Below are positions 1 to 64,000 of a stretch of 64,000 nt of DNA, piece after piece (the first letter of the stretch is position 1; each line of letters begins with the position of its first letter). The stretch is taken from positions 6,720-70,719 of the forward strand of contig CAVWUP010000019.1 of the NCBI GenBank assembly GCA_963758155.1, written 5' to 3'. The notes under the pieces were generated by a model. That model was given only the letters and a program-made list of their open reading frames with translations, had not been told where the DNA came from and made no database searches. Origin of the DNA: an uncultured delta proteobacterium (GTDB lineage Bacteria; Myxococcota_A; Polyangia; Fen-1088). The position numbers and the translations under genes were made by a program.

Positions 1-791
1 TGACCTTGTTCCTGGCTGGGGTCGTCGCGCTTTTCGTGGGACTGGCTGACGCCTTGATCGGGCAGACGCGGGCCTTGGTTGCCAGCTACGACGAACTCTT
101 GCAGACCTCGGTCAAGCAGGCTGACTTGGCTCGCGTCACGCAGGTCGACTTCAAGAAGCAGGTGCAAGAGTGGAAGGACGTCCTTTTGCGCGGCCACAAC
201 CCGGAAGACCTGGCGAAGTACACCAGGCAATTCCACGAAGCCGAGGCAAGGGTCAACGAGAATTCCCTCGCACTCAGCAAACAGCTGCAAGACCAGGCGG
301 CAATTCGGCTTCTGGCTGAATTCGTCGTGCGGCACGAAGCTTTGGGCAAGAAGTACCAGGAGGCCTACAGCACGTATGTAGGAAGCGGCTTCGATTTCAA
401 GGCGGCAGACAAGATCGTACGTGGCATGGATCGACCACCGACCAACCTGTTCGACCAGGTTGTGGCGCGGCTGGCAGCGCAAACCGAGCAGTCGGTGAAG
501 GCACAGCAGAAGGTCGCGGCGCACAAGCAGATCCTGGCCCTGGCGATTGCAGCGGGCGGCTTGCTGCTCCTCACCGTGGCCGGCCTGCTCGTGGTCCATA
601 ACGTGACGTCGCGCCTTGCTTGTCTCAAGCTGATCTCGGACCGGCTGGCGCAAGGTGAAATTGCTGGCTTGGCCATCGAAATCGGTGGCAACGACGAGGT
701 TAGCGAATTCGGCCAAAGCCTCAAGGGCGTCCAAGCCGAAATCGAGGAGCTAGCCACGGCGAAGGCGGGCTCCTCGACGATACCATCCTAG
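1..791 (+). CDS. HAMP-domain membrane sensor (periplasmic 4-helix-bundle sensor, two TM segments, C-terminal HAMP; no output domain); 5'-partial at window edge
   Basis: The frame is open from the window start. The N-terminal hydrophobic stretch FLAGVVALFVGLADALI is TM1. A helical periplasmic region follows, then a second TM (ILALAIAAGGLLLLTVAGLLVV) and a HAMP-like sequence (ISDRLAQGEIAGLAIEIGGNDEVSEFGQSLKGVQ). The stop is at 789-791 and overlaps the neighbouring gene end. Confidence 0.5.
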   Translation, partial: TLFLAGVVALFVGLADALIGQTRALVASYDELLQTSVKQADLARVTQVDFKKQVQEWKDVLLRGHNPEDLAKYTRQFHEAEARVNENSLALSKQLQDQAAIRLLAEFVVRHEALGKKYQEAYSTYVGSGFDFKAADKIVRGMDRPPTNLFDQVVARLAAQTEQSVKAQQKVAAHKQILALAIAAGGLLLLTVAGLLVVHNVTSRLACLKLISDRLAQGEIAGLAIEIGGNDEVSEFGQSLKGVQAEIEELATAKAGSSTIPS

Positions 792-2293
792 CCCCGTCCT
801 TCGCGCACGCGGCGCTGCAGCTCGACGGGATCGCGGGCAGCGGCCACCGCGACTTCGCGGCTGATGCGCCCGGCGCGCGCCAGATCGAGCAGCGAGGCAT
901 CCATGGCGACCATCCCGTCGTCGCGGCCGGTTTGGATCTGGGTGTTCAGCTGGTGGGTCTTGCCTTCGCGAATGAGCGCCCCGACCGCGTAGTTGACCAT
1001 GAGGATTTCCAGCGCGGGATAGCGTGTGCCGGGCAGCGCTCCTTCCAGCAGCTGCTGCGTGACCACCGCGCGCAGCGAGCCGGCCACCTGCTGCCGGATC
1101 TGCGCCTGCTGGTGCTCGGGAAAGATGTCCACGATGCGGTCGATGGCCATGGACGCGCTTCCACTGTGCAACGTCGACAGCACCAGGTGCCCGGTCTCGG
1201 CTGCGGTCAAGGCCAGGGCCACCGTCTCGCGGTCGCGCATTTCGCCCACCAAAATGATGTCAGGACACTCGCGCAAAGCCGCGCGCAGACCGGCGGCAAA
1301 GCTTTCCACATGGGTGCCGACCTCGCGCTGGTGAATCAGGCAGCGCCGGGGCTGGTGCACGAATTCGACGGGATCTTCCAGGGTGATGACGTGGCGGGCG
1401 CGGGTTCGGTTCACCAGTTCAACCATGGCGGCCAGAGTGGTCGACTTGCCCGACCCGGTGGTGCCCACCACCAGCACCATGCCGCCCGTCAGATTCCCCA
1501 GCGCGCCCACGCTGTCAGGCAGGTTCAGTTCGGCCAGTGTCGGGGCGTGGCGGTTCACCGGCCGCAGCGCCAGGGCCAGGCCGTGTGCCTGCCTGAATAC
1601 GTTGACCCTCATTCGTTGCGGCCCGGCCGCGTCCAGCGCTGGCGCTTCCCAGGCCAGATCCGCGCTGCCGCTTTGCTCAAGACAGCGGCGACGCGGCGGA
1701 TCGAGCAGCGAATCGACGAAGCCCTGGATTTCTTGCTGATCGATGGCCTCGCCCGAGGCGGCCAGGCCATCGGCTGTGCGGATCCACAGGGGCTGTCCTG
1801 CGGACACGATGATGTCGGACACGGTTTCGTCGACCGCGCGTGCGATCAAGCCGGCCAGGCGGGAGGACGTGGCTGCGACCGCCCCGGCGGGCGGACTGAC
1901 GGTTGGTGCAGTCACAGCCGCGACACTTGGGGCACGCGTGTCGGCTGGGCGCGGGCTGGCGACTGCGGGCGGCGCGGGCTTTGCCAAAACATTACCTGTG
2001 CGGCGCAGCTTCAGTGACAGCTTGTCAGCGTCCTTGCGCGCCTCCACGGCAAAGGCGCCGTGTCGTTCAGAGCGGTAGACTGTGTCGCACGCGCCCGAGG
2101 CGCGCAGCCGGTCAAGCTCTGCCGGGGCGAGCGCCTCGGCCGCGAAAGTCTCGAGTATTTGAGCGTCGAGCGGGGGCATGGTCAGACCGCGGCCCTGGGC
2201 GCCAACGAGCACCGGCGGCTCGCGCGCCCGCAACACGATCCCGGTGGCCTTCTGTGCGTCAATCAGGGCGAGCAGAGAATCGATGGCTGCCAT
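788..2293 (-). CDS. PilT/PilU-family type IV pilus retraction ATPase paralog with an extra (duplicated-looking) N-terminal domain and a Pro/Ala-rich linker
   Basis: Walker A motif GTTGSGKSTTLAAMVELVN followed by EDPVEF and the PilT-type motifs LRAALRECPDIILVGEMRD and HLVLSTLH. The protein is 501 aa versus about 345 aa for canonical PilT; the additional ~200 aa are N-terminal. Confidence 0.8.
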   Translation of the reverse strand: MAAIDSLLALIDAQKATGIVLRAREPPVLVGAQGRGLTMPPLDAQILETFAAEALAPAELDRLRASGACDTVYRSERHGAFAVEARKDADKLSLKLRRTGNVLAKPAPPAVASPRPADTRAPSVAAVTAPTVSPPAGAVAATSSRLAGLIARAVDETVSDIIVSAGQPLWIRTADGLAASGEAIDQQEIQGFVDSLLDPPRRRCLEQSGSADLAWEAPALDAAGPQRMRVNVFRQAHGLALALRPVNRHAPTLAELNLPDSVGALGNLTGGMVLVVGTTGSGKSTTLAAMVELVNRTRARHVITLEDPVEFVHQPRRCLIHQREVGTHVESFAAGLRAALRECPDIILVGEMRDRETVALALTAAETGHLVLSTLHSGSASMAIDRIVDIFPEHQQAQIRQQVAGSLRAVVTQQLLEGALPGTRYPALEILMVNYAVGALIREGKTHQLNTQIQTGRDDGMVAMDASLLDLARAGRISREVAVAAARDPVELQRRVREGRG

Positions 2294-2417
2294 GTCTCAA
2301 CAGCCTAGCAAGACTTGCGCCGGGACTCCCGATGCGATTGCTTGCTGTCGTCGGTTCGCGGTGGCGGTGACAGGGACCGACGCAGCGACTGTGGCCCGGG
2401 GGGTTCTACTAGTTTCG

Positions 2418-2447
2418 TTGACAGGATTCGCGGGCAGCCGGTAGAAA
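2418..2447 (+). promoter_or_regulatory. sigma70-like promoter candidate upstream of the small lipoprotein gene
   Basis: TTGACA (2418-2423), an 18-nt spacer, then TAGAAA (2442-2447), ~55 nt upstream of ATG 2506. Confidence 0.3.
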
Positions 2448-2505
2448 GGCGGCTTCGGTGGGTGGGAGCTTCCTACCCTCTGCCCTCTTCGACAAGGAGA
2501 TGACC

Positions 2506-2832
2506 ATGACTCGAACGATGGGGTTGCTTTCGCTGCTGGTTCTTGGTGGGGCACTTGCTGCCACGGGTTGCGAGGACAAAGTCTGCAAGGAGGCTCTCAG
2601 CAAGGCGACCACTGCCAAGGCCGAGATCCTGCAGTCGGCGGAGGCCCTGCACAATGAGGTCACCGATCTGAAGGCCAAGCTGGCCGCCACCGAAAAGAAT
2701 CTTGAGGCGGCAGAGAAAGCCGTGGACGAAGCCAAGGAGGCTGCGGCCAAGGCCGAGGAGAAGCAGCCGGCCAAGACCAAGGGCAAGAAAGCCAAGAAGG
2801 CCAAGAAGGCCAAGAAGGGCAAGCGGAAGTAG
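2506..2832 (+). CDS. small coiled-coil lipoprotein with a Lys-rich C-terminal tail (KKAKKAKKAKKGKRK)
   Basis: RBS AAGGAG lies 6 nt upstream of ATG 2506. Signal peptide MTRTMGLLSLLVLGGALAATGC has a lipobox (LAATGC). An Ala/Lys/Glu heptad-like sequence follows. Confidence 0.6.
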   Translation: MTRTMGLLSLLVLGGALAATGCEDKVCKEALSKATTAKAEILQSAEALHNEVTDLKAKLAATEKNLEAAEKAVDEAKEAAAKAEEKQPAKTKGKKAKKAKKAKKGKRK

Positions 2833-2897
2833 TCGATCACCCGAAGATTGCCATCTGACTACAATCACGATTTCGTCATCCTCTTGGCGGGATCGCT

Positions 2898-4376
2898 GTG
2901 CCAGGGCCCATGATTCCGCGCGAGCAGACTGCGGTTCGCAACATCGGCCTGCTGCTGATACTGCGGGGCCTGCTGGTCGCCGGCGGTGTGGTGGTCGCTG
3001 CGGTGGTTCCGCGTCTGATGGGGCCGACCGGCTACGGCCAGGTGGCGCTGTTGGTGGCCCTGAGTTTTTGGTTCACGCTGGCGGCCAGTCTGGGCTTCAC
3101 CCAGGTCATGGGCCGGCACCTGCCGGGATTCAGCCAGACCGGCGACGAGGATGGCCTGCGCAGCTTGTTTGGTCGCCTGCTGGCCATTCGCATCGGGGCC
3201 GGCTTCTTGGCGGCGGCGCTGTACTTCGTCGTCACTGTCACCTGGCTGCGGGATCTGGATGCAGTGGCCATGGCCATTTTGGCGGTGGCCGTGTTCGTGC
3301 GCGCGCCTGCGGGTTTGTATTTTTCTCTGCACCTCGGGCTCAATCAGGCGGCGCGCTGGGGCGTGGCCGATATCTTGCGCCAGTGGGGGACGCTGGCATT
3401 CATGCTGCCTGGGTATCTGCTGGCCGGGCTGCGAGGCGCTGCCCTGGGCGTATTGTTGGCCGAGCTGGTGGTGCTGCTGGTCGGTCACATCGGGGCGCGG
3501 CCCTATCTGCGCTGGGCGGCCTTTCGCCTCGATGTGCGCGGCATGGGTTCCTATTTGCGCTTCGGATTGATCTTCTACATCAGCGATTTGGTTCTTTCGG
3601 GATTCGAGCGCAGCGGCGAGGCGTTGGTGCGCGCCCGCTGTGGCGACTACGCGCAGGTGGGATTCTTTGGCGTGGCCTACTCGGTTTTTCTGGTAGGGGC
3701 CGTGGGGCTTCCACAGATCGCGCTGGCGTTTGCCCCGCTGCTGACCGTGCTGCGCCTGGAAGGCGACCAGGCCGCGCTGCGCTTGTGGATCGAGCGCTTG
3801 TTGAAATGGCTGGCCCTGGGCAGCGTGGTGGTGGTGCTGGCAGCCGTGCTGGTCGGCAAAGATCTCGTGCCCCTGGTGCTGGGCGGCGCTTATGGTCCAG
3901 TGGCCGCGAATCTGGTTCCACTGGCCATCGGGCTGGTGGCCCTGTCGCTCACCAGTGTGGCCAATTTGTCGGCGCTCACGCACGACCGGCCCGGGGTGGC
4001 CTTGACCGCTGCGGTGTTTCGGCTGGGGACATTCTGGGCGCTGGGCCTGTCGCTCGTCGGCCGCTGGGGAAGCTTGGGTGCAAGCCTGGCCGTGCTGGGC
4101 GCCTTGATTGCACAGTCCATCTTCTTCACCTGGCGCATGCGTCGGGTGGTGGGGTATTCGTTGCGCCGATGGGTCGGCGTGGTGGGGCTGGGGGCGATCT
4201 TTCTGCCTCTGGCTTTTCTGCGCTCGTCGCCCGCGATCGACGCAGCCTTGTTCGGCGCCTTCGTGGTGGGTTACGGCGGTCTGCTTTTCTTGCTTGGTTT
4301 GGTCACTCTCGGCGAGCTGGGTGTCATGTGGCGGGCGGTGACAGGGGCGCGCCCGCCGGCACTGAATAGCGGCTAA
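2898..4376 (+). CDS. polysaccharide biosynthesis/export flippase (MOP superfamily, Wzx-like)
   Basis: A 492-aa strongly hydrophobic polytopic protein with about 12-14 predicted TM segments. The overlapping 555-aa ORF in the other frame is Arg/Gly-rich nonsense. Confidence 0.7.
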   Translation: MPGPMIPREQTAVRNIGLLLILRGLLVAGGVVVAAVVPRLMGPTGYGQVALLVALSFWFTLAASLGFTQVMGRHLPGFSQTGDEDGLRSLFGRLLAIRIGAGFLAAALYFVVTVTWLRDLDAVAMAILAVAVFVRAPAGLYFSLHLGLNQAARWGVADILRQWGTLAFMLPGYLLAGLRGAALGVLLAELVVLLVGHIGARPYLRWAAFRLDVRGMGSYLRFGLIFYISDLVLSGFERSGEALVRARCGDYAQVGFFGVAYSVFLVGAVGLPQIALAFAPLLTVLRLEGDQAALRLWIERLLKWLALGSVVVVLAAVLVGKDLVPLVLGGAYGPVAANLVPLAIGLVALSLTSVANLSALTHDRPGVALTAAVFRLGTFWALGLSLVGRWGSLGASLAVLGALIAQSIFFTWRMRRVVGYSLRRWVGVVGLGAIFLPLAFLRSSPAIDAALFGAFVVGYGGLLFLLGLVTLGELGVMWRAVTGARPPALNSG

Positions 4377-5389
4377 TCCTTCTTGCGCAGAGACTTGCCT
4401 GGAAAGGCCGGCGTGATCGTGCGCAGGTCCACGCCCATGGCTTGCAGGACGGTGGGCGTGATGTCTCGTTGCTCGCCGGCTGAGGTCACCTGCGCATCGT
4501 TGCTGGCCAGGAAGATGTGGGTCGCCTTGCTGTGGTGGGTGGTTCCCACGTCGAAGCCATGGTCAGCGGTGATGTACACGGCGGTGCGGTCGTAGAGTCC
4601 GTCGGTCTTGAGTTGAGCCACGATTCGCCCCAGCCAGGTGTCGAGAGCCACCAGGGCGTCGTTGTATTCCTGCGAACCCTCGCCGTACTTGTGGCCGTTG
4701 ACGTCGGCATCGCCAAAGTGGAGGAACAGGAAGAAACGTCCCTTGGGGCCGAACTTGTCAATCATCGCCAGGGCTTTCTGCCCCACGCCGCGCGCGTCGC
4801 GGGGCATGTCGCCATCCCACGCCGTCAGCGTGCTCTTGGTCAGGTGAAAGGGCTGACCCAGCACGTTCTGTTCGCCAGCCAGACGCATCTTTTCCACCCG
4901 GCGCGTCTGCTTGTCCTCCTCATCGCTCGGCTGGTTCGGGCTGGCCGCCTCTGCCTCGGCGGGAATTTTGGGTCCGCCGGGGCCGAGACCCATGGCCTTG
5001 CCGGTCACCATGATGGTGGCAATGTCTTTCTTGCCGAAGGCTTGCTGTAACCGCTCGAAGATGGAAAGGCCGAGCGGGATGGGACGAAAGATCGCGTTGG
5101 AAACCACCCCCGTGACGCTGGGATCGTAACCGGTCAGCATCTGCGCGTGGCCGGCCCTGGTGTCGGTGACGTGGTCCGACACCTCGATGTCCACCATCCC
5201 GCCTTCCTTGATCAGCTGCGCCAGGTTGGGCATCTGGTTGCGCTTCAGGCAGTCGTTGACGTGCTCGCGCAAGGCCCCATCCCACGAGATGAGAATGGCG
5301 CTGCGCTGCCGCGGCGGCGTCGACGGTTTGAACGCGGCCGCGCTGAAAAGCAGGAGGAGCGCGACCAGGAGACGGGGGCGGGCGAGCAT
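4373..5389 (-). CDS. secreted alkaline-phosphatase-superfamily enzyme (type I phosphodiesterase/nucleotide pyrophosphatase-like)
   Basis: Signal peptide MLARPRLLVALLLLFSAAAF. Motifs ILISWDGALREH (NPP-type metal site), TDTRAGHAQMLTG and ITADHGFD. The stop overlaps the flippase stop region (convergent genes). Confidence 0.7.
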   Translation of the reverse strand: MLARPRLLVALLLLFSAAAFKPSTPPRQRSAILISWDGALREHVNDCLKRNQMPNLAQLIKEGGMVDIEVSDHVTDTRAGHAQMLTGYDPSVTGVVSNAIFRPIPLGLSIFERLQQAFGKKDIATIMVTGKAMGLGPGGPKIPAEAEAASPNQPSDEEDKQTRRVEKMRLAGEQNVLGQPFHLTKSTLTAWDGDMPRDARGVGQKALAMIDKFGPKGRFFLFLHFGDADVNGHKYGEGSQEYNDALVALDTWLGRIVAQLKTDGLYDRTAVYITADHGFDVGTTHHSKATHIFLASNDAQVTSAGEQRDITPTVLQAMGVDLRTITPAFPGKSLRKKD

Positions 5390-5459
5390 CGTAGGGATCT
5401 TTTAGCACCGAAACGCTCATGACTTGCACTCGCACTTTGCCAGGCGCTATCGTTTGTCC

Positions 5460-5990
5460 ATGACAACCACGCGAATGACATGGACCCTGGCCGTTGCAAT
5501 ATTGATGATCGCTCCGTCGGCCCTGGCGCTGGACATGGGCAGCCTGACCAAGAAAGCCGCGGGCGGCGCGGCCACAGCGGCGCGCGACAAAGCCGCCAAG
5601 GAAGTGAATGCCAAGCTCCTGGCCGAGGGGCGCAAGAACCAGTGCAGCTTCAAGACCGACAGCGACGAGCTGGCTGCCGGCTGTGACAAGAAACTCAAGA
5701 AACTGGCCGATGCGCTGGTCGAGGCCAAGAAGCGGCTGAGCGTGGCGGGCGTGACCAGTTTCAAATTCGAGGTTTCCGGACACACCGATTCAAGCGGCAA
5801 GGCCGAGCACAACAAGGAACTGTCGGGCAAGCGCGCCGCCGTGATCGAGCGCGAATTGGTGGCGCGCGGGATCGCCAAGAGCGAGATCGTGGCCATTGGC
5901 ATGGGCTCGGAACGCCCGCTGGTCACGCCCGACAACACGCCAGCCAAGAAGGCGAAGAACCGTCGCTACGAGATCCAGGTGCGTTTCTAG
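5460..5990 (+). CDS. OmpA-family (OmpA/MotB C-terminal domain) peptidoglycan-associated protein
   Basis: N-terminal signal TWTLAVAILMIAPSALA. The C-terminal OmpA-like region is FEVSGHTDSSGKAEHNKELSGKRAAVIERELVARGI...NRRYEIQV. Confidence 0.75.
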   Translation: MTTTRMTWTLAVAILMIAPSALALDMGSLTKKAAGGAATAARDKAAKEVNAKLLAEGRKNQCSFKTDSDELAAGCDKKLKKLADALVEAKKRLSVAGVTSFKFEVSGHTDSSGKAEHNKELSGKRAAVIERELVARGIAKSEIVAIGMGSERPLVTPDNTPAKKAKNRRYEIQVRF

Positions 5991-7801
5991 TTAGTTTTGG
6001 GCTCAGTCAAGCACTCTGCTACCAGAAACGCACCGGGGTGCGCCACCGTTCCGGACGCCGGCAAGTAGGAAATCCGTTGGCCGTTGTATGAGCGCGCGCA
6101 CCCCAGAGCGGTGTTGTCGTACGAGAAATACCAGCAGGGTCGCAAGTCTTCAGGCACAGTCGAGAGATCGGGACTGGCGGGGTCGAGCACGTTCCCTTGG
6201 CTGTCTCTGCACTCTGGGCGGCCACTCTCCACCCAGCCCGTGTCCAGACAGCCGTTTGTACCCACGGCCGTGCACGGACTTCTGTAGACAACCTGGCATT
6301 CGGGTTGGACCCCGGGCGCGTTGGGGTCAGTGTCGATCAACGGGGCATTGATGCAGCCGCCACCAAACACGTCGTCGTTCCAAAGATAGCCAACCTGGAT
6401 CATCGCATTGGTGAAATCGGAGTTGCAGATGCTGAACAATTGCCCCAGGCTGCCAAAGGAGCCGATGAACTTGCTTAGGCGCAGGCCGCCGTAGGCTTTG
6501 TAGATGTTGCCATCAGCAGATCTCTGGTTGGGATCCCAGCATACTGGCATGTAGTCCCACAAATCCTGCTGCGAAGCCGGAAGCGAGGTGGCGTCCTTGC
6601 CAATCTGGTATTGATTGCTGGTTTGAAGCGTGGCCGGCAAATTCGTGTCGACGGTCGGATCCGGGGGCCAGCCGATGACTCCCGACACGATGATCGGGGG
6701 CGAAGCAGGCCCCTTGACCTGGTTGACGCTGTCGATCATCTCCTGAACGTCGATGAGCGGCATGTAGGTGTAGTCAGGGTTGTTGGGATCAAGCTGCTCC
6801 TTGGCTGTGCAGTCGGAGAAGTCGTGGGTGAACCCTGAACCTGTGTATCCCACTGCCGGGTCGTAGTCAGGAATGGGCTGACCGCCACAGAGATGGCCGC
6901 GAGCCGCGCATCGCAGGGTAATGGTGTCGCCCGGATCAAGCTTGGTCACCAAATTGAACATGTCATCGTTCTTCTTGTTGTCGTTGCTGGCCGAGCAGTC
7001 GTCCTGGTCGGTGACGAGAACTATGAAGAGATAGGCGTCCCGACGCACAAAGCCTTGGTTTGCATCGTTGATGCCGGGCTGGGGAATGAGGGCAACGCGA
7101 GTCGCTTGCAATAGGTGCTGTTCTTCGCAGCCTTTGCTTCCAACGGCCGTGGCGAGGCAAGTGAACACATCCTCAAGAGATCGGCCGGAGTAGTTCCGTT
7201 GTCGGCTATCTGTCCCGTCAGGGCTTGCGATATCCTCGATCCAGCGCGCGCCTGGCGCCAGGCCGCAGCCGTCGGCGATCGGGTTATTCGGATCTGTCGC
7301 GGCAATACTTCCCGCCGCAACCGAGGCAGTCAGATCGTTGGGATCGTTTCCCCAAAGAAGGCCTCTGTCGCCCAGCCCATCGCCGCAACGGCCGCCCAGA
7401 GCGCCCATACCGGCCCCCATGTTGCTGCTGACCACGCCGACGTGCACCTCGGGCAAGCCGGCAGGAAGCCTTTCCAGCGAGGCGATCATCTTGCGAAAGT
7501 TTTGAGCCAGGAGAGTCTGTTTGGGCGCCATGGACGGCGAATTGCCGATCACGAACAGGATGTCGACTTGGCGCTCGGGTCCGCCAACCAGGACAGTGAC
7601 GTCGGTTTGTGCTCCGTCGTGCGGCCCGGGCCAATCCGGCGCGCGGGACGTGCAGGTGCAAAGAACCAAGGCAAGAACGGAGGCCAATCGCTCGCGCAAG
7701 TGTTGGCAATGGCTATGGGAAAAGAACCGTGAAGTGAGACGCGCCACGAAGACCCTCCGTGCAGCCCACAGCAAGACGCGTGCCGCGAAGAAGTCCAGCA
7801 T
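5987..7801 (-). CDS. secreted Cys-containing protein with a vWA-like (MIDAS-like) N-terminal domain; start codon uncertain
   Basis: The beta-strand plus DxSxS-like motif VDILFVIGNSPSM, followed by helical segments, is typical of von Willebrand A folds. It sits downstream of the Kelch gene on the same strand. ATG 7801 has no RBS at proper spacing; GTG 7747 is preceded by GGAGGG at 5 nt and is an alternative start. Confidence 0.45.
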   Translation of the reverse strand: MLDFFAARVLLWAARRVFVARLTSRFFSHSHCQHLRERLASVLALVLCTCTSRAPDWPGPHDGAQTDVTVLVGGPERQVDILFVIGNSPSMAPKQTLLAQNFRKMIASLERLPAGLPEVHVGVVSSNMGAGMGALGGRCGDGLGDRGLLWGNDPNDLTASVAAGSIAATDPNNPIADGCGLAPGARWIEDIASPDGTDSRQRNYSGRSLEDVFTCLATAVGSKGCEEQHLLQATRVALIPQPGINDANQGFVRRDAYLFIVLVTDQDDCSASNDNKKNDDMFNLVTKLDPGDTITLRCAARGHLCGGQPIPDYDPAVGYTGSGFTHDFSDCTAKEQLDPNNPDYTYMPLIDVQEMIDSVNQVKGPASPPIIVSGVIGWPPDPTVDTNLPATLQTSNQYQIGKDATSLPASQQDLWDYMPVCWDPNQRSADGNIYKAYGGLRLSKFIGSFGSLGQLFSICNSDFTNAMIQVGYLWNDDVFGGGCINAPLIDTDPNAPGVQPECQVVYRSPCTAVGTNGCLDTGWVESGRPECRDSQGNVLDPASPDLSTVPEDLRPCWYFSYDNTALGCARSYNGQRISYLPASGTVAHPGAFLVAECLTEPKTN

Positions 7802-7914
7802 TCATCGCCACAAGTCCTCCTTCCCGCCAACATGGGTGGCATCTTGGCCAACTTGGTATCGCAACCGGGCCTGTATAGTTTCCATGGCCCCCAGCGGGTT
7901 CGGCGCTACCGCCG

Positions 7915-10900
7915 TCAGCGCCGTCTTCGAATCCTGCGCAAGAAGACAGCCACCCCGGCAAGGAAGAAGAGCTTTGCCGGACCAAAGCCGGGAGTTGCTG
8001 CGTTTCCCAATGCACAAGTGCAACCCGCACGGCTTAGGTGTCCGGTGTTGCTCTGGGAACCGGAATTGGTTGCTTCGCCGCTTGCGCCACCAGATGAGCC
8101 AGAAGCTCCGCCGTAGCCGGTCGCTCCGGCGTAACCACTGACGCCGCCGTAGCCGGTCACTCCGGCGTAACCACTGACGCCGCCGTAGCCGGTCGCACCC
8201 GCGTAACCAGTGACACCGCCGGAACCGGTCGCGCCGCCGTAGCCAGTGACGCCGCCGTAGCCAGTGACGCCACCGTAGCCAGTGACGCCGCCGGAGCCGG
8301 TGATTCCGCCGGAGCCGGTCGTTCCTCCGCGAGCTGTGGTTCCGCCGTAGCTGGTCGATCCGCCGCGGCTGGTGGTTCCGCCGAAGCCGCCGTAACCGGT
8401 CGATCCGCCATAGCCGCCATAGCCGGTCGATCCGCTATAGCCGCTGTAGCCGCCGTAGCCGGTCGATCCGCCGTAGCCGTAGCACGACGGATCCGACATG
8501 TCACACGAGCCCGCGCCGTCGCAGAGTAGGCAGGAACCACAGCTCGTTCCCTGCGCTGGGAACGCGCAGGCCCCGACCCCGTCACAAGTGGACTTGCAGG
8601 CTCCAGAGCCCTTGCCGCATTCCTTCTCCGGGTCGCTCCCGACTGCGTAGGGGCTGCATTTTCCGGCAAGCCCGGCCTGGTTGCAGGACACACATGTGCC
8701 ATTGCAGGCACTGTTGCAACACACGCCATCCACGCAGAAGCCCGAGGCGCATGCACTGGCACTGCTACACGCTTGACCATTGTTGGTCTTGCAATTCCCG
8801 GTAGCGTCACAGGCTTGTCCGCTCGAACAACTGCCGGCAACCTCTGTTCCGGCCTGGGCGAGAACGCAGCTGCCTTCTTGGCCGCTTACGTTGCATGACT
8901 TGCAGGGACCCGCGCAGGAAGCGCTCTCGCAGCACACGCCATCGACACAGTTGCCGGATGCGCAGGACGAGGCGGTGCTGGCGGAGCAACCCTCGCCATT
9001 GCCCAGGCCGGTCACGCTGTATTCCCAGGTTTCGTCCAGCGGGGTGCCGTTGGCATTGCCGCCGAAGAGAACCACCACCGCGCGCGCGGAGTCGAAGGCC
9101 ATGGCAATACCGTAGCCCGCAGAGGGCGAGTCGACGATCGAACGCACGTACCAGGTCGGGCCCTTGGCGTCGAGCTCCCAGGTCTCGTGGTTACCCGTGG
9201 TCTGGCTCCAGACATCGCCAAAGATGACTTCGCGCCGTCGTGTGGAATCGTAGGCAGCACAGTAGGGCGTGCCGTAGTCGAGATAGTCGCTGGTGGTGTG
9301 CATGGCCCATCCCGCCGAGACTGGATCCCACTCCCAGAAGGTGCTGTTGCTGCTACCGCCATAGTAGCCGAACGTGGAGGTCTCCTCGACGAAGAGCTTC
9401 TGGCGAGCCGAATCGTAGGCAAGGATGGGATACTGACGAGGACTCGGCGCGCTTGCGCCGACAACCAACGTGCGCTTGGTCCAGGTCATCTTGCTGCCGT
9501 CCCACTCCCAGACATCGTTGCGCATCGGATCCTGGTAGCCACTCGGCATATTCGGATCCGGCGGGAGTATATAGTCGCTGTAGTTGCTCATCCCGGCGAA
9601 GAGGAGGATCTTGTTGCGGGTGGTGTCTGTGACCATGCCATGTGAATAGAGCGGGTCGGGGCTGGAATTCGGATAAAGCTGCGTCCACTGTCGCGTGGTG
9701 CTGCTCCACTCCCAGGTATCGCCCAGGGCTGTTTGATAATACATACCCCCCATTGAATAGCTTTGGCCCCCGTAGAGAATCAGGGATTTCCTGACTGGAT
9801 CGTAGGCCAGTCCCGCGTCGGAGCGGGCGGAAGGACTCACACTGGTGACAACCTCGGTCCAAGTCGTGCCATCCCACTCCCACAGATCGTCGAAAGCATT
9901 TTGCATCGAATCTATCCCGCCGAAGACGTAGGTCTTCCCTGTGGACGGGTTGTATGCCAAAGCGTGATTTGAACGGGGCAGCGGCGTATTGGATGGGGCT
10001 GAGCGATCCTGGCAGGCGTACGTTGCCGTATCGATCTCCCAAACTTCTCTGGTGCCCTGCCAGCCATAGGGCGAGGGCATGCCAGGCGGGCTCACGGGTA
10101 TGGGTACGCCACCCATGCCTCCCATCCCGTAATACCCATTGGATGTCGTAGCGCCGGCTATCAGTTCAAGCCGCGCCTTCGTGTCGTCCGAGACCAGGGA
10201 GGCATACATGCGCGCCGACGGAGTGTTGGTTTCGGTCCCGGTCCAGCGCGAAGTCCACGCGCCACTGACCGGATCCCACTCCCACAAATCGTTCAGGCTG
10301 CCTCCGCTCACGATGTCCCAACCGCCGAAGACAATGGCCTTCTTGATAGCCCCGGCGAAAGCCATCGCGTGGGCGTAGCGAGGGGATGGTTTGGCCCCTT
10401 GGGTGGTTCGCTCGGTCCAGATGCCAGCCGTGGGATCCCACTCCCATGTGTCCTGCATGGGAGTTCCGTCGACTCCCACTGTGTCCTTCTGCATGCCGCC
10501 GAAAAGCACGGCCTTGTTGCGCGAGGAATCCCAGACCAATCCCAGATCATGTCGAACCCCTGGACTGGCGGTTGGTTGCAGCTGGCTCCAGCTTTGCGTC
10601 CCCGTATCCCACTCCCATGTGTCGCCGTACGAAACCGTGATGCCCGTCCCATCGTAAGAGGTGGAGTCGCTGCGTCCGCCTCCGAAGAGCAAGATCTTCC
10701 CGGTTGATTTCTCGTAGACCATGGCGTGCTGGCTGCGTCCGCTGGGGCGGCTGCCTGACGTGGTCAGGTCCGTCCAGGTTCCGCTCGTTGGATCCCACTG
10801 CCAGGTGTCTTGGTAGTTGAATCCGCTGCCCGCACGGCCGCCAAAGAGGACGATTTTGTTGTGCTGAGAATCGAACGCCATGGCCGCACCGGAGCGCGCC

Positions 10901-11232
10901 GCTGGCGCCGTTCCGGTTGCCGTGCGATTGGTCCATTCGCCCGTTGTGAGACTCCACTCCCAGGTCTCCTGGCTGGCGGAGAGACTGTTGGTGGAAGTGG
11001 CCGTGGTCAGCCCTCCGAACATCACGGCTACCCTGCGGGTCTCGTCAAAGGCCACGGCCTGCAAATAGCGGCCGTCGGGCAGGGTGCTGCCTCCGACCTT
11101 TCGCCAGGTGGCCACTTCGCTTGAGGGAGTCTTGCCCAGTGCTTGAGTTGAGGATTCGACGTTCGCCGTTTCAGTTTCGTTGCACGTAGTGAGCAAGAAC
11201 AGAGCGGCGATGGCGCTATTGCGCAGCTTCAT
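7915..11232 (-). CDS. Kelch-repeat beta-propeller surface protein with myxobacterial Cys-rich repeats, a Gly/Tyr-rich low-complexity region and a MYXO-CTERM sorting signal
   Basis: RBS AAGGAGG sits 6 nt before ATG 11232. The signal peptide is MKLRNSAIAALFLLTTC. There are at least 10 Kelch-like units with the pattern (L/V)FGG...TWEWD. Cys-rich units of the form CxSGxCVDGVCC follow, then GYGG/TGYGG repeats. The C-terminus is GCTCALG...LFFLAGVAVFLRRIRRRR (Cys + TM + Arg tail). Confidence 0.8.
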   Translation of the reverse strand: MKLRNSAIAALFLLTTCNETETANVESSTQALGKTPSSEVATWRKVGGSTLPDGRYLQAVAFDETRRVAVMFGGLTTATSTNSLSASQETWEWSLTTGEWTNRTATGTAPAARSGAAMAFDSQHNKIVLFGGRAGSGFNYQDTWQWDPTSGTWTDLTTSGSRPSGRSQHAMVYEKSTGKILLFGGGRSDSTSYDGTGITVSYGDTWEWDTGTQSWSQLQPTASPGVRHDLGLVWDSSRNKAVLFGGMQKDTVGVDGTPMQDTWEWDPTAGIWTERTTQGAKPSPRYAHAMAFAGAIKKAIVFGGWDIVSGGSLNDLWEWDPVSGAWTSRWTGTETNTPSARMYASLVSDDTKARLELIAGATTSNGYYGMGGMGGVPIPVSPPGMPSPYGWQGTREVWEIDTATYACQDRSAPSNTPLPRSNHALAYNPSTGKTYVFGGIDSMQNAFDDLWEWDGTTWTEVVTSVSPSARSDAGLAYDPVRKSLILYGGQSYSMGGMYYQTALGDTWEWSSTTRQWTQLYPNSSPDPLYSHGMVTDTTRNKILLFAGMSNYSDYILPPDPNMPSGYQDPMRNDVWEWDGSKMTWTKRTLVVGASAPSPRQYPILAYDSARQKLFVEETSTFGYYGGSSNSTFWEWDPVSAGWAMHTTSDYLDYGTPYCAAYDSTRRREVIFGDVWSQTTGNHETWELDAKGPTWYVRSIVDSPSAGYGIAMAFDSARAVVVLFGGNANGTPLDETWEYSVTGLGNGEGCSASTASSCASGNCVDGVCCESASCAGPCKSCNVSGQEGSCVLAQAGTEVAGSCSSGQACDATGNCKTNNGQACSSASACASGFCVDGVCCNSACNGTCVSCNQAGLAGKCSPYAVGSDPEKECGKGSGACKSTCDGVGACAFPAQGTSCGSCLLCDGAGSCDMSDPSCYGYGGSTGYGGYSGYSGSTGYGGYGGSTGYGGFGGTTSRGGSTSYGGTTARGGTTGSGGITGSGGVTGYGGVTGYGGVTGYGGATGSGGVTGYAGATGYGGVSGYAGVTGYGGVSGYAGATGYGGASGSSGGASGEATNSGSQSNTGHLSRAGCTCALGNAATPGFGPAKLFFLAGVAVFLRRIRRRR
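8108..8330 (-). repeat. degenerate 36-bp (and 18-bp) tandem repeats encoding the (V/A)TGYGG array of the Kelch/MYXO-CTERM protein
   Basis: 8108-8143 and 8144-8179 differ at one base. Further diverged copies follow. Confidence 0.6.
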
Positions 11233-11404
11233 GGCTGGCCTCCTTGAGGAAAGGGATCGTTGCGGAGGAAACCTTGACACGACCGGGCAAATTCGGAACA
11301 TTCTTCTAGTGACTTGGGGACGTCTTTCTAGTCACAAGATCGACTAACAGATGCGTAATTTTCGGGAAGGCGTGTCCACACTGATCTGAAACCCGTCCCA
11401 GGCA

Positions 11405-11420
11405 CGCAAGGCCCGTGCCA
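11405..11420 (-). promoter_or_regulatory. sigma54-type -24/-12 promoter element upstream of the Kelch/MYXO-CTERM gene
   Basis: The minus strand reads TGGCAC-GGGCC-TTGC, a perfect GG-N10-GC match to TGGCAC-N5-TTGCW. It lies in the AT-richer 313-bp gap, ~170 nt upstream of ATG 11232. Confidence 0.35.
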
Positions 11421-11545
11421 TGCCCGGGAGACGCCAACTGTCCAGAATCTGGGACGCTTGCCATGGATAACTACGAGTGGCCGGACACCAATGTCGCGAT
11501 TATGTCGGCCCGCCAGCCAAGGCAGAGGCGCGCAGCACTTGCCGG

Positions 11546-13894
11546 CTACTCGACCACAAGCGCATTGAACGCGACTACAAGCTGGCGATAGGCTGCCGAC
11601 GCCGCGTCGCCGTCTTGTCTCTTGCCGGTTTGGCCGCGCGCGAGAGTGACGACGTCTTTGGCGGCCTTCATGAACTCGTCGGCGGCCGAGACTTGCGCCA
11701 TCTTCGTCGGGGAATGTTGGGTGAAGTTCAGGAGGGCTTGGTGGTATTCGTCGAGCTGGGCCCGCCGATCTGTCGCACCTCGTGCCAGGGCCGGTGGAGC
11801 CTTGCCTTGGCGCAACCAGGCCTGCGCCGCTAGGGCCACCCGACGCATGTGCCAGGCGGCTGTCTGTCCTTCGTCGGTTTCTTGGCGCGACAGCTCTTCC
11901 ATCTGCCAGGCCGTTCGAACCGCCAGAAACTCTGCGCGAAAAGCCGAGGCCAGCCTGTGGAGTGCGCCAGGCTCACCCCTGGCCGCGCTCTGTAAATACG
12001 CCCCGCCCGCGGCATGAAGCTGAGGCATCTCCGGTCGCAAGCCGGCGGCTTCTTGGAGAAGCTGGATGCACCGTCCGATTTCCGCTCCGCTGGGGCCGGC
12101 GCGATTGGCGTCCTTGCGCGCATCTCCGTCGGTGTATCCGACCAGAGCCAGGCACCGGGCGTAGCGGTCGAGCTTGGCGAAAGCGCGAGCGATCTCCTCA
12201 CTGGAAGCTGGATTATTGGGATAGCTCGTCGCCAATTCAGCGCGCGATGGTTCGGGATCCGTTGCTGAAGGAAGGGGGAGAACGCGGCCGAGGTGAACGG
12301 AAAGTTCGAGGCCGGGCTTGGCCTGGAAGGAGAAACTGCGCGTGATTCGCCCCGGCGCCGCGACGTGGAGCACGTGGGACGTGCCTTCGTCGAGAAGCAA
12401 GTCGTCTCTGGTCACGGGAAGGTGGTCGGCGTGCACGGTTGCTTCGCTGGGCTCGACCGCAAGAACGACCTGGCATTGCGTGCGATGCTCGGTCAGCGCA
12501 TTTACTCGGCGGGTGGTGCGAAAATGGCGATAGGCGAAGAGGGCCACCATGAGCAACGCGAGCAGGCCGAGGGCTTTCCCCATGCGCGAGAGGTTGCGCG
12601 GGGAGAGAATGCCATCATGCGCCTCCGCCTTACGGGCGGCGTCGGATCTTGGCCACGATCGCCCGAACCGATCGATCGGCTCGGCGGCCGGCGGGCGCGG
12701 CGCACGACCCCGATCCTCGGCCAACAGGGGCACGCTGGCCTGGTCGGGCAAGGCTGCAGACCCATCCGCTGCGGCATCGTCCCTCGACGGTCGGATTGCG
12801 AAATAGGCTTGCGTGGACCCGGGTTCCGGCCGCAGCCATATCGAGGGCGGTCCGTCACCCGCTTGGGATTCTGGCGCCAACACCGAGAATCCCCCGAACG
12901 AAGCCGAAACAAGCTCGGGCGAGGGGGTGAGATCGCCGCTTCTCCCTGTCACCGCCTCGCGCATGGCCACCGCCGTCGGGAAGCGCTTCTCCATGTCGCG
13001 GTCGATTGCGCGCACGACGGTCGCTTCCAAGGCGGGTGGAATCTCGGGCCGCAGGTGGCGCGGCAGGATATACCTGCCATCGAGGATGTGGGTGAAGACC
13101 TGCGCCGGGCTCTCGTCCTCGAACGGAGTGCGACCGCACAACATCTCGTACAGGACCACCCCCGTCGAGTAGATGTCGGTGCGATGGTCGATGACTGCGA
13201 CTTGCCCCAGCACCTGCTCGGGGGACATGTACAGCGGGGTTCCCATCACCGTTCCCACGACCGTCCCGCTGCCTTTGCTGACGGCGCCCTGTCCGGGCGC
13301 CGAGCGGACCAGCATCTTCGAAATGCCAAAGTCGACAATTTTGACGAAATTGGGCCTGTCTTCGGTGTTGAGGATGAAGATGTTGTCCGGCTTGAGATCG
13401 CGATGAACGATTCCGTTCTTGTGCGCGGCCGCCAGCCCGCCAAGAACTTGGCCGATCAAATCAATAGCGAGCGGAAGCGGCAAGCAGGGCGTCTTGGCCA
13501 GCAGCGACGCCAACGACTGGCCATCCAGCAGCTCCATCGCCATGAAGAGCAAGCCTTCCGGCGTGCGACCGAGGTCAAAGACATCGACGATGTGAGGATG
13601 ACCGATGGCGCTAGCGGCGATGGCTTCGCGCTCGAAGCGAGCCGCGAGTTGGGGATCCTGGCTGGTCTCGGCCAGCAAGGTCTTCACCGCGACCCGGCGC
13701 CCGAGCGTCACGTGCAACGCCTCGTGGACCACGCCCATGGCGCCACGGCCGATCTCACGAACGATCTGATACTTTCCCTGGAGGATCTGTCCAGGTCGCA
13801 AAGACGCCGGCGGCGGTTTGTCGCCGGACTGGCCCGGTCCCATACAGCCTCCGCTTTCCGAGGAATGATATCGACCGCAACGCGGACAGACCAC
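11546..13894 (-). CDS. Ser/Thr protein kinase, single-pass membrane protein with an extracytoplasmic C-terminal domain
   Basis: Kinase subdomains GRGAMGVV, VAVK, HRDLKPDNIFI, DFGIS and SPEQ are present. A TM segment ALGLLALLMVALFAY follows, then an ~330-aa C-terminal domain. The N-terminus has a CPRCG zinc-ribbon-like start. The GTG start at 13894 is uncertain. Confidence 0.85.
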   Translation of the reverse strand: MVCPRCGRYHSSESGGCMGPGQSGDKPPPASLRPGQILQGKYQIVREIGRGAMGVVHEALHVTLGRRVAVKTLLAETSQDPQLAARFEREAIAASAIGHPHIVDVFDLGRTPEGLLFMAMELLDGQSLASLLAKTPCLPLPLAIDLIGQVLGGLAAAHKNGIVHRDLKPDNIFILNTEDRPNFVKIVDFGISKMLVRSAPGQGAVSKGSGTVVGTVMGTPLYMSPEQVLGQVAVIDHRTDIYSTGVVLYEMLCGRTPFEDESPAQVFTHILDGRYILPRHLRPEIPPALEATVVRAIDRDMEKRFPTAVAMREAVTGRSGDLTPSPELVSASFGGFSVLAPESQAGDGPPSIWLRPEPGSTQAYFAIRPSRDDAAADGSAALPDQASVPLLAEDRGRAPRPPAAEPIDRFGRSWPRSDAARKAEAHDGILSPRNLSRMGKALGLLALLMVALFAYRHFRTTRRVNALTEHRTQCQVVLAVEPSEATVHADHLPVTRDDLLLDEGTSHVLHVAAPGRITRSFSFQAKPGLELSVHLGRVLPLPSATDPEPSRAELATSYPNNPASSEEIARAFAKLDRYARCLALVGYTDGDARKDANRAGPSGAEIGRCIQLLQEAAGLRPEMPQLHAAGGAYLQSAARGEPGALHRLASAFRAEFLAVRTAWQMEELSRQETDEGQTAAWHMRRVALAAQAWLRQGKAPPALARGATDRRAQLDEYHQALLNFTQHSPTKMAQVSAADEFMKAAKDVVTLARGQTGKRQDGDAASAAYRQLVVAFNALVVE

Positions 13895-13948
13895 CCGGTG
13901 AGGATATCATCAAACCCGGCAGTGCCGAGAAAGCCCCCTTGCACACGG

Positions 13949-14112
13949 TTAACACTACTGATTGAAATTTGGACCGAGCCGGCGCGTCGCGAGGAGGCCC
14001 GGCCGCGACGAGCGCCGAGGGAAGATACTCGACGTATCTGACCGAGAAGCGAGAAAGCGGACGGGCCCCGCAGCAGCGACGGCGACGGGAGAATTTCAAT
14101 CAGTAGTGTTAA
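13949..14112. repeat. perfect 21-bp inverted repeat pair (TTAACACTACTGATTGAAATT / AATTTCAATCAGTAGTGTTAA) flanking a 122-bp GC-rich core; MITE-like or structured RNA element
   Basis: Arms at 13949-13969 and 14092-14112 are exact reverse complements. The arms are AT-rich (~30% GC) in a 70% GC genome. The core contains a nested palindrome GATAC-TCGAC-GTATC. It lies between the kinase start and the GH2 start. Confidence 0.6.
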
Positions 14113-14300
14113 GCTCCGGTAGCCTCGTGCGGGCGGTTCCGGAGTGCAGCCATGGGGAACCGCAGGGCATTGCAAGCCTGGTGATGGTACCGGACATTCC
14201 CGGGGTGCAGAGCCGGTCTGCTCCTGAGCAACTTTTGACGCGGGCAAGAATGACCCTTCTTGCCGTGTCGCTGCCCCCTATACCTCACAGGGGGGCCTCC

Positions 14301-17240
14301 ATGACGTGCACACGCGCCTTTTCGATCGTTTTCTTCTCAGCGACGCTCGTCGCTTTCGCTTGTTCATCAAGCTCGCCAAAACCGACCGGCGGTACCGGCG
14401 GTGGGGCGCCGAATTCTGGCGGCTCCGTGGGGAGCAGCGGGACCGAGGCTGGCGGGGCTGGACAGACCGCGCTTGGCTCGGGCGGGAGTGAGTCTGGCGG
14501 TCAAACCGTGACCCCAAGTGCTGGCAGCGTGGCGGGCGGCCAAGCTGGGCAAGCCGGCGGCGGCGTGGCCACCGGCGGCCAGACAGTTCCGGTCACCGGC
14601 GGCAAGACAGTTCCGGCCACGGGCGGTCAAACGAGTCCGGCCACCGGCGGGCAGACGAGTCCGGCTACCGGAGGCAAGACAAGTCCGGCTACCGGCGGTG
14701 CTGTCGCGGGCCAGACCGGCTCGAACCCGCCTGGCACTGGTGGGTTCATCCCATCCACTGCCAGCGGTGGGAGTTACGTTGCTTCGGGCGAAGCCGACTA
14801 CAGCATGGATCCAGGCTGGATGTTCATCAAGCAGGACCAAAGCGGAGCCCAGGCTACAATGGCCAGCGAGACTGGTTGGACTTCGGTCAGCACGCCGCAC
14901 ACCTACAACGACGTCGATTCCTTCCGAGGCCTCATCTCCCACAGCGGTGGCGACCACGGCTTGTACCAAGGAACGACCTGGTACCGCAAGCATTTCAAGG
15001 TTCCTGCCACATTCGCTGGCAACAAGTTCATCGTCGAGTTCGAACGGATCCGGCAAACCGCCACGTTCTATATCAACGGAACACAGGTTGGAACCTACTC
15101 CGACGGTGTCTCAGCGGTCGGCATTGATATCACTGCGAATGTCAAAGCTGACGGGACCACCGACAACGTTCTGGCGGTTCAGGTCGACAACAGCGGCGGC
15201 GGTGAGTACTGGAACGCGAATGCCACCAACCCGGACTTTGGTGGCTTGGTGGGGCATGTCTGGCTGCACGTGCCGGGCAAGATTTATCAAACCTATCCGC
15301 TCTATCAGAACCTGAAAACGACGGGCATTTACATCTACGGAACTGGCTACGCCAATATCACCAACAACACGCCCAAGGGTGACACGGGCGATCTGACCCT
15401 GAATGTGGAAGCCGAGGTGAGCAACGAATCCGGGAGTGCGGCCAGTGCCACATTGGGCGTCAAGGTGATCGATCCCGCCGACGGCTCGACCCTCGCAACA
15501 TTCTCAGGCACTGCCGCCTCGCTGTCCACCACTGCGACAACTGTGCTCAAGGCGACTGGGCCTTTGACCGGCGCCAAGTTGTGGAGCGACCTCTTTCCCA
15601 ATCTTTACAATGTCGTCACCACGCTCACTGTGGGTGGGACAGTGGTCAACTCACGCAGCACGGTCACGGGGTTCCGGCAGACTGCCTTCAAGGGCGGCGC
15701 TGGCACGGGCGGCGTCTATGTCAATGGGCGCTTTGTTTATCTTCTCGGCTTCGCCCAGCGCTCGACCAATGAATGGGCCGGACCGGGCCAGGCCGTGCCG
15801 GACTGGATGCACGACTACACGGCCAATCTGATTAGGGGCGCCAACGCGAACTACATTCGCTGGATGCACGTGACCCCGCAGAAGGTTGACCTTCAGTCTT
15901 TTGACAGATACGGCGTGATTAACATTGTGCCGGCCGCCGATAAGGAGGTGAACAATCCGACGGATGCCCAGTGGCAGGCGAGGATGACTGTCATGCAATG
16001 CGCTATGATCTACGTGAGGAACAATCCGAGCGCTTTCTTCTATGAGGCGGGCAACGGTCCCGTATCCGCTGCCCAGATGCAGCAGTTGCAGACTCTCAGA
16101 AACACTTGGGATCCAAACGGCGGCCGCGGTGTGGGTGACCGCACCCCGAGCGACACTGGTGTGATACCCTATTCCGATTGGTTCGGCACGATGGTCGGCT
16201 CCGGGTATCAGGACGCTTATCGGGACCAAGGGCCTGAGCTTGAAGAAGAAGACTACCGCGACGAAGCGCTGCGTGGCATTTGGGACGACTATTCGCCTCC
16301 ACACGTGGGCGGCTTCATTCCGGGGACTCTCGACACCTACAACGAGACATCGGAAAGCTTCGACACAGGGCAGATCGGCCGGCTCAATACCTGGTTGATA
16401 ACCGATACAATCCGGAACACCTCTGCGGGCAGTTCCAAATACGCGGGCTACGGCTCGATCTACTTTTCGGACGCCGATGCGGACGGGCGCTTGCAGAGCA
16501 GTTGCGTCTGTCGTGTGAGCGGCAAGGTCGACGTCAACCGTATCCCCAAGGAGGCCTACTACTCCTTCCGCGTGGCCGGGAACACCAAACCGGACATTCA
16601 CATCATCGGGCACTGGACCTATCCGGCGGGAACGACGAAGACCATGTACGTGGTGGCCAACAACGTCTCGTCGGTGGACCTGCTGGTCAACGGCAAGTCA
16701 CAAGGAAAGGTGACCAAAGCGACCAACGGCTATCAGTACAGTTGGGCGAACGTCGCCTTCGCCTCGGGCACCATCCAGGCCATAGGGTACGACGCCAGCG
16801 GCACGCAAGTCTGCCAGCATACCTTGACCACCGCTGGGGCGGCCGCCGCCATCAAGCTGACCAGGACAGTGGGGCCCAACGGTCTGCAGGCCAATGGTGC
16901 GGACTTTGTCATGTACGACGTTGAGGTCGTGGATGCGAGCGGAAACCGGGTTCCCACCTACGGGCCCACCACCAAACCAACGGACAACACACCAGTCAAC
17001 GAGCCCAAGATTACTTTCAGCGTGAGTGGTCCCGGAACCTGGCGCGGCGGGGTCAACGAAAGCATGACCAATTCGACCAACAACCTCTATCTGTACACCG
17101 AGGGCGGAATCAATCGCGTCTTCATTCGTTCGCAAATGACAGCCGGAGACATCACACTGACTGCCACCAGCCCCGGCTTGACCCAGGCCACGGACACGGT
17201 GACGTCCAAGACGGTCAACGTCGTGAACGGCCTTCTCTAG
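14301..17240 (+). CDS. glycoside hydrolase family 2 lipoprotein (beta-galactosidase/mannosidase-type) with a Gly/Thr/Pro-rich repeat linker
   Basis: Signal MTCTRAFSIVFFSATLVAFAC with lipobox. The GH2 sugar-binding jelly-roll region is WYRKHFKVPATFAGNKFIVEFERIRQTATFYINGTQVG...VLAVQVDNS, with TIM-barrel-like sequence after it. The ORF upstream extension (13962-14300) is Arg-rich nonsense. Confidence 0.75.
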   Translation: MTCTRAFSIVFFSATLVAFACSSSSPKPTGGTGGGAPNSGGSVGSSGTEAGGAGQTALGSGGSESGGQTVTPSAGSVAGGQAGQAGGGVATGGQTVPVTGGKTVPATGGQTSPATGGQTSPATGGKTSPATGGAVAGQTGSNPPGTGGFIPSTASGGSYVASGEADYSMDPGWMFIKQDQSGAQATMASETGWTSVSTPHTYNDVDSFRGLISHSGGDHGLYQGTTWYRKHFKVPATFAGNKFIVEFERIRQTATFYINGTQVGTYSDGVSAVGIDITANVKADGTTDNVLAVQVDNSGGGEYWNANATNPDFGGLVGHVWLHVPGKIYQTYPLYQNLKTTGIYIYGTGYANITNNTPKGDTGDLTLNVEAEVSNESGSAASATLGVKVIDPADGSTLATFSGTAASLSTTATTVLKATGPLTGAKLWSDLFPNLYNVVTTLTVGGTVVNSRSTVTGFRQTAFKGGAGTGGVYVNGRFVYLLGFAQRSTNEWAGPGQAVPDWMHDYTANLIRGANANYIRWMHVTPQKVDLQSFDRYGVINIVPAADKEVNNPTDAQWQARMTVMQCAMIYVRNNPSAFFYEAGNGPVSAAQMQQLQTLRNTWDPNGGRGVGDRTPSDTGVIPYSDWFGTMVGSGYQDAYRDQGPELEEEDYRDEALRGIWDDYSPPHVGGFIPGTLDTYNETSESFDTGQIGRLNTWLITDTIRNTSAGSSKYAGYGSIYFSDADADGRLQSSCVCRVSGKVDVNRIPKEAYYSFRVAGNTKPDIHIIGHWTYPAGTTKTMYVVANNVSSVDLLVNGKSQGKVTKATNGYQYSWANVAFASGTIQAIGYDASGTQVCQHTLTTAGAAAAIKLTRTVGPNGLQANGADFVMYDVEVVDASGNRVPTYGPTTKPTDNTPVNEPKITFSVSGPGTWRGGVNESMTNSTNNLYLYTEGGINRVFIRSQMTAGDITLTATSPGLTQATDTVTSKTVNVVNGLL

Positions 17241-17872
17241 GGAGCCGAATCGGCAAGGACCGCGCGGAAGCAAACCGGACCGCATGCTTCCCCGTTGGGC
17301 GTGTACGTCTCGTACGTCGCAACCTTCGTGATCGAGGCGACGGAGGCGCCAGACGGATCGGTGACGTCGAGGAGGAAGACGTCACCATCGGCATGGGTGG
17401 AAAGCTCGGCGTCCCAGGTGGCTTCTACCTGGAAGGCTCCGCTTTCGTTCCACAAGGTGATCGAAACACGATCGTCGCCACCCGGAGCGGGCAATGAGAG
17501 CGAGAGACCGACGCCGCCCCCCCATGACAGCAAGGATGTATCGAGGTTCGCGAGAGCTGCCGTGCCGCAGTTTTGGTTTCTGCAGAAGCGAACTTCGTAG
17601 ATTCGCGCTTGATCGAGACTGGTCGTCAGCGATTGCGTGCGCAACTCCGCGACCGTGCTGCACCCAACATTGGGGCAGGCGATAACACCGGATGGTTGCC
17701 CACCCGCGTCCAAGCCGGATGACCGCTCACCCGGATCCGAGGCATCTCGTCCATTGCCGCCGCAACCCAATCCTGCCGCGACAAGTGCGCAGAGAAGTCC
17801 GTGAGCAGATTGGGGGATCATGGCGAATTGGCTGCGCCCTTCGAATAGATGACGGTGGGTTTTCGGGGTCAT
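17237..17872 (-). CDS. hypothetical lipoprotein
   Basis: The signal peptide has a Cys-containing signal (LLCALVAAGLGCGGNG). There are no recognisable catalytic motifs. The start 17872 (MTPK...) is preceded by a weak AGGA; 17821 is an alternative. Confidence 0.5.
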   Translation of the reverse strand: MTPKTHRHLFEGRSQFAMIPQSAHGLLCALVAAGLGCGGNGRDASDPGERSSGLDAGGQPSGVIACPNVGCSTVAELRTQSLTTSLDQARIYEVRFCRNQNCGTAALANLDTSLLSWGGGVGLSLSLPAPGGDDRVSITLWNESGAFQVEATWDAELSTHADGDVFLLDVTDPSGASVASITKVATYETYTPNGEACGPVCFRAVLADSAP

Positions 17873-18261
17873 GTTGGGTCCTGAGGAAGCGAATGCCACA
17901 ACTGTCGATGTGGTCGAAACAGATCGGCCTCGACGTCTCCCAAGAGAAGCAAGAAGCAGTCCAGGTGGAGGAGTGGCTGCTCGGCCGCTAGATCTTCGCT
18001 CAAACGACGGGGCGTCGCCGCTGCCCGCGCCGTCATCGTCTCGGGCTTTGGTCTTTGGCGCGACAGAATTGTCCGACTCCCGTCGTGCGGTTGGAGGCCG
18101 AATGCAGCTCAGCCGCGGGTATGCTACTTGGGCAGCATGAGAATGGGAGCAATCTCGCTGTTCGCATGCGGCTGGCTCGCTGGTTGCGGTCAAACGCTGC
18201 TCGATCAGCTGACCAGCGGCTGCTGCTGCAGCACACTTACAACAAGCGGCGACCTACGGCT

Positions 18262-18996
18262 TCACAACGGCTGCGTCCGGCTGGCTGGCTCTCGGCACGC
18301 TTGATCGTCCTGAGCCGGCGAGATTGGTCCCGCCAGGTAGGGCGCGTCGAAGCGGCGGTGGTAGGCGCCATGCTTCTTGAGCTGGTGATTCCAGTAGTAA
18401 TTGATCAGCCCGAGGCCGCTGAGAAGGTGAATGATCGCACACGCCGTCCATCCGAAGGTTCTCGGGCTGGCCATGGTGCGAATCAATTCCGGCGAAAATC
18501 TTCCCTCTTGACCCAATCCCCTGCCGGCTTCGACGAAGAGGGCTTGGATTTTGGCGACTCTCTTGGGCGGCAACATCCGAATGCTTTCCACGCCCCCTTT
18601 GCGCAGGGTTCCCAGGTGAATGAACCCCAGGCGCTCGCACACGCGCGCCAAATACGCGCCTAAGGCTTCGGTGTGAATGCCCTCGGGGAACCCCGACTGG
18701 ATGACGAAGGCCACGCGCTTGCCTTGCAGCCGAGTCTTGTCCGCCAGGGCGATGGCTTCCAAGAATCCTTTCACCAGACCCGGCATGGAATCGGTGTACA
18801 GCGGGAAAGCGAACACCACCTCGTCGGCAGCGAGAAAGGCCTGGATGTTCGCCCCGCGCATAGGATCCGGCGCGACATCGACGATGGCTGGCGGGTCGAT
18901 GCCGGCTTGCTCCAGCCCTTGCGCGATCCACGACAGGATCTTGCGGGAATTGGCATCCTTGCCGCGGGGAGAGCCATTAAGCAGCAAGCGCGTCAC
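18262..18996 (-). CDS. NAD(P)H-dependent FMN reductase-like flavodoxin-fold oxidoreductase
   Basis: The N-terminal LLLNGSPRGKDANSRKIL is the typical FMN-reductase phosphate-binding loop. The GTG 18996 start is preceded by GAGGAGG at 6 nt and overlaps the upstream gene's stop by about 20 nt (translational coupling). Confidence 0.7.
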   Translation of the reverse strand: MTRLLLNGSPRGKDANSRKILSWIAQGLEQAGIDPPAIVDVAPDPMRGANIQAFLAADEVVFAFPLYTDSMPGLVKGFLEAIALADKTRLQGKRVAFVIQSGFPEGIHTEALGAYLARVCERLGFIHLGTLRKGGVESIRMLPPKRVAKIQALFVEAGRGLGQEGRFSPELIRTMASPRTFGWTACAIIHLLSGLGLINYYWNHQLKKHGAYHRRFDAPYLAGPISPAQDDQACREPASRTQPL

Positions 18997-19522
18997 GGGC
19001 GGCCTCCTCGACGGGGGTGGCGGTGGTTGCGAACAAACGGAACCGCGTGCGCGTGTTTCTGGAGAAGCGCTCGAAGAGTTCAAGCGTGAGGGCGAGATCC
19101 GCGTCGCTGTCTTCGGCCGTCGGCTCGACGATCACGCCCACATCGGCGTTGTACGGGTAGCGATGCCGGTGGTGGCATTCCCCATCCACCAGCTCGACGT
19201 AGGGGTGGGCGATGGGAATGAAGCGATCCTGCACTTTCTTGAGAAGCGCGCTGACGGTGCCCACCACCAGGGGACTGGCCCACAGTACGAGATCCGCGCG
19301 GACCATCTTGGGATAGATGTCGGCCATGTCGTCCCTGTGCGCGCACAGGCCGGGGGTTTTCCACCAACAGCTCCAGCAGCCGACACAGTAGCGCAGGTTC
19401 AGATCGCGCAAGTCGATGCGCTCGGCCGCGTGGCCCTGCAGGCGCAAGGCCTGTGTGAATCGAGCGAGGTAGTCGTCGAAGCCTGATGGCTTGGGATTTC
19501 CGTTCAGGATCAAACAGTGCAT
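18977..19522 (-). CDS. flavodoxin-fold NAD(P)H-dependent oxidoreductase (iron-sulfur flavoprotein-like, Cys cluster CVGCWSCWWKTPGLC)
   Basis: The N-terminal MHCLILNGNPKPSG loop and the Cys cluster in place of the usual redox-partner loop identify the family. It is the first gene of a 2-gene operon divergent from a TetR. Confidence 0.65.
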   Translation of the reverse strand: MHCLILNGNPKPSGFDDYLARFTQALRLQGHAAERIDLRDLNLRYCVGCWSCWWKTPGLCAHRDDMADIYPKMVRADLVLWASPLVVGTVSALLKKVQDRFIPIAHPYVELVDGECHHRHRYPYNADVGVIVEPTAEDSDADLALTLELFERFSRNTRTRFRLFATTATPVEEAARDALAA

Positions 19523-19540
19523 GGCAACCTCCCTGGCATG

Positions 19541-19600
19541 GAACCAATGTTGACAGTGTCTACATTGATGTAGATCTGAATGTTGACGGTGTCAACATAA
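19541..19600. promoter_or_regulatory. putative TetR operator: two 19-bp direct repeats containing short inverted repeats, in the divergent TetR/flavodoxin-pair intergenic region
   Basis: The repeats AATGTTGACAGTGTCTACAT and AATGTTGACGGTGTCAACAT have 2 mismatches and start 33 bp apart. The inner palindromes are TCTACATTGATGTAGA and TGTTGAC-GGT-GTCAACA. Confidence 0.4.
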
Positions 19601-19616
19601 AAGCTACAATGGCCGT

Positions 19617-20246
19617 GTGCCCAAGAAACGGAGCTACCACCATCCCGATTTGCGACAGGCGCTCCTCGACGGCGCGGTGCGCCTGATCAAGGAGGAAGGG
19701 ATGCGCGATTTTTCCTTGCGCAGGCTCGCCGCCCAGGTCGGGGTCAGCCACGCCGCCCCCTATCGGCATTTCGACAACAAGGAAGCCATCCTGGCCACCT
19801 TGATGCTGGAGGGGCACAAGCGGCTGAGGACCAGCCTGCTCGACGCGCGGGCGCGGTGCTCGGACAAGGCCATCGACCGGTTGATCGCGCTCGCCCAGGC
19901 CTACATGGAATTCGCGCGCAAGAACGCGGAATACCTCACCGTGATGTTCTCCAAGGAGGGGATGGCCGCGGCCATGGCCGTCGGGGAGAAGCTGGAATTC
20001 CACCAGGAGGACTACGATTCCTTCGGCGTGCTGGAGACCACGGTGTCGGAGTGCCAGGCCGAGGGCTCGATGGATCCCCACGCGGACAGGGGCGCGCTCA
20101 GCCTGCACGCCTGGGCCGAGGTGCACGGCCTGGCCCTGCTGCGCAACGAAGGCATGATTGCACTCATGTCCGAGATGCGCGGGGGAAAAGAGTCGAGCAC
20201 GCTCGACGCGATCTTCGCGATCATACGGGCGCGATTCAAGCGATGA
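19617..20246 (+). CDS. TetR/AcrR-family transcriptional regulator
   Basis: The N-terminal HTH is LRQALLDGAVRLIKEEGMRDFSLRRLAAQVGVSHAAPYRHFDNKEAIL. It is transcribed divergently from the flavodoxin-fold pair, with two 19-bp direct repeats in the shared intergenic region. Confidence 0.85.
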   Translation: MPKKRSYHHPDLRQALLDGAVRLIKEEGMRDFSLRRLAAQVGVSHAAPYRHFDNKEAILATLMLEGHKRLRTSLLDARARCSDKAIDRLIALAQAYMEFARKNAEYLTVMFSKEGMAAAMAVGEKLEFHQEDYDSFGVLETTVSECQAEGSMDPHADRGALSLHAWAEVHGLALLRNEGMIALMSEMRGGKESSTLDAIFAIIRARFKR

Positions 20247-20250
20247 GGGA

Positions 20251-23382
<3,132 letters not shown>

Positions 23383-23385
23383 TGA

Positions 23386-24411
23386 CTAGTCCTTGGGCGA
23401 GCGCACGTGCTTCTTGATCTTGCCGGTGTCGGTGGTCGTGAGGGCTGCGGCGCCGCGCGGGCGCAAGGTGACCTCGGCATAGAGGCCGGAGCGCAGGCTG
23501 TGATCGCGGTTGGGGATCTCCACGATGGCGGAGAAGGTGCGGGTGTGCGGATCGGACGATGGCACCACGCGGGTCAGGCGCAGATCCAGCTCCTGGCCCG
23601 TGGCGGGCAGGCGCACGTGTACGGGCGAGCCCGCTGCGACCTGGGCCATATCAGTCGAGGGCACCTGGATGCGCAGGTCGACCGGATCGATCTCCTCAAT
23701 GGTGACAAGCGGCGTGGCTGGCATGACCGAGGCGTATTCGCCCTCGTTGACGAAACGTTTGACCACCAGGCCATCAAAGGGCGCGCGTACCACCGAGTCG
23801 TTCAAGGCCTTTCTGGCCATGGCCACCGCGGTCTCGGCCGCAGCCAGCCCGGCCTTGGCGCCCTTGTAGCGGGCATCGATCATGTCGAACTGGCTCTGCG
23901 GGACAGCCTTTTCCGCCAACAACGACTTGAGGCGATCCCAGTCCAGCTTGGCCGCGTCGAGCTGGACCTTGGCGCCGTCGCGCGCGGCATTGGCCTGCTG
24001 CGCGCGCAGGAGAAAGTCGCGCGTGTCGAGTGTCACCAGGGGCTGGTTTTGCTTGACCACGTCGCCCTCGCGCACGTGCACGTGCGTGACCGCACTCGAC
24101 ACCTTGGGCGTTAGAGTGCTCTTGCGGTGGGCCTCGGTCGTGCCGGACAGGAAGGGGCTGGCACTTCCCGCCGAAGACGCGGACGGATCCGCAGCGGGCG
24201 CTGGCGCGGACGCAGGAGCGGGTGTCGCGGGGGCAGGCGTCGCGGGCTTGGGCGCGGCTGGTTGGGCTGCACTCGGCTGGGGCAGACGAGCCACATCGGA
24301 ATTGCCCTGGCACGAGACCGTGGCCAGAACGAAGAACACAACGAAGAGTGGGCGAGCGGTCATGAGGAACCTCGGTTGTGGGGTGGGGCGAAGGGAAACT
24401 GTGCGAGTCAT
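23386..24411 (-). CDS. RND efflux periplasmic adaptor (membrane fusion protein, HlyD/AcrA family) lipoprotein
   Basis: Lipoprotein signal FVVFFVLATVSC, coiled-coil hairpin and beta-barrel segments. ATG 24411 overlaps the TolC-like stop (ATGA); internal ATG 24363 with GAGG RBS is an alternative start. Confidence 0.85.
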   Translation of the reverse strand: MTRTVSLRPTPQPRFLMTARPLFVVFFVLATVSCQGNSDVARLPQPSAAQPAAPKPATPAPATPAPASAPAPAADPSASSAGSASPFLSGTTEAHRKSTLTPKVSSAVTHVHVREGDVVKQNQPLVTLDTRDFLLRAQQANAARDGAKVQLDAAKLDWDRLKSLLAEKAVPQSQFDMIDARYKGAKAGLAAAETAVAMARKALNDSVVRAPFDGLVVKRFVNEGEYASVMPATPLVTIEEIDPVDLRIQVPSTDMAQVAAGSPVHVRLPATGQELDLRLTRVVPSSDPHTRTFSAIVEIPNRDHSLRSGLYAEVTLRPRGAAALTTTDTGKIKKHVRSPKD

Positions 24412-25811
24412 AGGGCGCGGCCTTCGAGAGGGTTTTGCTGGCCGATGGCGCGGGCCAGGTTGGACTGGGCGATGAGGTAGTCGTAGCTGGCGGCCTGCAA
24501 CTGGCCGCGCGCGGTGGTGAGCTGGTTTTCCGCGTCGAGCACGTCGAACGAAGTGTTGTCCGTGCTTTCGTAGCGTTTCTGTTCGATGCGGAAGTTTTCT
24601 TCGGCCTGCTCGACGGCATGGCGGGCGACCGCCAGGGCTTCAGCCGCCGTGGTCACGTTGACGTGGGCGCTGCGCGTTTCCAGGCGGATGGCATTTTCGG
24701 CCTTGCGCCGGGCGGCCAGGGCCTGGGCCAGGCGCGCCTTGGCTTCGTCGATTCCATAATAGGTACCGCCGCCTTCCCAGATGTCCCAGGACGCGGTGGC
24801 GCCGATGAACCAGATGTCCTGCTTGGGGGCGAAAATCGTGGCCGGCGACGAGTGGGTGTAGTTCGCCACAGCGTTCACCTGGGGCAGCATCTTCGACTTG
24901 GCCAGGCTCTCGGCTGCGCGGGCCTGCTCGGTCTGGGCCGCGATTTCCTTCATCTCCAATCGGTCAGCCACAGCGCGATCTTCGGCTTGCGCGGCGGGAA
25001 TCACGGGCCCGATGGTCACGTCCGCGATCGAATCCGTGGGCTCGATGGCCGCGTCGGGGGCCAGTCCCATCAGCGTCGCCAGGCGGCCACGCGCCAGAAC
25101 CACGGCGCCGTTGGCCTGGATGAGGCGCTGCTGGGCCGCGGCCAGGCCGAGTTCGGCGCGGAGCACATCGTTGCGGCCCACGGTTCCTGCTCGGTAGAAA
25201 GATTGCGCGCGCTTGACCTGCGCGTCGATGTTCTCGACCGACTTTTGCGCCACATCGACCAGACGCATGGCCTGCAGAACGCGGTAGTAGGCCTCGGTCA
25301 CCTGGAAGGCGACGTCGCGGCGGGTGGCTTTGCGTTGCAGCCCAGCCAGGTCCACGCCCATCTTGCGCAGGGCATAGCCCTCATTGATGGTCCACAGCGA
25401 GGCGATCGGTTGCGCGACTGTGAAAGATGCCGACCAGGTGGTTTGCGCGCGGAATTCAATAGTCTTGTCGAGGTCCGACTGGATCGGCAGTTGCGGATTG
25501 TTCGGGTCGCGAATAGTTCTCCACCCACACGTCGGGCAAACTTGGAACACAGGACCGAACAGGTTCGCACCGAGCGGACTGTCCCATCTCTGGATGCCCG
25601 CATCGAGGTGCAGCCGCGGTCCGAAGGCGCCGCGCGCGCTATTCTTCTGCGCGGTCGTCGCGTCCACCTCCAGGTTTGCGCTGGCGATGTCGGGATTGCC
25701 CTGCAAGGCCACATCAATACACTTGGCCAGGGTCATGGGTTCAGCGGCCGCAGTCCCGACTGCCAACAGCGACAGCGCGAACACCGTGATGGTAATCTTT
25801 GTGGCCCTCAT
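24408..25811 (-). CDS. TolC-like outer membrane efflux protein (OMF family)
   Basis: Signal MRATKITITVFALSLLAVGTAAA. Tandem coiled-coil/beta-barrel repeats characteristic of OMF. Overlaps the TetR stop (coupled). Confidence 0.85.
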   Translation of the reverse strand: MRATKITITVFALSLLAVGTAAAEPMTLAKCIDVALQGNPDIASANLEVDATTAQKNSARGAFGPRLHLDAGIQRWDSPLGANLFGPVFQVCPTCGWRTIRDPNNPQLPIQSDLDKTIEFRAQTTWSASFTVAQPIASLWTINEGYALRKMGVDLAGLQRKATRRDVAFQVTEAYYRVLQAMRLVDVAQKSVENIDAQVKRAQSFYRAGTVGRNDVLRAELGLAAAQQRLIQANGAVVLARGRLATLMGLAPDAAIEPTDSIADVTIGPVIPAAQAEDRAVADRLEMKEIAAQTEQARAAESLAKSKMLPQVNAVANYTHSSPATIFAPKQDIWFIGATASWDIWEGGGTYYGIDEAKARLAQALAARRKAENAIRLETRSAHVNVTTAAEALAVARHAVEQAEENFRIEQKRYESTDNTSFDVLDAENQLTTARGQLQAASYDYLIAQSNLARAIGQQNPLEGRAL

Positions 25812-26446
25812 TTCTTCTTGCCTCCCGCTTTGGAATTTCCCGACACGCCATGAAAAAAGAAGTCGCGCACCAGGGGCGCGCGGTCGGCCAGACTGCCCTG
25901 CTCTGACCGGGCCACCCAGCCGTGCAGCAGGCCGAATACCATGCCGACCAGCAGGCGCGCCACCAGCTCTGGATCGTGACCGCCCAGCTCCTCGGGCTTG
26001 GCGTTCCTCTTTATCCAGTCAGCCAGGCCGAGGATGCGACGCTCGAAGTTTTCATGAAAGGATTGACCGTGGCTGTCGCCCGGACAATGGCCGCTCTCGG
26101 CCTCGGCGGAGTGAAAGGTGAGCATCAACGCACGCCGCTTCTCGATCAATTCAAGGTGTCGCACCAGCAGGATCTCGAAGCGCTGCGGGAAGGTCAGATT
26201 GCTGGGCAACGGCTGCTCGAACACCTGCAGGAACTCGGTCGTGAGTTGGTCGAGCACGGCCTCCACGATCTCCTGTTTGCTGCGAAAATAGGTGTAGAGC
26301 GAGGCCGCCGTGTAGCCAGCCTCGGCCGCGATGTCCTGCATGGTGGCGTCGTGCACGCCGATTTGCACGAAGGCCCGGCTGGCCGCCTCCACAATGTCCT
26401 CGCGCGTGCGCGCGATCTCCCGTTCACGTCTTTGGGGTGCCTTCAT
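25808..26446 (-). CDS. TetR/AcrR-family transcriptional regulator, first gene of the efflux operon
   Basis: HTH IVEAASRAFVQIGVHDATMQDIAAEAGYTAASLYTYFRSKQEIV. The palindrome CCGAATGACCATTCGG lies in its upstream region. Confidence 0.85.
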   Translation of the reverse strand: MKAPQRREREIARTREDIVEAASRAFVQIGVHDATMQDIAAEAGYTAASLYTYFRSKQEIVEAVLDQLTTEFLQVFEQPLPSNLTFPQRFEILLVRHLELIEKRRALMLTFHSAEAESGHCPGDSHGQSFHENFERRILGLADWIKRNAKPEELGGHDPELVARLLVGMVFGLLHGWVARSEQGSLADRAPLVRDFFFHGVSGNSKAGGKKK

Positions 26447-26490
26447 CTTTGTTGCCCTTAGCTCGCGCCGGCGAACTTGTATTCAGTGTG

Positions 26491-26506
26491 CCGAATGACC
26501 ATTCGG
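26491..26506. promoter_or_regulatory. palindrome CCGAATGACCATTCGG upstream of the efflux-operon TetR (candidate autoregulatory operator) in the divergent promoter region with the cytochrome operon
   Basis: 7-bp arms with a 2-nt spacer. A second palindrome CTGAATGTCAGTTCAG lies ~30 bp downstream. Confidence 0.35.
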
Positions 26507-26549
26507 CTGTCAATCTGAATTATTCGGTCTCCTGAATGTCAGTTCAGAC

Positions 26550-27110
26550 GTGCCGGGCCACCCAATCGGCCGCCGACGTTGTAAAGTGCGGACGTCCGCC
26601 GTGTCATGCGCTCGCCGAAGATCCGTCCTGCTCATCGCCGCCGTGGCTTTGTTCTCCGGCGTCGCGGCTGCGCGTCGTGGTCCCGCCGTGGGCACGCGAC
26701 CGCCCCTGCCCATGAGCCACAAGCGCCACATGGAAAAGGATATGAGGTGCCGAGCCTGCCACCAGGGCGTGGAGGGCGAGGCCATGGCGTCGTTTCCGAC
26801 GCTGGCCGATTGCATGGACTGCCACAAGACGCCGCAGGGCCAGGAGCCCGCCGAGCCCGAGGTGCGCGCCCTGGCGGCCCACGGGCAAGAAGTCTTGTGG
26901 GTGCGACGCAACCACTTGGCCGGGCATGTGTACTTTTCGCACGCGGCGCACGTGACCTTGGCTCACATGAAATGCGAGGATTGTCATCGCGACATGCGCA
27001 CGATGGATCGCGCCTTGACCGAGCCCGACGTACACCAGGACATGCGGGCCTGCGTCGCCTGTCATCGCGCCAAACACGCCAGCCTGGACTGCCTGGCCTG
27101 CCACAAGTGA
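26550..27110 (+). CDS. periplasmic pentaheme c-type cytochrome (ActA/NrfB-like size class)
   Basis: Five CxxCH motifs: CRACH, CMDCH, CEDCH, CVACH, CLACH. The signal peptide is RRRSVLLIAAVALFSGVAAA. The start is ATG 26550 or one of two in-frame GTGs. Confidence 0.8.
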   Translation: MPGHPIGRRRCKVRTSAVSCARRRSVLLIAAVALFSGVAAARRGPAVGTRPPLPMSHKRHMEKDMRCRACHQGVEGEAMASFPTLADCMDCHKTPQGQEPAEPEVRALAAHGQEVLWVRRNHLAGHVYFSHAAHVTLAHMKCEDCHRDMRTMDRALTEPDVHQDMRACVACHRAKHASLDCLACHK

Positions 27111-27113
27111 TGC

Positions 27114-29342
27114 ATGAGTCGATTCGGCCGACGTGAACTTCTGGGTGGCGCTGCGCTGGCGGGCGCCGCGGCTTGGGGCTGTCGCCCGGGCAAGGATCGC
27201 TACCGCATCGACAAGCCGCCGCTGCCAGGCAGCCGTCCCGGCGAGGAGCGCTGGGTTCTCTCCACCTGCGCCCTGTGCAACGCGGGTTGCGGGATCAAGG
27301 TGCGCGTGGTGGAGGGCAGGGCGGTCAAGATCGAAGGCAACCCGGATCACCCGGTGAACCGCGGCGGTCTGTGCAGCCGCGGCCAGGCGGCGCTGCAGGC
27401 GCTGTACAACTCGCAGCGCGTGCATGCGCCCCTGCGGCGGCTGGGCGATCGCGGTGACGGTTCGTGGAAGCTGATTTCGTGGGACGAAGCCATCGGTGAA
27501 ATCGTGACCAAGCTGGGCAAGCTGCGCGCCGCTGGCCATCCCGAACGGCTGGTGTTGATCGACGGCGAAGCAGGCACGTTCACCCACGTGCTTTGGACGC
27601 GTTTCCTGTCGGCGTTCGGCAGCCCGAACCACATTGGAATGGGATCGGCTCGCGCCGCGGGCGTCAAGTTGGCCAGCCTCTACACGACGGGCAGTTACGG
27701 TCTGCCCGCGCACGATCTGGCCCGGGCGCGGGTCGTGCTGGCCTTTGGTGCGGAACAGATCGAATCGTCGGGCCAGACCATGCAGTTCATGCGCGCGGCC
27801 AGCGCGTTTGAGCGCCCACGCGTGATCTGCGTGTCGCCGCGCCGGCCGAGCTGCCGTTGCGATGAATGGATCCCGATTGCGCCCGGAACCTACGGCGCGC
27901 TGGCGTTGTCACTGACCCATGTGCTGGTTCGCGATGGCCTCATCGACCGGGACTTCGTCCGCGATTTCGTCTCAGGCTTTTCCACGGGGCGCGACCGAGC
28001 CGGTGTCGAGCAGCCAGGATTCGAGGCGTTGGTTCGCGCGGGGTATGCGCCGGACAGGACACAAGAAGTGACGGGCATTCCGGCAGCCACAGTCGAGCGG
28101 CTGGCGCACGATCTCGCAAAACAGCGCCCCGTGGTAGTTACCGGCGACGGTAGCGCAACGGCGGCGAGCAATGGACTGGCCACGGGTATGTCCATCGCTG
28201 CGCTCAATGTGCTGCTGGGAAACTCGGACCAAGGCGGAGTCGCGGGACCGCGTGAGATCGCTGTTCCGAAATGGGAGGCGCCCATTGTCGATGCGGTCGC
28301 AGCCGCCGGCAGCTCGGCCCCACGCATCGACGGCGCAGGCACGGCGGCTTGCCCGCTGGGGCGCGGTCGCGTGCAAGCCGTTCCCGCGGCCATCACACAG
28401 TCCAGTCCCTATCCCGTCGAGGCGCTGTTTCTGCACGGCACAGATCCGCTGGCCGCGCTGCCAGGACGGAAGGCCTGGCATACGGCGCTCCAGCGAGTGC
28501 CTTTCTTGGTGCGATTCGCCTCGTGGCTCGACGACAGCGCCCGCGGGGCGGACCTGGTGTTGCCCGAGTCTCTGCCTCTCGAGGCATTGGACATAGTCCA
28601 GCTCGCGGCGGATTCGGGCGAGCCCATGCTCAGCTTGCGCCAGCCCGTGGTGGCGCCCTTGTCAGGCACGCGGCAGGCGGGCGACGTCATTGTCGCTCTT
28701 GCTGCTGGACTTGGCGGATCAGTCGGCCGCTCGCTGCCGTGGAAGAGCTACGCAGACGCTGTGGCAAAATCGCTGTCAGCGGAAACCTTGGCTGACATGA
28801 AAGGAAAGGGCGGCCAGTGGAACGAGGCCAAGACCGACCTGCCTCCGCGCAAGTTCGAGATCGGCTCGCAGGCGATCGCGTCGCGCATGGCCGGCTTTCC
28901 CGACGCTGCGATGGCAGCACAGGCCTGGCCGTGCAAGGGATTGCCCCCCTGGGAGCCGCCCCGATTTTCCGGCGACCCGCGAAGGTTCCCCTTGCAACTT
29001 GTCCCTTACCGGCCGGTTCAGTTTGTCGAAGATGGCGGGCCGTTTTTGTCTTGGCTAGGTGAGCTGCCGCTGGTCTCGGGCAATCCATGGCCGCTGCGCG
29101 CGGAGATCAATCCTGCCGATGCTGCGCGCCTCGGTGTGGCCGACGGAGACCAGGTGCTGGTTCAATCTTCGATTGGCACCTGCCCGGCCATCGCGCAGGT
29201 CAGCGACGGTGTCTGCGTGGGCGCGGTGGCCATGGCCTTGGGCCCGGGCGGGGTTGCCGATCTGGTGGTGTCCGACGAAGACCGCTGGTCAGGCGTGCTG
29301 GCCTGGCAAGGCACGCGCGTGCGCGTGAAGAAGATGTCATGA
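27114..29342 (+). CDS. TAT-exported molybdopterin (Mo/W-bisPGD) oxidoreductase-family large subunit (PsrA/QrcB/ActB1-like)
   Basis: Twin-arginine signal MSRFGRRELLGGAALAGAAAWG. N-terminal 4Fe-4S motif CALCNAGC...C. 742 aa. The stop overlaps the next ATG (ATGA). Confidence 0.85.
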   Translation: MSRFGRRELLGGAALAGAAAWGCRPGKDRYRIDKPPLPGSRPGEERWVLSTCALCNAGCGIKVRVVEGRAVKIEGNPDHPVNRGGLCSRGQAALQALYNSQRVHAPLRRLGDRGDGSWKLISWDEAIGEIVTKLGKLRAAGHPERLVLIDGEAGTFTHVLWTRFLSAFGSPNHIGMGSARAAGVKLASLYTTGSYGLPAHDLARARVVLAFGAEQIESSGQTMQFMRAASAFERPRVICVSPRRPSCRCDEWIPIAPGTYGALALSLTHVLVRDGLIDRDFVRDFVSGFSTGRDRAGVEQPGFEALVRAGYAPDRTQEVTGIPAATVERLAHDLAKQRPVVVTGDGSATAASNGLATGMSIAALNVLLGNSDQGGVAGPREIAVPKWEAPIVDAVAAAGSSAPRIDGAGTAACPLGRGRVQAVPAAITQSSPYPVEALFLHGTDPLAALPGRKAWHTALQRVPFLVRFASWLDDSARGADLVLPESLPLEALDIVQLAADSGEPMLSLRQPVVAPLSGTRQAGDVIVALAAGLGGSVGRSLPWKSYADAVAKSLSAETLADMKGKGGQWNEAKTDLPPRKFEIGSQAIASRMAGFPDAAMAAQAWPCKGLPPWEPPRFSGDPRRFPLQLVPYRPVQFVEDGGPFLSWLGELPLVSGNPWPLRAEINPADAARLGVADGDQVLVQSSIGTCPAIAQVSDGVCVGAVAMALGPGGVADLVVSDEDRWSGVLAWQGTRVRVKKMS

Positions 29343-30164
29343 AGCGCGGCCCATCCGACGACGACATGCGCGACTCGCGACGCAAGCTCTTGGCAGGGCT
29401 GGCCGCCTCGGCCGCGGGCGCAATGGTGGGTTGCGCGCGCGCGGTGGCTGCAGCCGAGCGCACTGCCGGTTCACGCGGCCGACGGACATCGCCGCCAGTG
29501 GGGCCTGGTCATCGATCTCGACCGCTGCGCCCGTTGTGCCGGGTGCGTGGTGGCTTGCCAGCAAGAGAACAACGTCGCGCCCGCTGGCCCGCGCGTCGCG
29601 GCCCGCACGCGCCCGATCCACTGGATGGATTTTTTGCCGCCCGCGCCGGGAAGCTGTGCCGCCACTCCCATTCCCTGCATGCACTGCCAGGACCCGCCCT
29701 GCGTGAAGGTTTGCCCGGTGGGCGCGACCTACCAGACCGACGAAGGAATCACAGCGCAGGTCTGGGACCGTTGTATTGGCTGTCGCTATTGCATGGTGGC
29801 CTGTCCCTATGCGCGCCGCTATTTCAATTGGAGCGAGCCCGACTGGCCCGGCCAAGATCTGAGCAGCCTCAATCCCGACGTGGCCCCGCGGCCGCGCGGC
29901 GTGGTGGAAAAGTGCACCTTGTGCCACCACCGCATTCGCGCTGCGCTCGAGCGCGCGCGTCTCGACGAGGAACCGCTCACCGACGAAGCCTTGCACCGGC
30001 TGCCGGCTTGCGCCCAGTCCTGTCCGACCCAGGCCATCACTTTCGGTGACTTGGCTGAGCCCACATCCGAGGTGGCACGCCTGGCCGTGAGTCCGCGCGC
30101 CATGCGACTGCTTCCCGAGGCTGGCACGCGGCCCAAGGTCATCTACTTGCGGGAGAGCACGTGA
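29339..30164 (+). CDS. 4Fe-4S ferredoxin-type electron-transfer subunit (NrfC/PsrB/QrcC/ActB2-like) with an apparent +1 frame discontinuity near 29465-29490
   Basis: Frame 2 from ATG 29339 gives a TAT-type signal MKRGPSDDDMRDSRRKLLAGLAASAAGAMVGCARAVAAAER. Frame 0 from ~29487 gives HRRQWGLVIDLDRCARCAGCVVAC plus three more Cys clusters (CMHCQDPPCVKVCP, CIGCRYCMVACP, CTLCHHRIRA...C). Frame 0 has no start codon before the first ferredoxin motif. Confidence 0.7.
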
Positions 30165-31603
30165 AGGTTCGACAATCCCTTTTGCTTCTCACGGCGCTGT
30201 TCACCGTCGGCGCCTACGCCTGGGTTCAGCAGGTCCTTCAGGGCGGCGATGTGGTCATGGACCTGCACACCATCGGGGCGGGCGGCGTGGCGTGGGGCTT
30301 GTATGTCGTGGGCGATGGCTTCTTCGCCAGCACGGCGCTGGCCATCTTGGCCGTGGCGTGCGTGTTGCGCGTGCTGCGACTGCGGGGCATGGAAAACGTC
30401 TCGCGGATGGCGCTGTCTCTCGGGATCGCGGGCCTCGTGGCCTCGCTCGGCTGCGTGCTGGCTGATCTCGGCCGCCCGGAGGCCGCCATAATGAATCTGC
30501 CGCTGGTGGGGCGCCCACGCTCGCCGTTCTTCGGGACCTTCACCGCGGTGGCAGGCGCGTCGCTCTTCGCGACGGTGGTGCACCTGGCGCTGACCAGCCG
30601 GCCGGCCTGGGCACAGCGGGCACAAAAAGGCGAGCGATGGGCGTGGGTGTGGCGGCTGCTGGCCTGCGGCTGGCACGAGACGGCGTCGGCGAAACAGCGT
30701 CGAGAGAGCGTCGACTTCTGGCTGTCGCTTGTCCTGCTGCCCTTTCTGTTGGCTGGCCTTGTGATTTTGGGGATCGTGTTTGGCGTGAGGGCTGCACGTC
30801 CGACGTGGCAAAGCGTATTCGAAGTTGTCACCTTCGTCGTGTCAGGGGGCGCGGCTGGGTGCAGTCTGTTGTTGCTGGCTGCGCACGGGTCCGGGCGGGC
30901 AAGCGTGTTCACGGCGCGCATGCTGGCGGTGTTCATTGGCGTGAGCGCGCTTCTCGTGGTCACGGGACAGATCCTGGCGCTGCGTACACCATATTTGTCC
31001 GTACATCGCTACGCACGGGCGCTGCTCGACGGGCCGTGGAGCAGGCTGTTCTGGGCGGAGGTGATTCTTCTCTTTTTGGCGGGGATCGTGAGTCTGGCCA
31101 TGGCCTGGCGGAAGAAGGTCCCATTGATTTTGGCGGCAACAACCGCACTGCTGGTGTGCGCGGCCGTGGCGCTTGAACGTTTTCTGGTGTTGGTGGCCTG
31201 GCAGACGCACGGTCTGGGGCTGTCTTGGCCGGCTGGCAAGTACAACCCGACATCGATCGAATGGTCGGTGCTGGTCGGGGTAGCAGCCGGATCTGCGCTC
31301 GTCTTTCTGTTTCTGATCAAGGTTTGTCGCGCCGAAACCGGCGACGCGGCCGAGCCCGCCAGCCCCGAGCCCGCTGGCCGCCGACTTCGCTGGCTCGTCA
31401 CCGTGGCCTGCCTGATTCTGGGCTTCGCCGTCGCCGCTTCGGGTTTGGCATTGTCCGCCGGTTTCGCCAGCGCGCCATTCCTCGATCCGATCTTGCCCGG
31501 CGGCCCGCTGGTTTTCCTCGCCGGTCTGTTCCTGATGGGCCTGGCCGCAGTCGCCTACGAACTGATTCCGGATGGGGAAGTCGCTAGCGGCGCCAAGATC
31601 TGA
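30161..31603 (+). CDS. NrfD/PsrC-family polytopic membrane quinone-interacting subunit (ActC/QrcD-like)
   Basis: GTG 30161 overlaps the FeS gene stop (GTGA). A 480-aa protein with about 10-12 TM segments and the usual position in Mo/FeS/NrfD operons. Confidence 0.8.
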   Translation: MKVRQSLLLLTALFTVGAYAWVQQVLQGGDVVMDLHTIGAGGVAWGLYVVGDGFFASTALAILAVACVLRVLRLRGMENVSRMALSLGIAGLVASLGCVLADLGRPEAAIMNLPLVGRPRSPFFGTFTAVAGASLFATVVHLALTSRPAWAQRAQKGERWAWVWRLLACGWHETASAKQRRESVDFWLSLVLLPFLLAGLVILGIVFGVRAARPTWQSVFEVVTFVVSGGAAGCSLLLLAAHGSGRASVFTARMLAVFIGVSALLVVTGQILALRTPYLSVHRYARALLDGPWSRLFWAEVILLFLAGIVSLAMAWRKKVPLILAATTALLVCAAVALERFLVLVAWQTHGLGLSWPAGKYNPTSIEWSVLVGVAAGSALVFLFLIKVCRAETGDAAEPASPEPAGRRLRWLVTVACLILGFAVAASGLALSAGFASAPFLDPILPGGPLVFLAGLFLMGLAAVAYELIPDGEVASGAKI

Positions 31604-31716
31604 GCCTCACGAGGTCACCCTGCTTGATGCTCTTGACGGTCCCCTTGAGCTGGTTTCTTGCGCTGATGGTCATGCTGGCTGCCATTCCTTGAAGAGTGTC
31701 GAAGCACACGCGCCCG

Positions 31717-32934
31717 TCACCGCGCTCGGATCTCGCCGACCTGCTGCCCTGATTCGTGCGTGATGTACCCGCCCACGGTGTCGAGTTCGCGCCGAAAAGT
31801 TCTGCCGCCCAGCATATCGACCAGGCGCTCGACTCTCGGGTCGGTCGCCAAGGTACGGGGGATCACGAGGTCGAAGCGTTCCACGGCGAGCGGAATGAAT
31901 CCCAGCCCAAAGGCCGCCGCAGCGCTGCGAATGGCGATTCCCGCGTCGGCTGCGCCCATGGCAATCGCTTGTGCGACCTCCATGTGTCCAAGGGCCACGC
32001 CCGCGCTGCCGGGCACGGATGCGGGAGGTACTTTTCTTGATCTCATCGCTTGTTCGAGCAGCTTGTTCGCTCCTGCGCCGGGCTCGCGTTGGATCAGGCG
32101 GATTCTACGATGGATAAGATCTTCCGCGCCTCGGATTCCCAGCGGATTGCCAGGTCGAACGACGATTCCCTGTTCCCAGGATGCGAAGTTGACGAACAGC
32201 ATCGCGCGGCCTGGCAGCGCGCGCCGAACGAACGGGATATTGAATTCCTTCGTCGCCTCGTCGCACAGGTGAAGGCCGGCGACATGGACCTCGCCTCGCG
32301 CGAGGGCCTCGAGCGCGGCCATGCTTGAGCCTTGAACCCAGGAGATGTGAATCCCTGCCGGCTCCTGGCCGAGCCTTGCCGCCAGCATCCCCAGCGCCGG
32401 CGCGCATCCCATGACGACCAGTCGCCGGCGGACAGTCTCGATGTCACCCAGGGGCTCGACTCGCACCGTTCGCGGGCTGGCACGGCGCCGTGGCCAAGGA
32501 ACCACCAGGCCATCGGCGGCGCGGGAAGATGACTCGCTGCGCCGCGGGTCGATGGGATGCGCGATCAAGCGCCCGTCTATCTCGGCCAGGGAAACCCGGG
32601 GGCTGTTCGACTCAAACGCCCAGAGGCTTTCAGCCAAAGTTGCATCGAGCGGCTCCGGCGGAACGTTGAGACAAAAGAGAGACTCGATCCGACAGCCGAG
32701 AACATGGGCGAGGCGGAGTGCAACGTCGGTGCCAGGGACCACGCGGCCACTCTCCAAGCCGCACAGACTTTGTCGTGACAGGCCGACCTTCTTCGCGAGC
32801 TGAAGCTGGCTCAGCCCGCGGGCCAGCCGGAACTCCTTCAGCGAGGAGCGAAGCGCGGGAGGCCTGACCGCGGGGCATGTGTCGCGCCGACCTGACACCA
32901 AGTCAAAGATGCTTGCGCCGTGGCGAAACGTCAA
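31717..32934 (-). CDS. transcriptional regulator with N-terminal XRE-type HTH and C-terminal periplasmic-binding-protein-like (PBP-like, TunR/ModE-like oxyanion-sensing) domain
   Basis: HTH LKEFRLARGLSQLQLAKKVGLSRQSLCGLESGRVVPGTDVALRLAHVLGCRIESLF. The C-terminal domain resembles ModA-like binding folds. It is convergent with the Mo-enzyme operon. Confidence 0.7.
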   Translation of the reverse strand: MTFRHGASIFDLVSGRRDTCPAVRPPALRSSLKEFRLARGLSQLQLAKKVGLSRQSLCGLESGRVVPGTDVALRLAHVLGCRIESLFCLNVPPEPLDATLAESLWAFESNSPRVSLAEIDGRLIAHPIDPRRSESSSRAADGLVVPWPRRRASPRTVRVEPLGDIETVRRRLVVMGCAPALGMLAARLGQEPAGIHISWVQGSSMAALEALARGEVHVAGLHLCDEATKEFNIPFVRRALPGRAMLFVNFASWEQGIVVRPGNPLGIRGAEDLIHRRIRLIQREPGAGANKLLEQAMRSRKVPPASVPGSAGVALGHMEVAQAIAMGAADAGIAIRSAAAAFGLGFIPLAVERFDLVIPRTLATDPRVERLVDMLGGRTFRRELDTVGGYITHESGQQVGEIRAR

Positions 32935-33115
32935 CTACTTTTGTTAGCACAGACTTGGCACCATGCCCCGGGTTGCAACGTTTGGGACGAAAGATGAGCC
33001 GCCTCGGTGGATTCCCGTCACTACAAGGGAGAGGCTTCCACCCGAGACTTGACCCACCCGGCACTCAGCCATGAATAGGTTCGGTCAGCCGTCCGCTTGC
33101 TAGAAGGAGTATTTC

Positions 33116-34885
33116 ATGAAGAACCAACGACGGGATTTCCTCAAGATCACGGCCGCGGGGGCGGCGGGATTGGCGCTGGCACGAGCGGACAAAGTATTCG
33201 CGGCATGGCCGACCACCGGCACCTTGGCGGTGAATCCCACCATCGACAACATGCGCGTCGTGGCCTGCGTCGACACGAAGATGCTGAAGACCGCCCTGAC
33301 CTCGATGACCTTCGCCGCGGAAAACGCGGCTGTTGACACGGCCCGCGTGCAGGCGAACATGGACGCCATGGCCATGCAACTGGCCAACCAGACCACCGCC
33401 GATGCGGCGTGGAAAGCCATTTTCAGGTCAAGCAAGGCGTGGAATGCCACGAAGGTCGCCATCAAGATAAATACAATTGAGCCCAAGAACCAGGCACGCA
33501 TAGCGGTCGTTCAGAAATTCTGTGAGCTCTTCTTGGGCTTTGGCGTGCTGCCGGCAAACATCATCGTCTATGACGGAAATACGACCTATGCCAAGCAGAT
33601 GGTCACTGATTACTCTCCGTATTTCAGCCTGACCGACACCACCAAGATCCAGGCCGTGGTCAGCAGTTTCAATGATTCACTGGGGGGCACGATAAACGCT
33701 GCCATTCCGGGCGGGAATCCCGCAACCGCGGCCTGCACTGCGGACATCGCCAATGGCACGATCGACATTCTGGTCAACATCGCAAACAACAAGGGCCACA
33801 CTGAAATGGGTGGGGCCACGCTGAGCATGAAGAACCACTTTGGCACTTTTGCTCCCAATCACGGTGCCAGCCCGGCCTATATCTTCAACATCAACAAGAG
33901 CGACGCCATTCTCGGGGGAACCCCCGTGCGGCAGCAATTGTGCTTTATCGATTCGATCGTCGCCAACAAGGCCTCGAATACGGGAACTCCAGAAGTGGCG
34001 CCCTGCTATCTCATCATGGGCGTGTTCGGTCCCGCGGTGGACTATCTGACCGTCAAGAAGGTCCGCGAGGCGGTCATGAATTGCACCCATGATGAGACGA
34101 TCATCAGCTCGTACATGACGACCTTCGGGTACGCGACAACCGACCCGGTGTGGGTTGTGGCGCCGCCCGCTGATGGCACAACCAGCGCCGATGCAGGCGC
34201 AGGCGGGGCAGGAGGCTCGGGCGGCGCGGGCGGCAGTGGCGGGACCAGCGGATCCGGCGGAGCGAGCGGTGGCGGGAGCAGCGGGGCCGGAGGAACGCGC
34301 ACCGGCGGGACCAGTGGGTCTGCCGGCGCCAGTGGCGGCGGGACCAGCGGGAGCGGGGGAGCACGCCCTGGCGGATCCAGCGGGTCGGGCGGCGCAGGCA
34401 ATGGCGGCAACAGCGCGACCGGTGGTGCGAGCGCAGGCGGCGGCAGCAGCGCGACCGGCGGTGCGACCGCAGGCGGCGGCGGCAGTGGGGCTGGAGGCGT
34501 GGCCAGCGGCGGGACGAGCGCGCCGGGGAGCACAGGCAGCGGAGGTGCCATTGCCACCGGCGGCGCGAACGCCAGCTCTGGCGCGTCGGGCGGCGGTGCC
34601 GGCGGCGGCGCCACCAGCGCTCCGCTGGCGTCCGGGGGCTCGACCGCGACAGGCGGGACGAAGGCCGCGGGCGGGACGACGGTGAGCGCGCTGGGCGGCA
34701 GTGGCGGCAGCCGCGAAACTGCCGGGGCGGGCACGACCAATGTCACCGGCGGCAACTCGTCAGGCGGCTGCAGTGTGGCCGGCGCCGAGAGCAGGACCAC
34801 CCGCTGGGGGGCGATGCTGGCGCTCGGCACAGTGGTGGCGGCCAAACTTCGGCGTCTGGTGGGCGGCGACGATCAGTCGTCGTGA
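33116..34885 (+). CDS. TAT-signal secreted protein of unknown function (possibly DUF362-like) with a long Gly/Ser/Ala linker and a MYXO-CTERM-type C-terminal anchor
   Basis: MKNQRRDFLKITAAGAAGLALARA twin-arginine signal. A ~330-aa globular domain is followed by a ~190-aa (S/T)GG(A/S)G repeat region. The C-terminus is GGCSVAGAE...AMLALGTVVAAKLRRLVGG. Confidence 0.65.
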   Translation: MKNQRRDFLKITAAGAAGLALARADKVFAAWPTTGTLAVNPTIDNMRVVACVDTKMLKTALTSMTFAAENAAVDTARVQANMDAMAMQLANQTTADAAWKAIFRSSKAWNATKVAIKINTIEPKNQARIAVVQKFCELFLGFGVLPANIIVYDGNTTYAKQMVTDYSPYFSLTDTTKIQAVVSSFNDSLGGTINAAIPGGNPATAACTADIANGTIDILVNIANNKGHTEMGGATLSMKNHFGTFAPNHGASPAYIFNINKSDAILGGTPVRQQLCFIDSIVANKASNTGTPEVAPCYLIMGVFGPAVDYLTVKKVREAVMNCTHDETIISSYMTTFGYATTDPVWVVAPPADGTTSADAGAGGAGGSGGAGGSGGTSGSGGASGGGSSGAGGTRTGGTSGSAGASGGGTSGSGGARPGGSSGSGGAGNGGNSATGGASAGGGSSATGGATAGGGGSGAGGVASGGTSAPGSTGSGGAIATGGANASSGASGGGAGGGATSAPLASGGSTATGGTKAAGGTTVSALGGSGGSRETAGAGTTNVTGGNSSGGCSVAGAESRTTRWGAMLALGTVVAAKLRRLVGGDDQSS

Positions 34886-35051
34886 CGGGCTCAAGTAGGC
34901 GGCGGGAGAAGCCAGGGTGTTTGACGGATTTCCGTTGGGCGTCCTGGGAACTCCTGCGGTATCCGCCTGCCAGCCAGGATTCTTGCCGTGGCCCGGAGGT
35001 CGTCGTCTGTTAGTATCCGTGTCAATCTCTGACGTTCAAAGGATCATTCCC

Positions 35052-35621
35052 ATGCAAATCAGAACCTCGATCGCTTTCTTTGTTTTTGGATGTCTGTTCT
35101 TGGTTGCAGGCAGCTCAGGCTGCGGCAGCAGTCCCAGCAGCCCCGCCGTCGATCCGGCGGCCTTTGCCAAGAAATACAAAATTGCCGACAATCAAATTCA
35201 GAACTGGACGCAGGATCCGAGCACGGATCCAAGCGCCAACTGGAGCGGCACGGACCTGGTTTCGTCGGGGATCGACGGCGGCAACGAGCGCTATGACAGC
35301 AGGGGGTTCAAGCAGGGACTGTTCCAGACTCTCGATGGTCCGAGTCAGCAACAATGCAACTTCCGCGCGATGGATTTCGGCACCGATGCCAACGCCACCA
35401 CCATGTTCACGTATTCTGTGCAGGGCGCTGGTGCCACTGTTCCCGTTCCACCTTTCGACATATCGGTTGCGGCTGGGGAGGCGGTGATGGGTGGCGCCAC
35501 GGTGTTTGCCCATTTCAAGGCATCGTACTTCGAGGTGTACATGACAGGGTATGCTGATACCGCTTCGGCAATCGCAGACTCAGCGCCATTCCTGACAGTG
35601 TTTCAGACAGATACCAACTAG
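35052..35621 (+). CDS. hypothetical lipoprotein
   Basis: ATG 35052 follows AAAGGA. The signal MQIRTSIAFFVFGCLFLVAGSSGC has a lipobox. Confidence 0.5.
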   Translation: MQIRTSIAFFVFGCLFLVAGSSGCGSSPSSPAVDPAAFAKKYKIADNQIQNWTQDPSTDPSANWSGTDLVSSGIDGGNERYDSRGFKQGLFQTLDGPSQQQCNFRAMDFGTDANATTMFTYSVQGAGATVPVPPFDISVAAGEAVMGGATVFAHFKASYFEVYMTGYADTASAIADSAPFLTVFQTDTN

Positions 35622-35762
35622 GAAGACGCACAATCGGGCTGCGCCGAACGGGCGGCCGTCAGGCGGACAAACCATGGCCCGAGAGGCGCGGGTGGAACCG
35701 CGGGGTAGCGACGCGGTAGCCAGCGGGTAAACTTTGCTACACTCCCGTCGCGTCAGGTTGAC

Positions 35763-36930
35763 ATGACGGCTGGGTTCGGGAATGCTTCCGGCATGGACAC
35801 CCGGGTTCGAACCGCGGTCAAGGCCATGCGGCTTAGGCTCGAGATGCAGCAGCGGGATTTGGCCAAGGCTGTTGCCGTCAGTCGACAGACGCTCAGTTCG
35901 ATCGAGGCGGGCGAGACGGTTCCATCCACGCAGATCGCCCTGGCGCTGGCGCGCGAGCTGCGCTGCCGAGTAGAGGATCTCTTCAGTCTGCGTGGCGATG
36001 GACAGGTGCTCGAAGCCGAGTTCGTGCCTGAGGCGGATCGCAGTCCCGGCGATGGGCACAAGACGCGGGTGTCGCTGGGCTGGGTGGGTGAGCGCTGGGT
36101 CGCACGCTTGCTGGAAACCGACGAGGCTTTGGCGCTTGGCACTCCGGCCGACGGAATCGCGACGCTGTCAAAGGGAAAGGGCAAGTGGACCAAGCGCGCG
36201 TCCGTCCCCTTCGCGATCTGGAATCTCTTCATCGCAATCTTCTGGTCGCGGGCTGCGATCCCGCGCTCGGCTTGCTGGGGCGCCATCTGGAGGAGCGTTT
36301 CCACGGTCCTCGGTTGCATTGGATCGAGAAGGCAAGTCGGCCCGCGCTGGAGGAACTGGCGTTGGGGCGGGTGCACTTCGCCGGGATGCACCTTCTGGGC
36401 GAGGGCGGGGTGGGCGAGAACGTGGTTGCCGTTCGTGAAAGGTTTGGCAGCGAGCCCATGGTGCTGGTGACGCTGGCTTCATGGGAACAGGGCTTCGTCA
36501 GTCGGCCGGGATATCGGTACAAGAGCGCGGCGGACTTGGAACGGAAAGGCACGCGTGTAATCGCGCGAGAAGCGGGCGCGGGCGCGCAGGAGCTGCTGGA
36601 AAGCGTCTGTTTCGCAAGGCGGGCCGAAAGTTCAAGAACGTGGCGCCGGTGGCGATGGCGCGCGGGCATCGCGCGGTGGCGCAGATGGTGGCCATGGGGG
36701 TGGGCGACGTCGGCGTGGCCACGCGCTCGGCGGCGGCGAGCTTTGGCTTGCACTTCGAGCCGCTGGCAGAGGCTTGCTTTGATTTGGTCTTTCCGGCGGC
36801 GCTCGCCTCGGACGGTCGCGTGCAGGCGTTGCTCGATTGTCTGTCTGATGGGCGTTTTCGCCAGGATCTGGGGGGCATGACCGGCTATCGAACCGTACGC
36901 ACAGGACAGGCTTTCACAGGGCGCACAAGC
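35763..36930 (+). pseudogene. frame-disrupted paralog of the HTH-XRE + PBP-like regulator at 31717-32934
   Basis: Homology to the intact regulator continues across three reading frames. The HTH part is in frame 0 (35763-~36200), the middle part in frame 2 (~36200-36600) and the C-terminal part in frame 1 (~36600-36930). The junctions fall in GC-rich/homopolymer tracts. Confidence 0.55.
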
Positions 36931-37732
36931 ATGAATCGTCGCGGGCTCGTTCTCGCAGGCATGGTGGCCGTCTGTCTCAATGCACGCCGTTCCTTGCAAT
37001 GCAGCGCGCGAGGCAAGTCGAGCGCAGGAACTGGTGGTGTTTGCGGCGGCATCGCTGCGTGAGGTCTTTCAGAGCGTCGCACTGATTTTCGAGAAGCAAC
37101 ACCCGAATACGAAGGTCCGTTTCAACTTCGCGGGCAGCCAGGACCTACGCGTGCAGATCGAGCAAGGCGCCAAGGTTGACGTGTTCGCCTCGGCCGACTG
37201 GAAGCACATGAAGCTTCTGGCAACCCAGAAACTGGTCAGCGGCCCCGCGGTCTTTGCGCGCAATTTGCCGGTGTTGGTCGTGCCCAAGAACAACCCCGCC
37301 CAGGTGCGCAGCTTTGCGGATCTACCAACAGTCGCGCACCTGGTGATCGGCGCGCCCGAGGTGCCGATCGGTGCCTACACTGAAACGATTTTCGCAGCGG
37401 CGGAAAAGCTTTACGGCAAGGCCTTCCACGAACGGATCCTGGCGCGGGTGCGCTCGCGCGAGCTGAATGTGCGCCAGGTATTGACCAAGGTCGCGCTGGG
37501 CGAGGCCGACGCGGGCATCGTGTACAAGACCGATGCGCTGACCATGCCCGACAAGGTCCAGATCATCGAGATTCCCACTGAGATCAACCTGGTGGCCGAG
37601 TATCCCATCGCGGTCTTGAGCGCGGCGCCTCACTCCGAGCAGGCGCGCGCGTTCGTGAAACTGGTCTTGTCCAAGGAAGGGCAGAAGACGTTGGCCGCGG
37701 CGGGCTTCAGCAAAGTCGACGGAGCGAAGTGA
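36931..37732 (+). CDS. modA: molybdate/tungstate ABC transporter periplasmic substrate-binding protein ModA (signal peptide and mature domain in different frames)
   Basis: The mature domain carries ModA motifs ELVVFAAASL, VDVFASAD, GEADAGIVYKTDA and YPIAVLSAAPHSEQARAFVKLVLS. The signal peptide MNRRGLVLAGMVAVCL starts at ATG 36931 and is in another frame, so there is a +1 discontinuity near 36990-37020. Confidence 0.75.
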
Positions 37733-37747
37733 GGCAAGCGACTTCTT

Positions 37748-38560
37748 ATGCCAGAAGTCGTCGTCTCTACGACGCGGCCATGGTCGGGACTGGGCGGCGT
37801 GCTGTTGCTGTTTCTCGTGCTGCCCTTCGTGGCCCTGGTTTTCGATGGCGGACCCGAGGCCATCTGGCGCGGTCTCGGCTGCTCTTTGACCTGGCCCGCA
37901 CTGCGACTCAGCCTTGGGACGACGCTGGTATCGGTTGTGCTGGTGGTCGTGGGAGGCACGCCGCTGGCTTGGTGGCTGGCGCGTTCGCGCTGGCGTTCGG
38001 CGCGTTGGCTGGAGATCCTATTGCAGCTTCCGGTGGTGATTCCGCCGGCGGTGGGCGGCATCGCGCTGCTGCTGGCGTTTGGTCGGCGCGGGCTGTTTGG
38101 CGGAACCCTGGAGCGTCTCGGCTGGACGCCGGCCTTCAGCGCCGTCGCAGTTGTCATGGCCCAGGTCTTCGTGTCGGCCCCGTTCTACTTGCAAGCTGCG
38201 GTACAGGCCTTTGGCCCGTTGAACCCCAATTTGCTGGCCGTGGCGCGCAGCCTGGGCGCTTCGCCGCCGCGCCTGCTTTTGCGGGTGGCCTTGCCCCTGG
38301 CGCGCCCCTGGCTGATTGGTGGGGCCGCCATGAGCTGGGCACGCGCATTGGGGGAATTCGGTGCCACCTTGATGTTCGCCGGGAACATGACGGGCAAGAC
38401 CCAGACTCTGCCCCTGGCCATTTACACCGCATTGGAACTCGACATTCACACCGCGCAGGCCTTGTCGCTCTTATTGGTTTCGTTTGCCTTTGCCCTGTTG
38501 CTCTTTCTCCGGCGCTTTAATCGCGATCCCGAGGTCGCGCGCAGGCTGGCCACGCAATGA
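37748..38560 (+). CDS. modB: molybdate ABC transporter permease ModB
   Basis: CysTW-family signature RSLGASPPRLLLRVALPLARPWLIGGAAMSWARALGEFGATLMFAGN, with six TM segments. Confidence 0.85.
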   Translation: MPEVVVSTTRPWSGLGGVLLLFLVLPFVALVFDGGPEAIWRGLGCSLTWPALRLSLGTTLVSVVLVVVGGTPLAWWLARSRWRSARWLEILLQLPVVIPPAVGGIALLLAFGRRGLFGGTLERLGWTPAFSAVAVVMAQVFVSAPFYLQAAVQAFGPLNPNLLAVARSLGASPPRLLLRVALPLARPWLIGGAAMSWARALGEFGATLMFAGNMTGKTQTLPLAIYTALELDIHTAQALSLLLVSFAFALLLFLRRFNRDPEVARRLATQ

Positions 38561-39357
38561 CCGGCGCCTCAGTTGCGCGATTGTCTGTCGCGGTTGAAGC
38601 CGTGTTGGGAACATTTGTGCTCCAGGTCTCACTCGAGGTTGGTGCTGAGCCGCTGGCCCTGGTTGGTACCAACGGTTCGGGCAAGACCAGCTTGCTTCTG
38701 ACTATCTTGGGGCTGCGCAATCCCGCGCGCGGCCGCATCGTGCTTTGCGACGAGGTTCTTTTCGACGCCGAGACGGCCGTCGACCTTCCCACAGAAGAAC
38801 GCCACTTGGCATATTTGCCGCAGGACTTTGGCTTGTTTCCCCACCTGAGTGCGGTCGAAAACGTGGCCTTTGCCCTGGCATGCCGGTCACAGCGGCTGAG
38901 CGCAAGACAACGTCGCGACGAGGCCATGACCTGGCTGGAGCGCTTTGGAATCGGCCAGCTGGCGAAGCGAAACCCGGCGCGACTCTCCGGCGGCGAACGG
39001 CAGCGGGTCGCGCTGGCACGGGCTTTGGCGTCGTCTCCCAAGGCGCTTCTGCTCGACGAGCCCACGGCATCGCTGGACGTCGAGGCCCGTGTCGAGGTGC
39101 GCGCCTTTTTGGCTGAATCCATCCGCGCGCTCGGCTTGCCCACCATCCTGGTCACCCACGACGCCAAGGATGTCGAGGCCCTGGCCAGCCGCGTGGCGGT
39201 GCTCGAGAACGGGCGGGTTGCCGGTTGCGGCGTGCTGGGCGACATCCGGCAAAACCCACCGACGTCGTTTGCCAGCAAGCTGTTCGACTCGTCGAGAGTT
39301 CCGGGCGTAGGCGCAATCGCCAGCCCCTCTTGTGGTGGAGACGTTTCTCACAACTGA
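38557..39357 (+). CDS. modC: ABC transporter ATP-binding protein of the mod operon (ModC-like, no C-terminal TOBE domain)
   Basis: Walker A GTNGSGKTSLL, signature LSGGERQRVALARAL and Walker B LLLDEPTASLD. The start overlaps the modB stop. Confidence 0.8.
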   Translation: MTGASVARLSVAVEAVLGTFVLQVSLEVGAEPLALVGTNGSGKTSLLLTILGLRNPARGRIVLCDEVLFDAETAVDLPTEERHLAYLPQDFGLFPHLSAVENVAFALACRSQRLSARQRRDEAMTWLERFGIGQLAKRNPARLSGGERQRVALARALASSPKALLLDEPTASLDVEARVEVRAFLAESIRALGLPTILVTHDAKDVEALASRVAVLENGRVAGCGVLGDIRQNPPTSFASKLFDSSRVPGVGAIASPSCGGDVSHN

Positions 39358-39374
39358 AATAGGAGGTTCCTGCC

Positions 39375-41063
39375 ATGGCAACGTGCTTCGTCCTTAGAAT
39401 TCGATCCGCTCTTGCCTGTTTGTCTTCTTTGGCCTTCGCGGCCGCCCTGTCTGGATGCGGGAGTTCATCGGTATCCAAACCCGCAGATGCCGCCACGGAC
39501 ACATTGGCCATTGCCGACACAGCCAATCCCAACCTGGGCCGGGACACTGCCCAACCCGACACCGCAGTCGACATGGCGCTCTCTCCCGATACTGTTTCCA
39601 GTCCGGGGTTGGACGCATCCGACACCGGCGGCACAGTCGACGCGGGAGGCGTTGTCGACGCGCCCATCGCCACTGGCGGATTGGACGCGCCCACCGCGGA
39701 CGTCCCGGCCGACGGAGTCGGTGATGGCGGCGACGGAGGCAGCGACAGCGGCTCGTTGGCGGACGGCGGGGGCGGCGACGCCGGTCCTACCACCGCTTGT
39801 TCGTCGCTCGTGAATCCGCTGTACATAATGACGGGCGACACGCAGGTGCCAGTGCTGAAGACCCTGGGCAAAGCCTTGCGGCAAAACTCAGCGAATCCCA
39901 TCACGCTGGTTTGGTTCGCAACTGGCTCTTGCACCATCATCGACGCTGTCTACAACGGCACTCCGCTGACCCAGATCCCGTCCTACATCCCGAGCGATCC
40001 CACCTGGGATGACACCACGGGCGCAGTACCGACCTGTGCCTTGGAAAGCGGCGGGCGCAGCGTGGACATCGGCATTCCCATCGTGTTCCCCGCAGCCTGC
40101 TCGACCGCCACTCCGCCTGCCAACTTGGGCGCATTCAAGGGTCCGGTGCAGTCGATGCTCTTCGTGGTGCCCAAGTCGGCTTCGCCCATGGCCATCAGCT
40201 CACAACAGGCAGCCCTGGTCTTCGGTACAGGCGCCACGGCCAACATCGCGCCCTGGACCGACGAGAATTTCTACTTCATTCGCCCACCCACCAAGGGCGT
40301 GGAGGTGAGCCTTGGCGCCCTGATCGGTGTGGCACCGGCGCTGTGGCATGGGAAGCAAATCAGCGCTTCCAACGATGTCGCCACCGACGTGGCCACCTCG
40401 GTGCAGCCTGACAAGACCATCGGAATTCTTGGCAGCGAGACATACGACAGCACAACCAACCGGGCCAATCTCAAGGCGCTGGCTTTCCAGGCCGTGAATC
40501 AGACCAACGGCTATCTTCCCGATTCCACCGCAACGGCCTTCGACAAGCGAAGTCTTCGCGAGGGGCACTATGTCGCCTGGGCGCATGTCTTCTACTTGAC
40601 CAAGGTGACCTCAACCGACGCAGGCGTGTCCGTTCCAGTCAACGCCAACGCCAAGCTGTTCATCGACATTCTCACCAACACAGCCGATTCCGGCATTCCG
40701 TCCACGCTGGATCCAGTGGCGCTCGTGGCGAAGAAAGGAATCGTTCCTCTGTGCGCCATGACGGTGACCCGCTCCGTCGAAGGTGGCCCTCTTTCACTCT
40801 CCGCGCCGCCTGATCCTTGCGGCTGCTACTTCGAGAAAACGCTCGGCACCGGTACGGTTCCCACGTCCTGCGTGGCCTGTACCACAAGCGCGTCTTGCAC
40901 GGGTGGCACCACCTGCCGCCATGGCTACTGCGAAGCTGACGATGGCCGCACCTCACTCAGCGATTGCAGCGCTCTCGCCAGCGGCGCCACGTACGCTCAG
41001 ATCATCAACAATACCTGCACCGCTGGGGCGCGCTTTCAGGCCGACAACATTCCCAATCCGTGA
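39375..41063 (+). CDS. lipoprotein with Asp/Gly/Thr-rich linker, a possible periplasmic-binding-like domain and a Cys-rich C-terminus
   Basis: Signal with lipobox AAALSGC. The central region ITLVWFATGSCTIIDAVYNG resembles a binding-protein fold. The C-terminus is a myxobacterial-type Cys cluster SCVACTTSASCTGGTTCRHGYC. Confidence 0.55.
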   Translation: MATCFVLRIRSALACLSSLAFAAALSGCGSSSVSKPADAATDTLAIADTANPNLGRDTAQPDTAVDMALSPDTVSSPGLDASDTGGTVDAGGVVDAPIATGGLDAPTADVPADGVGDGGDGGSDSGSLADGGGGDAGPTTACSSLVNPLYIMTGDTQVPVLKTLGKALRQNSANPITLVWFATGSCTIIDAVYNGTPLTQIPSYIPSDPTWDDTTGAVPTCALESGGRSVDIGIPIVFPAACSTATPPANLGAFKGPVQSMLFVVPKSASPMAISSQQAALVFGTGATANIAPWTDENFYFIRPPTKGVEVSLGALIGVAPALWHGKQISASNDVATDVATSVQPDKTIGILGSETYDSTTNRANLKALAFQAVNQTNGYLPDSTATAFDKRSLREGHYVAWAHVFYLTKVTSTDAGVSVPVNANAKLFIDILTNTADSGIPSTLDPVALVAKKGIVPLCAMTVTRSVEGGPLSLSAPPDPCGCYFEKTLGTGTVPTSCVACTTSASCTGGTTCRHGYCEADDGRTSLSDCSALASGATYAQIINNTCTAGARFQADNIPNP

Positions 41064-42357
41064 AGACGCGCATTGGCCGGTTGAGTTTGGGCGGGCTCTT
41101 TTTGGTCGGGGCGGTGCACACTGCCCTGGCCGAGGAGGCGCCTGCGCCAGCTCAACCGGCGGTGGCGACCAGTTCGGCGGGCCGTCTGAGTGTAGGAGAG
41201 ACCACTCTGACGGTTGGAGGGTTTGTGCAAGCAGACGCCGTGCTGATGGACCAGTCCTCGCAGGATCAGCTCTCCCCCTCTGGGGGCGAGCCTCTCAATA
41301 CGGAACGGCTTCTCATTCGCCGTGGACACCTCTTCGTCGAAGCCAGCCGAAGAATTCCTTCGCGCGGCGGTCGAGCTGGACGCGAATACGGTCAAAGGCA
41401 TGGCGGTCGGATTGGCGCGGGCCGAGCTGGCCGCGGGCCAGACGCGGCCGCAGTGGAACTGGGAACTTGCCCTTGGCCTCGTTCGCATTCCATTCGGACT
41501 TGAAGTTCAGGAATGGGATCCCGATCGTTTCTTTCTGGAGCGCAGCAACGTCAGCCGCGCGCTCTTTCCCGGCACATTTGACTTGGGTGCGCGCGCACAA
41601 ATTGGCTGGCGATTCTTGCGTGCGCAAATGGCGGTCATGAATGGCAACCCACTGGGGGACGCATCTTTCCCGGCCCGCGATCCCAATGCGGCCAAGGATT
41701 TTGTGGGAAGGATGGGAATGGATGCCACCATCGCGGCCAAGGTCCATGTCACCGCTGGCGTTTCTTCGCTGAAGGGCACCGGGATTTCATCCCGGCACGC
41801 CCGCGACCAAGAACGTCCTGGTGTGGAACGACCAGAACGAAGACGGTATTGTCCAACTCAGCGAGATCCAGATCATTCCCGGCCGCGCGGCCACGCCATC
41901 GCAGAATTTCTCGCGCTTCGCCGTGGGGGCAGACAGTCGCATCAGCTTCGCGATTCCCCGCTTGGGTACCTCGGTGGTCTTCGGCGAAGTGGTTTGGGGC
42001 GCCAATCTGGATCGCGGGCTGCAGCCCGCCGATCCCGTTGCATCTGGTCGCGACTTGCGGGAATTCGGCTGGGTTGTGGGTGTCAGCCAGGAATTCACGC
42101 CATGGGTTGGGTTCGGCGCTCGCTACGACTTCTACAACCCGGACGTGGATGCCTCTCGGCAAACACCCACGGTTCTGGTGCCCAAAGATGTGTCCTTTCG
42201 CACCTGGACCTTCACGCTCTCGTTGGGCGGCTTTGCTCACAATCGTTTGGCTCTCGAATTCCAACATAATCGCAATGCGCTGGGCGTGGCTTCCGATGGA
42301 TCGCCGACGACCCTGGCCGCGGACACGCTGACCTTGCGCGGGCAGATGGTCTTCTGA
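41060..42357 (+). CDS. outer-membrane beta-barrel porin (phosphate-selective porin O/P-like) interrupted by two frame discontinuities
   Basis: GTG 41060 overlaps the upstream stop (GTGA). The signal is MKTRIGRLSLGGLFLVGAVHTALA. Beta-strand-rich sequence continues in frame 2 (to ~41330), frame 0 (~41330-41790) and frame 1 (~41790-42357), ending in the OMP-typical C-terminal TLRGQMVF. Confidence 0.55.
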
Positions 42358-43262
42358 TGAAGGGCAGGTCCGCCACATGGCTTTTGCCCCTCGCCGTGGC
42401 CGCGTGCGGCGGCGCGACCAGTGACACCGGCGTGGAGGCTGTCGTGCGCGTGGCCGGCGGTCAGTTCTATCGCGGCTCGATCGACAAGCTGGTCAGCGTG
42501 CGGACAGCCCCAACCGTCGTGGACGTGTTGAATAGCCAAAACGTGATCACGCCCGGCCTGGAAAACAAGCAGATCTCTGGCCGCTTGGATCCAGGGAGCA
42601 CGGCGGTGGCCATCGGTTTGGCTGGCGATATCGGCTACTGGATTCTTGCGGCTGACGTGCCTGACATGGACAGCCCAACCCAACCGACCTTCCATGCCAG
42701 CCTGTCGTTTTCACCGTCGCTGCCAAAAACGTCCTACGATCTACTGGTTCGTGCGGCGGCCCCGCCCAACAGCATGGGGCCCGCGACGCATGTGCCTCTG
42801 GACGTGGAGCAGAGCTTGCCCCCGACCGGGGCGTTGGTTGTCTCATTGTGGTGGGACACGGAGTCCGATCTCGATCTGCACGTGGTCGACCCTTCTGGGG
42901 TCGAGGTGTGGGCCGGCAACATCAACTCCTACGATCGATATTCGACGTTGCCGATGCCCGATGCTGGAGCCATGAGTGAAGCTGGCATTCTCGACTTCGA
43001 CTCCAACGCTGGGTGCGTGATCGATGGCCGTTGCAATGAGAACGTGGTTTGGGCAGTGACCGCGCCAGTCGGTGACTATGTGGCTCGCGTGGACACATTC
43101 TCGCTTTGTGGGAATTCGGCTGCACGCTGGACTGTAGAGGCACTGCTCAATGGGGTTTCGCTGGGCAAGGCAAAGGGCGAGGCACTTCCCGCCAGTCAGC
43201 GTTTCAGCAAAGGCAAAGGTAGTGGACTCACGGTCCTGACATTCACTGTTCCATCCCCATGA
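42357..43262 (+). CDS. hypothetical lipoprotein (operon member)
   Basis: The ATG overlaps the porin stop (TGATG). The signal MKGRSATWLLPLAVAACGG has a lipobox. Confidence 0.55.
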   Translation: MKGRSATWLLPLAVAACGGATSDTGVEAVVRVAGGQFYRGSIDKLVSVRTAPTVVDVLNSQNVITPGLENKQISGRLDPGSTAVAIGLAGDIGYWILAADVPDMDSPTQPTFHASLSFSPSLPKTSYDLLVRAAAPPNSMGPATHVPLDVEQSLPPTGALVVSLWWDTESDLDLHVVDPSGVEVWAGNINSYDRYSTLPMPDAGAMSEAGILDFDSNAGCVIDGRCNENVVWAVTAPVGDYVARVDTFSLCGNSAARWTVEALLNGVSLGKAKGEALPASQRFSKGKGSGLTVLTFTVPSP

Positions 43263-45301
43263 AAGCGCAGGCGAGCGTCTTCACGCTGGCAATGCTTGCG
43301 GGCGAGCCCGAAGCGCTGGCGAGCGACGCCAACGAGACCGTGGTGATTGCGCCGCCGTCGAAGACCGTAGGCGAGTCTGGCTTTTCCACGTCTGAGTTGC
43401 GCCAGCTTCCCGGAGCGCAGGGCGATGCGGGCAAGGCCCTGGAAAACCTGCCCGGTGTGGCACGGCCGGGACTGGCGGGTGGCGAACTGGTGGTGTGGGG
43501 CGCAGCGCCTACCGAGACACGCGTGGTGGTCGACGGCATGGAGATTCCAGCGCTGTATCACTTGGGTGGACTACGTTCGGTGGTTCACAGCGGCTTCTTG
43601 CGCACGCTGACCCTGGTGCCTGGCGGCTATGGTCCGGAGTACGGCCGCGGCCTGGGCGGACTGGTTCAAATGGCCAGCCGGGGGGGGCCGATCGAACGCT
43701 ACCAAGGAGAGGTGGATGTGGATGTCCTCGATGCGTCGTTTTGTGCGGGCGCGGCCACAGAAAAAGGCGCTGGCGTTCTGGCCGCCGGCCGCATCGGCTA
43801 TCTGGATCGTATCATGAACGGCGCCCTATCATCCGACACCCGGCGCTTGTTTCCCCTTGCGCGCTATCGCGACTTTCAGGGCAAGGCCGTTTTCCCTTTG
43901 CGCGATGACGAAAGAGTCGAGGTGATCTTCCTGACCTCTGCCGATGCCAGCTCGATCTCTGGTAGCACTACGATTCCTTCCTCGTTTGCCGAGCAAGATC
44001 GGACGCAATCCTTTTCCCGTCTCGGGTTCAGATACCTGCGCGCGTTTCCCGATGGTGCAAGCGCATCGCTGACTCCCTTTGTTGGCTGGGACCAAACGCG
44101 CCGGCAGGAAATCGCGGGGCAGGGCAGGGCGGACGAATCGATGGCCTCGACCGTGCTGGGTCTGCGCGGAGAGTACGGGGCGCCGCTTTCTCCGAGGCTG
44201 ACTCTGGTCGCGGGGTTTGATGGACTGCTTACGCTGTCGAACGTCGAGCGCTCCGGATCACCGACGCTGCCGCCCAGAGAAGGCGACATAGTCGCTTTTG
44301 GCCAGCCGATGTCGGGAGGAGCGAGTGCTGACACGTGGAGCGCCTCGGTGGGAAATCTGGCTCCCTACACCACATTGGAGATCACGCGAGGGCGTTGGCG
44401 CTTGCTTCCGTCGCTGCGGCTTGACGGATTCGTCATCTCACCCGATCGCAGCACCCCCGAGAATGGCGTCACGCCGCGAGCGGGATCTGCGCGTTTGTCC
44501 TGGTCGCCAGCTCCGCGTCTGGCCGTCGCACACCAGACCCGTTCTTGGCTGCGCGAAAACCTGTCGCTGGGGCTGTACCACCAGGCTCCCGCGCCGAGCG
44601 ACCTGAGTGCAGTCTTTGGTTCGCCCAGCCTGGGGGTTGCCCACGCTGTGCACGTTGTGGCTGGGACAGACATGGATGTCGGTCAGCACCTGAACGTGCA
44701 GCCCACTTTGTTCTACCGCTATATGTGGGATCTGGTGATGCGCAATCCCGACGCAAGCCCTGCCTTGGCGCACGCTCTGGTTCAAGATGGCGTGGGCCGC
44801 GCCTATGGCGCCCAGATCCTATTGCGCTTCTCGCCTCACGCGGGGCTTTCTGGTTGGCTGGCCTACACGCTCAGCCGCAGCGAGCGCAGGCACGCCTCCG
44901 ATCCATCCTACCGACTGCTCGATCAGGACCAAACCCATCTTCTCACCTTCGCTGCCCATGCTTCGCGCCGCGGGTTCGTCCTGGGTCTGCGATTTCGCTT
45001 GGCCAGCGGAATGCCACGAACGCCAGTGATTGGCAGCTACCTGGACGCGACCACAGGACAGTACCAGCCCATCTTCGGCCCACAGAACAGCATTCGCCTG
45101 CCTGTCTTTTACGCGCTCGATCTTCGCGTCGAGAAGCACTTTCGCAGACGCTCGCTGGACATCGTTCCTTACCTGGAAATTCTCAACCTTACCAATCACG
45201 CGAACGTCGAGGAATTCGCCTACGACGAACAATTCGCCTCGCGCTCGAACATCACGGGCCTGCCCATTCTCGCCGTGGCCGGAGTGTCAGTGAGGTTCTG
45301 A
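43259..45301 (+). CDS. TonB-dependent receptor-like outer membrane transporter (plug + 22-strand barrel)
   Basis: The signal peptide is followed by a plug-like region (ETVVIAPPSKTVGESGFSTSELRQLPG...ALENLPGV), a long beta-barrel region and a C-terminal aromatic residue (...VSVRF). The start overlaps the previous stop. Confidence 0.7.
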   Translation: MKAQASVFTLAMLAGEPEALASDANETVVIAPPSKTVGESGFSTSELRQLPGAQGDAGKALENLPGVARPGLAGGELVVWGAAPTETRVVVDGMEIPALYHLGGLRSVVHSGFLRTLTLVPGGYGPEYGRGLGGLVQMASRGGPIERYQGEVDVDVLDASFCAGAATEKGAGVLAAGRIGYLDRIMNGALSSDTRRLFPLARYRDFQGKAVFPLRDDERVEVIFLTSADASSISGSTTIPSSFAEQDRTQSFSRLGFRYLRAFPDGASASLTPFVGWDQTRRQEIAGQGRADESMASTVLGLRGEYGAPLSPRLTLVAGFDGLLTLSNVERSGSPTLPPREGDIVAFGQPMSGGASADTWSASVGNLAPYTTLEITRGRWRLLPSLRLDGFVISPDRSTPENGVTPRAGSARLSWSPAPRLAVAHQTRSWLRENLSLGLYHQAPAPSDLSAVFGSPSLGVAHAVHVVAGTDMDVGQHLNVQPTLFYRYMWDLVMRNPDASPALAHALVQDGVGRAYGAQILLRFSPHAGLSGWLAYTLSRSERRHASDPSYRLLDQDQTHLLTFAAHASRRGFVLGLRFRLASGMPRTPVIGSYLDATTGQYQPIFGPQNSIRLPVFYALDLRVEKHFRRRSLDIVPYLEILNLTNHANVEEFAYDEQFASRSNITGLPILAVAGVSVRF

Positions 45302-46200
45302 TGCGTGGACTTGCACTTCCTGCGTTTCTGTTGCTGGCCAATTGCGCGCCGAAAATGGGCAATCCTGCTTCGCTCATCACGCAGGAACGGATCATCGGCG
45401 TGCGCGGCGATCCTGCTGAAGCGGCGCCTGGAGATCTGGTCAAGTACTCCAGTTTGGTGGCTTCTCCCTCGGGAACCGTGCAGGCCCAGCAACTGTCGTG
45501 GAGTCTGTGCAAACTGCGCAAGCCGGTTGCCGAGAACACCCCAGTGAGCCAGGCCTGCCTGACCGACGATCTGGCGCAGTCGGCACAGGGCGGATCGGTC
45601 TCGATTCAGACGCCCAGCTCCGCGTGTTCGAATTTTGGGCCGTTGGCGCCAGCCTCAAGCGGTGGAACCCTTCGACCCTCCGACCCGGACGCGACCGGTG
45701 GCTACTACCAACCCCTGCGGCTTGATCTCGACGCGGCGCAGGCCATTTTTCGCGAGCGGCTGAGCTGCGGGCTCGCGGGCGCGTCGCTGGCCATGGCCCA
45801 GGAATTCCGCGCGAGCTACACCCCCAACCAGAATCCCACGCTGGTGTCCCTGTCGGCCCTGGTGGACGGGACGTCGGTGTCGCTCGATGCGCTGCCGGCC
45901 AGTCAGCGCGTTGGCCTGGTCGCGACCTGGGCGCCCGACTCGGCTGAATCCTATCCCGTCTTCGATTCTGCCTCGCAGACGATCGTGGACCAGTCTGAGG
46001 ATCTTTGGCTCTCTTGGTTCGCCACGGCCGGCGCTTTCGACAAGTCGCTGACTGCGCGCCCGGAAGGCGATACGGCGGCCGCGAACGAAAACACTTGGGA
46101 GTCCCCCGCAGGGGCTGCGGTCGTCTTCCTATGGCTCGTCCTGCACGATAGCCGCGGGGGCGCTGACTTCGCCGCCTACACGCTGACGGTTGTGCCGTGA
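45300..46200 (+). CDS. hypothetical lipoprotein (last gene of the mod/receptor operon)
   Basis: The ATG overlaps the receptor stop (TGATG). The signal MRGLALPAFLLLANC has a lipobox. Confidence 0.55.
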
Positions 46201-46204
46201 CTAT

Positions 46205-46693
46205 TCATGACTGCTTCAGGTCCTTGGCCATCTCGACCACGGTCGGCCTGAAGCCGAGCGCGCGGATGAGAGCGTGCGATGTCTCGTTCTGCCAGGCGGC
46301 GGTGGCAACCGCGAAGGGGGCGCCGAGGGCGGTCAGCCGATTGAGGCACTCGCGCAGCATGGCGGCGGCCAGGCCTTGGCGGCGAGCGCGGTCGACGACG
46401 AAGACGTCGTGCAGCCGGCCACAGTCATCGCGCAGCTCGGCCCAGTTGCGGTCTTCCAGGCTGGCGTAGGCGTACCCCACTATCTCGCGACTGTCTTCGT
46501 CCTCGGCCACCAAGATGATGGTGCCGTGGTTGCCGAGCTGACTGGCGAAGTACCGCGCGTAGCCGGCCTCGACCCGCTCGGGAAGCATCCAGCGCCCCGG
46601 ATCGAAGCCGTGGTGCTGGCGCACGAGTTGGCCCGCCAAGCTGCCCACGGCCGGCAAGTCTTCAGGCAAGGCATCGCGAATGCGGAATCCCAC
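46205..46693 (-). CDS. GNAT-family N-acetyltransferase
   Basis: Acetyl-CoA binding motifs VFVVDRARRQGLAAAML (Q/RxxGxG/A) and GFRP. Confidence 0.8.
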   Translation of the reverse strand: MGFRIRDALPEDLPAVGSLAGQLVRQHHGFDPGRWMLPERVEAGYARYFASQLGNHGTIILVAEDEDSREIVGYAYASLEDRNWAELRDDCGRLHDVFVVDRARRQGLAAAMLRECLNRLTALGAPFAVATAAWQNETSHALIRALGFRPTVVEMAKDLKQS

Positions 46694-46728
46694 GGCGAAG
46701 TCGTAGCACGAACCGATCCCTCAAGCTT

Positions 46729-46801
46729 GAGCGCGAGACGGGGCTCGGACCCGCGACCCTCGGCTTGGGAAGCCGATGCTCTACCAACTGAGCTACTCGC
46801 G
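46729..46801 (-). tRNA. tRNA-Gly (anticodon CCC)
   Basis: Reverse complement GCGCGAGTAGCTCAGTTGGTAGAGCATCGGCTTCCCAAGCCGAGGGTCGCGGGTCCGAGCCCCGTCTCGCGCT folds as a cloverleaf. It has a 7-bp acceptor stem, D-arm GCTC/GAGC, anticodon stem TCGGC/GCCGA with loop TTCCCAA, and a T-arm. The T-loop reads TCCGAGC, unusual at position 55. Confidence 0.7.
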
Positions 46802-46863
46802 CAAACGGACCTCTCATAGATACCACTTCTGCGGGCAGGTGGGGAGGGTTGTTCGACGCTTCG

Positions 46864-47586
46864 TCAGCCTAGATCCAAGATCCACGGGTTGACCCCGGCT
46901 TGTGCGACCACCGCATCCGGCAGACACACCCAGTGCGGACAGTTGTCGAGCAGCCAGGCGTCGCTGGAAGCAGCGACCCAACCTGTGGCAGCGATGGCGC
47001 GATCGGGATTGTCGGCCAGCTCGACTTGCCAGGGCCAGCCCGCTGCCTGGGCCATCGCTTCGATCAAGCCGCGCAGCCGGCCGCTGTTGGACACGGGACG
47101 GTCGAGAAACCAGCGCACCTCGGTCGGGGCAGCGCCCACGATGACATTGCCGAGAAGTTGCAGGGCGCGTTCGGTCTCCTGCACCTGGCGGTAGCTGCCG
47201 TGAACACTCGAAAGATCGCGCAGGGCCCGATCGCGGCCGCGAAGCAAGACGCCTCCGGAAAGGGCCGCTTCGACTGTGATGAGACAATTGAAGCCGTCCA
47301 CGGCCAGGCGCAAACCATGCAGCTTGCTAACCGTCAGTCGCCGCTGGCCGCGCTCGGTGGCCGCGCTCGTGCCACAGGAGCTGCGCAGGACCGCCAGACG
47401 CTGTCGTTCGCGCAGGGCAAAGTGATCGCCCACCAGCTTCAAGGCCGCAGTCTGGCTGTACCTGTGCTGGAAAAGCCAAGACAGCTCCTCGGTCGCCTGG
47501 CGCAGGACTGGCACCGCGACACCGTCGAAAAGCCGGCTGTCAGCTGGATGCCGTCCGCGATGCTGGCGCTGGTCGGTCATGGCCAA
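46864..47586 (-). CDS. conserved hypothetical protein (no recognisable motifs)
   Basis: A 240-aa ORF with protein-like composition, divergent from the GT39 gene. Confidence 0.5.
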   Translation of the reverse strand: MAMTDQRQHRGRHPADSRLFDGVAVPVLRQATEELSWLFQHRYSQTAALKLVGDHFALRERQRLAVLRSSCGTSAATERGQRRLTVSKLHGLRLAVDGFNCLITVEAALSGGVLLRGRDRALRDLSSVHGSYRQVQETERALQLLGNVIVGAAPTEVRWFLDRPVSNSGRLRGLIEAMAQAAGWPWQVELADNPDRAIAATGWVAASSDAWLLDNCPHWVCLPDAVVAQAGVNPWILDLG

Positions 47587-49342
47587 AACCTCATTTCGTG
47601 CCCTGGCTCGCGCGGTCTTTGGCTCAGGCTATCATCGAGCGACGCCGATTTGGGGTATCGTCTCTAGTGGTCGCGATGGGTCGCTCAATTTCAGCAGGGG
47701 ACTACTAGGTCGCGTGTCAAGCGCTGAGCCATCGGTTTCCAGGCCTGCGCTGACGGGTCTGTCCGGCCGCACGCTGGGCTTGCTGTTTGGCCTGGACCTG
47801 GTGTTGCGCTTGGCGCACGAGCTGGCCATGGGCGCCAGCCTCTACTTCGACAACCCCGTCATCGACGCCGGCACCTACGAAGAGCTGGCCACCTCGATCG
47901 CAGCCGGCCGGGGTCACCCCGAGGCTGTGTTCTGGCACCCGCCGGGCTATCCGTATTTTCTTGGCGTGATCTGGCGGCTCGGGGGCAAATCGTTTCTCTG
48001 GCCGCGCCTGGTGCAGGCCCTGCTGGGCGCGCTGGTGGTGGTGCTGACCGCGTGGATCGGGGCGCGACTTTTCGGACCGCGCGTGGGGCTGGGCGCTGGC
48101 GTCGCTGCGGCCTGCTACAGCACGCTCATCTACTTCGACGGCGAGTTGCTGCCACCCACGCTGGCCATTTTTTTTCTCTTGCTGGCCGTGGCGGTTGCGA
48201 TCGCGTGCCGGAATCGCCCGGGCCGGTGGCGCTGGCTGGCCGCCGGGGCAGTGGGTGGCATGGCCGCCACGGTCGTCGCGACGTTGCTCGTGGTGCCGCT
48301 GGTGATCGCCGGCTTCGCCCGTCGCAAGGCGGGCTGGGTGTTGCTGGGTACGGCCCTCGCCATTGCGCCGGTCACGCTTCGCAATGCCGTTCGCGGCCAC
48401 GAGTTCGTTCTCATTTCGGCCAATGGCGGGGTGAACTTCTGGATCGGCAACAATCCGCAATACCAGAAGATGGTCGACTTGCGGCCGGACTTGGGCTGGA
48501 AACGCCTGGTCCAGGAGCCTGGTCGCGCGGGCGTTCACGGCCTGGCCAATTCGTCCCGCTACTTTGCCAGAAAGGCGTGGACTTGGGCGGCGCACAACCC
48601 TTCGGCCTTCGCGCGCTTGCAATTGCACAAGCTGCGCCTCTTCGTCGGCGGTGACGAAATCTACCGCAACCAAGCCATTTATCCGGCGCGCATGGATTCG
48701 CCGGTGCTGCGTCTGTTGTTGTGGAAGATTCCTGGTCTCGCATTCCCCTTTGGCCTGCTCTTGCCTTTGTCGGCGCTGGGTCTGTGGGTCGGGGCCCGGC
48801 GCGCGCCTCTGCTGGCGGCGCTGGTCGCGGCGCTGTCTTTGTCAGCGGTCGGGTTCTTCATTACGGCGCGCTACCGGGTGGTGGTCGTGCCCTTCCTCCT
48901 GATCTTCGCCGGTCAAGCAGTGGCCTGGTTGGCTGGTCAGTCCTCGTGGCGGCCGCGTCTGATCGCTGCCGCGGCTGTGGCAGGGCTTTCTCTCGTCGCC
49001 AATCTGGGCCAGGGGCGCATGGAAAGCAGAATGAACGCCGACGCCGAGTACAGCCTAGGCGTCAGGCTGGGCGAGAAGGGCCAAATCAAGCGAGCGGCCG
49101 CCCTGTTTGAGTCGGCCCTGGCCAGCAAGCCCGACTACACCGAGGCGTGGCTCAATCTCAGCGTGTGCTACGACGTTTTCGGCCGGCACGAGGATGCGCG
49201 CCAGGCCTTTGCCCGCGCCTTTGCCCTCGACCGCGAGGCCACCATCGGAATGGTGCGCGACTTTCTTTCTGCGGGAAAACGCGACGCCGCGCAAGCTCTG
49301 CTCGGGCACATGGCCGCCGTGCGCGCCACGCGCGCCGAATGA
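47579..49342 (+). CDS. glycosyltransferase family 39 (ArnT/PMT-like GT-C membrane glycosyltransferase) with C-terminal TPR repeats
   Basis: Multiple TM segments. The PMT_2-like region is HPPGYPYFLGVIWRLGG. The C-terminal TPR-like sequence is AEYSLGVRLGEKGQIKRAAALFESALASKPDYTEAWLNLSVCYDVFGRHEDA. Confidence 0.75.
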   Translation: MAKTSFRALARAVFGSGYHRATPIWGIVSSGRDGSLNFSRGLLGRVSSAEPSVSRPALTGLSGRTLGLLFGLDLVLRLAHELAMGASLYFDNPVIDAGTYEELATSIAAGRGHPEAVFWHPPGYPYFLGVIWRLGGKSFLWPRLVQALLGALVVVLTAWIGARLFGPRVGLGAGVAAACYSTLIYFDGELLPPTLAIFFLLLAVAVAIACRNRPGRWRWLAAGAVGGMAATVVATLLVVPLVIAGFARRKAGWVLLGTALAIAPVTLRNAVRGHEFVLISANGGVNFWIGNNPQYQKMVDLRPDLGWKRLVQEPGRAGVHGLANSSRYFARKAWTWAAHNPSAFARLQLHKLRLFVGGDEIYRNQAIYPARMDSPVLRLLLWKIPGLAFPFGLLLPLSALGLWVGARRAPLLAALVAALSLSAVGFFITARYRVVVVPFLLIFAGQAVAWLAGQSSWRPRLIAAAAVAGLSLVANLGQGRMESRMNADAEYSLGVRLGEKGQIKRAAALFESALASKPDYTEAWLNLSVCYDVFGRHEDARQAFARAFALDREATIGMVRDFLSAGKRDAAQALLGHMAAVRATRAE

Positions 49343-50205
49343 CTGCCTCATGCTATCGTCGCGCCGTGAAATCGCCGCTGGCCCTTCTTTGCCTGACACT
49401 GGCCACGCTTGCGGCGTGCAAGACGTCGCAAGTTCCCGTTGCGCCCTCCTGGATTCGCGACGGCATGGTCGAGATTCCGGGCGGCATGTTCGCCATGGGC
49501 AGTGACGGCCGGGACACCAACGAAAATGAAAAGCCGGTGCATTCGGTGACCGTGAGAAGCTTTCGCCTCGATCGGACGGAAGTGACGGTGCAGGCCTTTG
49601 CCGAATGCGTGCGCGCCGGCGCCTGCAGCGAGCCGGATGCCTTTCGCAACGAACGGGGCAATTTCCACATCTCTTGCAACTGGAAGAACCCACAGGACCG
49701 TTCCTCGCACCCAATCAATTGCGTCGACTTTCAGCAGGCCACCACGTTCTGCGCCTGGGCCAACAAGCGTTTGCCGACCGAGGAGGAATGGGAATATGCA
49801 GCCCGCGCTGGCTCCGAAGGTCGCACGTACCCCTGGGGAAACGACAAGCTGGACCAGACGCGGTTGAATGCCTGCGGAAAGGAATGCCCCGCCAACCTCG
49901 TGGCCAAAGGCTTTCCTCGGTGGGAGCCGCTCTATGAAGTGGACGATGGCTGGCCCGAGACGGCTCCGGTGGGCAGTTTTCCCGCCGGCGCGTCGAAACA
50001 CGGCGTTCTCGATCTGCTCGGCAATGTTTGGGAATGGACGTCCTCCGAGTACGCGTTCTTTGATGGCAGCCACGCCGAGAAGAAGCGGATTCTGCGTGGG
50101 GGAAGTTGGGGCGGCGGCGATCCGCGGACCGAGCGGAGCGGCAATCGCTTTCGCCTGGTTCCGACGAGCCGCGCGCAATTCTTAGGCTTCCGCTGCGCCC
50201 GATAG
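49339..50205 (+). CDS. formylglycine-generating-enzyme (FGE-sulfatase/SUMF1) family lipoprotein
   Basis: The ATG overlaps the GT39 stop (ATGA). The signal ...LALLCLTLATLAAC has a lipobox. Family motifs are present: PVHSVTVRSFRLDRTEVT, NCVDFQQATTFCAWANKRLPTEEEWEYAARAG, RGGSWGGG and RSGNRFR. Confidence 0.8.
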   Translation: MTASCYRRAVKSPLALLCLTLATLAACKTSQVPVAPSWIRDGMVEIPGGMFAMGSDGRDTNENEKPVHSVTVRSFRLDRTEVTVQAFAECVRAGACSEPDAFRNERGNFHISCNWKNPQDRSSHPINCVDFQQATTFCAWANKRLPTEEEWEYAARAGSEGRTYPWGNDKLDQTRLNACGKECPANLVAKGFPRWEPLYEVDDGWPETAPVGSFPAGASKHGVLDLLGNVWEWTSSEYAFFDGSHAEKKRILRGGSWGGGDPRTERSGNRFRLVPTSRAQFLGFRCAR

Positions 50206-50275
50206 ACATTGCGAATTTGCGCCGGCAGAGAAAGTCAGGCGCGGGCGCGGCGAGATTGGTACACAATAGCCCGAC

Positions 50276-52078
50276 ATGCGGCCGGTCCCGTGCTCCATCT
50301 CTCGTGCCATGGGCAGCTACCTGCGGCGCATCGTCGTGTACCGGCGTCCCTTGGCCAAGATCTTGATCCTCTTTCCCCTCAAGCACTCGGCCTATCTCTT
50401 CTATCCCATCCTGATCAAGCTGATCATCGACCGCTTCATTCCGGCGCGCCGGCTTGACTTGATATTCGGCACCCTGGGTGTGGTGGCCCTGCTGGGTGTG
50501 CTCAACTTCTTTTGCCATCGCGCCTACACCGTGTGCGAGACCGTCATCACCAAGGGCGTGTCGCGCGACCTGCGCAATCAGATCATCGAGAAGCTTCAGA
50601 TCCTGTCGCTGCAGTATCACGTCAGCCATGAGAGCGGGCGCTTCGTCTCGAAGCTGCTGGTCGACGTAGAGCGCACCGAGCGCTTTGCCGAGCTGCTCTT
50701 CAATACCCTGTTGGCCTCCGTGTTCACAGTCGCGTTTTCAGTAGCCGTCTTGGCGGCCGACAACTGGAAGATGCTGTTGTTCTACTTGCTGTGCATTCCC
50801 TTCTACTTGTTGGTCTACCGCTATTTCAACGTCCGCTTCGGGCGCTTGCAACACGCGGCCCGCATGGCCAACGAGGATCTCAGTCAGTCCATCAGCCAGT
50901 TCATCCAGACCTCGTTTCTCAGCAAACTGCACGGCGAGGAGGAATTCGAGCGCAGACGTATCGATGAACGCAGTGTCGACATCATCCAACGGCAGAAATC
51001 CATCCGCAAGACCATCGCTTCGTTCGGCATCATTACCGTGACCTTCTCGCAGGTGTTCACCATGCTGATCGTCGCGGTGTGTGCGACCCTGGTGATTCGG
51101 GGCGAAATGCTGATTGGCTCACTGGTGCTGTTTTTGACCTACATCACCCAGCTTACCAATACAGTCACCAACATCATCAATCAGTTTCCCACCGTCACGG
51201 AATTCGCCGAGTCGGTCTATTCCATCCGCGAAGTACTCAATGCTGCGGAGGAGGAGCAGAATCAGGGGAAAGAGAAGCCCGCCACCATTGTTGGGGAGCT
51301 GGAATTTCAGGACGTGGATTTTGCCTACGTCGGCGGAACGCCAGTTTTCGCCGGCCTTTCCGTGGCGCTAGTGCGGGCTGCCACGGTCGCGTTGGTGGGC
51401 GCCTCCGGTTCGGGCAAGACCACCTTCGTGAATCTGGCCCTGGGCCTGGTGCGGCCGCAGCGCGGGCGCATCTTGCTCGACGGGCGCGACCTGCAAAGCT
51501 TGGACATGCGGCATGTGCGCAAGCAGGTCGGCGTGGTCACGCAAGAGCCCATCATCTTTCGCGGCACGGTCTACGAGAACATCGCGCACGGGCGCGAGGA
51601 CTACGACAAGCAGGCTGTGCAAGAGGCGGCCCGGCGGGCCAATGCGCACGACTTCATCGCGGCATTGCCCGACGGGTACGACACCGTGGTGGGCGAGCGC
51701 GGGGCCACGCTGTCAGGCGGTCAGAAGCAGCGCATCGCTATTGCACGCACCATTTTCCGTCGGCCGGCCATTCTGGTGCTCGACGAGGCCACATCGGCCC
51801 TCGATGCCGAATCAGAGCGCGAGGTGCAGAAAGGCATCGACGGCTTGCTCGGCGGCCAGACCACCATCGTGATCGCACACCGACTGAGCACCATCTTCAA
51901 GGCGGACCGAATCCTGGTCTTCGATAAAGGAAAGATCGCGGAATCCGGCACACACGACCAGCTGATTGACCGGCGCGGCCTCTATGCCAGCCTGCTGCAG
52001 GTACAGATGGGGCTGGACGAGCATAGTATCGGAGTTCTGAAACAGACAGGGCATCGCGGGGCTGGCGGGGTCGCTTGA
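50276..52078 (+). CDS. ABC exporter, fused permease/ATPase (MsbA-like)
   Basis: The N-terminal 6-TM domain is followed by Walker A GASGSGKTT, signature LSGGQKQRIAIAR, Walker B ILVLDEATSALD and the H-loop IAHRL. Confidence 0.85.
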   Translation: MRPVPCSISRAMGSYLRRIVVYRRPLAKILILFPLKHSAYLFYPILIKLIIDRFIPARRLDLIFGTLGVVALLGVLNFFCHRAYTVCETVITKGVSRDLRNQIIEKLQILSLQYHVSHESGRFVSKLLVDVERTERFAELLFNTLLASVFTVAFSVAVLAADNWKMLLFYLLCIPFYLLVYRYFNVRFGRLQHAARMANEDLSQSISQFIQTSFLSKLHGEEEFERRRIDERSVDIIQRQKSIRKTIASFGIITVTFSQVFTMLIVAVCATLVIRGEMLIGSLVLFLTYITQLTNTVTNIINQFPTVTEFAESVYSIREVLNAAEEEQNQGKEKPATIVGELEFQDVDFAYVGGTPVFAGLSVALVRAATVALVGASGSGKTTFVNLALGLVRPQRGRILLDGRDLQSLDMRHVRKQVGVVTQEPIIFRGTVYENIAHGREDYDKQAVQEAARRANAHDFIAALPDGYDTVVGERGATLSGGQKQRIAIARTIFRRPAILVLDEATSALDAESEREVQKGIDGLLGGQTTIVIAHRLSTIFKADRILVFDKGKIAESGTHDQLIDRRGLYASLLQVQMGLDEHSIGVLKQTGHRGAGGVA

Positions 52079-52264
52079 ATTCTGACCGGGCCTGCCGGTA
52101 TTGACCGCGGTTCAGCGCGGCATTGGCTGCTGCCAATACATTCTTGACGCTGCCCTGCCTGTTCTGGGACACTGCACACGTCCGGCTTGTCACGCCAATG
52201 GTCCGCACACAGGGATGGGGCGGAGCAGGTACGGGCGCCGTCACTCAGAAAGGAGCCGATACCT

Positions 52265-52855
52265 ATGTCACAGCAGAATTTCTTTGGTCTTCTCTCCCGT
52301 GGAACCCTGTCTCTGGCGCTGCTAGGGGTGGTGATTGGATGCGGCAGCTCGCCTCCCAAGCCACAGAATGCACTCCAGGCCGAGATGGTCGGCGCTCCCA
52401 AGTGGGCGCAGGGTAGCTGTCAGATGGGTTTGCAGAACAAGAAGGCCATCTGTGGCACCGGCAGCGTATCCGGCATGACCAACGTGGCCTTGGCCCGCTC
52501 GGCGGCCGAGGGTCGCGCGCGCACCGAACTGGCGCGCAGCCTGCAGACGCGGGTCAAGGCCATGCTCAAGGACTATCAGGCAGCCACCCAGGGCGGCCCC
52601 GCGAATCAGACCGCCAGCGAGCAGCACATCGAAGACGTGTCCAAGCAGATCACCGACACCTCGCTCTCGGGCACGCGTCTGGAAGACACCTGGATTTCCA
52701 ACGCCGGCACCTTCTGGGCCCTGGTCGTGCTGGACACCGATGCCTTCAAGGACTCGATGAACAACATGAAGCAGCTCGACGACCATATTCGCGCTGCCAT
52801 CGTCAAGAGGGCTGACAAGGCGTTCTCCGAACTCGACGACGCCACGGCTCAGTAG
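52265..52855 (+). CDS. LPP20-family-like lipoprotein
   Basis: AGGAG ~10 nt upstream of ATG 52265. The signal MSQQNFFGLLSRGTLSLALLGVVIGCGSS has a lipobox. The following domain resembles the LPP20/FlgP fold (SVSGMTNVALARSAAEGRARTELARSLQTRVKAM). Confidence 0.6.
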   Translation: MSQQNFFGLLSRGTLSLALLGVVIGCGSSPPKPQNALQAEMVGAPKWAQGSCQMGLQNKKAICGTGSVSGMTNVALARSAAEGRARTELARSLQTRVKAMLKDYQAATQGGPANQTASEQHIEDVSKQITDTSLSGTRLEDTWISNAGTFWALVVLDTDAFKDSMNNMKQLDDHIRAAIVKRADKAFSELDDATAQ

Positions 52856-52889
52856 CCCGCGCGCGACTTATACCAGGGAACCCCCCCCC

Positions 52890-53921
52890 ATGAAGACAAC
52901 AGTCTACCGTCATTCTCTACTCGCGACTGTATCGTTCACTTCGATCCTTGCTGTTGGCTGTGCCAGCAGCATCACGGTTACCCGCTTGGCGCCGGCCGAG
53001 GTCAACTTGGCCGGGATCAAGCGCGTGGCCATCACCAACGTCGACGGCCCTGACGGCGAGACTTTTTCCACCCTGGTCAGCCAACGCATACTCGATTCCA
53101 AGCGCTACGAGCTGGTTGAGCGCGCCGAGATGGACAAGATCGCGGCCGAGCATCGCGGCGCGCTCGATGCAGCCTTCGAACAGAATCAGGGCGTGGAGAT
53201 TGGCAAGTTGTTGCCCGCGGCGGCGCTCATCGCCGGCAAGGTCAACGAATCCAAGGCCAGCGACAATGTGACCAGCCGTTCTGATACCTGTACGCGCTAT
53301 GACAGCGGCAAGCTGTTTCGCTACCCGTGCACCCGCTACACCCGCTTGGTCAAGGCGCGCTTCGTGACCAACGTGCGCGTCTTCGACACCAACACCAGCA
53401 GGGTGCTGGTCAGCCGACGCCTGGTCGCGGAACACAAGAAGGAGACCACGGCCACCGACGGCGATCCCGCGACCGTGGACAGCGACGGGATGCTGGATCA
53501 GTGCCGCAACGAGGTGGCCGACCAGTTCCTCAAGATGATCGCGCCGCACCCCGTGCAGGAACGTGTGGATCTGGAGGCGGACGGCGCCTTGCCCGAGCTG
53601 AAGCAAGGCAACGACTACCTGAAACGCGGCGATCCGGGCACCGCGGTGGAGTTCTTTGCTCGCGCCGTGGCCAAAGCGGACGCCAACCCATCGCTCAAGC
53701 CGGATGTCAAAGGCCGCGCTCACTATAGCTACGGTTTGGGCAAGGCCATGGTGGGTGACTACGACGTCGCCCTGGCCGAGCTCCACATGGCGCAAACTCT
53801 GAAGGCGCAACCGGCGTGGATGGATCTGGAAATGCGCGTGAAGGCCTGGAAGAAAGACGCGGACAAGGTCAGCCAGCAGATGAAAGACGGCGTGGCCGAG
53901 GCCCAGCCGCAGCAACAATAG
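52890..53921 (+). CDS. CsgG/LpoB-fold-like lipoprotein with C-terminal TPR-like repeats
   Basis: Lipobox ILAVGCASS. The N-terminal region IKRVAITNVDGPDGETFSTLVSQRILDSKRYELVERAEMDKIAAE matches the CsgG-type beta-alpha pattern. The C-terminus is TPR-like (GNDYLKRGDPGTAVEFFARAVAKAD...). Confidence 0.5.
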   Translation: MKTTVYRHSLLATVSFTSILAVGCASSITVTRLAPAEVNLAGIKRVAITNVDGPDGETFSTLVSQRILDSKRYELVERAEMDKIAAEHRGALDAAFEQNQGVEIGKLLPAAALIAGKVNESKASDNVTSRSDTCTRYDSGKLFRYPCTRYTRLVKARFVTNVRVFDTNTSRVLVSRRLVAEHKKETTATDGDPATVDSDGMLDQCRNEVADQFLKMIAPHPVQERVDLEADGALPELKQGNDYLKRGDPGTAVEFFARAVAKADANPSLKPDVKGRAHYSYGLGKAMVGDYDVALAELHMAQTLKAQPAWMDLEMRVKAWKKDADKVSQQMKDGVAEAQPQQQ

Positions 53922-53954
53922 GGCACGGGCACCGCCCGGAAGCGGAGGCAGAGC

Positions 53955-55004
53955 GTGATCACGAAGAACTATTTGACCCTGGCCGTTCTGGGTTCCAGCC
54001 TGCTGCTGGTTTCCACAAGGGCCAACGCCGGGTGCCCTGATTGGACTCGCAGCGGCCAGAGTCCGGAATATCCGCGGTCCCGCTATCTGGTCGGACTGGG
54101 CGTGGCTGGTGCCGTGCCCAGTCAGGCTGCCGGCGAAGAGCCGGCCAAGACCTCGGCCCTGGCCGACATGTCCAAGCAGATCGTGGCGTCGATCTCGTCG
54201 ACCACCACGGTCGAGGCTTCGGGCAGCTCCAGCGGCGGCGCGCAATTTTCCATCAAGGACAAGTCGACCATCAAGAGCGCCATCAAGCTGCCCGACGCGC
54301 AGATCGTCGCGCGTTGCTTTGATCCGCAGCAGGCCACCATGTACGCGCTGGCAGCGGTGGACAAGGCGGTGGCGCAGCAGCGCATCAGCGCGGCCGTGGA
54401 TATCGGCGCTGACAAGGCCTCGCGCGAGATGAAGGCCATCGAGGCGGCCATGAAGAAGCGGGCGCCCATGGACGCCCTGCCGCACGTGCAGCCCGCGCGC
54501 GAGGGCATCGACGAGGTGGAGACGCAACTCATCGTCCTGCGTGCCATCGGCGGCAACTACAAGGGCACGGCCCCCACGCGCAGTCAGTTCAAGGATCTGG
54601 CGCGTTCCCTGCGTTCCAAATTGCGCGTGACCGTGATCGCCACAGGCGATGGCAGCAAGCAGGTGGCTGCTGGCGTGGTTGAACGATTGACCAAGCTAGG
54701 CGTCGAGGTGCAGACCGCCGACAGGGCCGGGGGAGCTGTCGTCATCACGCTCGAAGTTTCCGAAAAGGCCCTGGTGCCGTCTGCCATCGCGGCCGGCATG
54801 GCGGCGCAAGAAGCGGCCAACGTGGAGGTCAAGCGCACCGACACCGACGCGGTCATTGCCGGGTTCCAGAAAGAGGGTCGTGGCGTGGGCCGCGCCGAAT
54901 CCGATGCGCGCAGCCGCGCCTTCACCAGTCTGGCCGGACTCATCGGACCCGCGGTCGAGAACGCGCTCAAGGGTCCGCTGGCCCTGGGCGCCGAAGGCGA
55001 GTAA
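53955..55004 (+). CDS. LPP20-like lipoprotein with additional C-terminal domain
   Basis: The signal peptide ends in a Cys-containing ANAGC sequence. The N-terminal domain is an LPP20-like repeat of the first lipoprotein (KTSALADMSKQIVASISS...). Confidence 0.5.
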   Translation: MITKNYLTLAVLGSSLLLVSTRANAGCPDWTRSGQSPEYPRSRYLVGLGVAGAVPSQAAGEEPAKTSALADMSKQIVASISSTTTVEASGSSSGGAQFSIKDKSTIKSAIKLPDAQIVARCFDPQQATMYALAAVDKAVAQQRISAAVDIGADKASREMKAIEAAMKKRAPMDALPHVQPAREGIDEVETQLIVLRAIGGNYKGTAPTRSQFKDLARSLRSKLRVTVIATGDGSKQVAAGVVERLTKLGVEVQTADRAGGAVVITLEVSEKALVPSAIAAGMAAQEAANVEVKRTDTDAVIAGFQKEGRGVGRAESDARSRAFTSLAGLIGPAVENALKGPLALGAEGE

Positions 55005-55083
55005 GGTCGACGATTTCGCCACAGTGGAAAAATGGCTGCTCAAGCCCTACCTCGCGCCGATGATGGGAAAGTAGGCTCTCGTC

Positions 55084-55716
55084 TCAGCGATCGCGCCGTC
55101 TCTCCTGGCGCTCGACGTGATCTTCCAGCTTGCGCGTGGCGATCTTGAGCAAGGCCGCCACCCCGGATTGCACCGCCGTCTCGAATTCCTTCGCCCCCTG
55201 AGCCACGGAGTCGCCGCCCTCAAGAAACTTCTGCTGCCACGCCGCGCGCGCAGCCCGGCGGCGCTCGCGCTCGCGCCGCTTCTCTTCGCGGCGTCGCTGT
55301 CGCAGAACCTTGTCATAGGGAAAGATCACGTTGCGCACTTGCATGGCCAGCAGCGCCCCGCTGCCCAGCAGGGGCCAGACGTACCAGTTGCCGCCGGTGA
55401 AGCGCGTGGCAATGAAGTAGAGAAACACATTGAGAACGGAGTAGCTGACCGCCGAGGATGCGAAGCGTTTGAGCTGCACGGCCCGCTCGGCCGCCAGCTC
55501 GTGCGCGGCAACCTGTCGCGCCTGGTTCTGCGTGCGCGCCTGCGCCAGTTCCGCGGTGGCGCGTTCCACGGCATCGCGCTCGATGCCCGCCTCGGACGCA
55601 ATCTCGATCAGCTCGGCATGGCTGAGCGCACGCTCACGGCTCGCCGGCTCGCTCAGGGCGCGCCTGATGATCTCGTTGATCTCTTCCTGCGTGTAGCGGG
55701 CCTGCGGATCGCTCAT
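55084..55716 (-). CDS. hypothetical membrane protein with charged helical N-terminus, two TM segments and an Arg/Glu-rich tail
   Basis: Start MSDPQARYTQEEINEIIRRAL. TM segments YSVLNVFLYFIATRF and YVWPLLGSGALLAM, followed by RRREEKRRERERRRAARAAW. Confidence 0.5.
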   Translation of the reverse strand: MSDPQARYTQEEINEIIRRALSEPASRERALSHAELIEIASEAGIERDAVERATAELAQARTQNQARQVAAHELAAERAVQLKRFASSAVSYSVLNVFLYFIATRFTGGNWYVWPLLGSGALLAMQVRNVIFPYDKVLRQRRREEKRRERERRRAARAAWQQKFLEGGDSVAQGAKEFETAVQSGVAALLKIATRKLEDHVERQERRRDR

Positions 55717-55799
55717 GAATTTCCGCCATTGTGCCCCCGGAAAGCGCCGTTGTCAGTAGTGTACAATCTCCTGATTCCCATCCAGCCACTGGAGACGAC

Positions 55800-57335
55800 A
55801 TGAACAAGGCCAAGATCGTTTGGGCACTGGGCTTCGTGGTTTTCGGATTTGCGGCCTGTGACAACGGGGGTGGCTCAAGTGGCAAGGCCGGCGGGGCAGG
55901 GGGCGCAGGCGGAGCCACCGGTAGGGCAGGCGCCACGCGTGCGGGCGGCACGACCGGCGCTGGCGGCAACGCCACGGGCGGCGCAACCAGCGCGGGCGGC
56001 ACGACCGGCGCTGGCGGCAACGCCACGGGCGGCGCAACCAGCGCAGGGGTGACGAGTGGCGGCAGCGCTGTGGGCGGTACGACCGTCGCCGGTGGCGCAC
56101 CAGGTGGCACGACTGGCGCAAGCGGTGGTTCGCCGGCCAACGCAGGCATCGACGCCCCGATTGACTCGCCCGATGTCGGTCGCGACGCATCCACCGCGCG
56201 CGATGAGACCGGCGAGATAAAGGTCAATCCAGACGCCGCGTCCGACATGGGCGACAGTGCCACGGACAGCGGCGAGGGTTCCGGGCTGTGGTCCATGGGT
56301 TACTACGCCGGCTACGACAGCACGTCGTATCCGGTCAGCGCCATCGAATGGGCAGGGATGACCCACATCGCGGTCGCGTTCTACTCGCCCACGGCTACCG
56401 GCGCTTTTGACGAGAGCCTGTCCCAGGGCAGCGCCGCGCAGGGCGCGACCCTGGGCCACGCCATCGTGACGGCCGCACACGCTCATGGCGTCAAGGCCGT
56501 GGCGTCTCTGGGCGGCGCTGACTCGCGCACCCAGTTTCTGGCCGCGACGGCCAGTGGCGTGCGCGACACCTTCGTCGGCAGCATCGTGAAGCTGGCAACC
56601 GACTACGGGTACGACGGGATGGATTTCGACTGGGAATCGCTCGATACAGCCGACGAGCCAGTGCTTGTGGATGTGATGCAGAAGGTGCGCCAGCGTGCGC
56701 CCGGGTTGCTGCTCACCATCCCGGTGGGGATTATCAACGTCAACATGCCCGGCGATCTTTTTGGGTACGCGGCCCTGGCCGCTGCCGCGGACCAAATCAA
56801 CATCATGTCCTACGGCGCAGCCGGGGCCTGGCAGGGCTGGAAGAGCTGGCATTCCAGCGCGCTCTACCAGCAAGACAGCGCGACGCCCACGTCGGTCGAT
56901 TCGTCGGTCAAGGCCTATGTCGGCGCGGGGGTGCCCAAGGCCAGGCTGGGCATCGGCATCGGCTTCTACGGGCTGTGCTACACCCCGCCGGTGACCGGTC
57001 CTGACCAGGCACTGAACGGCTCCACCGTGGCTGCCGGCGACGTCGACATTTCCTACGCCAACATCATGACCTCGTACTACTCGGCCTCGGCGGCCGAGTG
57101 GGATGCCTTTGCCCGCGTGCCCTATCTCTCTTTTGCCAAGGCCACCGGGCCGATGGGCTGTGGGTACATCTCCTACGACGACGATCGCTCGATCGGGGAG
57201 AAAGGCGCGTACCTGAAGGCGCAGGGTCTGGGCGGCGTCATCATGTGGGAGATCAACGAGGGCTACATCGCCACGGCGTCCGCGGGCCAACGCAACCCGC
57301 TGCTCACATCCATCCAGCAGCATGTGCTGCAGTGA
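55800..57335 (+). CDS. glycoside hydrolase family 18 (chitinase-like) lipoprotein with Gly/Thr/Ala-rich linker
   Basis: GGAGA 5 nt before ATG 55800. The signal MNKAKIVWALGFVVFGFAAC has a lipobox. The GH18 catalytic motif is DGMDFDWE, with SxGG (ASLGGA) upstream. Confidence 0.8.
   Translation: MNKAKIVWALGFVVFGFAACDNGGGSSGKAGGAGGAGGATGRAGATRAGGTTGAGGNATGGATSAGGTTGAGGNATGGATSAGVTSGGSAVGGTTVAGGAPGGTTGASGGSPANAGIDAPIDSPDVGRDASTARDETGEIKVNPDAASDMGDSATDSGEGSGLWSMGYYAGYDSTSYPVSAIEWAGMTHIAVAFYSPTATGAFDESLSQGSAAQGATLGHAIVTAAHAHGVKAVASLGGADSRTQFLAATASGVRDTFVGSIVKLATDYGYDGMDFDWESLDTADEPVLVDVMQKVRQRAPGLLLTIPVGIINVNMPGDLFGYAALAAAADQINIMSYGAAGAWQGWKSWHSSALYQQDSATPTSVDSSVKAYVGAGVPKARLGIGIGFYGLCYTPPVTGPDQALNGSTVAAGDVDISYANIMTSYYSASAAEWDAFARVPYLSFAKATGPMGCGYISYDDDRSIGEKGAYLKAQGLGGVIMWEINEGYIATASAGQRNPLLTSIQQHVLQ
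55941..56042 (+). repeat. perfect 51-bp tandem duplication (x2) inside the GH18 lipoprotein linker (17-aa unit AGGTTGAGGNATGGATS)
   Basis: 55941-55991 and 55992-56042 are identical base for base. Confidence 0.9.
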
Positions 57336-57446
57336 CGCGGTTCGGACTTGACGATGGTCGTCTCGCCCTGGGATGCTTGAGTTTGTGGATGACGGAATAT
57401 AGAAGATTCCCATCACGTCGAGACCCTGTTGTAGTGTAGGAAAAAC

Positions 57447-58562
57447 GTGACTCGCCCGTTGACACAGGCCCTGCTGGCAGTTGCCGCGACCCTGGCGCTG
57501 GTGGCTTGTGTGAACCTCACCCAACCCTTGGTGTTGCAGCAGGATGCCGACCAGGGGGGCACCACCGCGGCAACAGGGGGCAGCGGCGGAACTACGCTGG
57601 CGAGCGGCGGTTCACGAGGCGGCACCGCGGCCGGCGGCACAGCGACAGGCGGCACAACTGGAACGGGTGGGGCAGGGGGAAGCGCTGCCCCGGACGCAGC
57701 CCGGGACGCGACCGTGACCCCAGATGCCGCGATTGACGCTCCCTACGTCCCTGATGCCATCCCACCGTCGGACCTCGGCACAGGCGGAAGCGCTGCTGGT
57801 GCCTCTGGATCGGGCGGCGCCGGCGGAGCGGCGGGACAGGCGAGCGGCGGCCAGACCAGCGCCGGCGGCACAGCCGTGGCCGGCTCGGGCGGCAGCACGG
57901 GTGGCACGACGGGGCCGGCCGGTAGCTCAGGCGGCAGCACGGGCGGCGCAAGCAGCAGCGCCACTGGCGGCGCAGGGGCGACCGGTGGAACGACCACGGC
58001 CACAGGCGGGGTGACGGCCACTTGCACGCCTGTGCCCAAGAGCACGGGCGGCCTCTCCTGTCCCAACGGCCTTTGCACGGTCCAGGCTTATAGTGGCTAC
58101 GATTTCACATTCAGTGACAAGATAGCTTCTTCCGTCTGCATGTTGCCGAACAGTCTCTGTGGGGCGGGCACCGTGGGCGCGCAGAATCCGGCCGGCGGAT
58201 ACACGGTTTGGGGGGCTGGCTTCGGATTTAGTTTGTCGCCACAAACCACGCTCACCAGTGAGGTGCCAGTTCAGCTCACGGGAACGGGTGTGAGGGTCAC
58301 GGTCACCAGCCTCCCCACCAACGCGGACATGCGCCTGCAGGTGAAGCACTACGTAGGCACCACGCCAACAACATATTGTGCAGTAATGACCACGGCCACC
58401 CAGACCATTCCTTGGACCAGTTTCAATACGATGTGTTGGGCCCCGGCTAGCGGTGTTGCGCTCACGGGTCCGCCCAACACCTCGAACATCCAGTTCCAGG
58501 CCAGCTCGCGTCCCACGGCTGGCTCATTCGATTTCTGCGTGACAGCTCTTTCGTTCCAGTAG
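57447..58562 (+). CDS. Gly/Thr/Ala-rich secreted lipoprotein with C-terminal beta-sandwich domain (putative carbohydrate-binding module)
   Basis: Signal MTRPLTQALLAVAATLALVAC. A ~200-aa low-complexity linker precedes a C-terminal ~170-aa domain with conserved Cys pairs and aromatic residues. Confidence 0.55.
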   Translation: MTRPLTQALLAVAATLALVACVNLTQPLVLQQDADQGGTTAATGGSGGTTLASGGSRGGTAAGGTATGGTTGTGGAGGSAAPDAARDATVTPDAAIDAPYVPDAIPPSDLGTGGSAAGASGSGGAGGAAGQASGGQTSAGGTAVAGSGGSTGGTTGPAGSSGGSTGGASSSATGGAGATGGTTTATGGVTATCTPVPKSTGGLSCPNGLCTVQAYSGYDFTFSDKIASSVCMLPNSLCGAGTVGAQNPAGGYTVWGAGFGFSLSPQTTLTSEVPVQLTGTGVRVTVTSLPTNADMRLQVKHYVGTTPTTYCAVMTTATQTIPWTSFNTMCWAPASGVALTGPPNTSNIQFQASSRPTAGSFDFCVTALSFQ

Positions 58563-58717
58563 GTGCTACCAGACCCGCGGAACCTGCCAGCCCCTCCCCG
58601 GCTGACCCGGTCGCGCGTGCCCGCACTCGCAAGCCTGCCGCCCGATAGCGATCTGTTGCACGATTGCAGCTTGCCGATTCAGGCGCGCAAGGCAGGATTC
58701 CCGCTGCGGAGGGCTCC

Positions 58718-60034
58718 ATGTCGAACATTCGTCTGTGCCGGCTTGTCTGTTTGTGCGGCCTTGTCGCGCCCGCTTGCGACGGCAGCCACAGCCCGCCTGT
58801 GGTCCCGACTCCGACCGTCAAGCTGATGGTTTTCTCTGACCCGCACTACTACGATCCCTCGCTGGGAACGACCGGCGCGGCGTTTGACAACTACGTGGCC
58901 CACGATCGCAAGCTCATTGCGGAAAGCGATGCCATCATGCGGGCTCTGGTTTTGGCCGTGAACGCCGAGAATCCGGACGTCGTGCTCATCCCTGGCGATC
59001 TGACAAAGGACGGCGAGCAGATCTCACACACCTCCGCGGCCAGCTACCTTGGGCAGATGAAGGCGCAGGGTCGCAGGATCTTTGTCGTGCCCGGCAACCA
59101 CGACATTCAGAACGCAGGAGCCGCCAGCTACTCCGGCGATACCACAACGCCGGTGTCGTCGATTGCGCCCGCCGATTTTGCGACGATTTACCAGGATTTC
59201 GGCTTTGGCGACGCCATTTCGCGCGATGCCGATTCACTCAGCTATGTGGCCGAATTGGTGCCTGGGCTGTGGCTCTTGGCACTCGACTCTTGCATCTACG
59301 GGCCCAACCCCGGCGACTCGCAGAGTGCGGGCCGCTTTCTCGCCACCACCCAGGCCTGGATCAAAGCCCGGCTCGACCAGGCCAAGGCAAACCAGATTCG
59401 CGTGATCGGGATGATGCACCATGGAGTGATCGAACACTTCACCGACCAGGCCTTGGTCTTCCCCGAATATCTGGTGAACGACCGCGACACAATCGGCGGC
59501 CTGTTCTCCGACGGTGGAATGGGTGCGGTGTTCACCGGACACTTTCACGCCAACGACATCACCCAGGGAACGCCCAGCGGAGCGACCCTGTCGCTCTTCG
59601 ATATCGAGACCGGTTCAGCCGTGACCTATCCTTGTCCCTATCGCATCGTGGATGTCGCGGGTGACACACTCACCATCACGACCCAACACATTACCTCAAT
59701 TGACTACGACCTCCAGGGCGCTGCCGACTTTCAGACCTACGCCCACGACAAGCTCTTGGCCGGCCTCGATCAATACATCGCCAGCCTCATCACGGCGCCT
59801 CCCTACTCCATCGATGCCGCCGAGGCCCAGCAGATTTCGCCCTGGATGGCCGAGGGATTGGTCGCGCACTACGCTGGCGACGAGGTTATGCCTGCGGACG
59901 CCCAGGCCGACATCCAGAGCCTGAGTGCAGCTCCCGGTATTTCAATCCAACTTGCCGCCACCATGCTGCAAAGTATCTGGACCGACCTGCCTCCGCCCGA
60001 CAACAACCTGACCTTGGATCTCGCGACCAGGTAG
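58718..60034 (+). CDS. calcineurin-like metallophosphoesterase lipoprotein
   Basis: The signal peptide has a Cys-containing signal (LCGLVAPAC). Motifs are VFSDPHY, IPGDLTKDG, VVPGNHD and GMMHHG (the GNH[DE] phosphoesterase signature). Confidence 0.75.
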   Translation: MSNIRLCRLVCLCGLVAPACDGSHSPPVVPTPTVKLMVFSDPHYYDPSLGTTGAAFDNYVAHDRKLIAESDAIMRALVLAVNAENPDVVLIPGDLTKDGEQISHTSAASYLGQMKAQGRRIFVVPGNHDIQNAGAASYSGDTTTPVSSIAPADFATIYQDFGFGDAISRDADSLSYVAELVPGLWLLALDSCIYGPNPGDSQSAGRFLATTQAWIKARLDQAKANQIRVIGMMHHGVIEHFTDQALVFPEYLVNDRDTIGGLFSDGGMGAVFTGHFHANDITQGTPSGATLSLFDIETGSAVTYPCPYRIVDVAGDTLTITTQHITSIDYDLQGAADFQTYAHDKLLAGLDQYIASLITAPPYSIDAAEAQQISPWMAEGLVAHYAGDEVMPADAQADIQSLSAAPGISIQLAATMLQSIWTDLPPPDNNLTLDLATR

Positions 60035-60078
60035 ACGCGCGCCCTGGCGAGCGCGTAGAGTCCCTATGCGCAATTGAA

Positions 60079-61700
60079 ATGAAACGCCAACGGCTAGCAC
60101 TCTCCTTCGCCGCTCTCTGCATTGTGTTGGCAGCTTTCTTTGAAAGCTACCTGCCCTACTATCTTGCCGATCACAACAAGCCGCCGTCAGCGACCTTCCT
60201 TGGCCAGGTGGCCCACACCACCGACCAGAACATGTATTTCTCGTTCATCCGCCAGGCGTATGACGGAAATATCCTCTTCAACAATCGCCTGACCGCCACG
60301 CCCAATCAGGGCGCCTTTGTCAATCTTCAGTTTCTCGCCGTGGGGCGAGTCATGCGCCTGTTTCATCTGTCGGCCAACGCCGTCTATCAGGTGTGGCGTC
60401 TGGCCGGAGTCTGCTTCTTGGTCTTCGGTTTCACGCTGCTTTCCCTGGTGGCCTTGCCGACCTTTTCCAAGCGTCTGGCCTCTCTTTGCGTCTTCATTTT
60501 CTGCAGCGGGTTCGGAACCTTCATCTTCTTGGCGGCGCGCGCAGAGGCTTCGTATCCCACGACACCCTCGTCGGACTGGCGCCCGACCTCTGGTCAGGCC
60601 AGCTGCCCTTTCCGCAACTCATGCTCAACCCGCACTTTTCCCTCCCCCACGGCCTCATGCTTATCGGCGGCGCTCTGTTTCTCATGGCCGAAATGCGCAA
60701 CCAATCCCCGTGGCTCTATGTGGCCTCCGGGGCCGTGTTTCTCATCAATGGCTTCGTCCGCCCCTACGATCTCATCTCGCTGGCGGTGGTGATCCCGGCC
60801 TTCATTGCCAGCGAGGCCATCCGGCGCCGCGACTGGCGCAGCAGTGCCCTGCGCGCGATTCCGCTTGCCATGTCGTTGCCGGCGCTCGCGTACTCAATCT
60901 GGCTCTTCGAGTTCCATCCCATCTTCAAATACTGGTCGCAGCAAGGACACAACATCACGTTCATGCCTTCGCCGCAGGTTCAGTTGTTCGCATACGGCAG
61001 CATTGGCCTGCTTGCCATGGCTAGACTGCTGCAGTTCAAAAGCAATCCGCTTTCCTTGGTCGAGCGGTTTCTGCTGGTATGGTTCGTCGGAATCTTCGCT
61101 TGCGTCCATCTGGGCAGCCTGATACCGGCGCTCGGGTTCAGCCCGCAGAACGCCATTCCGCTCTTTGCGCCGTTGGTTGTGCTGGCCTTTTCTCTCCGCC
61201 TGGGCCTGCGACCCTTGCGTCGCTGGCTCTTTCTTTCAGGGGTGGCTGCCCTGCTGGTCATCGGCAACCTCGGCGGCGTGGCCTATTCTTCGCAGCCATT
61301 CATGGGCGGGCGCGAAGCCCACAAGTACTACGCCACGGCCGACGAAATGGCGGCCCTGGACTGGCTGGACAAGAACCTGCGGCCCGGCGCCGTGGTGTTG
61401 GCCCTGCCGCCGGTGGCAAGCCGCATCGGCAAATACACCAGCGCCTCGTCGCTGGTCGGACACTACAGCGTGACCCCGAAATACAATTCCACCATGGCCC
61501 GGGTACGGCGCCTGTTGGCGGTCCAGGAGTTCACGCCCGCCGAGTTGCACCGGCTGCGCCACCTGGGGGCCGACTATCTCTTCGTCGGCCCGCAGGAGCA
61601 GCATTTGCTCGGCTTTGATCCAGATGCGGCGTCTGGGCTGACGCGAGTTTTCGCTCAGGGAAGCGTGGCCATCTACAACGTGGAGTCCCTGCCGCAATAA
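60079..61700 (+). CDS. polytopic membrane protein with C-terminal soluble domain (GT-C-fold glycosyltransferase-like), one frame discontinuity near 60535-60550
   Basis: Frame 1 (60079-~60540) and frame 0 (~60545-61700) both encode hydrophobic TM-rich sequence. Together they give a ~540-aa protein. The junction lies in gcggcgcgcgcag. Confidence 0.55.
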
Positions 61701-61708
61701 AGCTGTCT

Positions 61709-61784
61709 TGGTCGGGGCGGCCGGATTTGAACCGACGACATCCTGCACCCAAAGCAGGCGCGCTACCAACTGCGCTACGCCCCG
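61709..61784 (-). tRNA. tRNA-Pro (anticodon TGG), CCA encoded
   Basis: Reverse complement CGGGGCGTAGCGCAGTTGGTAGCGCGCCTGCTTTGGGTGCAGGATGTCGTCGGTTCAAATCCGGCCGCCCCGACCA forms a canonical cloverleaf. T-loop is TTCAAAT; anticodon stem CCTGC/GCAGG with loop TTTGGGT. Confidence 0.8.
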
Positions 61785-62011
61785 TCTCCCGCCGCAAGCG
61801 ACGGAAGGCGACCGATGATAGCAGAAAGTCGGTGTTCGCCACGCATGAACGTGCGGGACCTGATGCCATGGCCTGCCGCGCCAGAGGCACCTGAGCCGTG
61901 GCTGGTCACGACAAGGCCGTCACTTGAGCGACAGCTTGCCCCGCGGCTCGATGTGCTGGGCCGACGAGCCGACCAGGACATCGAAATCGCCCGACCGGCG
62001 CGCCCGGTGGC

Positions 62012-63469
62012 TCAGTTGACGGTAACAGCGAAGTCGGTCGTTTCCAGGCCGACGCCGCCGTTCCAGATCTCGAACCCGGCGAAAACGTTGGTCAAACCCC
62101 ACGTGTTCTGGATATAGCCGCGCGACACGGCATCTTTGATGAACAGGTTGAGATCGAATGACAACGAGTTTAGGTTCTCTTGCGCCACGTATGAGTAGCA
62201 CGGCACGCCGTTCGAGGTCCCGACCCAGAGGTTCCAGTTCTTGCCCGCTATGGTGACCGAAGAGGTGCTGTTGCCGTTGGGCTGGTTATCGCTGGGCTTG
62301 TAGAACCAGACCATGAGATAAGCCCCGCTCGGACTCTTTCGATCCGGCTCGGCCTGGCCAGTATTACTGAACCAAACGTCGTAGGTGGCGTTGTAGGATC
62401 CCGTCGCGTTGTTGGAAGCCCAGGTCCAGGCAGTCTGCACCGTGTTGAGCGAGCTCACCACTCTAGTGAGCTCGTTCCCCGTAGTGATGTGGCTATTATT
62501 GGCGCCCAGGAAGATGGAGGGGAACGACGAAGGGTTGTAGTTGACCCCGGTTCCGTTCTGCACGGTCACCTTGAACTTCGTTCCAGGGCCGTAGGTCAGG
62601 GTCTGGCCCGCGGTCGATCCCCATTGATTGCTCTGGACGATGTAGTCCTGCCCATTGCACTGCACATGGGCCGTGCCGCCGGCCGCGTCGGTGATGGTTC
62701 CCTGGCCAGCGACCGTGCTGCAGCTATCGGTGGTGCCGGTGCTGCCGGGGTCGATCACCGGCGATATCTTGCTCACGCATACGTTGAACGCGCCGACCGA
62801 GGCTGGCGTGCTGCCCGCAGCCACCTGGATCTGCAGATCGTAGGGCTGGCCAGGGTCGCCTACCGCCTTGGTGCAACCCTGCGTGGCCGCCCAGGTGGGG
62901 CACTGAGCGTCGGTGAAGCACACCCGCCCGCTCCATCCATTGGTGAACGCAGCGACCGACACGAACGGCGAGACCGTGTTGGTTGTGTTCGTGCTTTGGG
63001 TGAAGTTGATACGCACCTCGTTGCCGCCGCTGCTCCCGATCAGATCGATGTCGAAGCACTTGACCGGGCCGCTGTAGACGGCCTTTGTGCCGGTGTCGTT
63101 CAGTTCCATGCCCAGGCCGCAGCCCCATTTCTTGTAGGTGAGGTCAACCACCGTGGTGCCGGTCATGCAGCAACCTGACGACGCATAGCAAAGCGGCTTT
63201 AGCACCTGGCATGATGATCCGTCGGTGTACCCGTAGAATGCACCCTGGATCGCGACAGGCGTGCTCGCGGCGCAGACGTACCCGCTGGCAGACACCAGGT
63301 TGGACGTGTCGGTCATGGGAGTGCAGGCCACGGGCTTGGCGCCACCGCCGCTGCCGCCAGCCGATTGCGGCGTTCCGCCAGCCCCGCCAGTCCCACCCGA
63401 CTCCAGTCCGGCGCCGCACGCCCCCACGAACAGGAAAATGAAGAGCGCGCATCGAGACAGGCTAAGCAT
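62012..63469 (-). CDS. glycoside hydrolase family 12 endoglucanase lipoprotein with Cys-rich N-terminal module
   Basis: AGGAGG 6 nt before ATG 63469. The signal MLSLSRCALFIFLFVGACGAG has a lipobox. The C-terminal ~220 aa match the GH12 pattern (YLMVWFYKP...GKNWNLWVGTSNG..YSYVAQ...FDLNLFIKDAVSRGYIQ...GFEIWNGG). Confidence 0.7.
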   Translation of the reverse strand: MLSLSRCALFIFLFVGACGAGLESGGTGGAGGTPQSAGGSGGGAKPVACTPMTDTSNLVSASGYVCAASTPVAIQGAFYGYTDGSSCQVLKPLCYASSGCCMTGTTVVDLTYKKWGCGLGMELNDTGTKAVYSGPVKCFDIDLIGSSGGNEVRINFTQSTNTTNTVSPFVSVAAFTNGWSGRVCFTDAQCPTWAATQGCTKAVGDPGQPYDLQIQVAAGSTPASVGAFNVCVSKISPVIDPGSTGTTDSCSTVAGQGTITDAAGGTAHVQCNGQDYIVQSNQWGSTAGQTLTYGPGTKFKVTVQNGTGVNYNPSSFPSIFLGANNSHITTGNELTRVVSSLNTVQTAWTWASNNATGSYNATYDVWFSNTGQAEPDRKSPSGAYLMVWFYKPSDNQPNGNSTSSVTIAGKNWNLWVGTSNGVPCYSYVAQENLNSLSFDLNLFIKDAVSRGYIQNTWGLTNVFAGFEIWNGGVGLETTDFAVTVN

Positions 63470-63564
63470 AGAGAACCTCCTGAGAATTACGACTCTGGCG
63501 AGTCCGGATCGAATCATTGAAGGATGCCACAGCCTGCCGGCCAAGCCAACGGCCGGTGGCGGTT

Positions 63565-64000
63565 TCATGGGTACGTCGTGTAGTCGAGGAAATTGGCCGT
63601 CATCATCAAGAGCGACATGACCATCCATGAATCATCGTAGTAGGTGCCGCCCACCAGGGCCTTGCCGGTGATGAGAACGCCGTAGGCGTCATTCACGAAA
63701 CTCTGATAGCTGGAGCTGCTCATGGCCCCCACGCCGGCTGGACCAATGAAGGCACAGGATTGAATTTGGGCGCTGGCCCCGGTCTGCCACTGGGCGTGCG
63801 GGTTTCCATTCAGGTCGTAGCCGTCGACCATCTTGGCCACGGTGATGCCGCTGAAGAACTGGCTGGTCTTGGCGACATAGGCCTGGGCGCGCGTCTCGCC
63901 GTTCCAGCACCAATCCAGGCCGATGCGGAAGGGCGTGCGGCAGGAATCATATTGATAGTTGGTGGGCGCGGTCTGTCCCGGTCCAAAGGCACCGCCGTTG
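63565..64000 (-). CDS. glycoside hydrolase family 8 (endoglucanase/chitosanase-type), C-terminal part; 5' end beyond window
   Basis: Frame open to window end. GH8 motifs YQYDSCRTPFRIGLDW and C-terminal YYDDSWMVMSLLMMTANF. Stop at ~63565, directly upstream of the GH12 gene on the same strand. Confidence 0.6.
   Translation of the reverse strand, partial: NGGAFGPGQTAPTNYQYDSCRTPFRIGLDWCWNGETRAQAYVAKTSQFFSGITVAKMVDGYDLNGNPHAQWQTGASAQIQSCAFIGPAGVGAMSSSSYQSFVNDAYGVLITGKALVGGTYYDDSWMVMSLLMMTANFLDYTTYP

Follow-up and report, generated by a model that had tools for sequence, protein, structure and literature searches.

An operon in an uncultured soil myxobacterium (Polyangia) joins a ModABC-type transporter and a TunR-like regulator, presumably sensing molybdenum (Mo) or tungsten (W), to five genes for an outer-membrane module that, on balance, probably serves Mo/W capture. 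The arrangement suggests energised surface capture of scarce molybdate or tungstate. Literature searches found no published description of such an outer-membrane/modABC system, in line with a preliminary description of this DNA, which had judged that it was not a standard described system. We analyzed a 64,000-nucleotide window around the operon together with related loci, including 79 genome loci, all from uncultured organisms (78 MAG records and one lichen metagenome bin).

Operon layout and regulation

The operon comprises nine plus-strand genes at 35,763–46,200, in the order reg, modA, modB, modC, lipoPBP, porin, lipo301, TBDR and lipo300, and a convergent GNAT gene lies past position 46,200. 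The preliminary description had listed eight genes; its order is real and conserved, and the count becomes nine with reg, which is translationally coupled to modA. Read directly from the sequence, seven of the eight junctions overlap, as ATGA at reg/modA (where the reg stop overlaps the modA ATG), modB/modC and lipo301/TBDR, as GTGA at modA/modB and lipoPBP/porin, and as TGATG at porin/lipo301 and TBDR/lipo300. Overlap had been claimed for every junction; modC and lipoPBP are instead separated by a 17-nt spacer carrying a Shine-Dalgarno AGGAGG. The unit is tight and conserved, as expected of the single transcription and translation unit that had been proposed. The preliminary description had also called for comparison with other genomes, and 12 species-level MAGs as well as the metagenome contigs L001, L003 and L087 share the same nine-gene order, at TBDR identities of ~69–89%; this conservation is far beyond chance.

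Directly 5′ of the operon we identified a conserved GTAAAC-N24-TTGAC element (35,727–35,762, plus strand), the single match in the window. Its TTGACA is −35-like, with AATGCT 17 nt downstream; the element is a candidate for the promoter and operator of all nine genes. Across 11 aligned class A upstream regions, neither GTAAAC nor TTGACA varies. The element is present in 15 of 89 loci: directly 5′ of reg in 13, 5′ of lipoPBP in L038 and at an unrelated site in L034. Among modABC-linked or related loci, 14 had a readable upstream region, and in each the element lies 5′ of the operon or, in L038, of the outer-membrane genes. In L038, a class A locus that has diverged further but keeps the gene order, a divergent mop/TOBE gene separates modABC from the outer-membrane genes; another locus, L019, retains reg and the outer-membrane genes without modABC. 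The outer-membrane genes stay with the Mo regulator even when the operon is split or modABC is absent.

The reg gene (35,763–36,934; alternative start ATG 35,793) has intact orthologues of 388 and 378 aa in L001 and L087 with PF01381 and PF12727 domains (PF12727 E 5.7e-45 in L001), and its PBP domain gave a further match to the domain fused to MoeA in PRK14498. A second TunR-like gene with HTH_3 and PBP_like domains (31,717–32,934, minus strand; PF12727 E 7.7e-64, PF01381 E 1.4e-12) shares this HTH plus PF12727 architecture and lies between the mod unit and a Mo-enzyme operon, so that the locus does hold the two TunR-like regulators first reported. TunR is a tungstate-responsive regulator of Desulfovibrio. 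Reg resembles it in its N-terminal HTH, its C-terminal PBP_like domain (PF12727/COG1910) and its position beside a Mo/W transporter; here the Mo/W effector is putative, as is the role of GTAAAC-N24-TTGAC as operator. The Mo/W-enzyme operon noted earlier beside the mod unit is a Psr-like molybdoenzyme operon at 26,550–31,603 (plus strand), which by Pfam matches encodes a multihaem cytochrome c, a molybdopterin oxidoreductase, a 4Fe-4S subunit (its gene apparently frameshifted near 29.45 kb) and an NrfD-type membrane subunit. This operon is likely to consume Mo/W.

The transporter and the outer-membrane module

The modA product (36,931–37,732; PF13531 E 6e-52) is a predicted periplasmic molybdate/tungstate-binding protein with the signal peptide MNRRGLVLAGMVAVC. 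Its intact L001 orthologue, 88.5% identical to the window ModA body, scores 135.2 bits against TIGR01256 (cut-off 62.5), and the presumed anion-contacting positions AAASL, FAGS and VYKTD look conserved in our own reading against E. coli ModA. The permease gene modB (37,729–38,560), whose GTG start overlaps the modA stop, encodes in the window a protein scoring 205.7 bits against TIGR02141 (cut-off 182.6), and ModB reaches 223.7 bits against TIGR01581 (cut-off 210.3). With both proteins above NCBIfam equivalog cut-offs, modABC encodes a genuine ModABC-type system, as had been proposed, and is predicted to transport molybdate or tungstate. It shares with E. coli-type ModABC the modA-modB-modC order, the overlapping junctions and the ModA and ModB equivalog matches, but differs in its 266-aa ATPase ModC (38,557–39,357; PF00005), which has no C-terminal TOBE/Mop domain, and in having a TunR-like regulator (HTH_3 plus PBP_like) rather than ModE. 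The top NCBIfam match of ModC, TIGR02142, gave 200.8 bits (cut-off 285) and covered only positions 1–225 of 353, and no full equivalog match including the C-terminal Mo-sensing TOBE was found to this model. Five outer-membrane genes are moreover co-translated here, whereas classical systems are not known to have a dedicated outer-membrane step.

The first of these, lipoPBP (39,375–41,063), encodes a 562-aa lipoprotein (lipobox LSGC) whose PstS-fold domain is accompanied by an acidic low-complexity linker (~115 aa) and a Cys-rich tail at the C-terminus. The domain has a class II PBP fold with solved PstS structures closest, giving substance to the earlier label of a binding-protein-like lipoprotein. 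Sequence searches found no Pfam or NCBIfam family match (PBP_like_2 and ptsS included), and the class A lipoPBP profile found no PstS in the PDB; an S-type profile, built on the sister form described below, reached PstS marginally (E ~1e-3). Lipid anchoring and the Cys-rich tail set lipoPBP apart from PstS, as do the lack of a match to any PstS sequence model and the pairing with a TonB-dependent receptor instead of PstCAB. Its loops are GDTQVP and RPPTKGV (GDTQ/TKG(V/T) among mod-linked copies), whereas the canonical phosphate-contacting loops of PstS structures, GS[ST]-x-x-P and R-x3-SGT, are absent from the window lipoPBP and found only in S-type paralogues.

The second gene encodes an outer-membrane beta-barrel (41,060–42,357; GTG start, signal peptide, C-terminal F) with intact orthologues of 417 and 431 aa in L001 and L087. 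It had been called an OprO/P-like porin, after OprP and OprO, the phosphate-selective porins of phosphate-starved Pseudomonas; the Pfam matches behind this label are sub-threshold. Porin_O_P (PF07396) matches occur in 6 of 21 family members (best E 2.6e-4) and all fall below the 20.9-bit gathering cut-off, the window pieces do not match PF07396, and no PDB sequence was hit. The 301-aa lipoprotein lipo301 (42,357–43,262; lipobox VAAC), kept in every module, is predicted to form a beta-sandwich and has a weakly PPC-like domain at its C-terminus (weak PF04151 matches in 7 of 20 members) and no sequence match in the PDB. The small, divergent 680-aa TonB-dependent receptor (TBDR; 43,259–45,301) exceeds the gathering score for the 22-strand barrel domain PF00593 (32.2 bits, cut-off 27), while its plug reaches 21.0 bits against 23.9 for PF07715, which is recorded for many close homologues. 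After its signal peptide comes ETVVIAP, which we take to be a TonB box by comparison with the BtuB and FhuA boxes, and ETVVxAP is kept in a 31-sequence family consensus; among solved chains, YncD/PqqU come closest, at only E ~1e-3. The 299-aa lipoprotein lipo300 (45,301–46,200; lipobox LANC), whose gene is always directly 3′ of the receptor gene, consists of tandem Ig-like beta-sandwiches (AF2 model pLDDT 85.3) and matches only generic Ig-like folds. In Myxococcus xanthus, a Lys at position +2 retains lipoproteins in the inner membrane (PMC3222651). By sequence reading, none of the three operon lipoproteins carries this signal, consistent with their predicted placement at the outer membrane. 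No ExbBD-TonB genes were found within class A loci.

The five-gene module is widespread in Polyangia and occurs in other contexts too. The proposed hard-wiring of modABC to outer-membrane genes is conserved, but the module is not specific to this operon, which carries one variant of a Polyangia-wide family. S-type modules have canonical PstS motifs and ExbB-ExbD-TonB and phosphatase neighbours; D-type modules have GDTQ/TK[GS]T motifs and are preceded by a PBP_like-domain regulator, and a subset, including the window's, is fused to modABC. GS[ST]A and SGT are present in 13 of 13 ExbBD-TonB-linked modules, and GDTQ with TK[GS]T-like loops in 12 of 12 mod-linked and 28 other modules; no cross-combination of the two motif sets occurs among 150 cluster representatives. 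Of the 40 D-type modules, ~27 have the regulator directly 5′, as against none of the S-type modules; for 12–14 of the D-type no Mo-linked neighbour could be detected. Paralogous modules coexist within single MAGs.

Frame breaks and alternative readings

Four genes of the operon are broken in this window by insertions of 1–2 nt, while the near-identical relative L087 is intact; the continuous reading frames of the preliminary description came from reading through these breaks. The reg insertions (36182, 36188, 36601 (+2) and 36922) spread the gene over three frames by tblastn. Those in modA (36979 (+2), 37005 and 37016) leave a net +1 frameshift that puts the signal peptide (ATG 36931) out of frame with the ModA body, a +1 insertion at 37785 likewise separates the first 19 modB codons (GTG 37729) from the rest, and +1 insertions at 41350 and 41784 place the porin in three frames. 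With four genes frameshifted, function in this genome depends on the breaks being artefacts. They could instead be real and mark a decaying pseudogene cluster, given that 13 insertion events are concentrated in 36.2–42.5 kb, that long ORFs in the rest of the window are unbroken and that the neighbouring Mo-enzyme 4Fe-4S gene carries a further frameshift. We regard this as very unlikely. Insertions account for all 13 events. Taking them out leaves modB and modC identical to their L087 counterparts and modA with two differing sites; the genes have gained no stop codons, and pN/pS lies at 0.1–0.3. The breaks are probably assembly errors, because they are insertion-only and more numerous than substitutions, a pattern that fits consensus error and not decay.

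We infer the substrate from genomic context, and the topology of the lipoproteins and the energisation are predictions; the operon is best read as serving TonB-energised uptake of Mo/W. The module might be only co-located or co-regulated with modABC and import other cargo, such as phosphate, sulfate, vanadate, arsenate or a metal-anion complex; the PstS-like fold of lipoPBP, the S-type sister lying among phosphodiesterase, Ppx and phosphoesterase genes, the many D-type modules without adjacent modABC and a module (L088) linked to a two-component system and SBP_bac_11 proteins all point that way. We nevertheless consider it unlikely: the canonical phosphate-binding loops are replaced in all mod-linked copies, S-type paralogues in the same MAGs would make a phosphate function for the D-type redundant, translational coupling to modABC is kept across deep divergence, and the split L038 locus shares the regulator's upstream element next to mop. 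It is also conceivable that lipoPBP is a membrane-tethered second substrate-binding protein feeding ModBC from the periplasm, for instance to distinguish tungstate from molybdate, with barrel and receptor merely giving outer-membrane permeability and no surface capture. Lipoprotein substrate-binding proteins are a known arrangement, the lipoPBP gene stands immediately 3′ of modC with its own Shine-Dalgarno sequence, and the ~115-aa tether could span the periplasm. Against this, which we hold to be quite improbable, lipoPBP in classes B and C always accompanies porin, receptor and lipoprotein genes and not ABC genes, a canonical ModA is already encoded, and lipoPBP lacks the +2 Lys. Uptake of a Mo/W-metallophore complex, one of two routes suggested in the preliminary description, recalls the metal chelates that TonB-dependent receptors classically import and the catecholate molybdophores of Azotobacter, and YncD and PqqU are small-molecule transporters. 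There is little chance that it applies here, since, where the window was annotated (~18–54 kb) and in related loci, there are neither NRPS genes nor genes for siderophore-type biosynthesis or export, the class II PBP fold of the dedicated binding protein is of the oxyanion and not the siderophore-binding type, and the PqqU similarity is marginal.

A proposed route for molybdate and tungstate

On the reading of Mo/W-directed uptake, scarcity of Mo or W would lead the regulator to release or activate the single promoter (GTAAAC-N24-TTGACA). The module's five proteins would be a PstS-fold protein that binds oxyanions and is lipid-anchored through a long acidic tether, a minimal TonB-dependent receptor, a porin-like barrel and, as accessories, two Ig-like lipoproteins. 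The tethered protein would capture molybdate or tungstate at the outer membrane and pass it to the TonB-energised receptor, the barrel may offer a passive anion route, and periplasmic ModA would carry the anion to ModBC. Like TbpA/TbpB, SusC/SusD and BtuB/BtuG, the operon couples a receptor gene to flanking lipoprotein genes, one with a ligand-binding fold, making capture and hand-over plausible; it differs in the class II PBP fold of the partner, the presumed free inorganic oxyanion cargo, the extra porin-like barrel and the very divergent receptor. That a molybdate-binding protein can improve Mo acquisition from a place at or beyond the outer membrane has a precedent in the T6SS-linked secreted-ModA system. 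The components here are unrelated, a T6SS is absent, and a PstS-derived, lipid-anchored protein stands in place of a secreted ModA.

The window's D-type module is one variant of a Polyangia family whose S-type sister keeps the phosphate motifs and phosphate-scavenging contexts. More tentatively, this family may consist of so far undescribed five-component outer-membrane machines for free inorganic oxyanions, in which PstS-fold capture leads to a minimal TonB-dependent receptor and phosphate (S-type) and Mo/W (D-type) paralogues coexist in one genome. If so, molybdate uptake would have its first outer-membrane step that is both dedicated and energised.

A nine-gene unit joining modABC to outer-membrane genes

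The unit comprises nine plus-strand genes (35763-46200) in a window of ~63% GC, whose closest public relatives are metagenome-assembled genomes (MAGs) of uncultured Polyangia. The genes encode, in order, a TunR-like regulator with HTH_3 and PBP_like domains (reg), ModA, ModB, ModC, a 562-aa PstS-fold lipoprotein (lipoPBP), a beta-barrel (the 'porin'), a 301-aa lipoprotein (lipo301), a 680-aa TonB-dependent receptor (TBDR) and a 299-aa lipoprotein (lipo300). Direct reading of the sequence revealed ATGA overlaps at reg/modA, modB/modC and lipo301/TBDR, GTGA overlaps at modA/modB and lipoPBP/porin, and TGATG overlaps at porin/lipo301 and TBDR/lipo300; modC and lipoPBP are separated by a 17-nt spacer with AGGAGG. 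Based on the overlapping junctions, the coupled operon of the preliminary description is essentially right, although it has nine genes rather than eight and a spacer where an overlap had been claimed between modC and lipoPBP. Scanning for sigma-70 promoters and terminators gave no excess over shuffled expectation, and an Rfam scan found no Moco riboswitch, its sole match being a tRNA.

ModA and ModB score above NCBIfam equivalog cut-offs, and ModC is of the ModC type without a TOBE domain. The receptor exceeds the cut-off of the barrel model, falls slightly below that of Plug, carries a conserved ETVVxAP box and is very far from every solved receptor. The PBP domain of the window's lipoPBP corresponds to residues 141-480 or so. 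Lipo300 is a tandem Ig-like protein that matched only generic Ig-like tandems in a Foldseek search, lipo301 is rich in beta structure and faintly resembles PPC, and all Porin_O_P matches to the barrel are sub-threshold. Profiles of class A lipoPBP, lipo300, lipo301 and porin retrieved nothing meaningful from PDB sequences, and exact-sequence look-ups with the window receptor and a 100%-identical lipo300 (P0241) returned zero contigs. The barrel family shares a W-x-D-x-N-E-D-G-I-V-Q-L-x-E loop (alignment A4; window 41821-41871, third frame of the porin) resembling a dockerin or EF-hand calcium-binding repeat, with a weak best PDB match to a type I dockerin. In M. xanthus, lipoproteins destined for the inner membrane are recognised by a Lys at position +2 (PMC3222651); this residue is absent from all three lipoproteins here (lipoPBP, lipo301 and lipo300), and we infer that the rule may extend to Polyangia.

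Lipo300 is followed by a convergent GNAT gene at 46205-46693 and a tRNA at 46730-46802, both on the minus strand. Synteny with L001, a related metagenome contig, stops right past lipo300 (46187-46802), where relatives carry DUF4215 and GH9-CBM3 cellulase genes. The window's pair of TunR-like genes is separated by genes for a 589-aa DUF362 protein with a TAT signal and a family-less 234-aa ORF (orf234), at 33116-35621; L001 and L087 (GCA_049690695.1, JBAVNC010000196.1) keep both of these 5' of reg, and the related contig L003 does not. Unrelated neighbors include a TetR-flanked RND efflux operon with OEP, HlyD and AcrB genes (19617-26446) and an LPP20/CsgG-like lipoprotein pair (52187-53921).

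Frame breaks in the window copy

Several genes of the unit are interrupted in the window. The modA signal peptide (ATG at 36931) and its substrate-binding body (ORF 36980-37732) lie in different frames, the modB body is out of frame with its GTG start at 37729, and reg and the porin are each spread over three frames. L087 is 96.7% identical over 34523-44563 and has every gene intact. Compared to L087, all 13 indel events are insertions in the window of 1-2 nt each, located in reg (36182, 36188, 36601 and 36922), modA (36979, 37005 and 37016), modB (37785), the porin (41350 and 41784) and lipo301 (three, net +3 and thus in frame). With the inserted bases taken out, modB, modC and orf234 are identical to L087 and modA differs at 2 sites; there are no new stop codons, and pN/pS is 0.1-0.3. 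As indels outnumber substitutions and all are insertions, the pattern is unlike natural decay, and the frameshifts are probably consensus or assembly errors, judging from these alignments. Real pseudogenisation in the window genome is highly improbable, and programmed frameshifting was ruled out by the near-identical relative without the breaks.

Beyond the mod unit, a search of suspicious gaps and overlaps identified a single break, in the 4Fe-4S subunit gene of a Psr-like molybdoenzyme operon (29339-29560). This gene is likely frameshifted near 29.45 kb, with a TAT-type N-terminus (MKRGPSDDDMRDSRRKLLAGLAA...) in one frame and a WGLVIDLDRCxxCxxC body in another. A frameshift suspected in tandem FMN-reductase genes (18.2-19.5 kb) proved to be two separate genes. 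Public gene calls also differ on starts (L001 6167, L087 6528): in L001, lipoPBP is called 15 codons short and loses its charged n-region, and the porin is called 14 codons short, hiding the GTGA overlap visible in L087 and the window. Divergence from L087 over 34523-44563 is mosaic, with orf234, modB and modC identical and porin, lipo301 and receptor at pS 0.14-0.22, which suggests recombination breakpoints within the operon, around lipoPBP.

Module classes and lipoPBP binding loops

The same nine-gene order occurs in L001 (89% TBDR identity), L003 (71%) and L087, and in 12 of 53 species-representative loci holding a lipoPBP gene, with sources in Stordalen fen and Danish soil MAGs; L038 is a far more divergent member (lipo300 41%, ModA 56%). 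A lipo300-alignment scan of species-representative genomes yielded 306 relatives, and 79 loci were kept for a tblastn survey, nearly all labeled Myxococcota or the older umbrella Deltaproteobacteria/Proteobacteria, with one Opitutaceae record. Three classes emerged: class A (12 loci) has reg-modABC leading into the five outer-membrane genes, class B (13 loci) has an ExbB-ExbD-TonB insertion in the five-gene set just ahead of the receptor, and class C (28 loci) has the five genes alone, with an HTH_3- or HTH_17-PBP_like regulator directly upstream in 14. Class B receptors are extended at the N-terminus by TonB_C/CarboxypepD_reg, a response regulator of the OmpR type usually lies downstream, and phosphodiesterase, Ppx and phosphoesterase genes neighbor the class B loci L006 and L007.

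The dedicated ExbB-ExbD-TonB set of class B loci, L006/L007 (10001-12610) among them, has lipo301 on one side and the receptor on the other, and many class B receptors with both extension domains are annotated 'TonB family protein'. In two class A genomes, lipoPBP is duplicated in tandem in the interval from modC to the porin (L013 2869-5753; L014 2887-5765). A related module in L088 (777-12831) is flanked by two SBP_bac_11 proteins and a HisKA/OmpR two-component system co-oriented with one SBP_bac_11 gene, another oxyanion-type sensing context.

The lipoPBP loops that bind the anion divide along class lines without exception. All class B members show GS[ST]A and SGT[RQ] (S-type), the canonical PstS phosphate loops, whereas GDTQ and TK[GS]T-like loops (D-type) are common to all members of classes A and C. 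Across the whole family (1070 clusters at 50% identity, E <= 1e-3), the two signatures co-vary without a single cross-combination among the top 150 cluster representatives. In sequence searches, PstS structures are marginal hits for the S-type profile and are not reached by the D-type profile. Both types occur within single MAGs (loci L017 and L082, L019 and L060, L030 and L052, L024 and L031) and, for L018 and L072, on one contig; this co-occurrence within one MAG argues for different specificities.

Candidate substrate and implications

Our best reading, somewhat more probable than otherwise, is TonB-energised outer-membrane acquisition of molybdate or tungstate feeding ModABC. The D-type lipoPBP would be the capture subunit, and the TonB-energised route across the outer membrane would supply the oxyanion to ModABC; by analogy, the lipoPBP-receptor pairing can be likened to TbpB/TbpA, SusD/SusC and BtuG/BtuB. 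It is unlikely that the module imports another substrate and is linked to modABC through mere co-regulation. Immediately upstream of reg lies a GTAAAC-N24-TTGAC element (TTGACA being -35-like, with AATGCT 17 nt later) that is invariant in 11 aligned class A loci, unique within the window and absent from the window's other Mo-related promoters; it occurs in 15 of 89 loci, directly 5' of reg in 13. In L038 the unit is split, with a divergent 67-aa TOBE/Mop gene (PF03459, E 1.9e-16) after modC and the element past it, just 5' of lipoPBP, and in L019 (3133-10897) reg and the element directly precede lipoPBP and modABC is missing. Even where the fusion to modABC is lacking, the outer-membrane genes thus track the Mo-type regulator and its element. 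In L011, a mop-like gene lies just upstream of the element.

Still less likely is that lipoPBP, a binding-protein fold encoded next to modC, is tethered and feeds ModBC as its second SBP. Metallophore uptake by the receptor is very improbable, as biosynthesis genes are absent from the annotated parts of the window (about 18-54 kb) and from the related loci, and the binding-protein fold is oxyanion-type.

Every component is of a known kind, but their combination is not: a PstS-derived binder with a lipid anchor, a barrel, a minimal TBDR and two Ig-like lipoproteins are hard-wired to modABC under a TunR-like regulator. Among precedents for Mo uptake assisted at the outer membrane, the nearest is T6SS-secreted ModA with IcmP in P. 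aeruginosa (cited in PMC11734730), a system unrelated to that of the window. Literature searches covering TonB-dependent uptake of molybdate or tungstate, receptors for molybdophores, surface lipoproteins of PstS type and TunR turned up no account of the system.

Passage of molybdate and tungstate across the Gram-negative outer membrane is assumed to be passive. If our preferred reading of TonB-energised molybdate or tungstate acquisition is true, a dedicated capture step would change this picture, free oxyanions would join the cargo list of TonB-dependent receptors, and a periplasmic-binding-protein fold would be shown to have been recruited as an outer-membrane capture subunit. The S-type and D-type pair would offer a natural experiment in how a phosphate site is adapted to a different oxyanion. 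The Polyangia that carry the system are abundant in fen, peat and soil, habitats where Mo is poorly available; the system may therefore matter for Mo-dependent respiration there.
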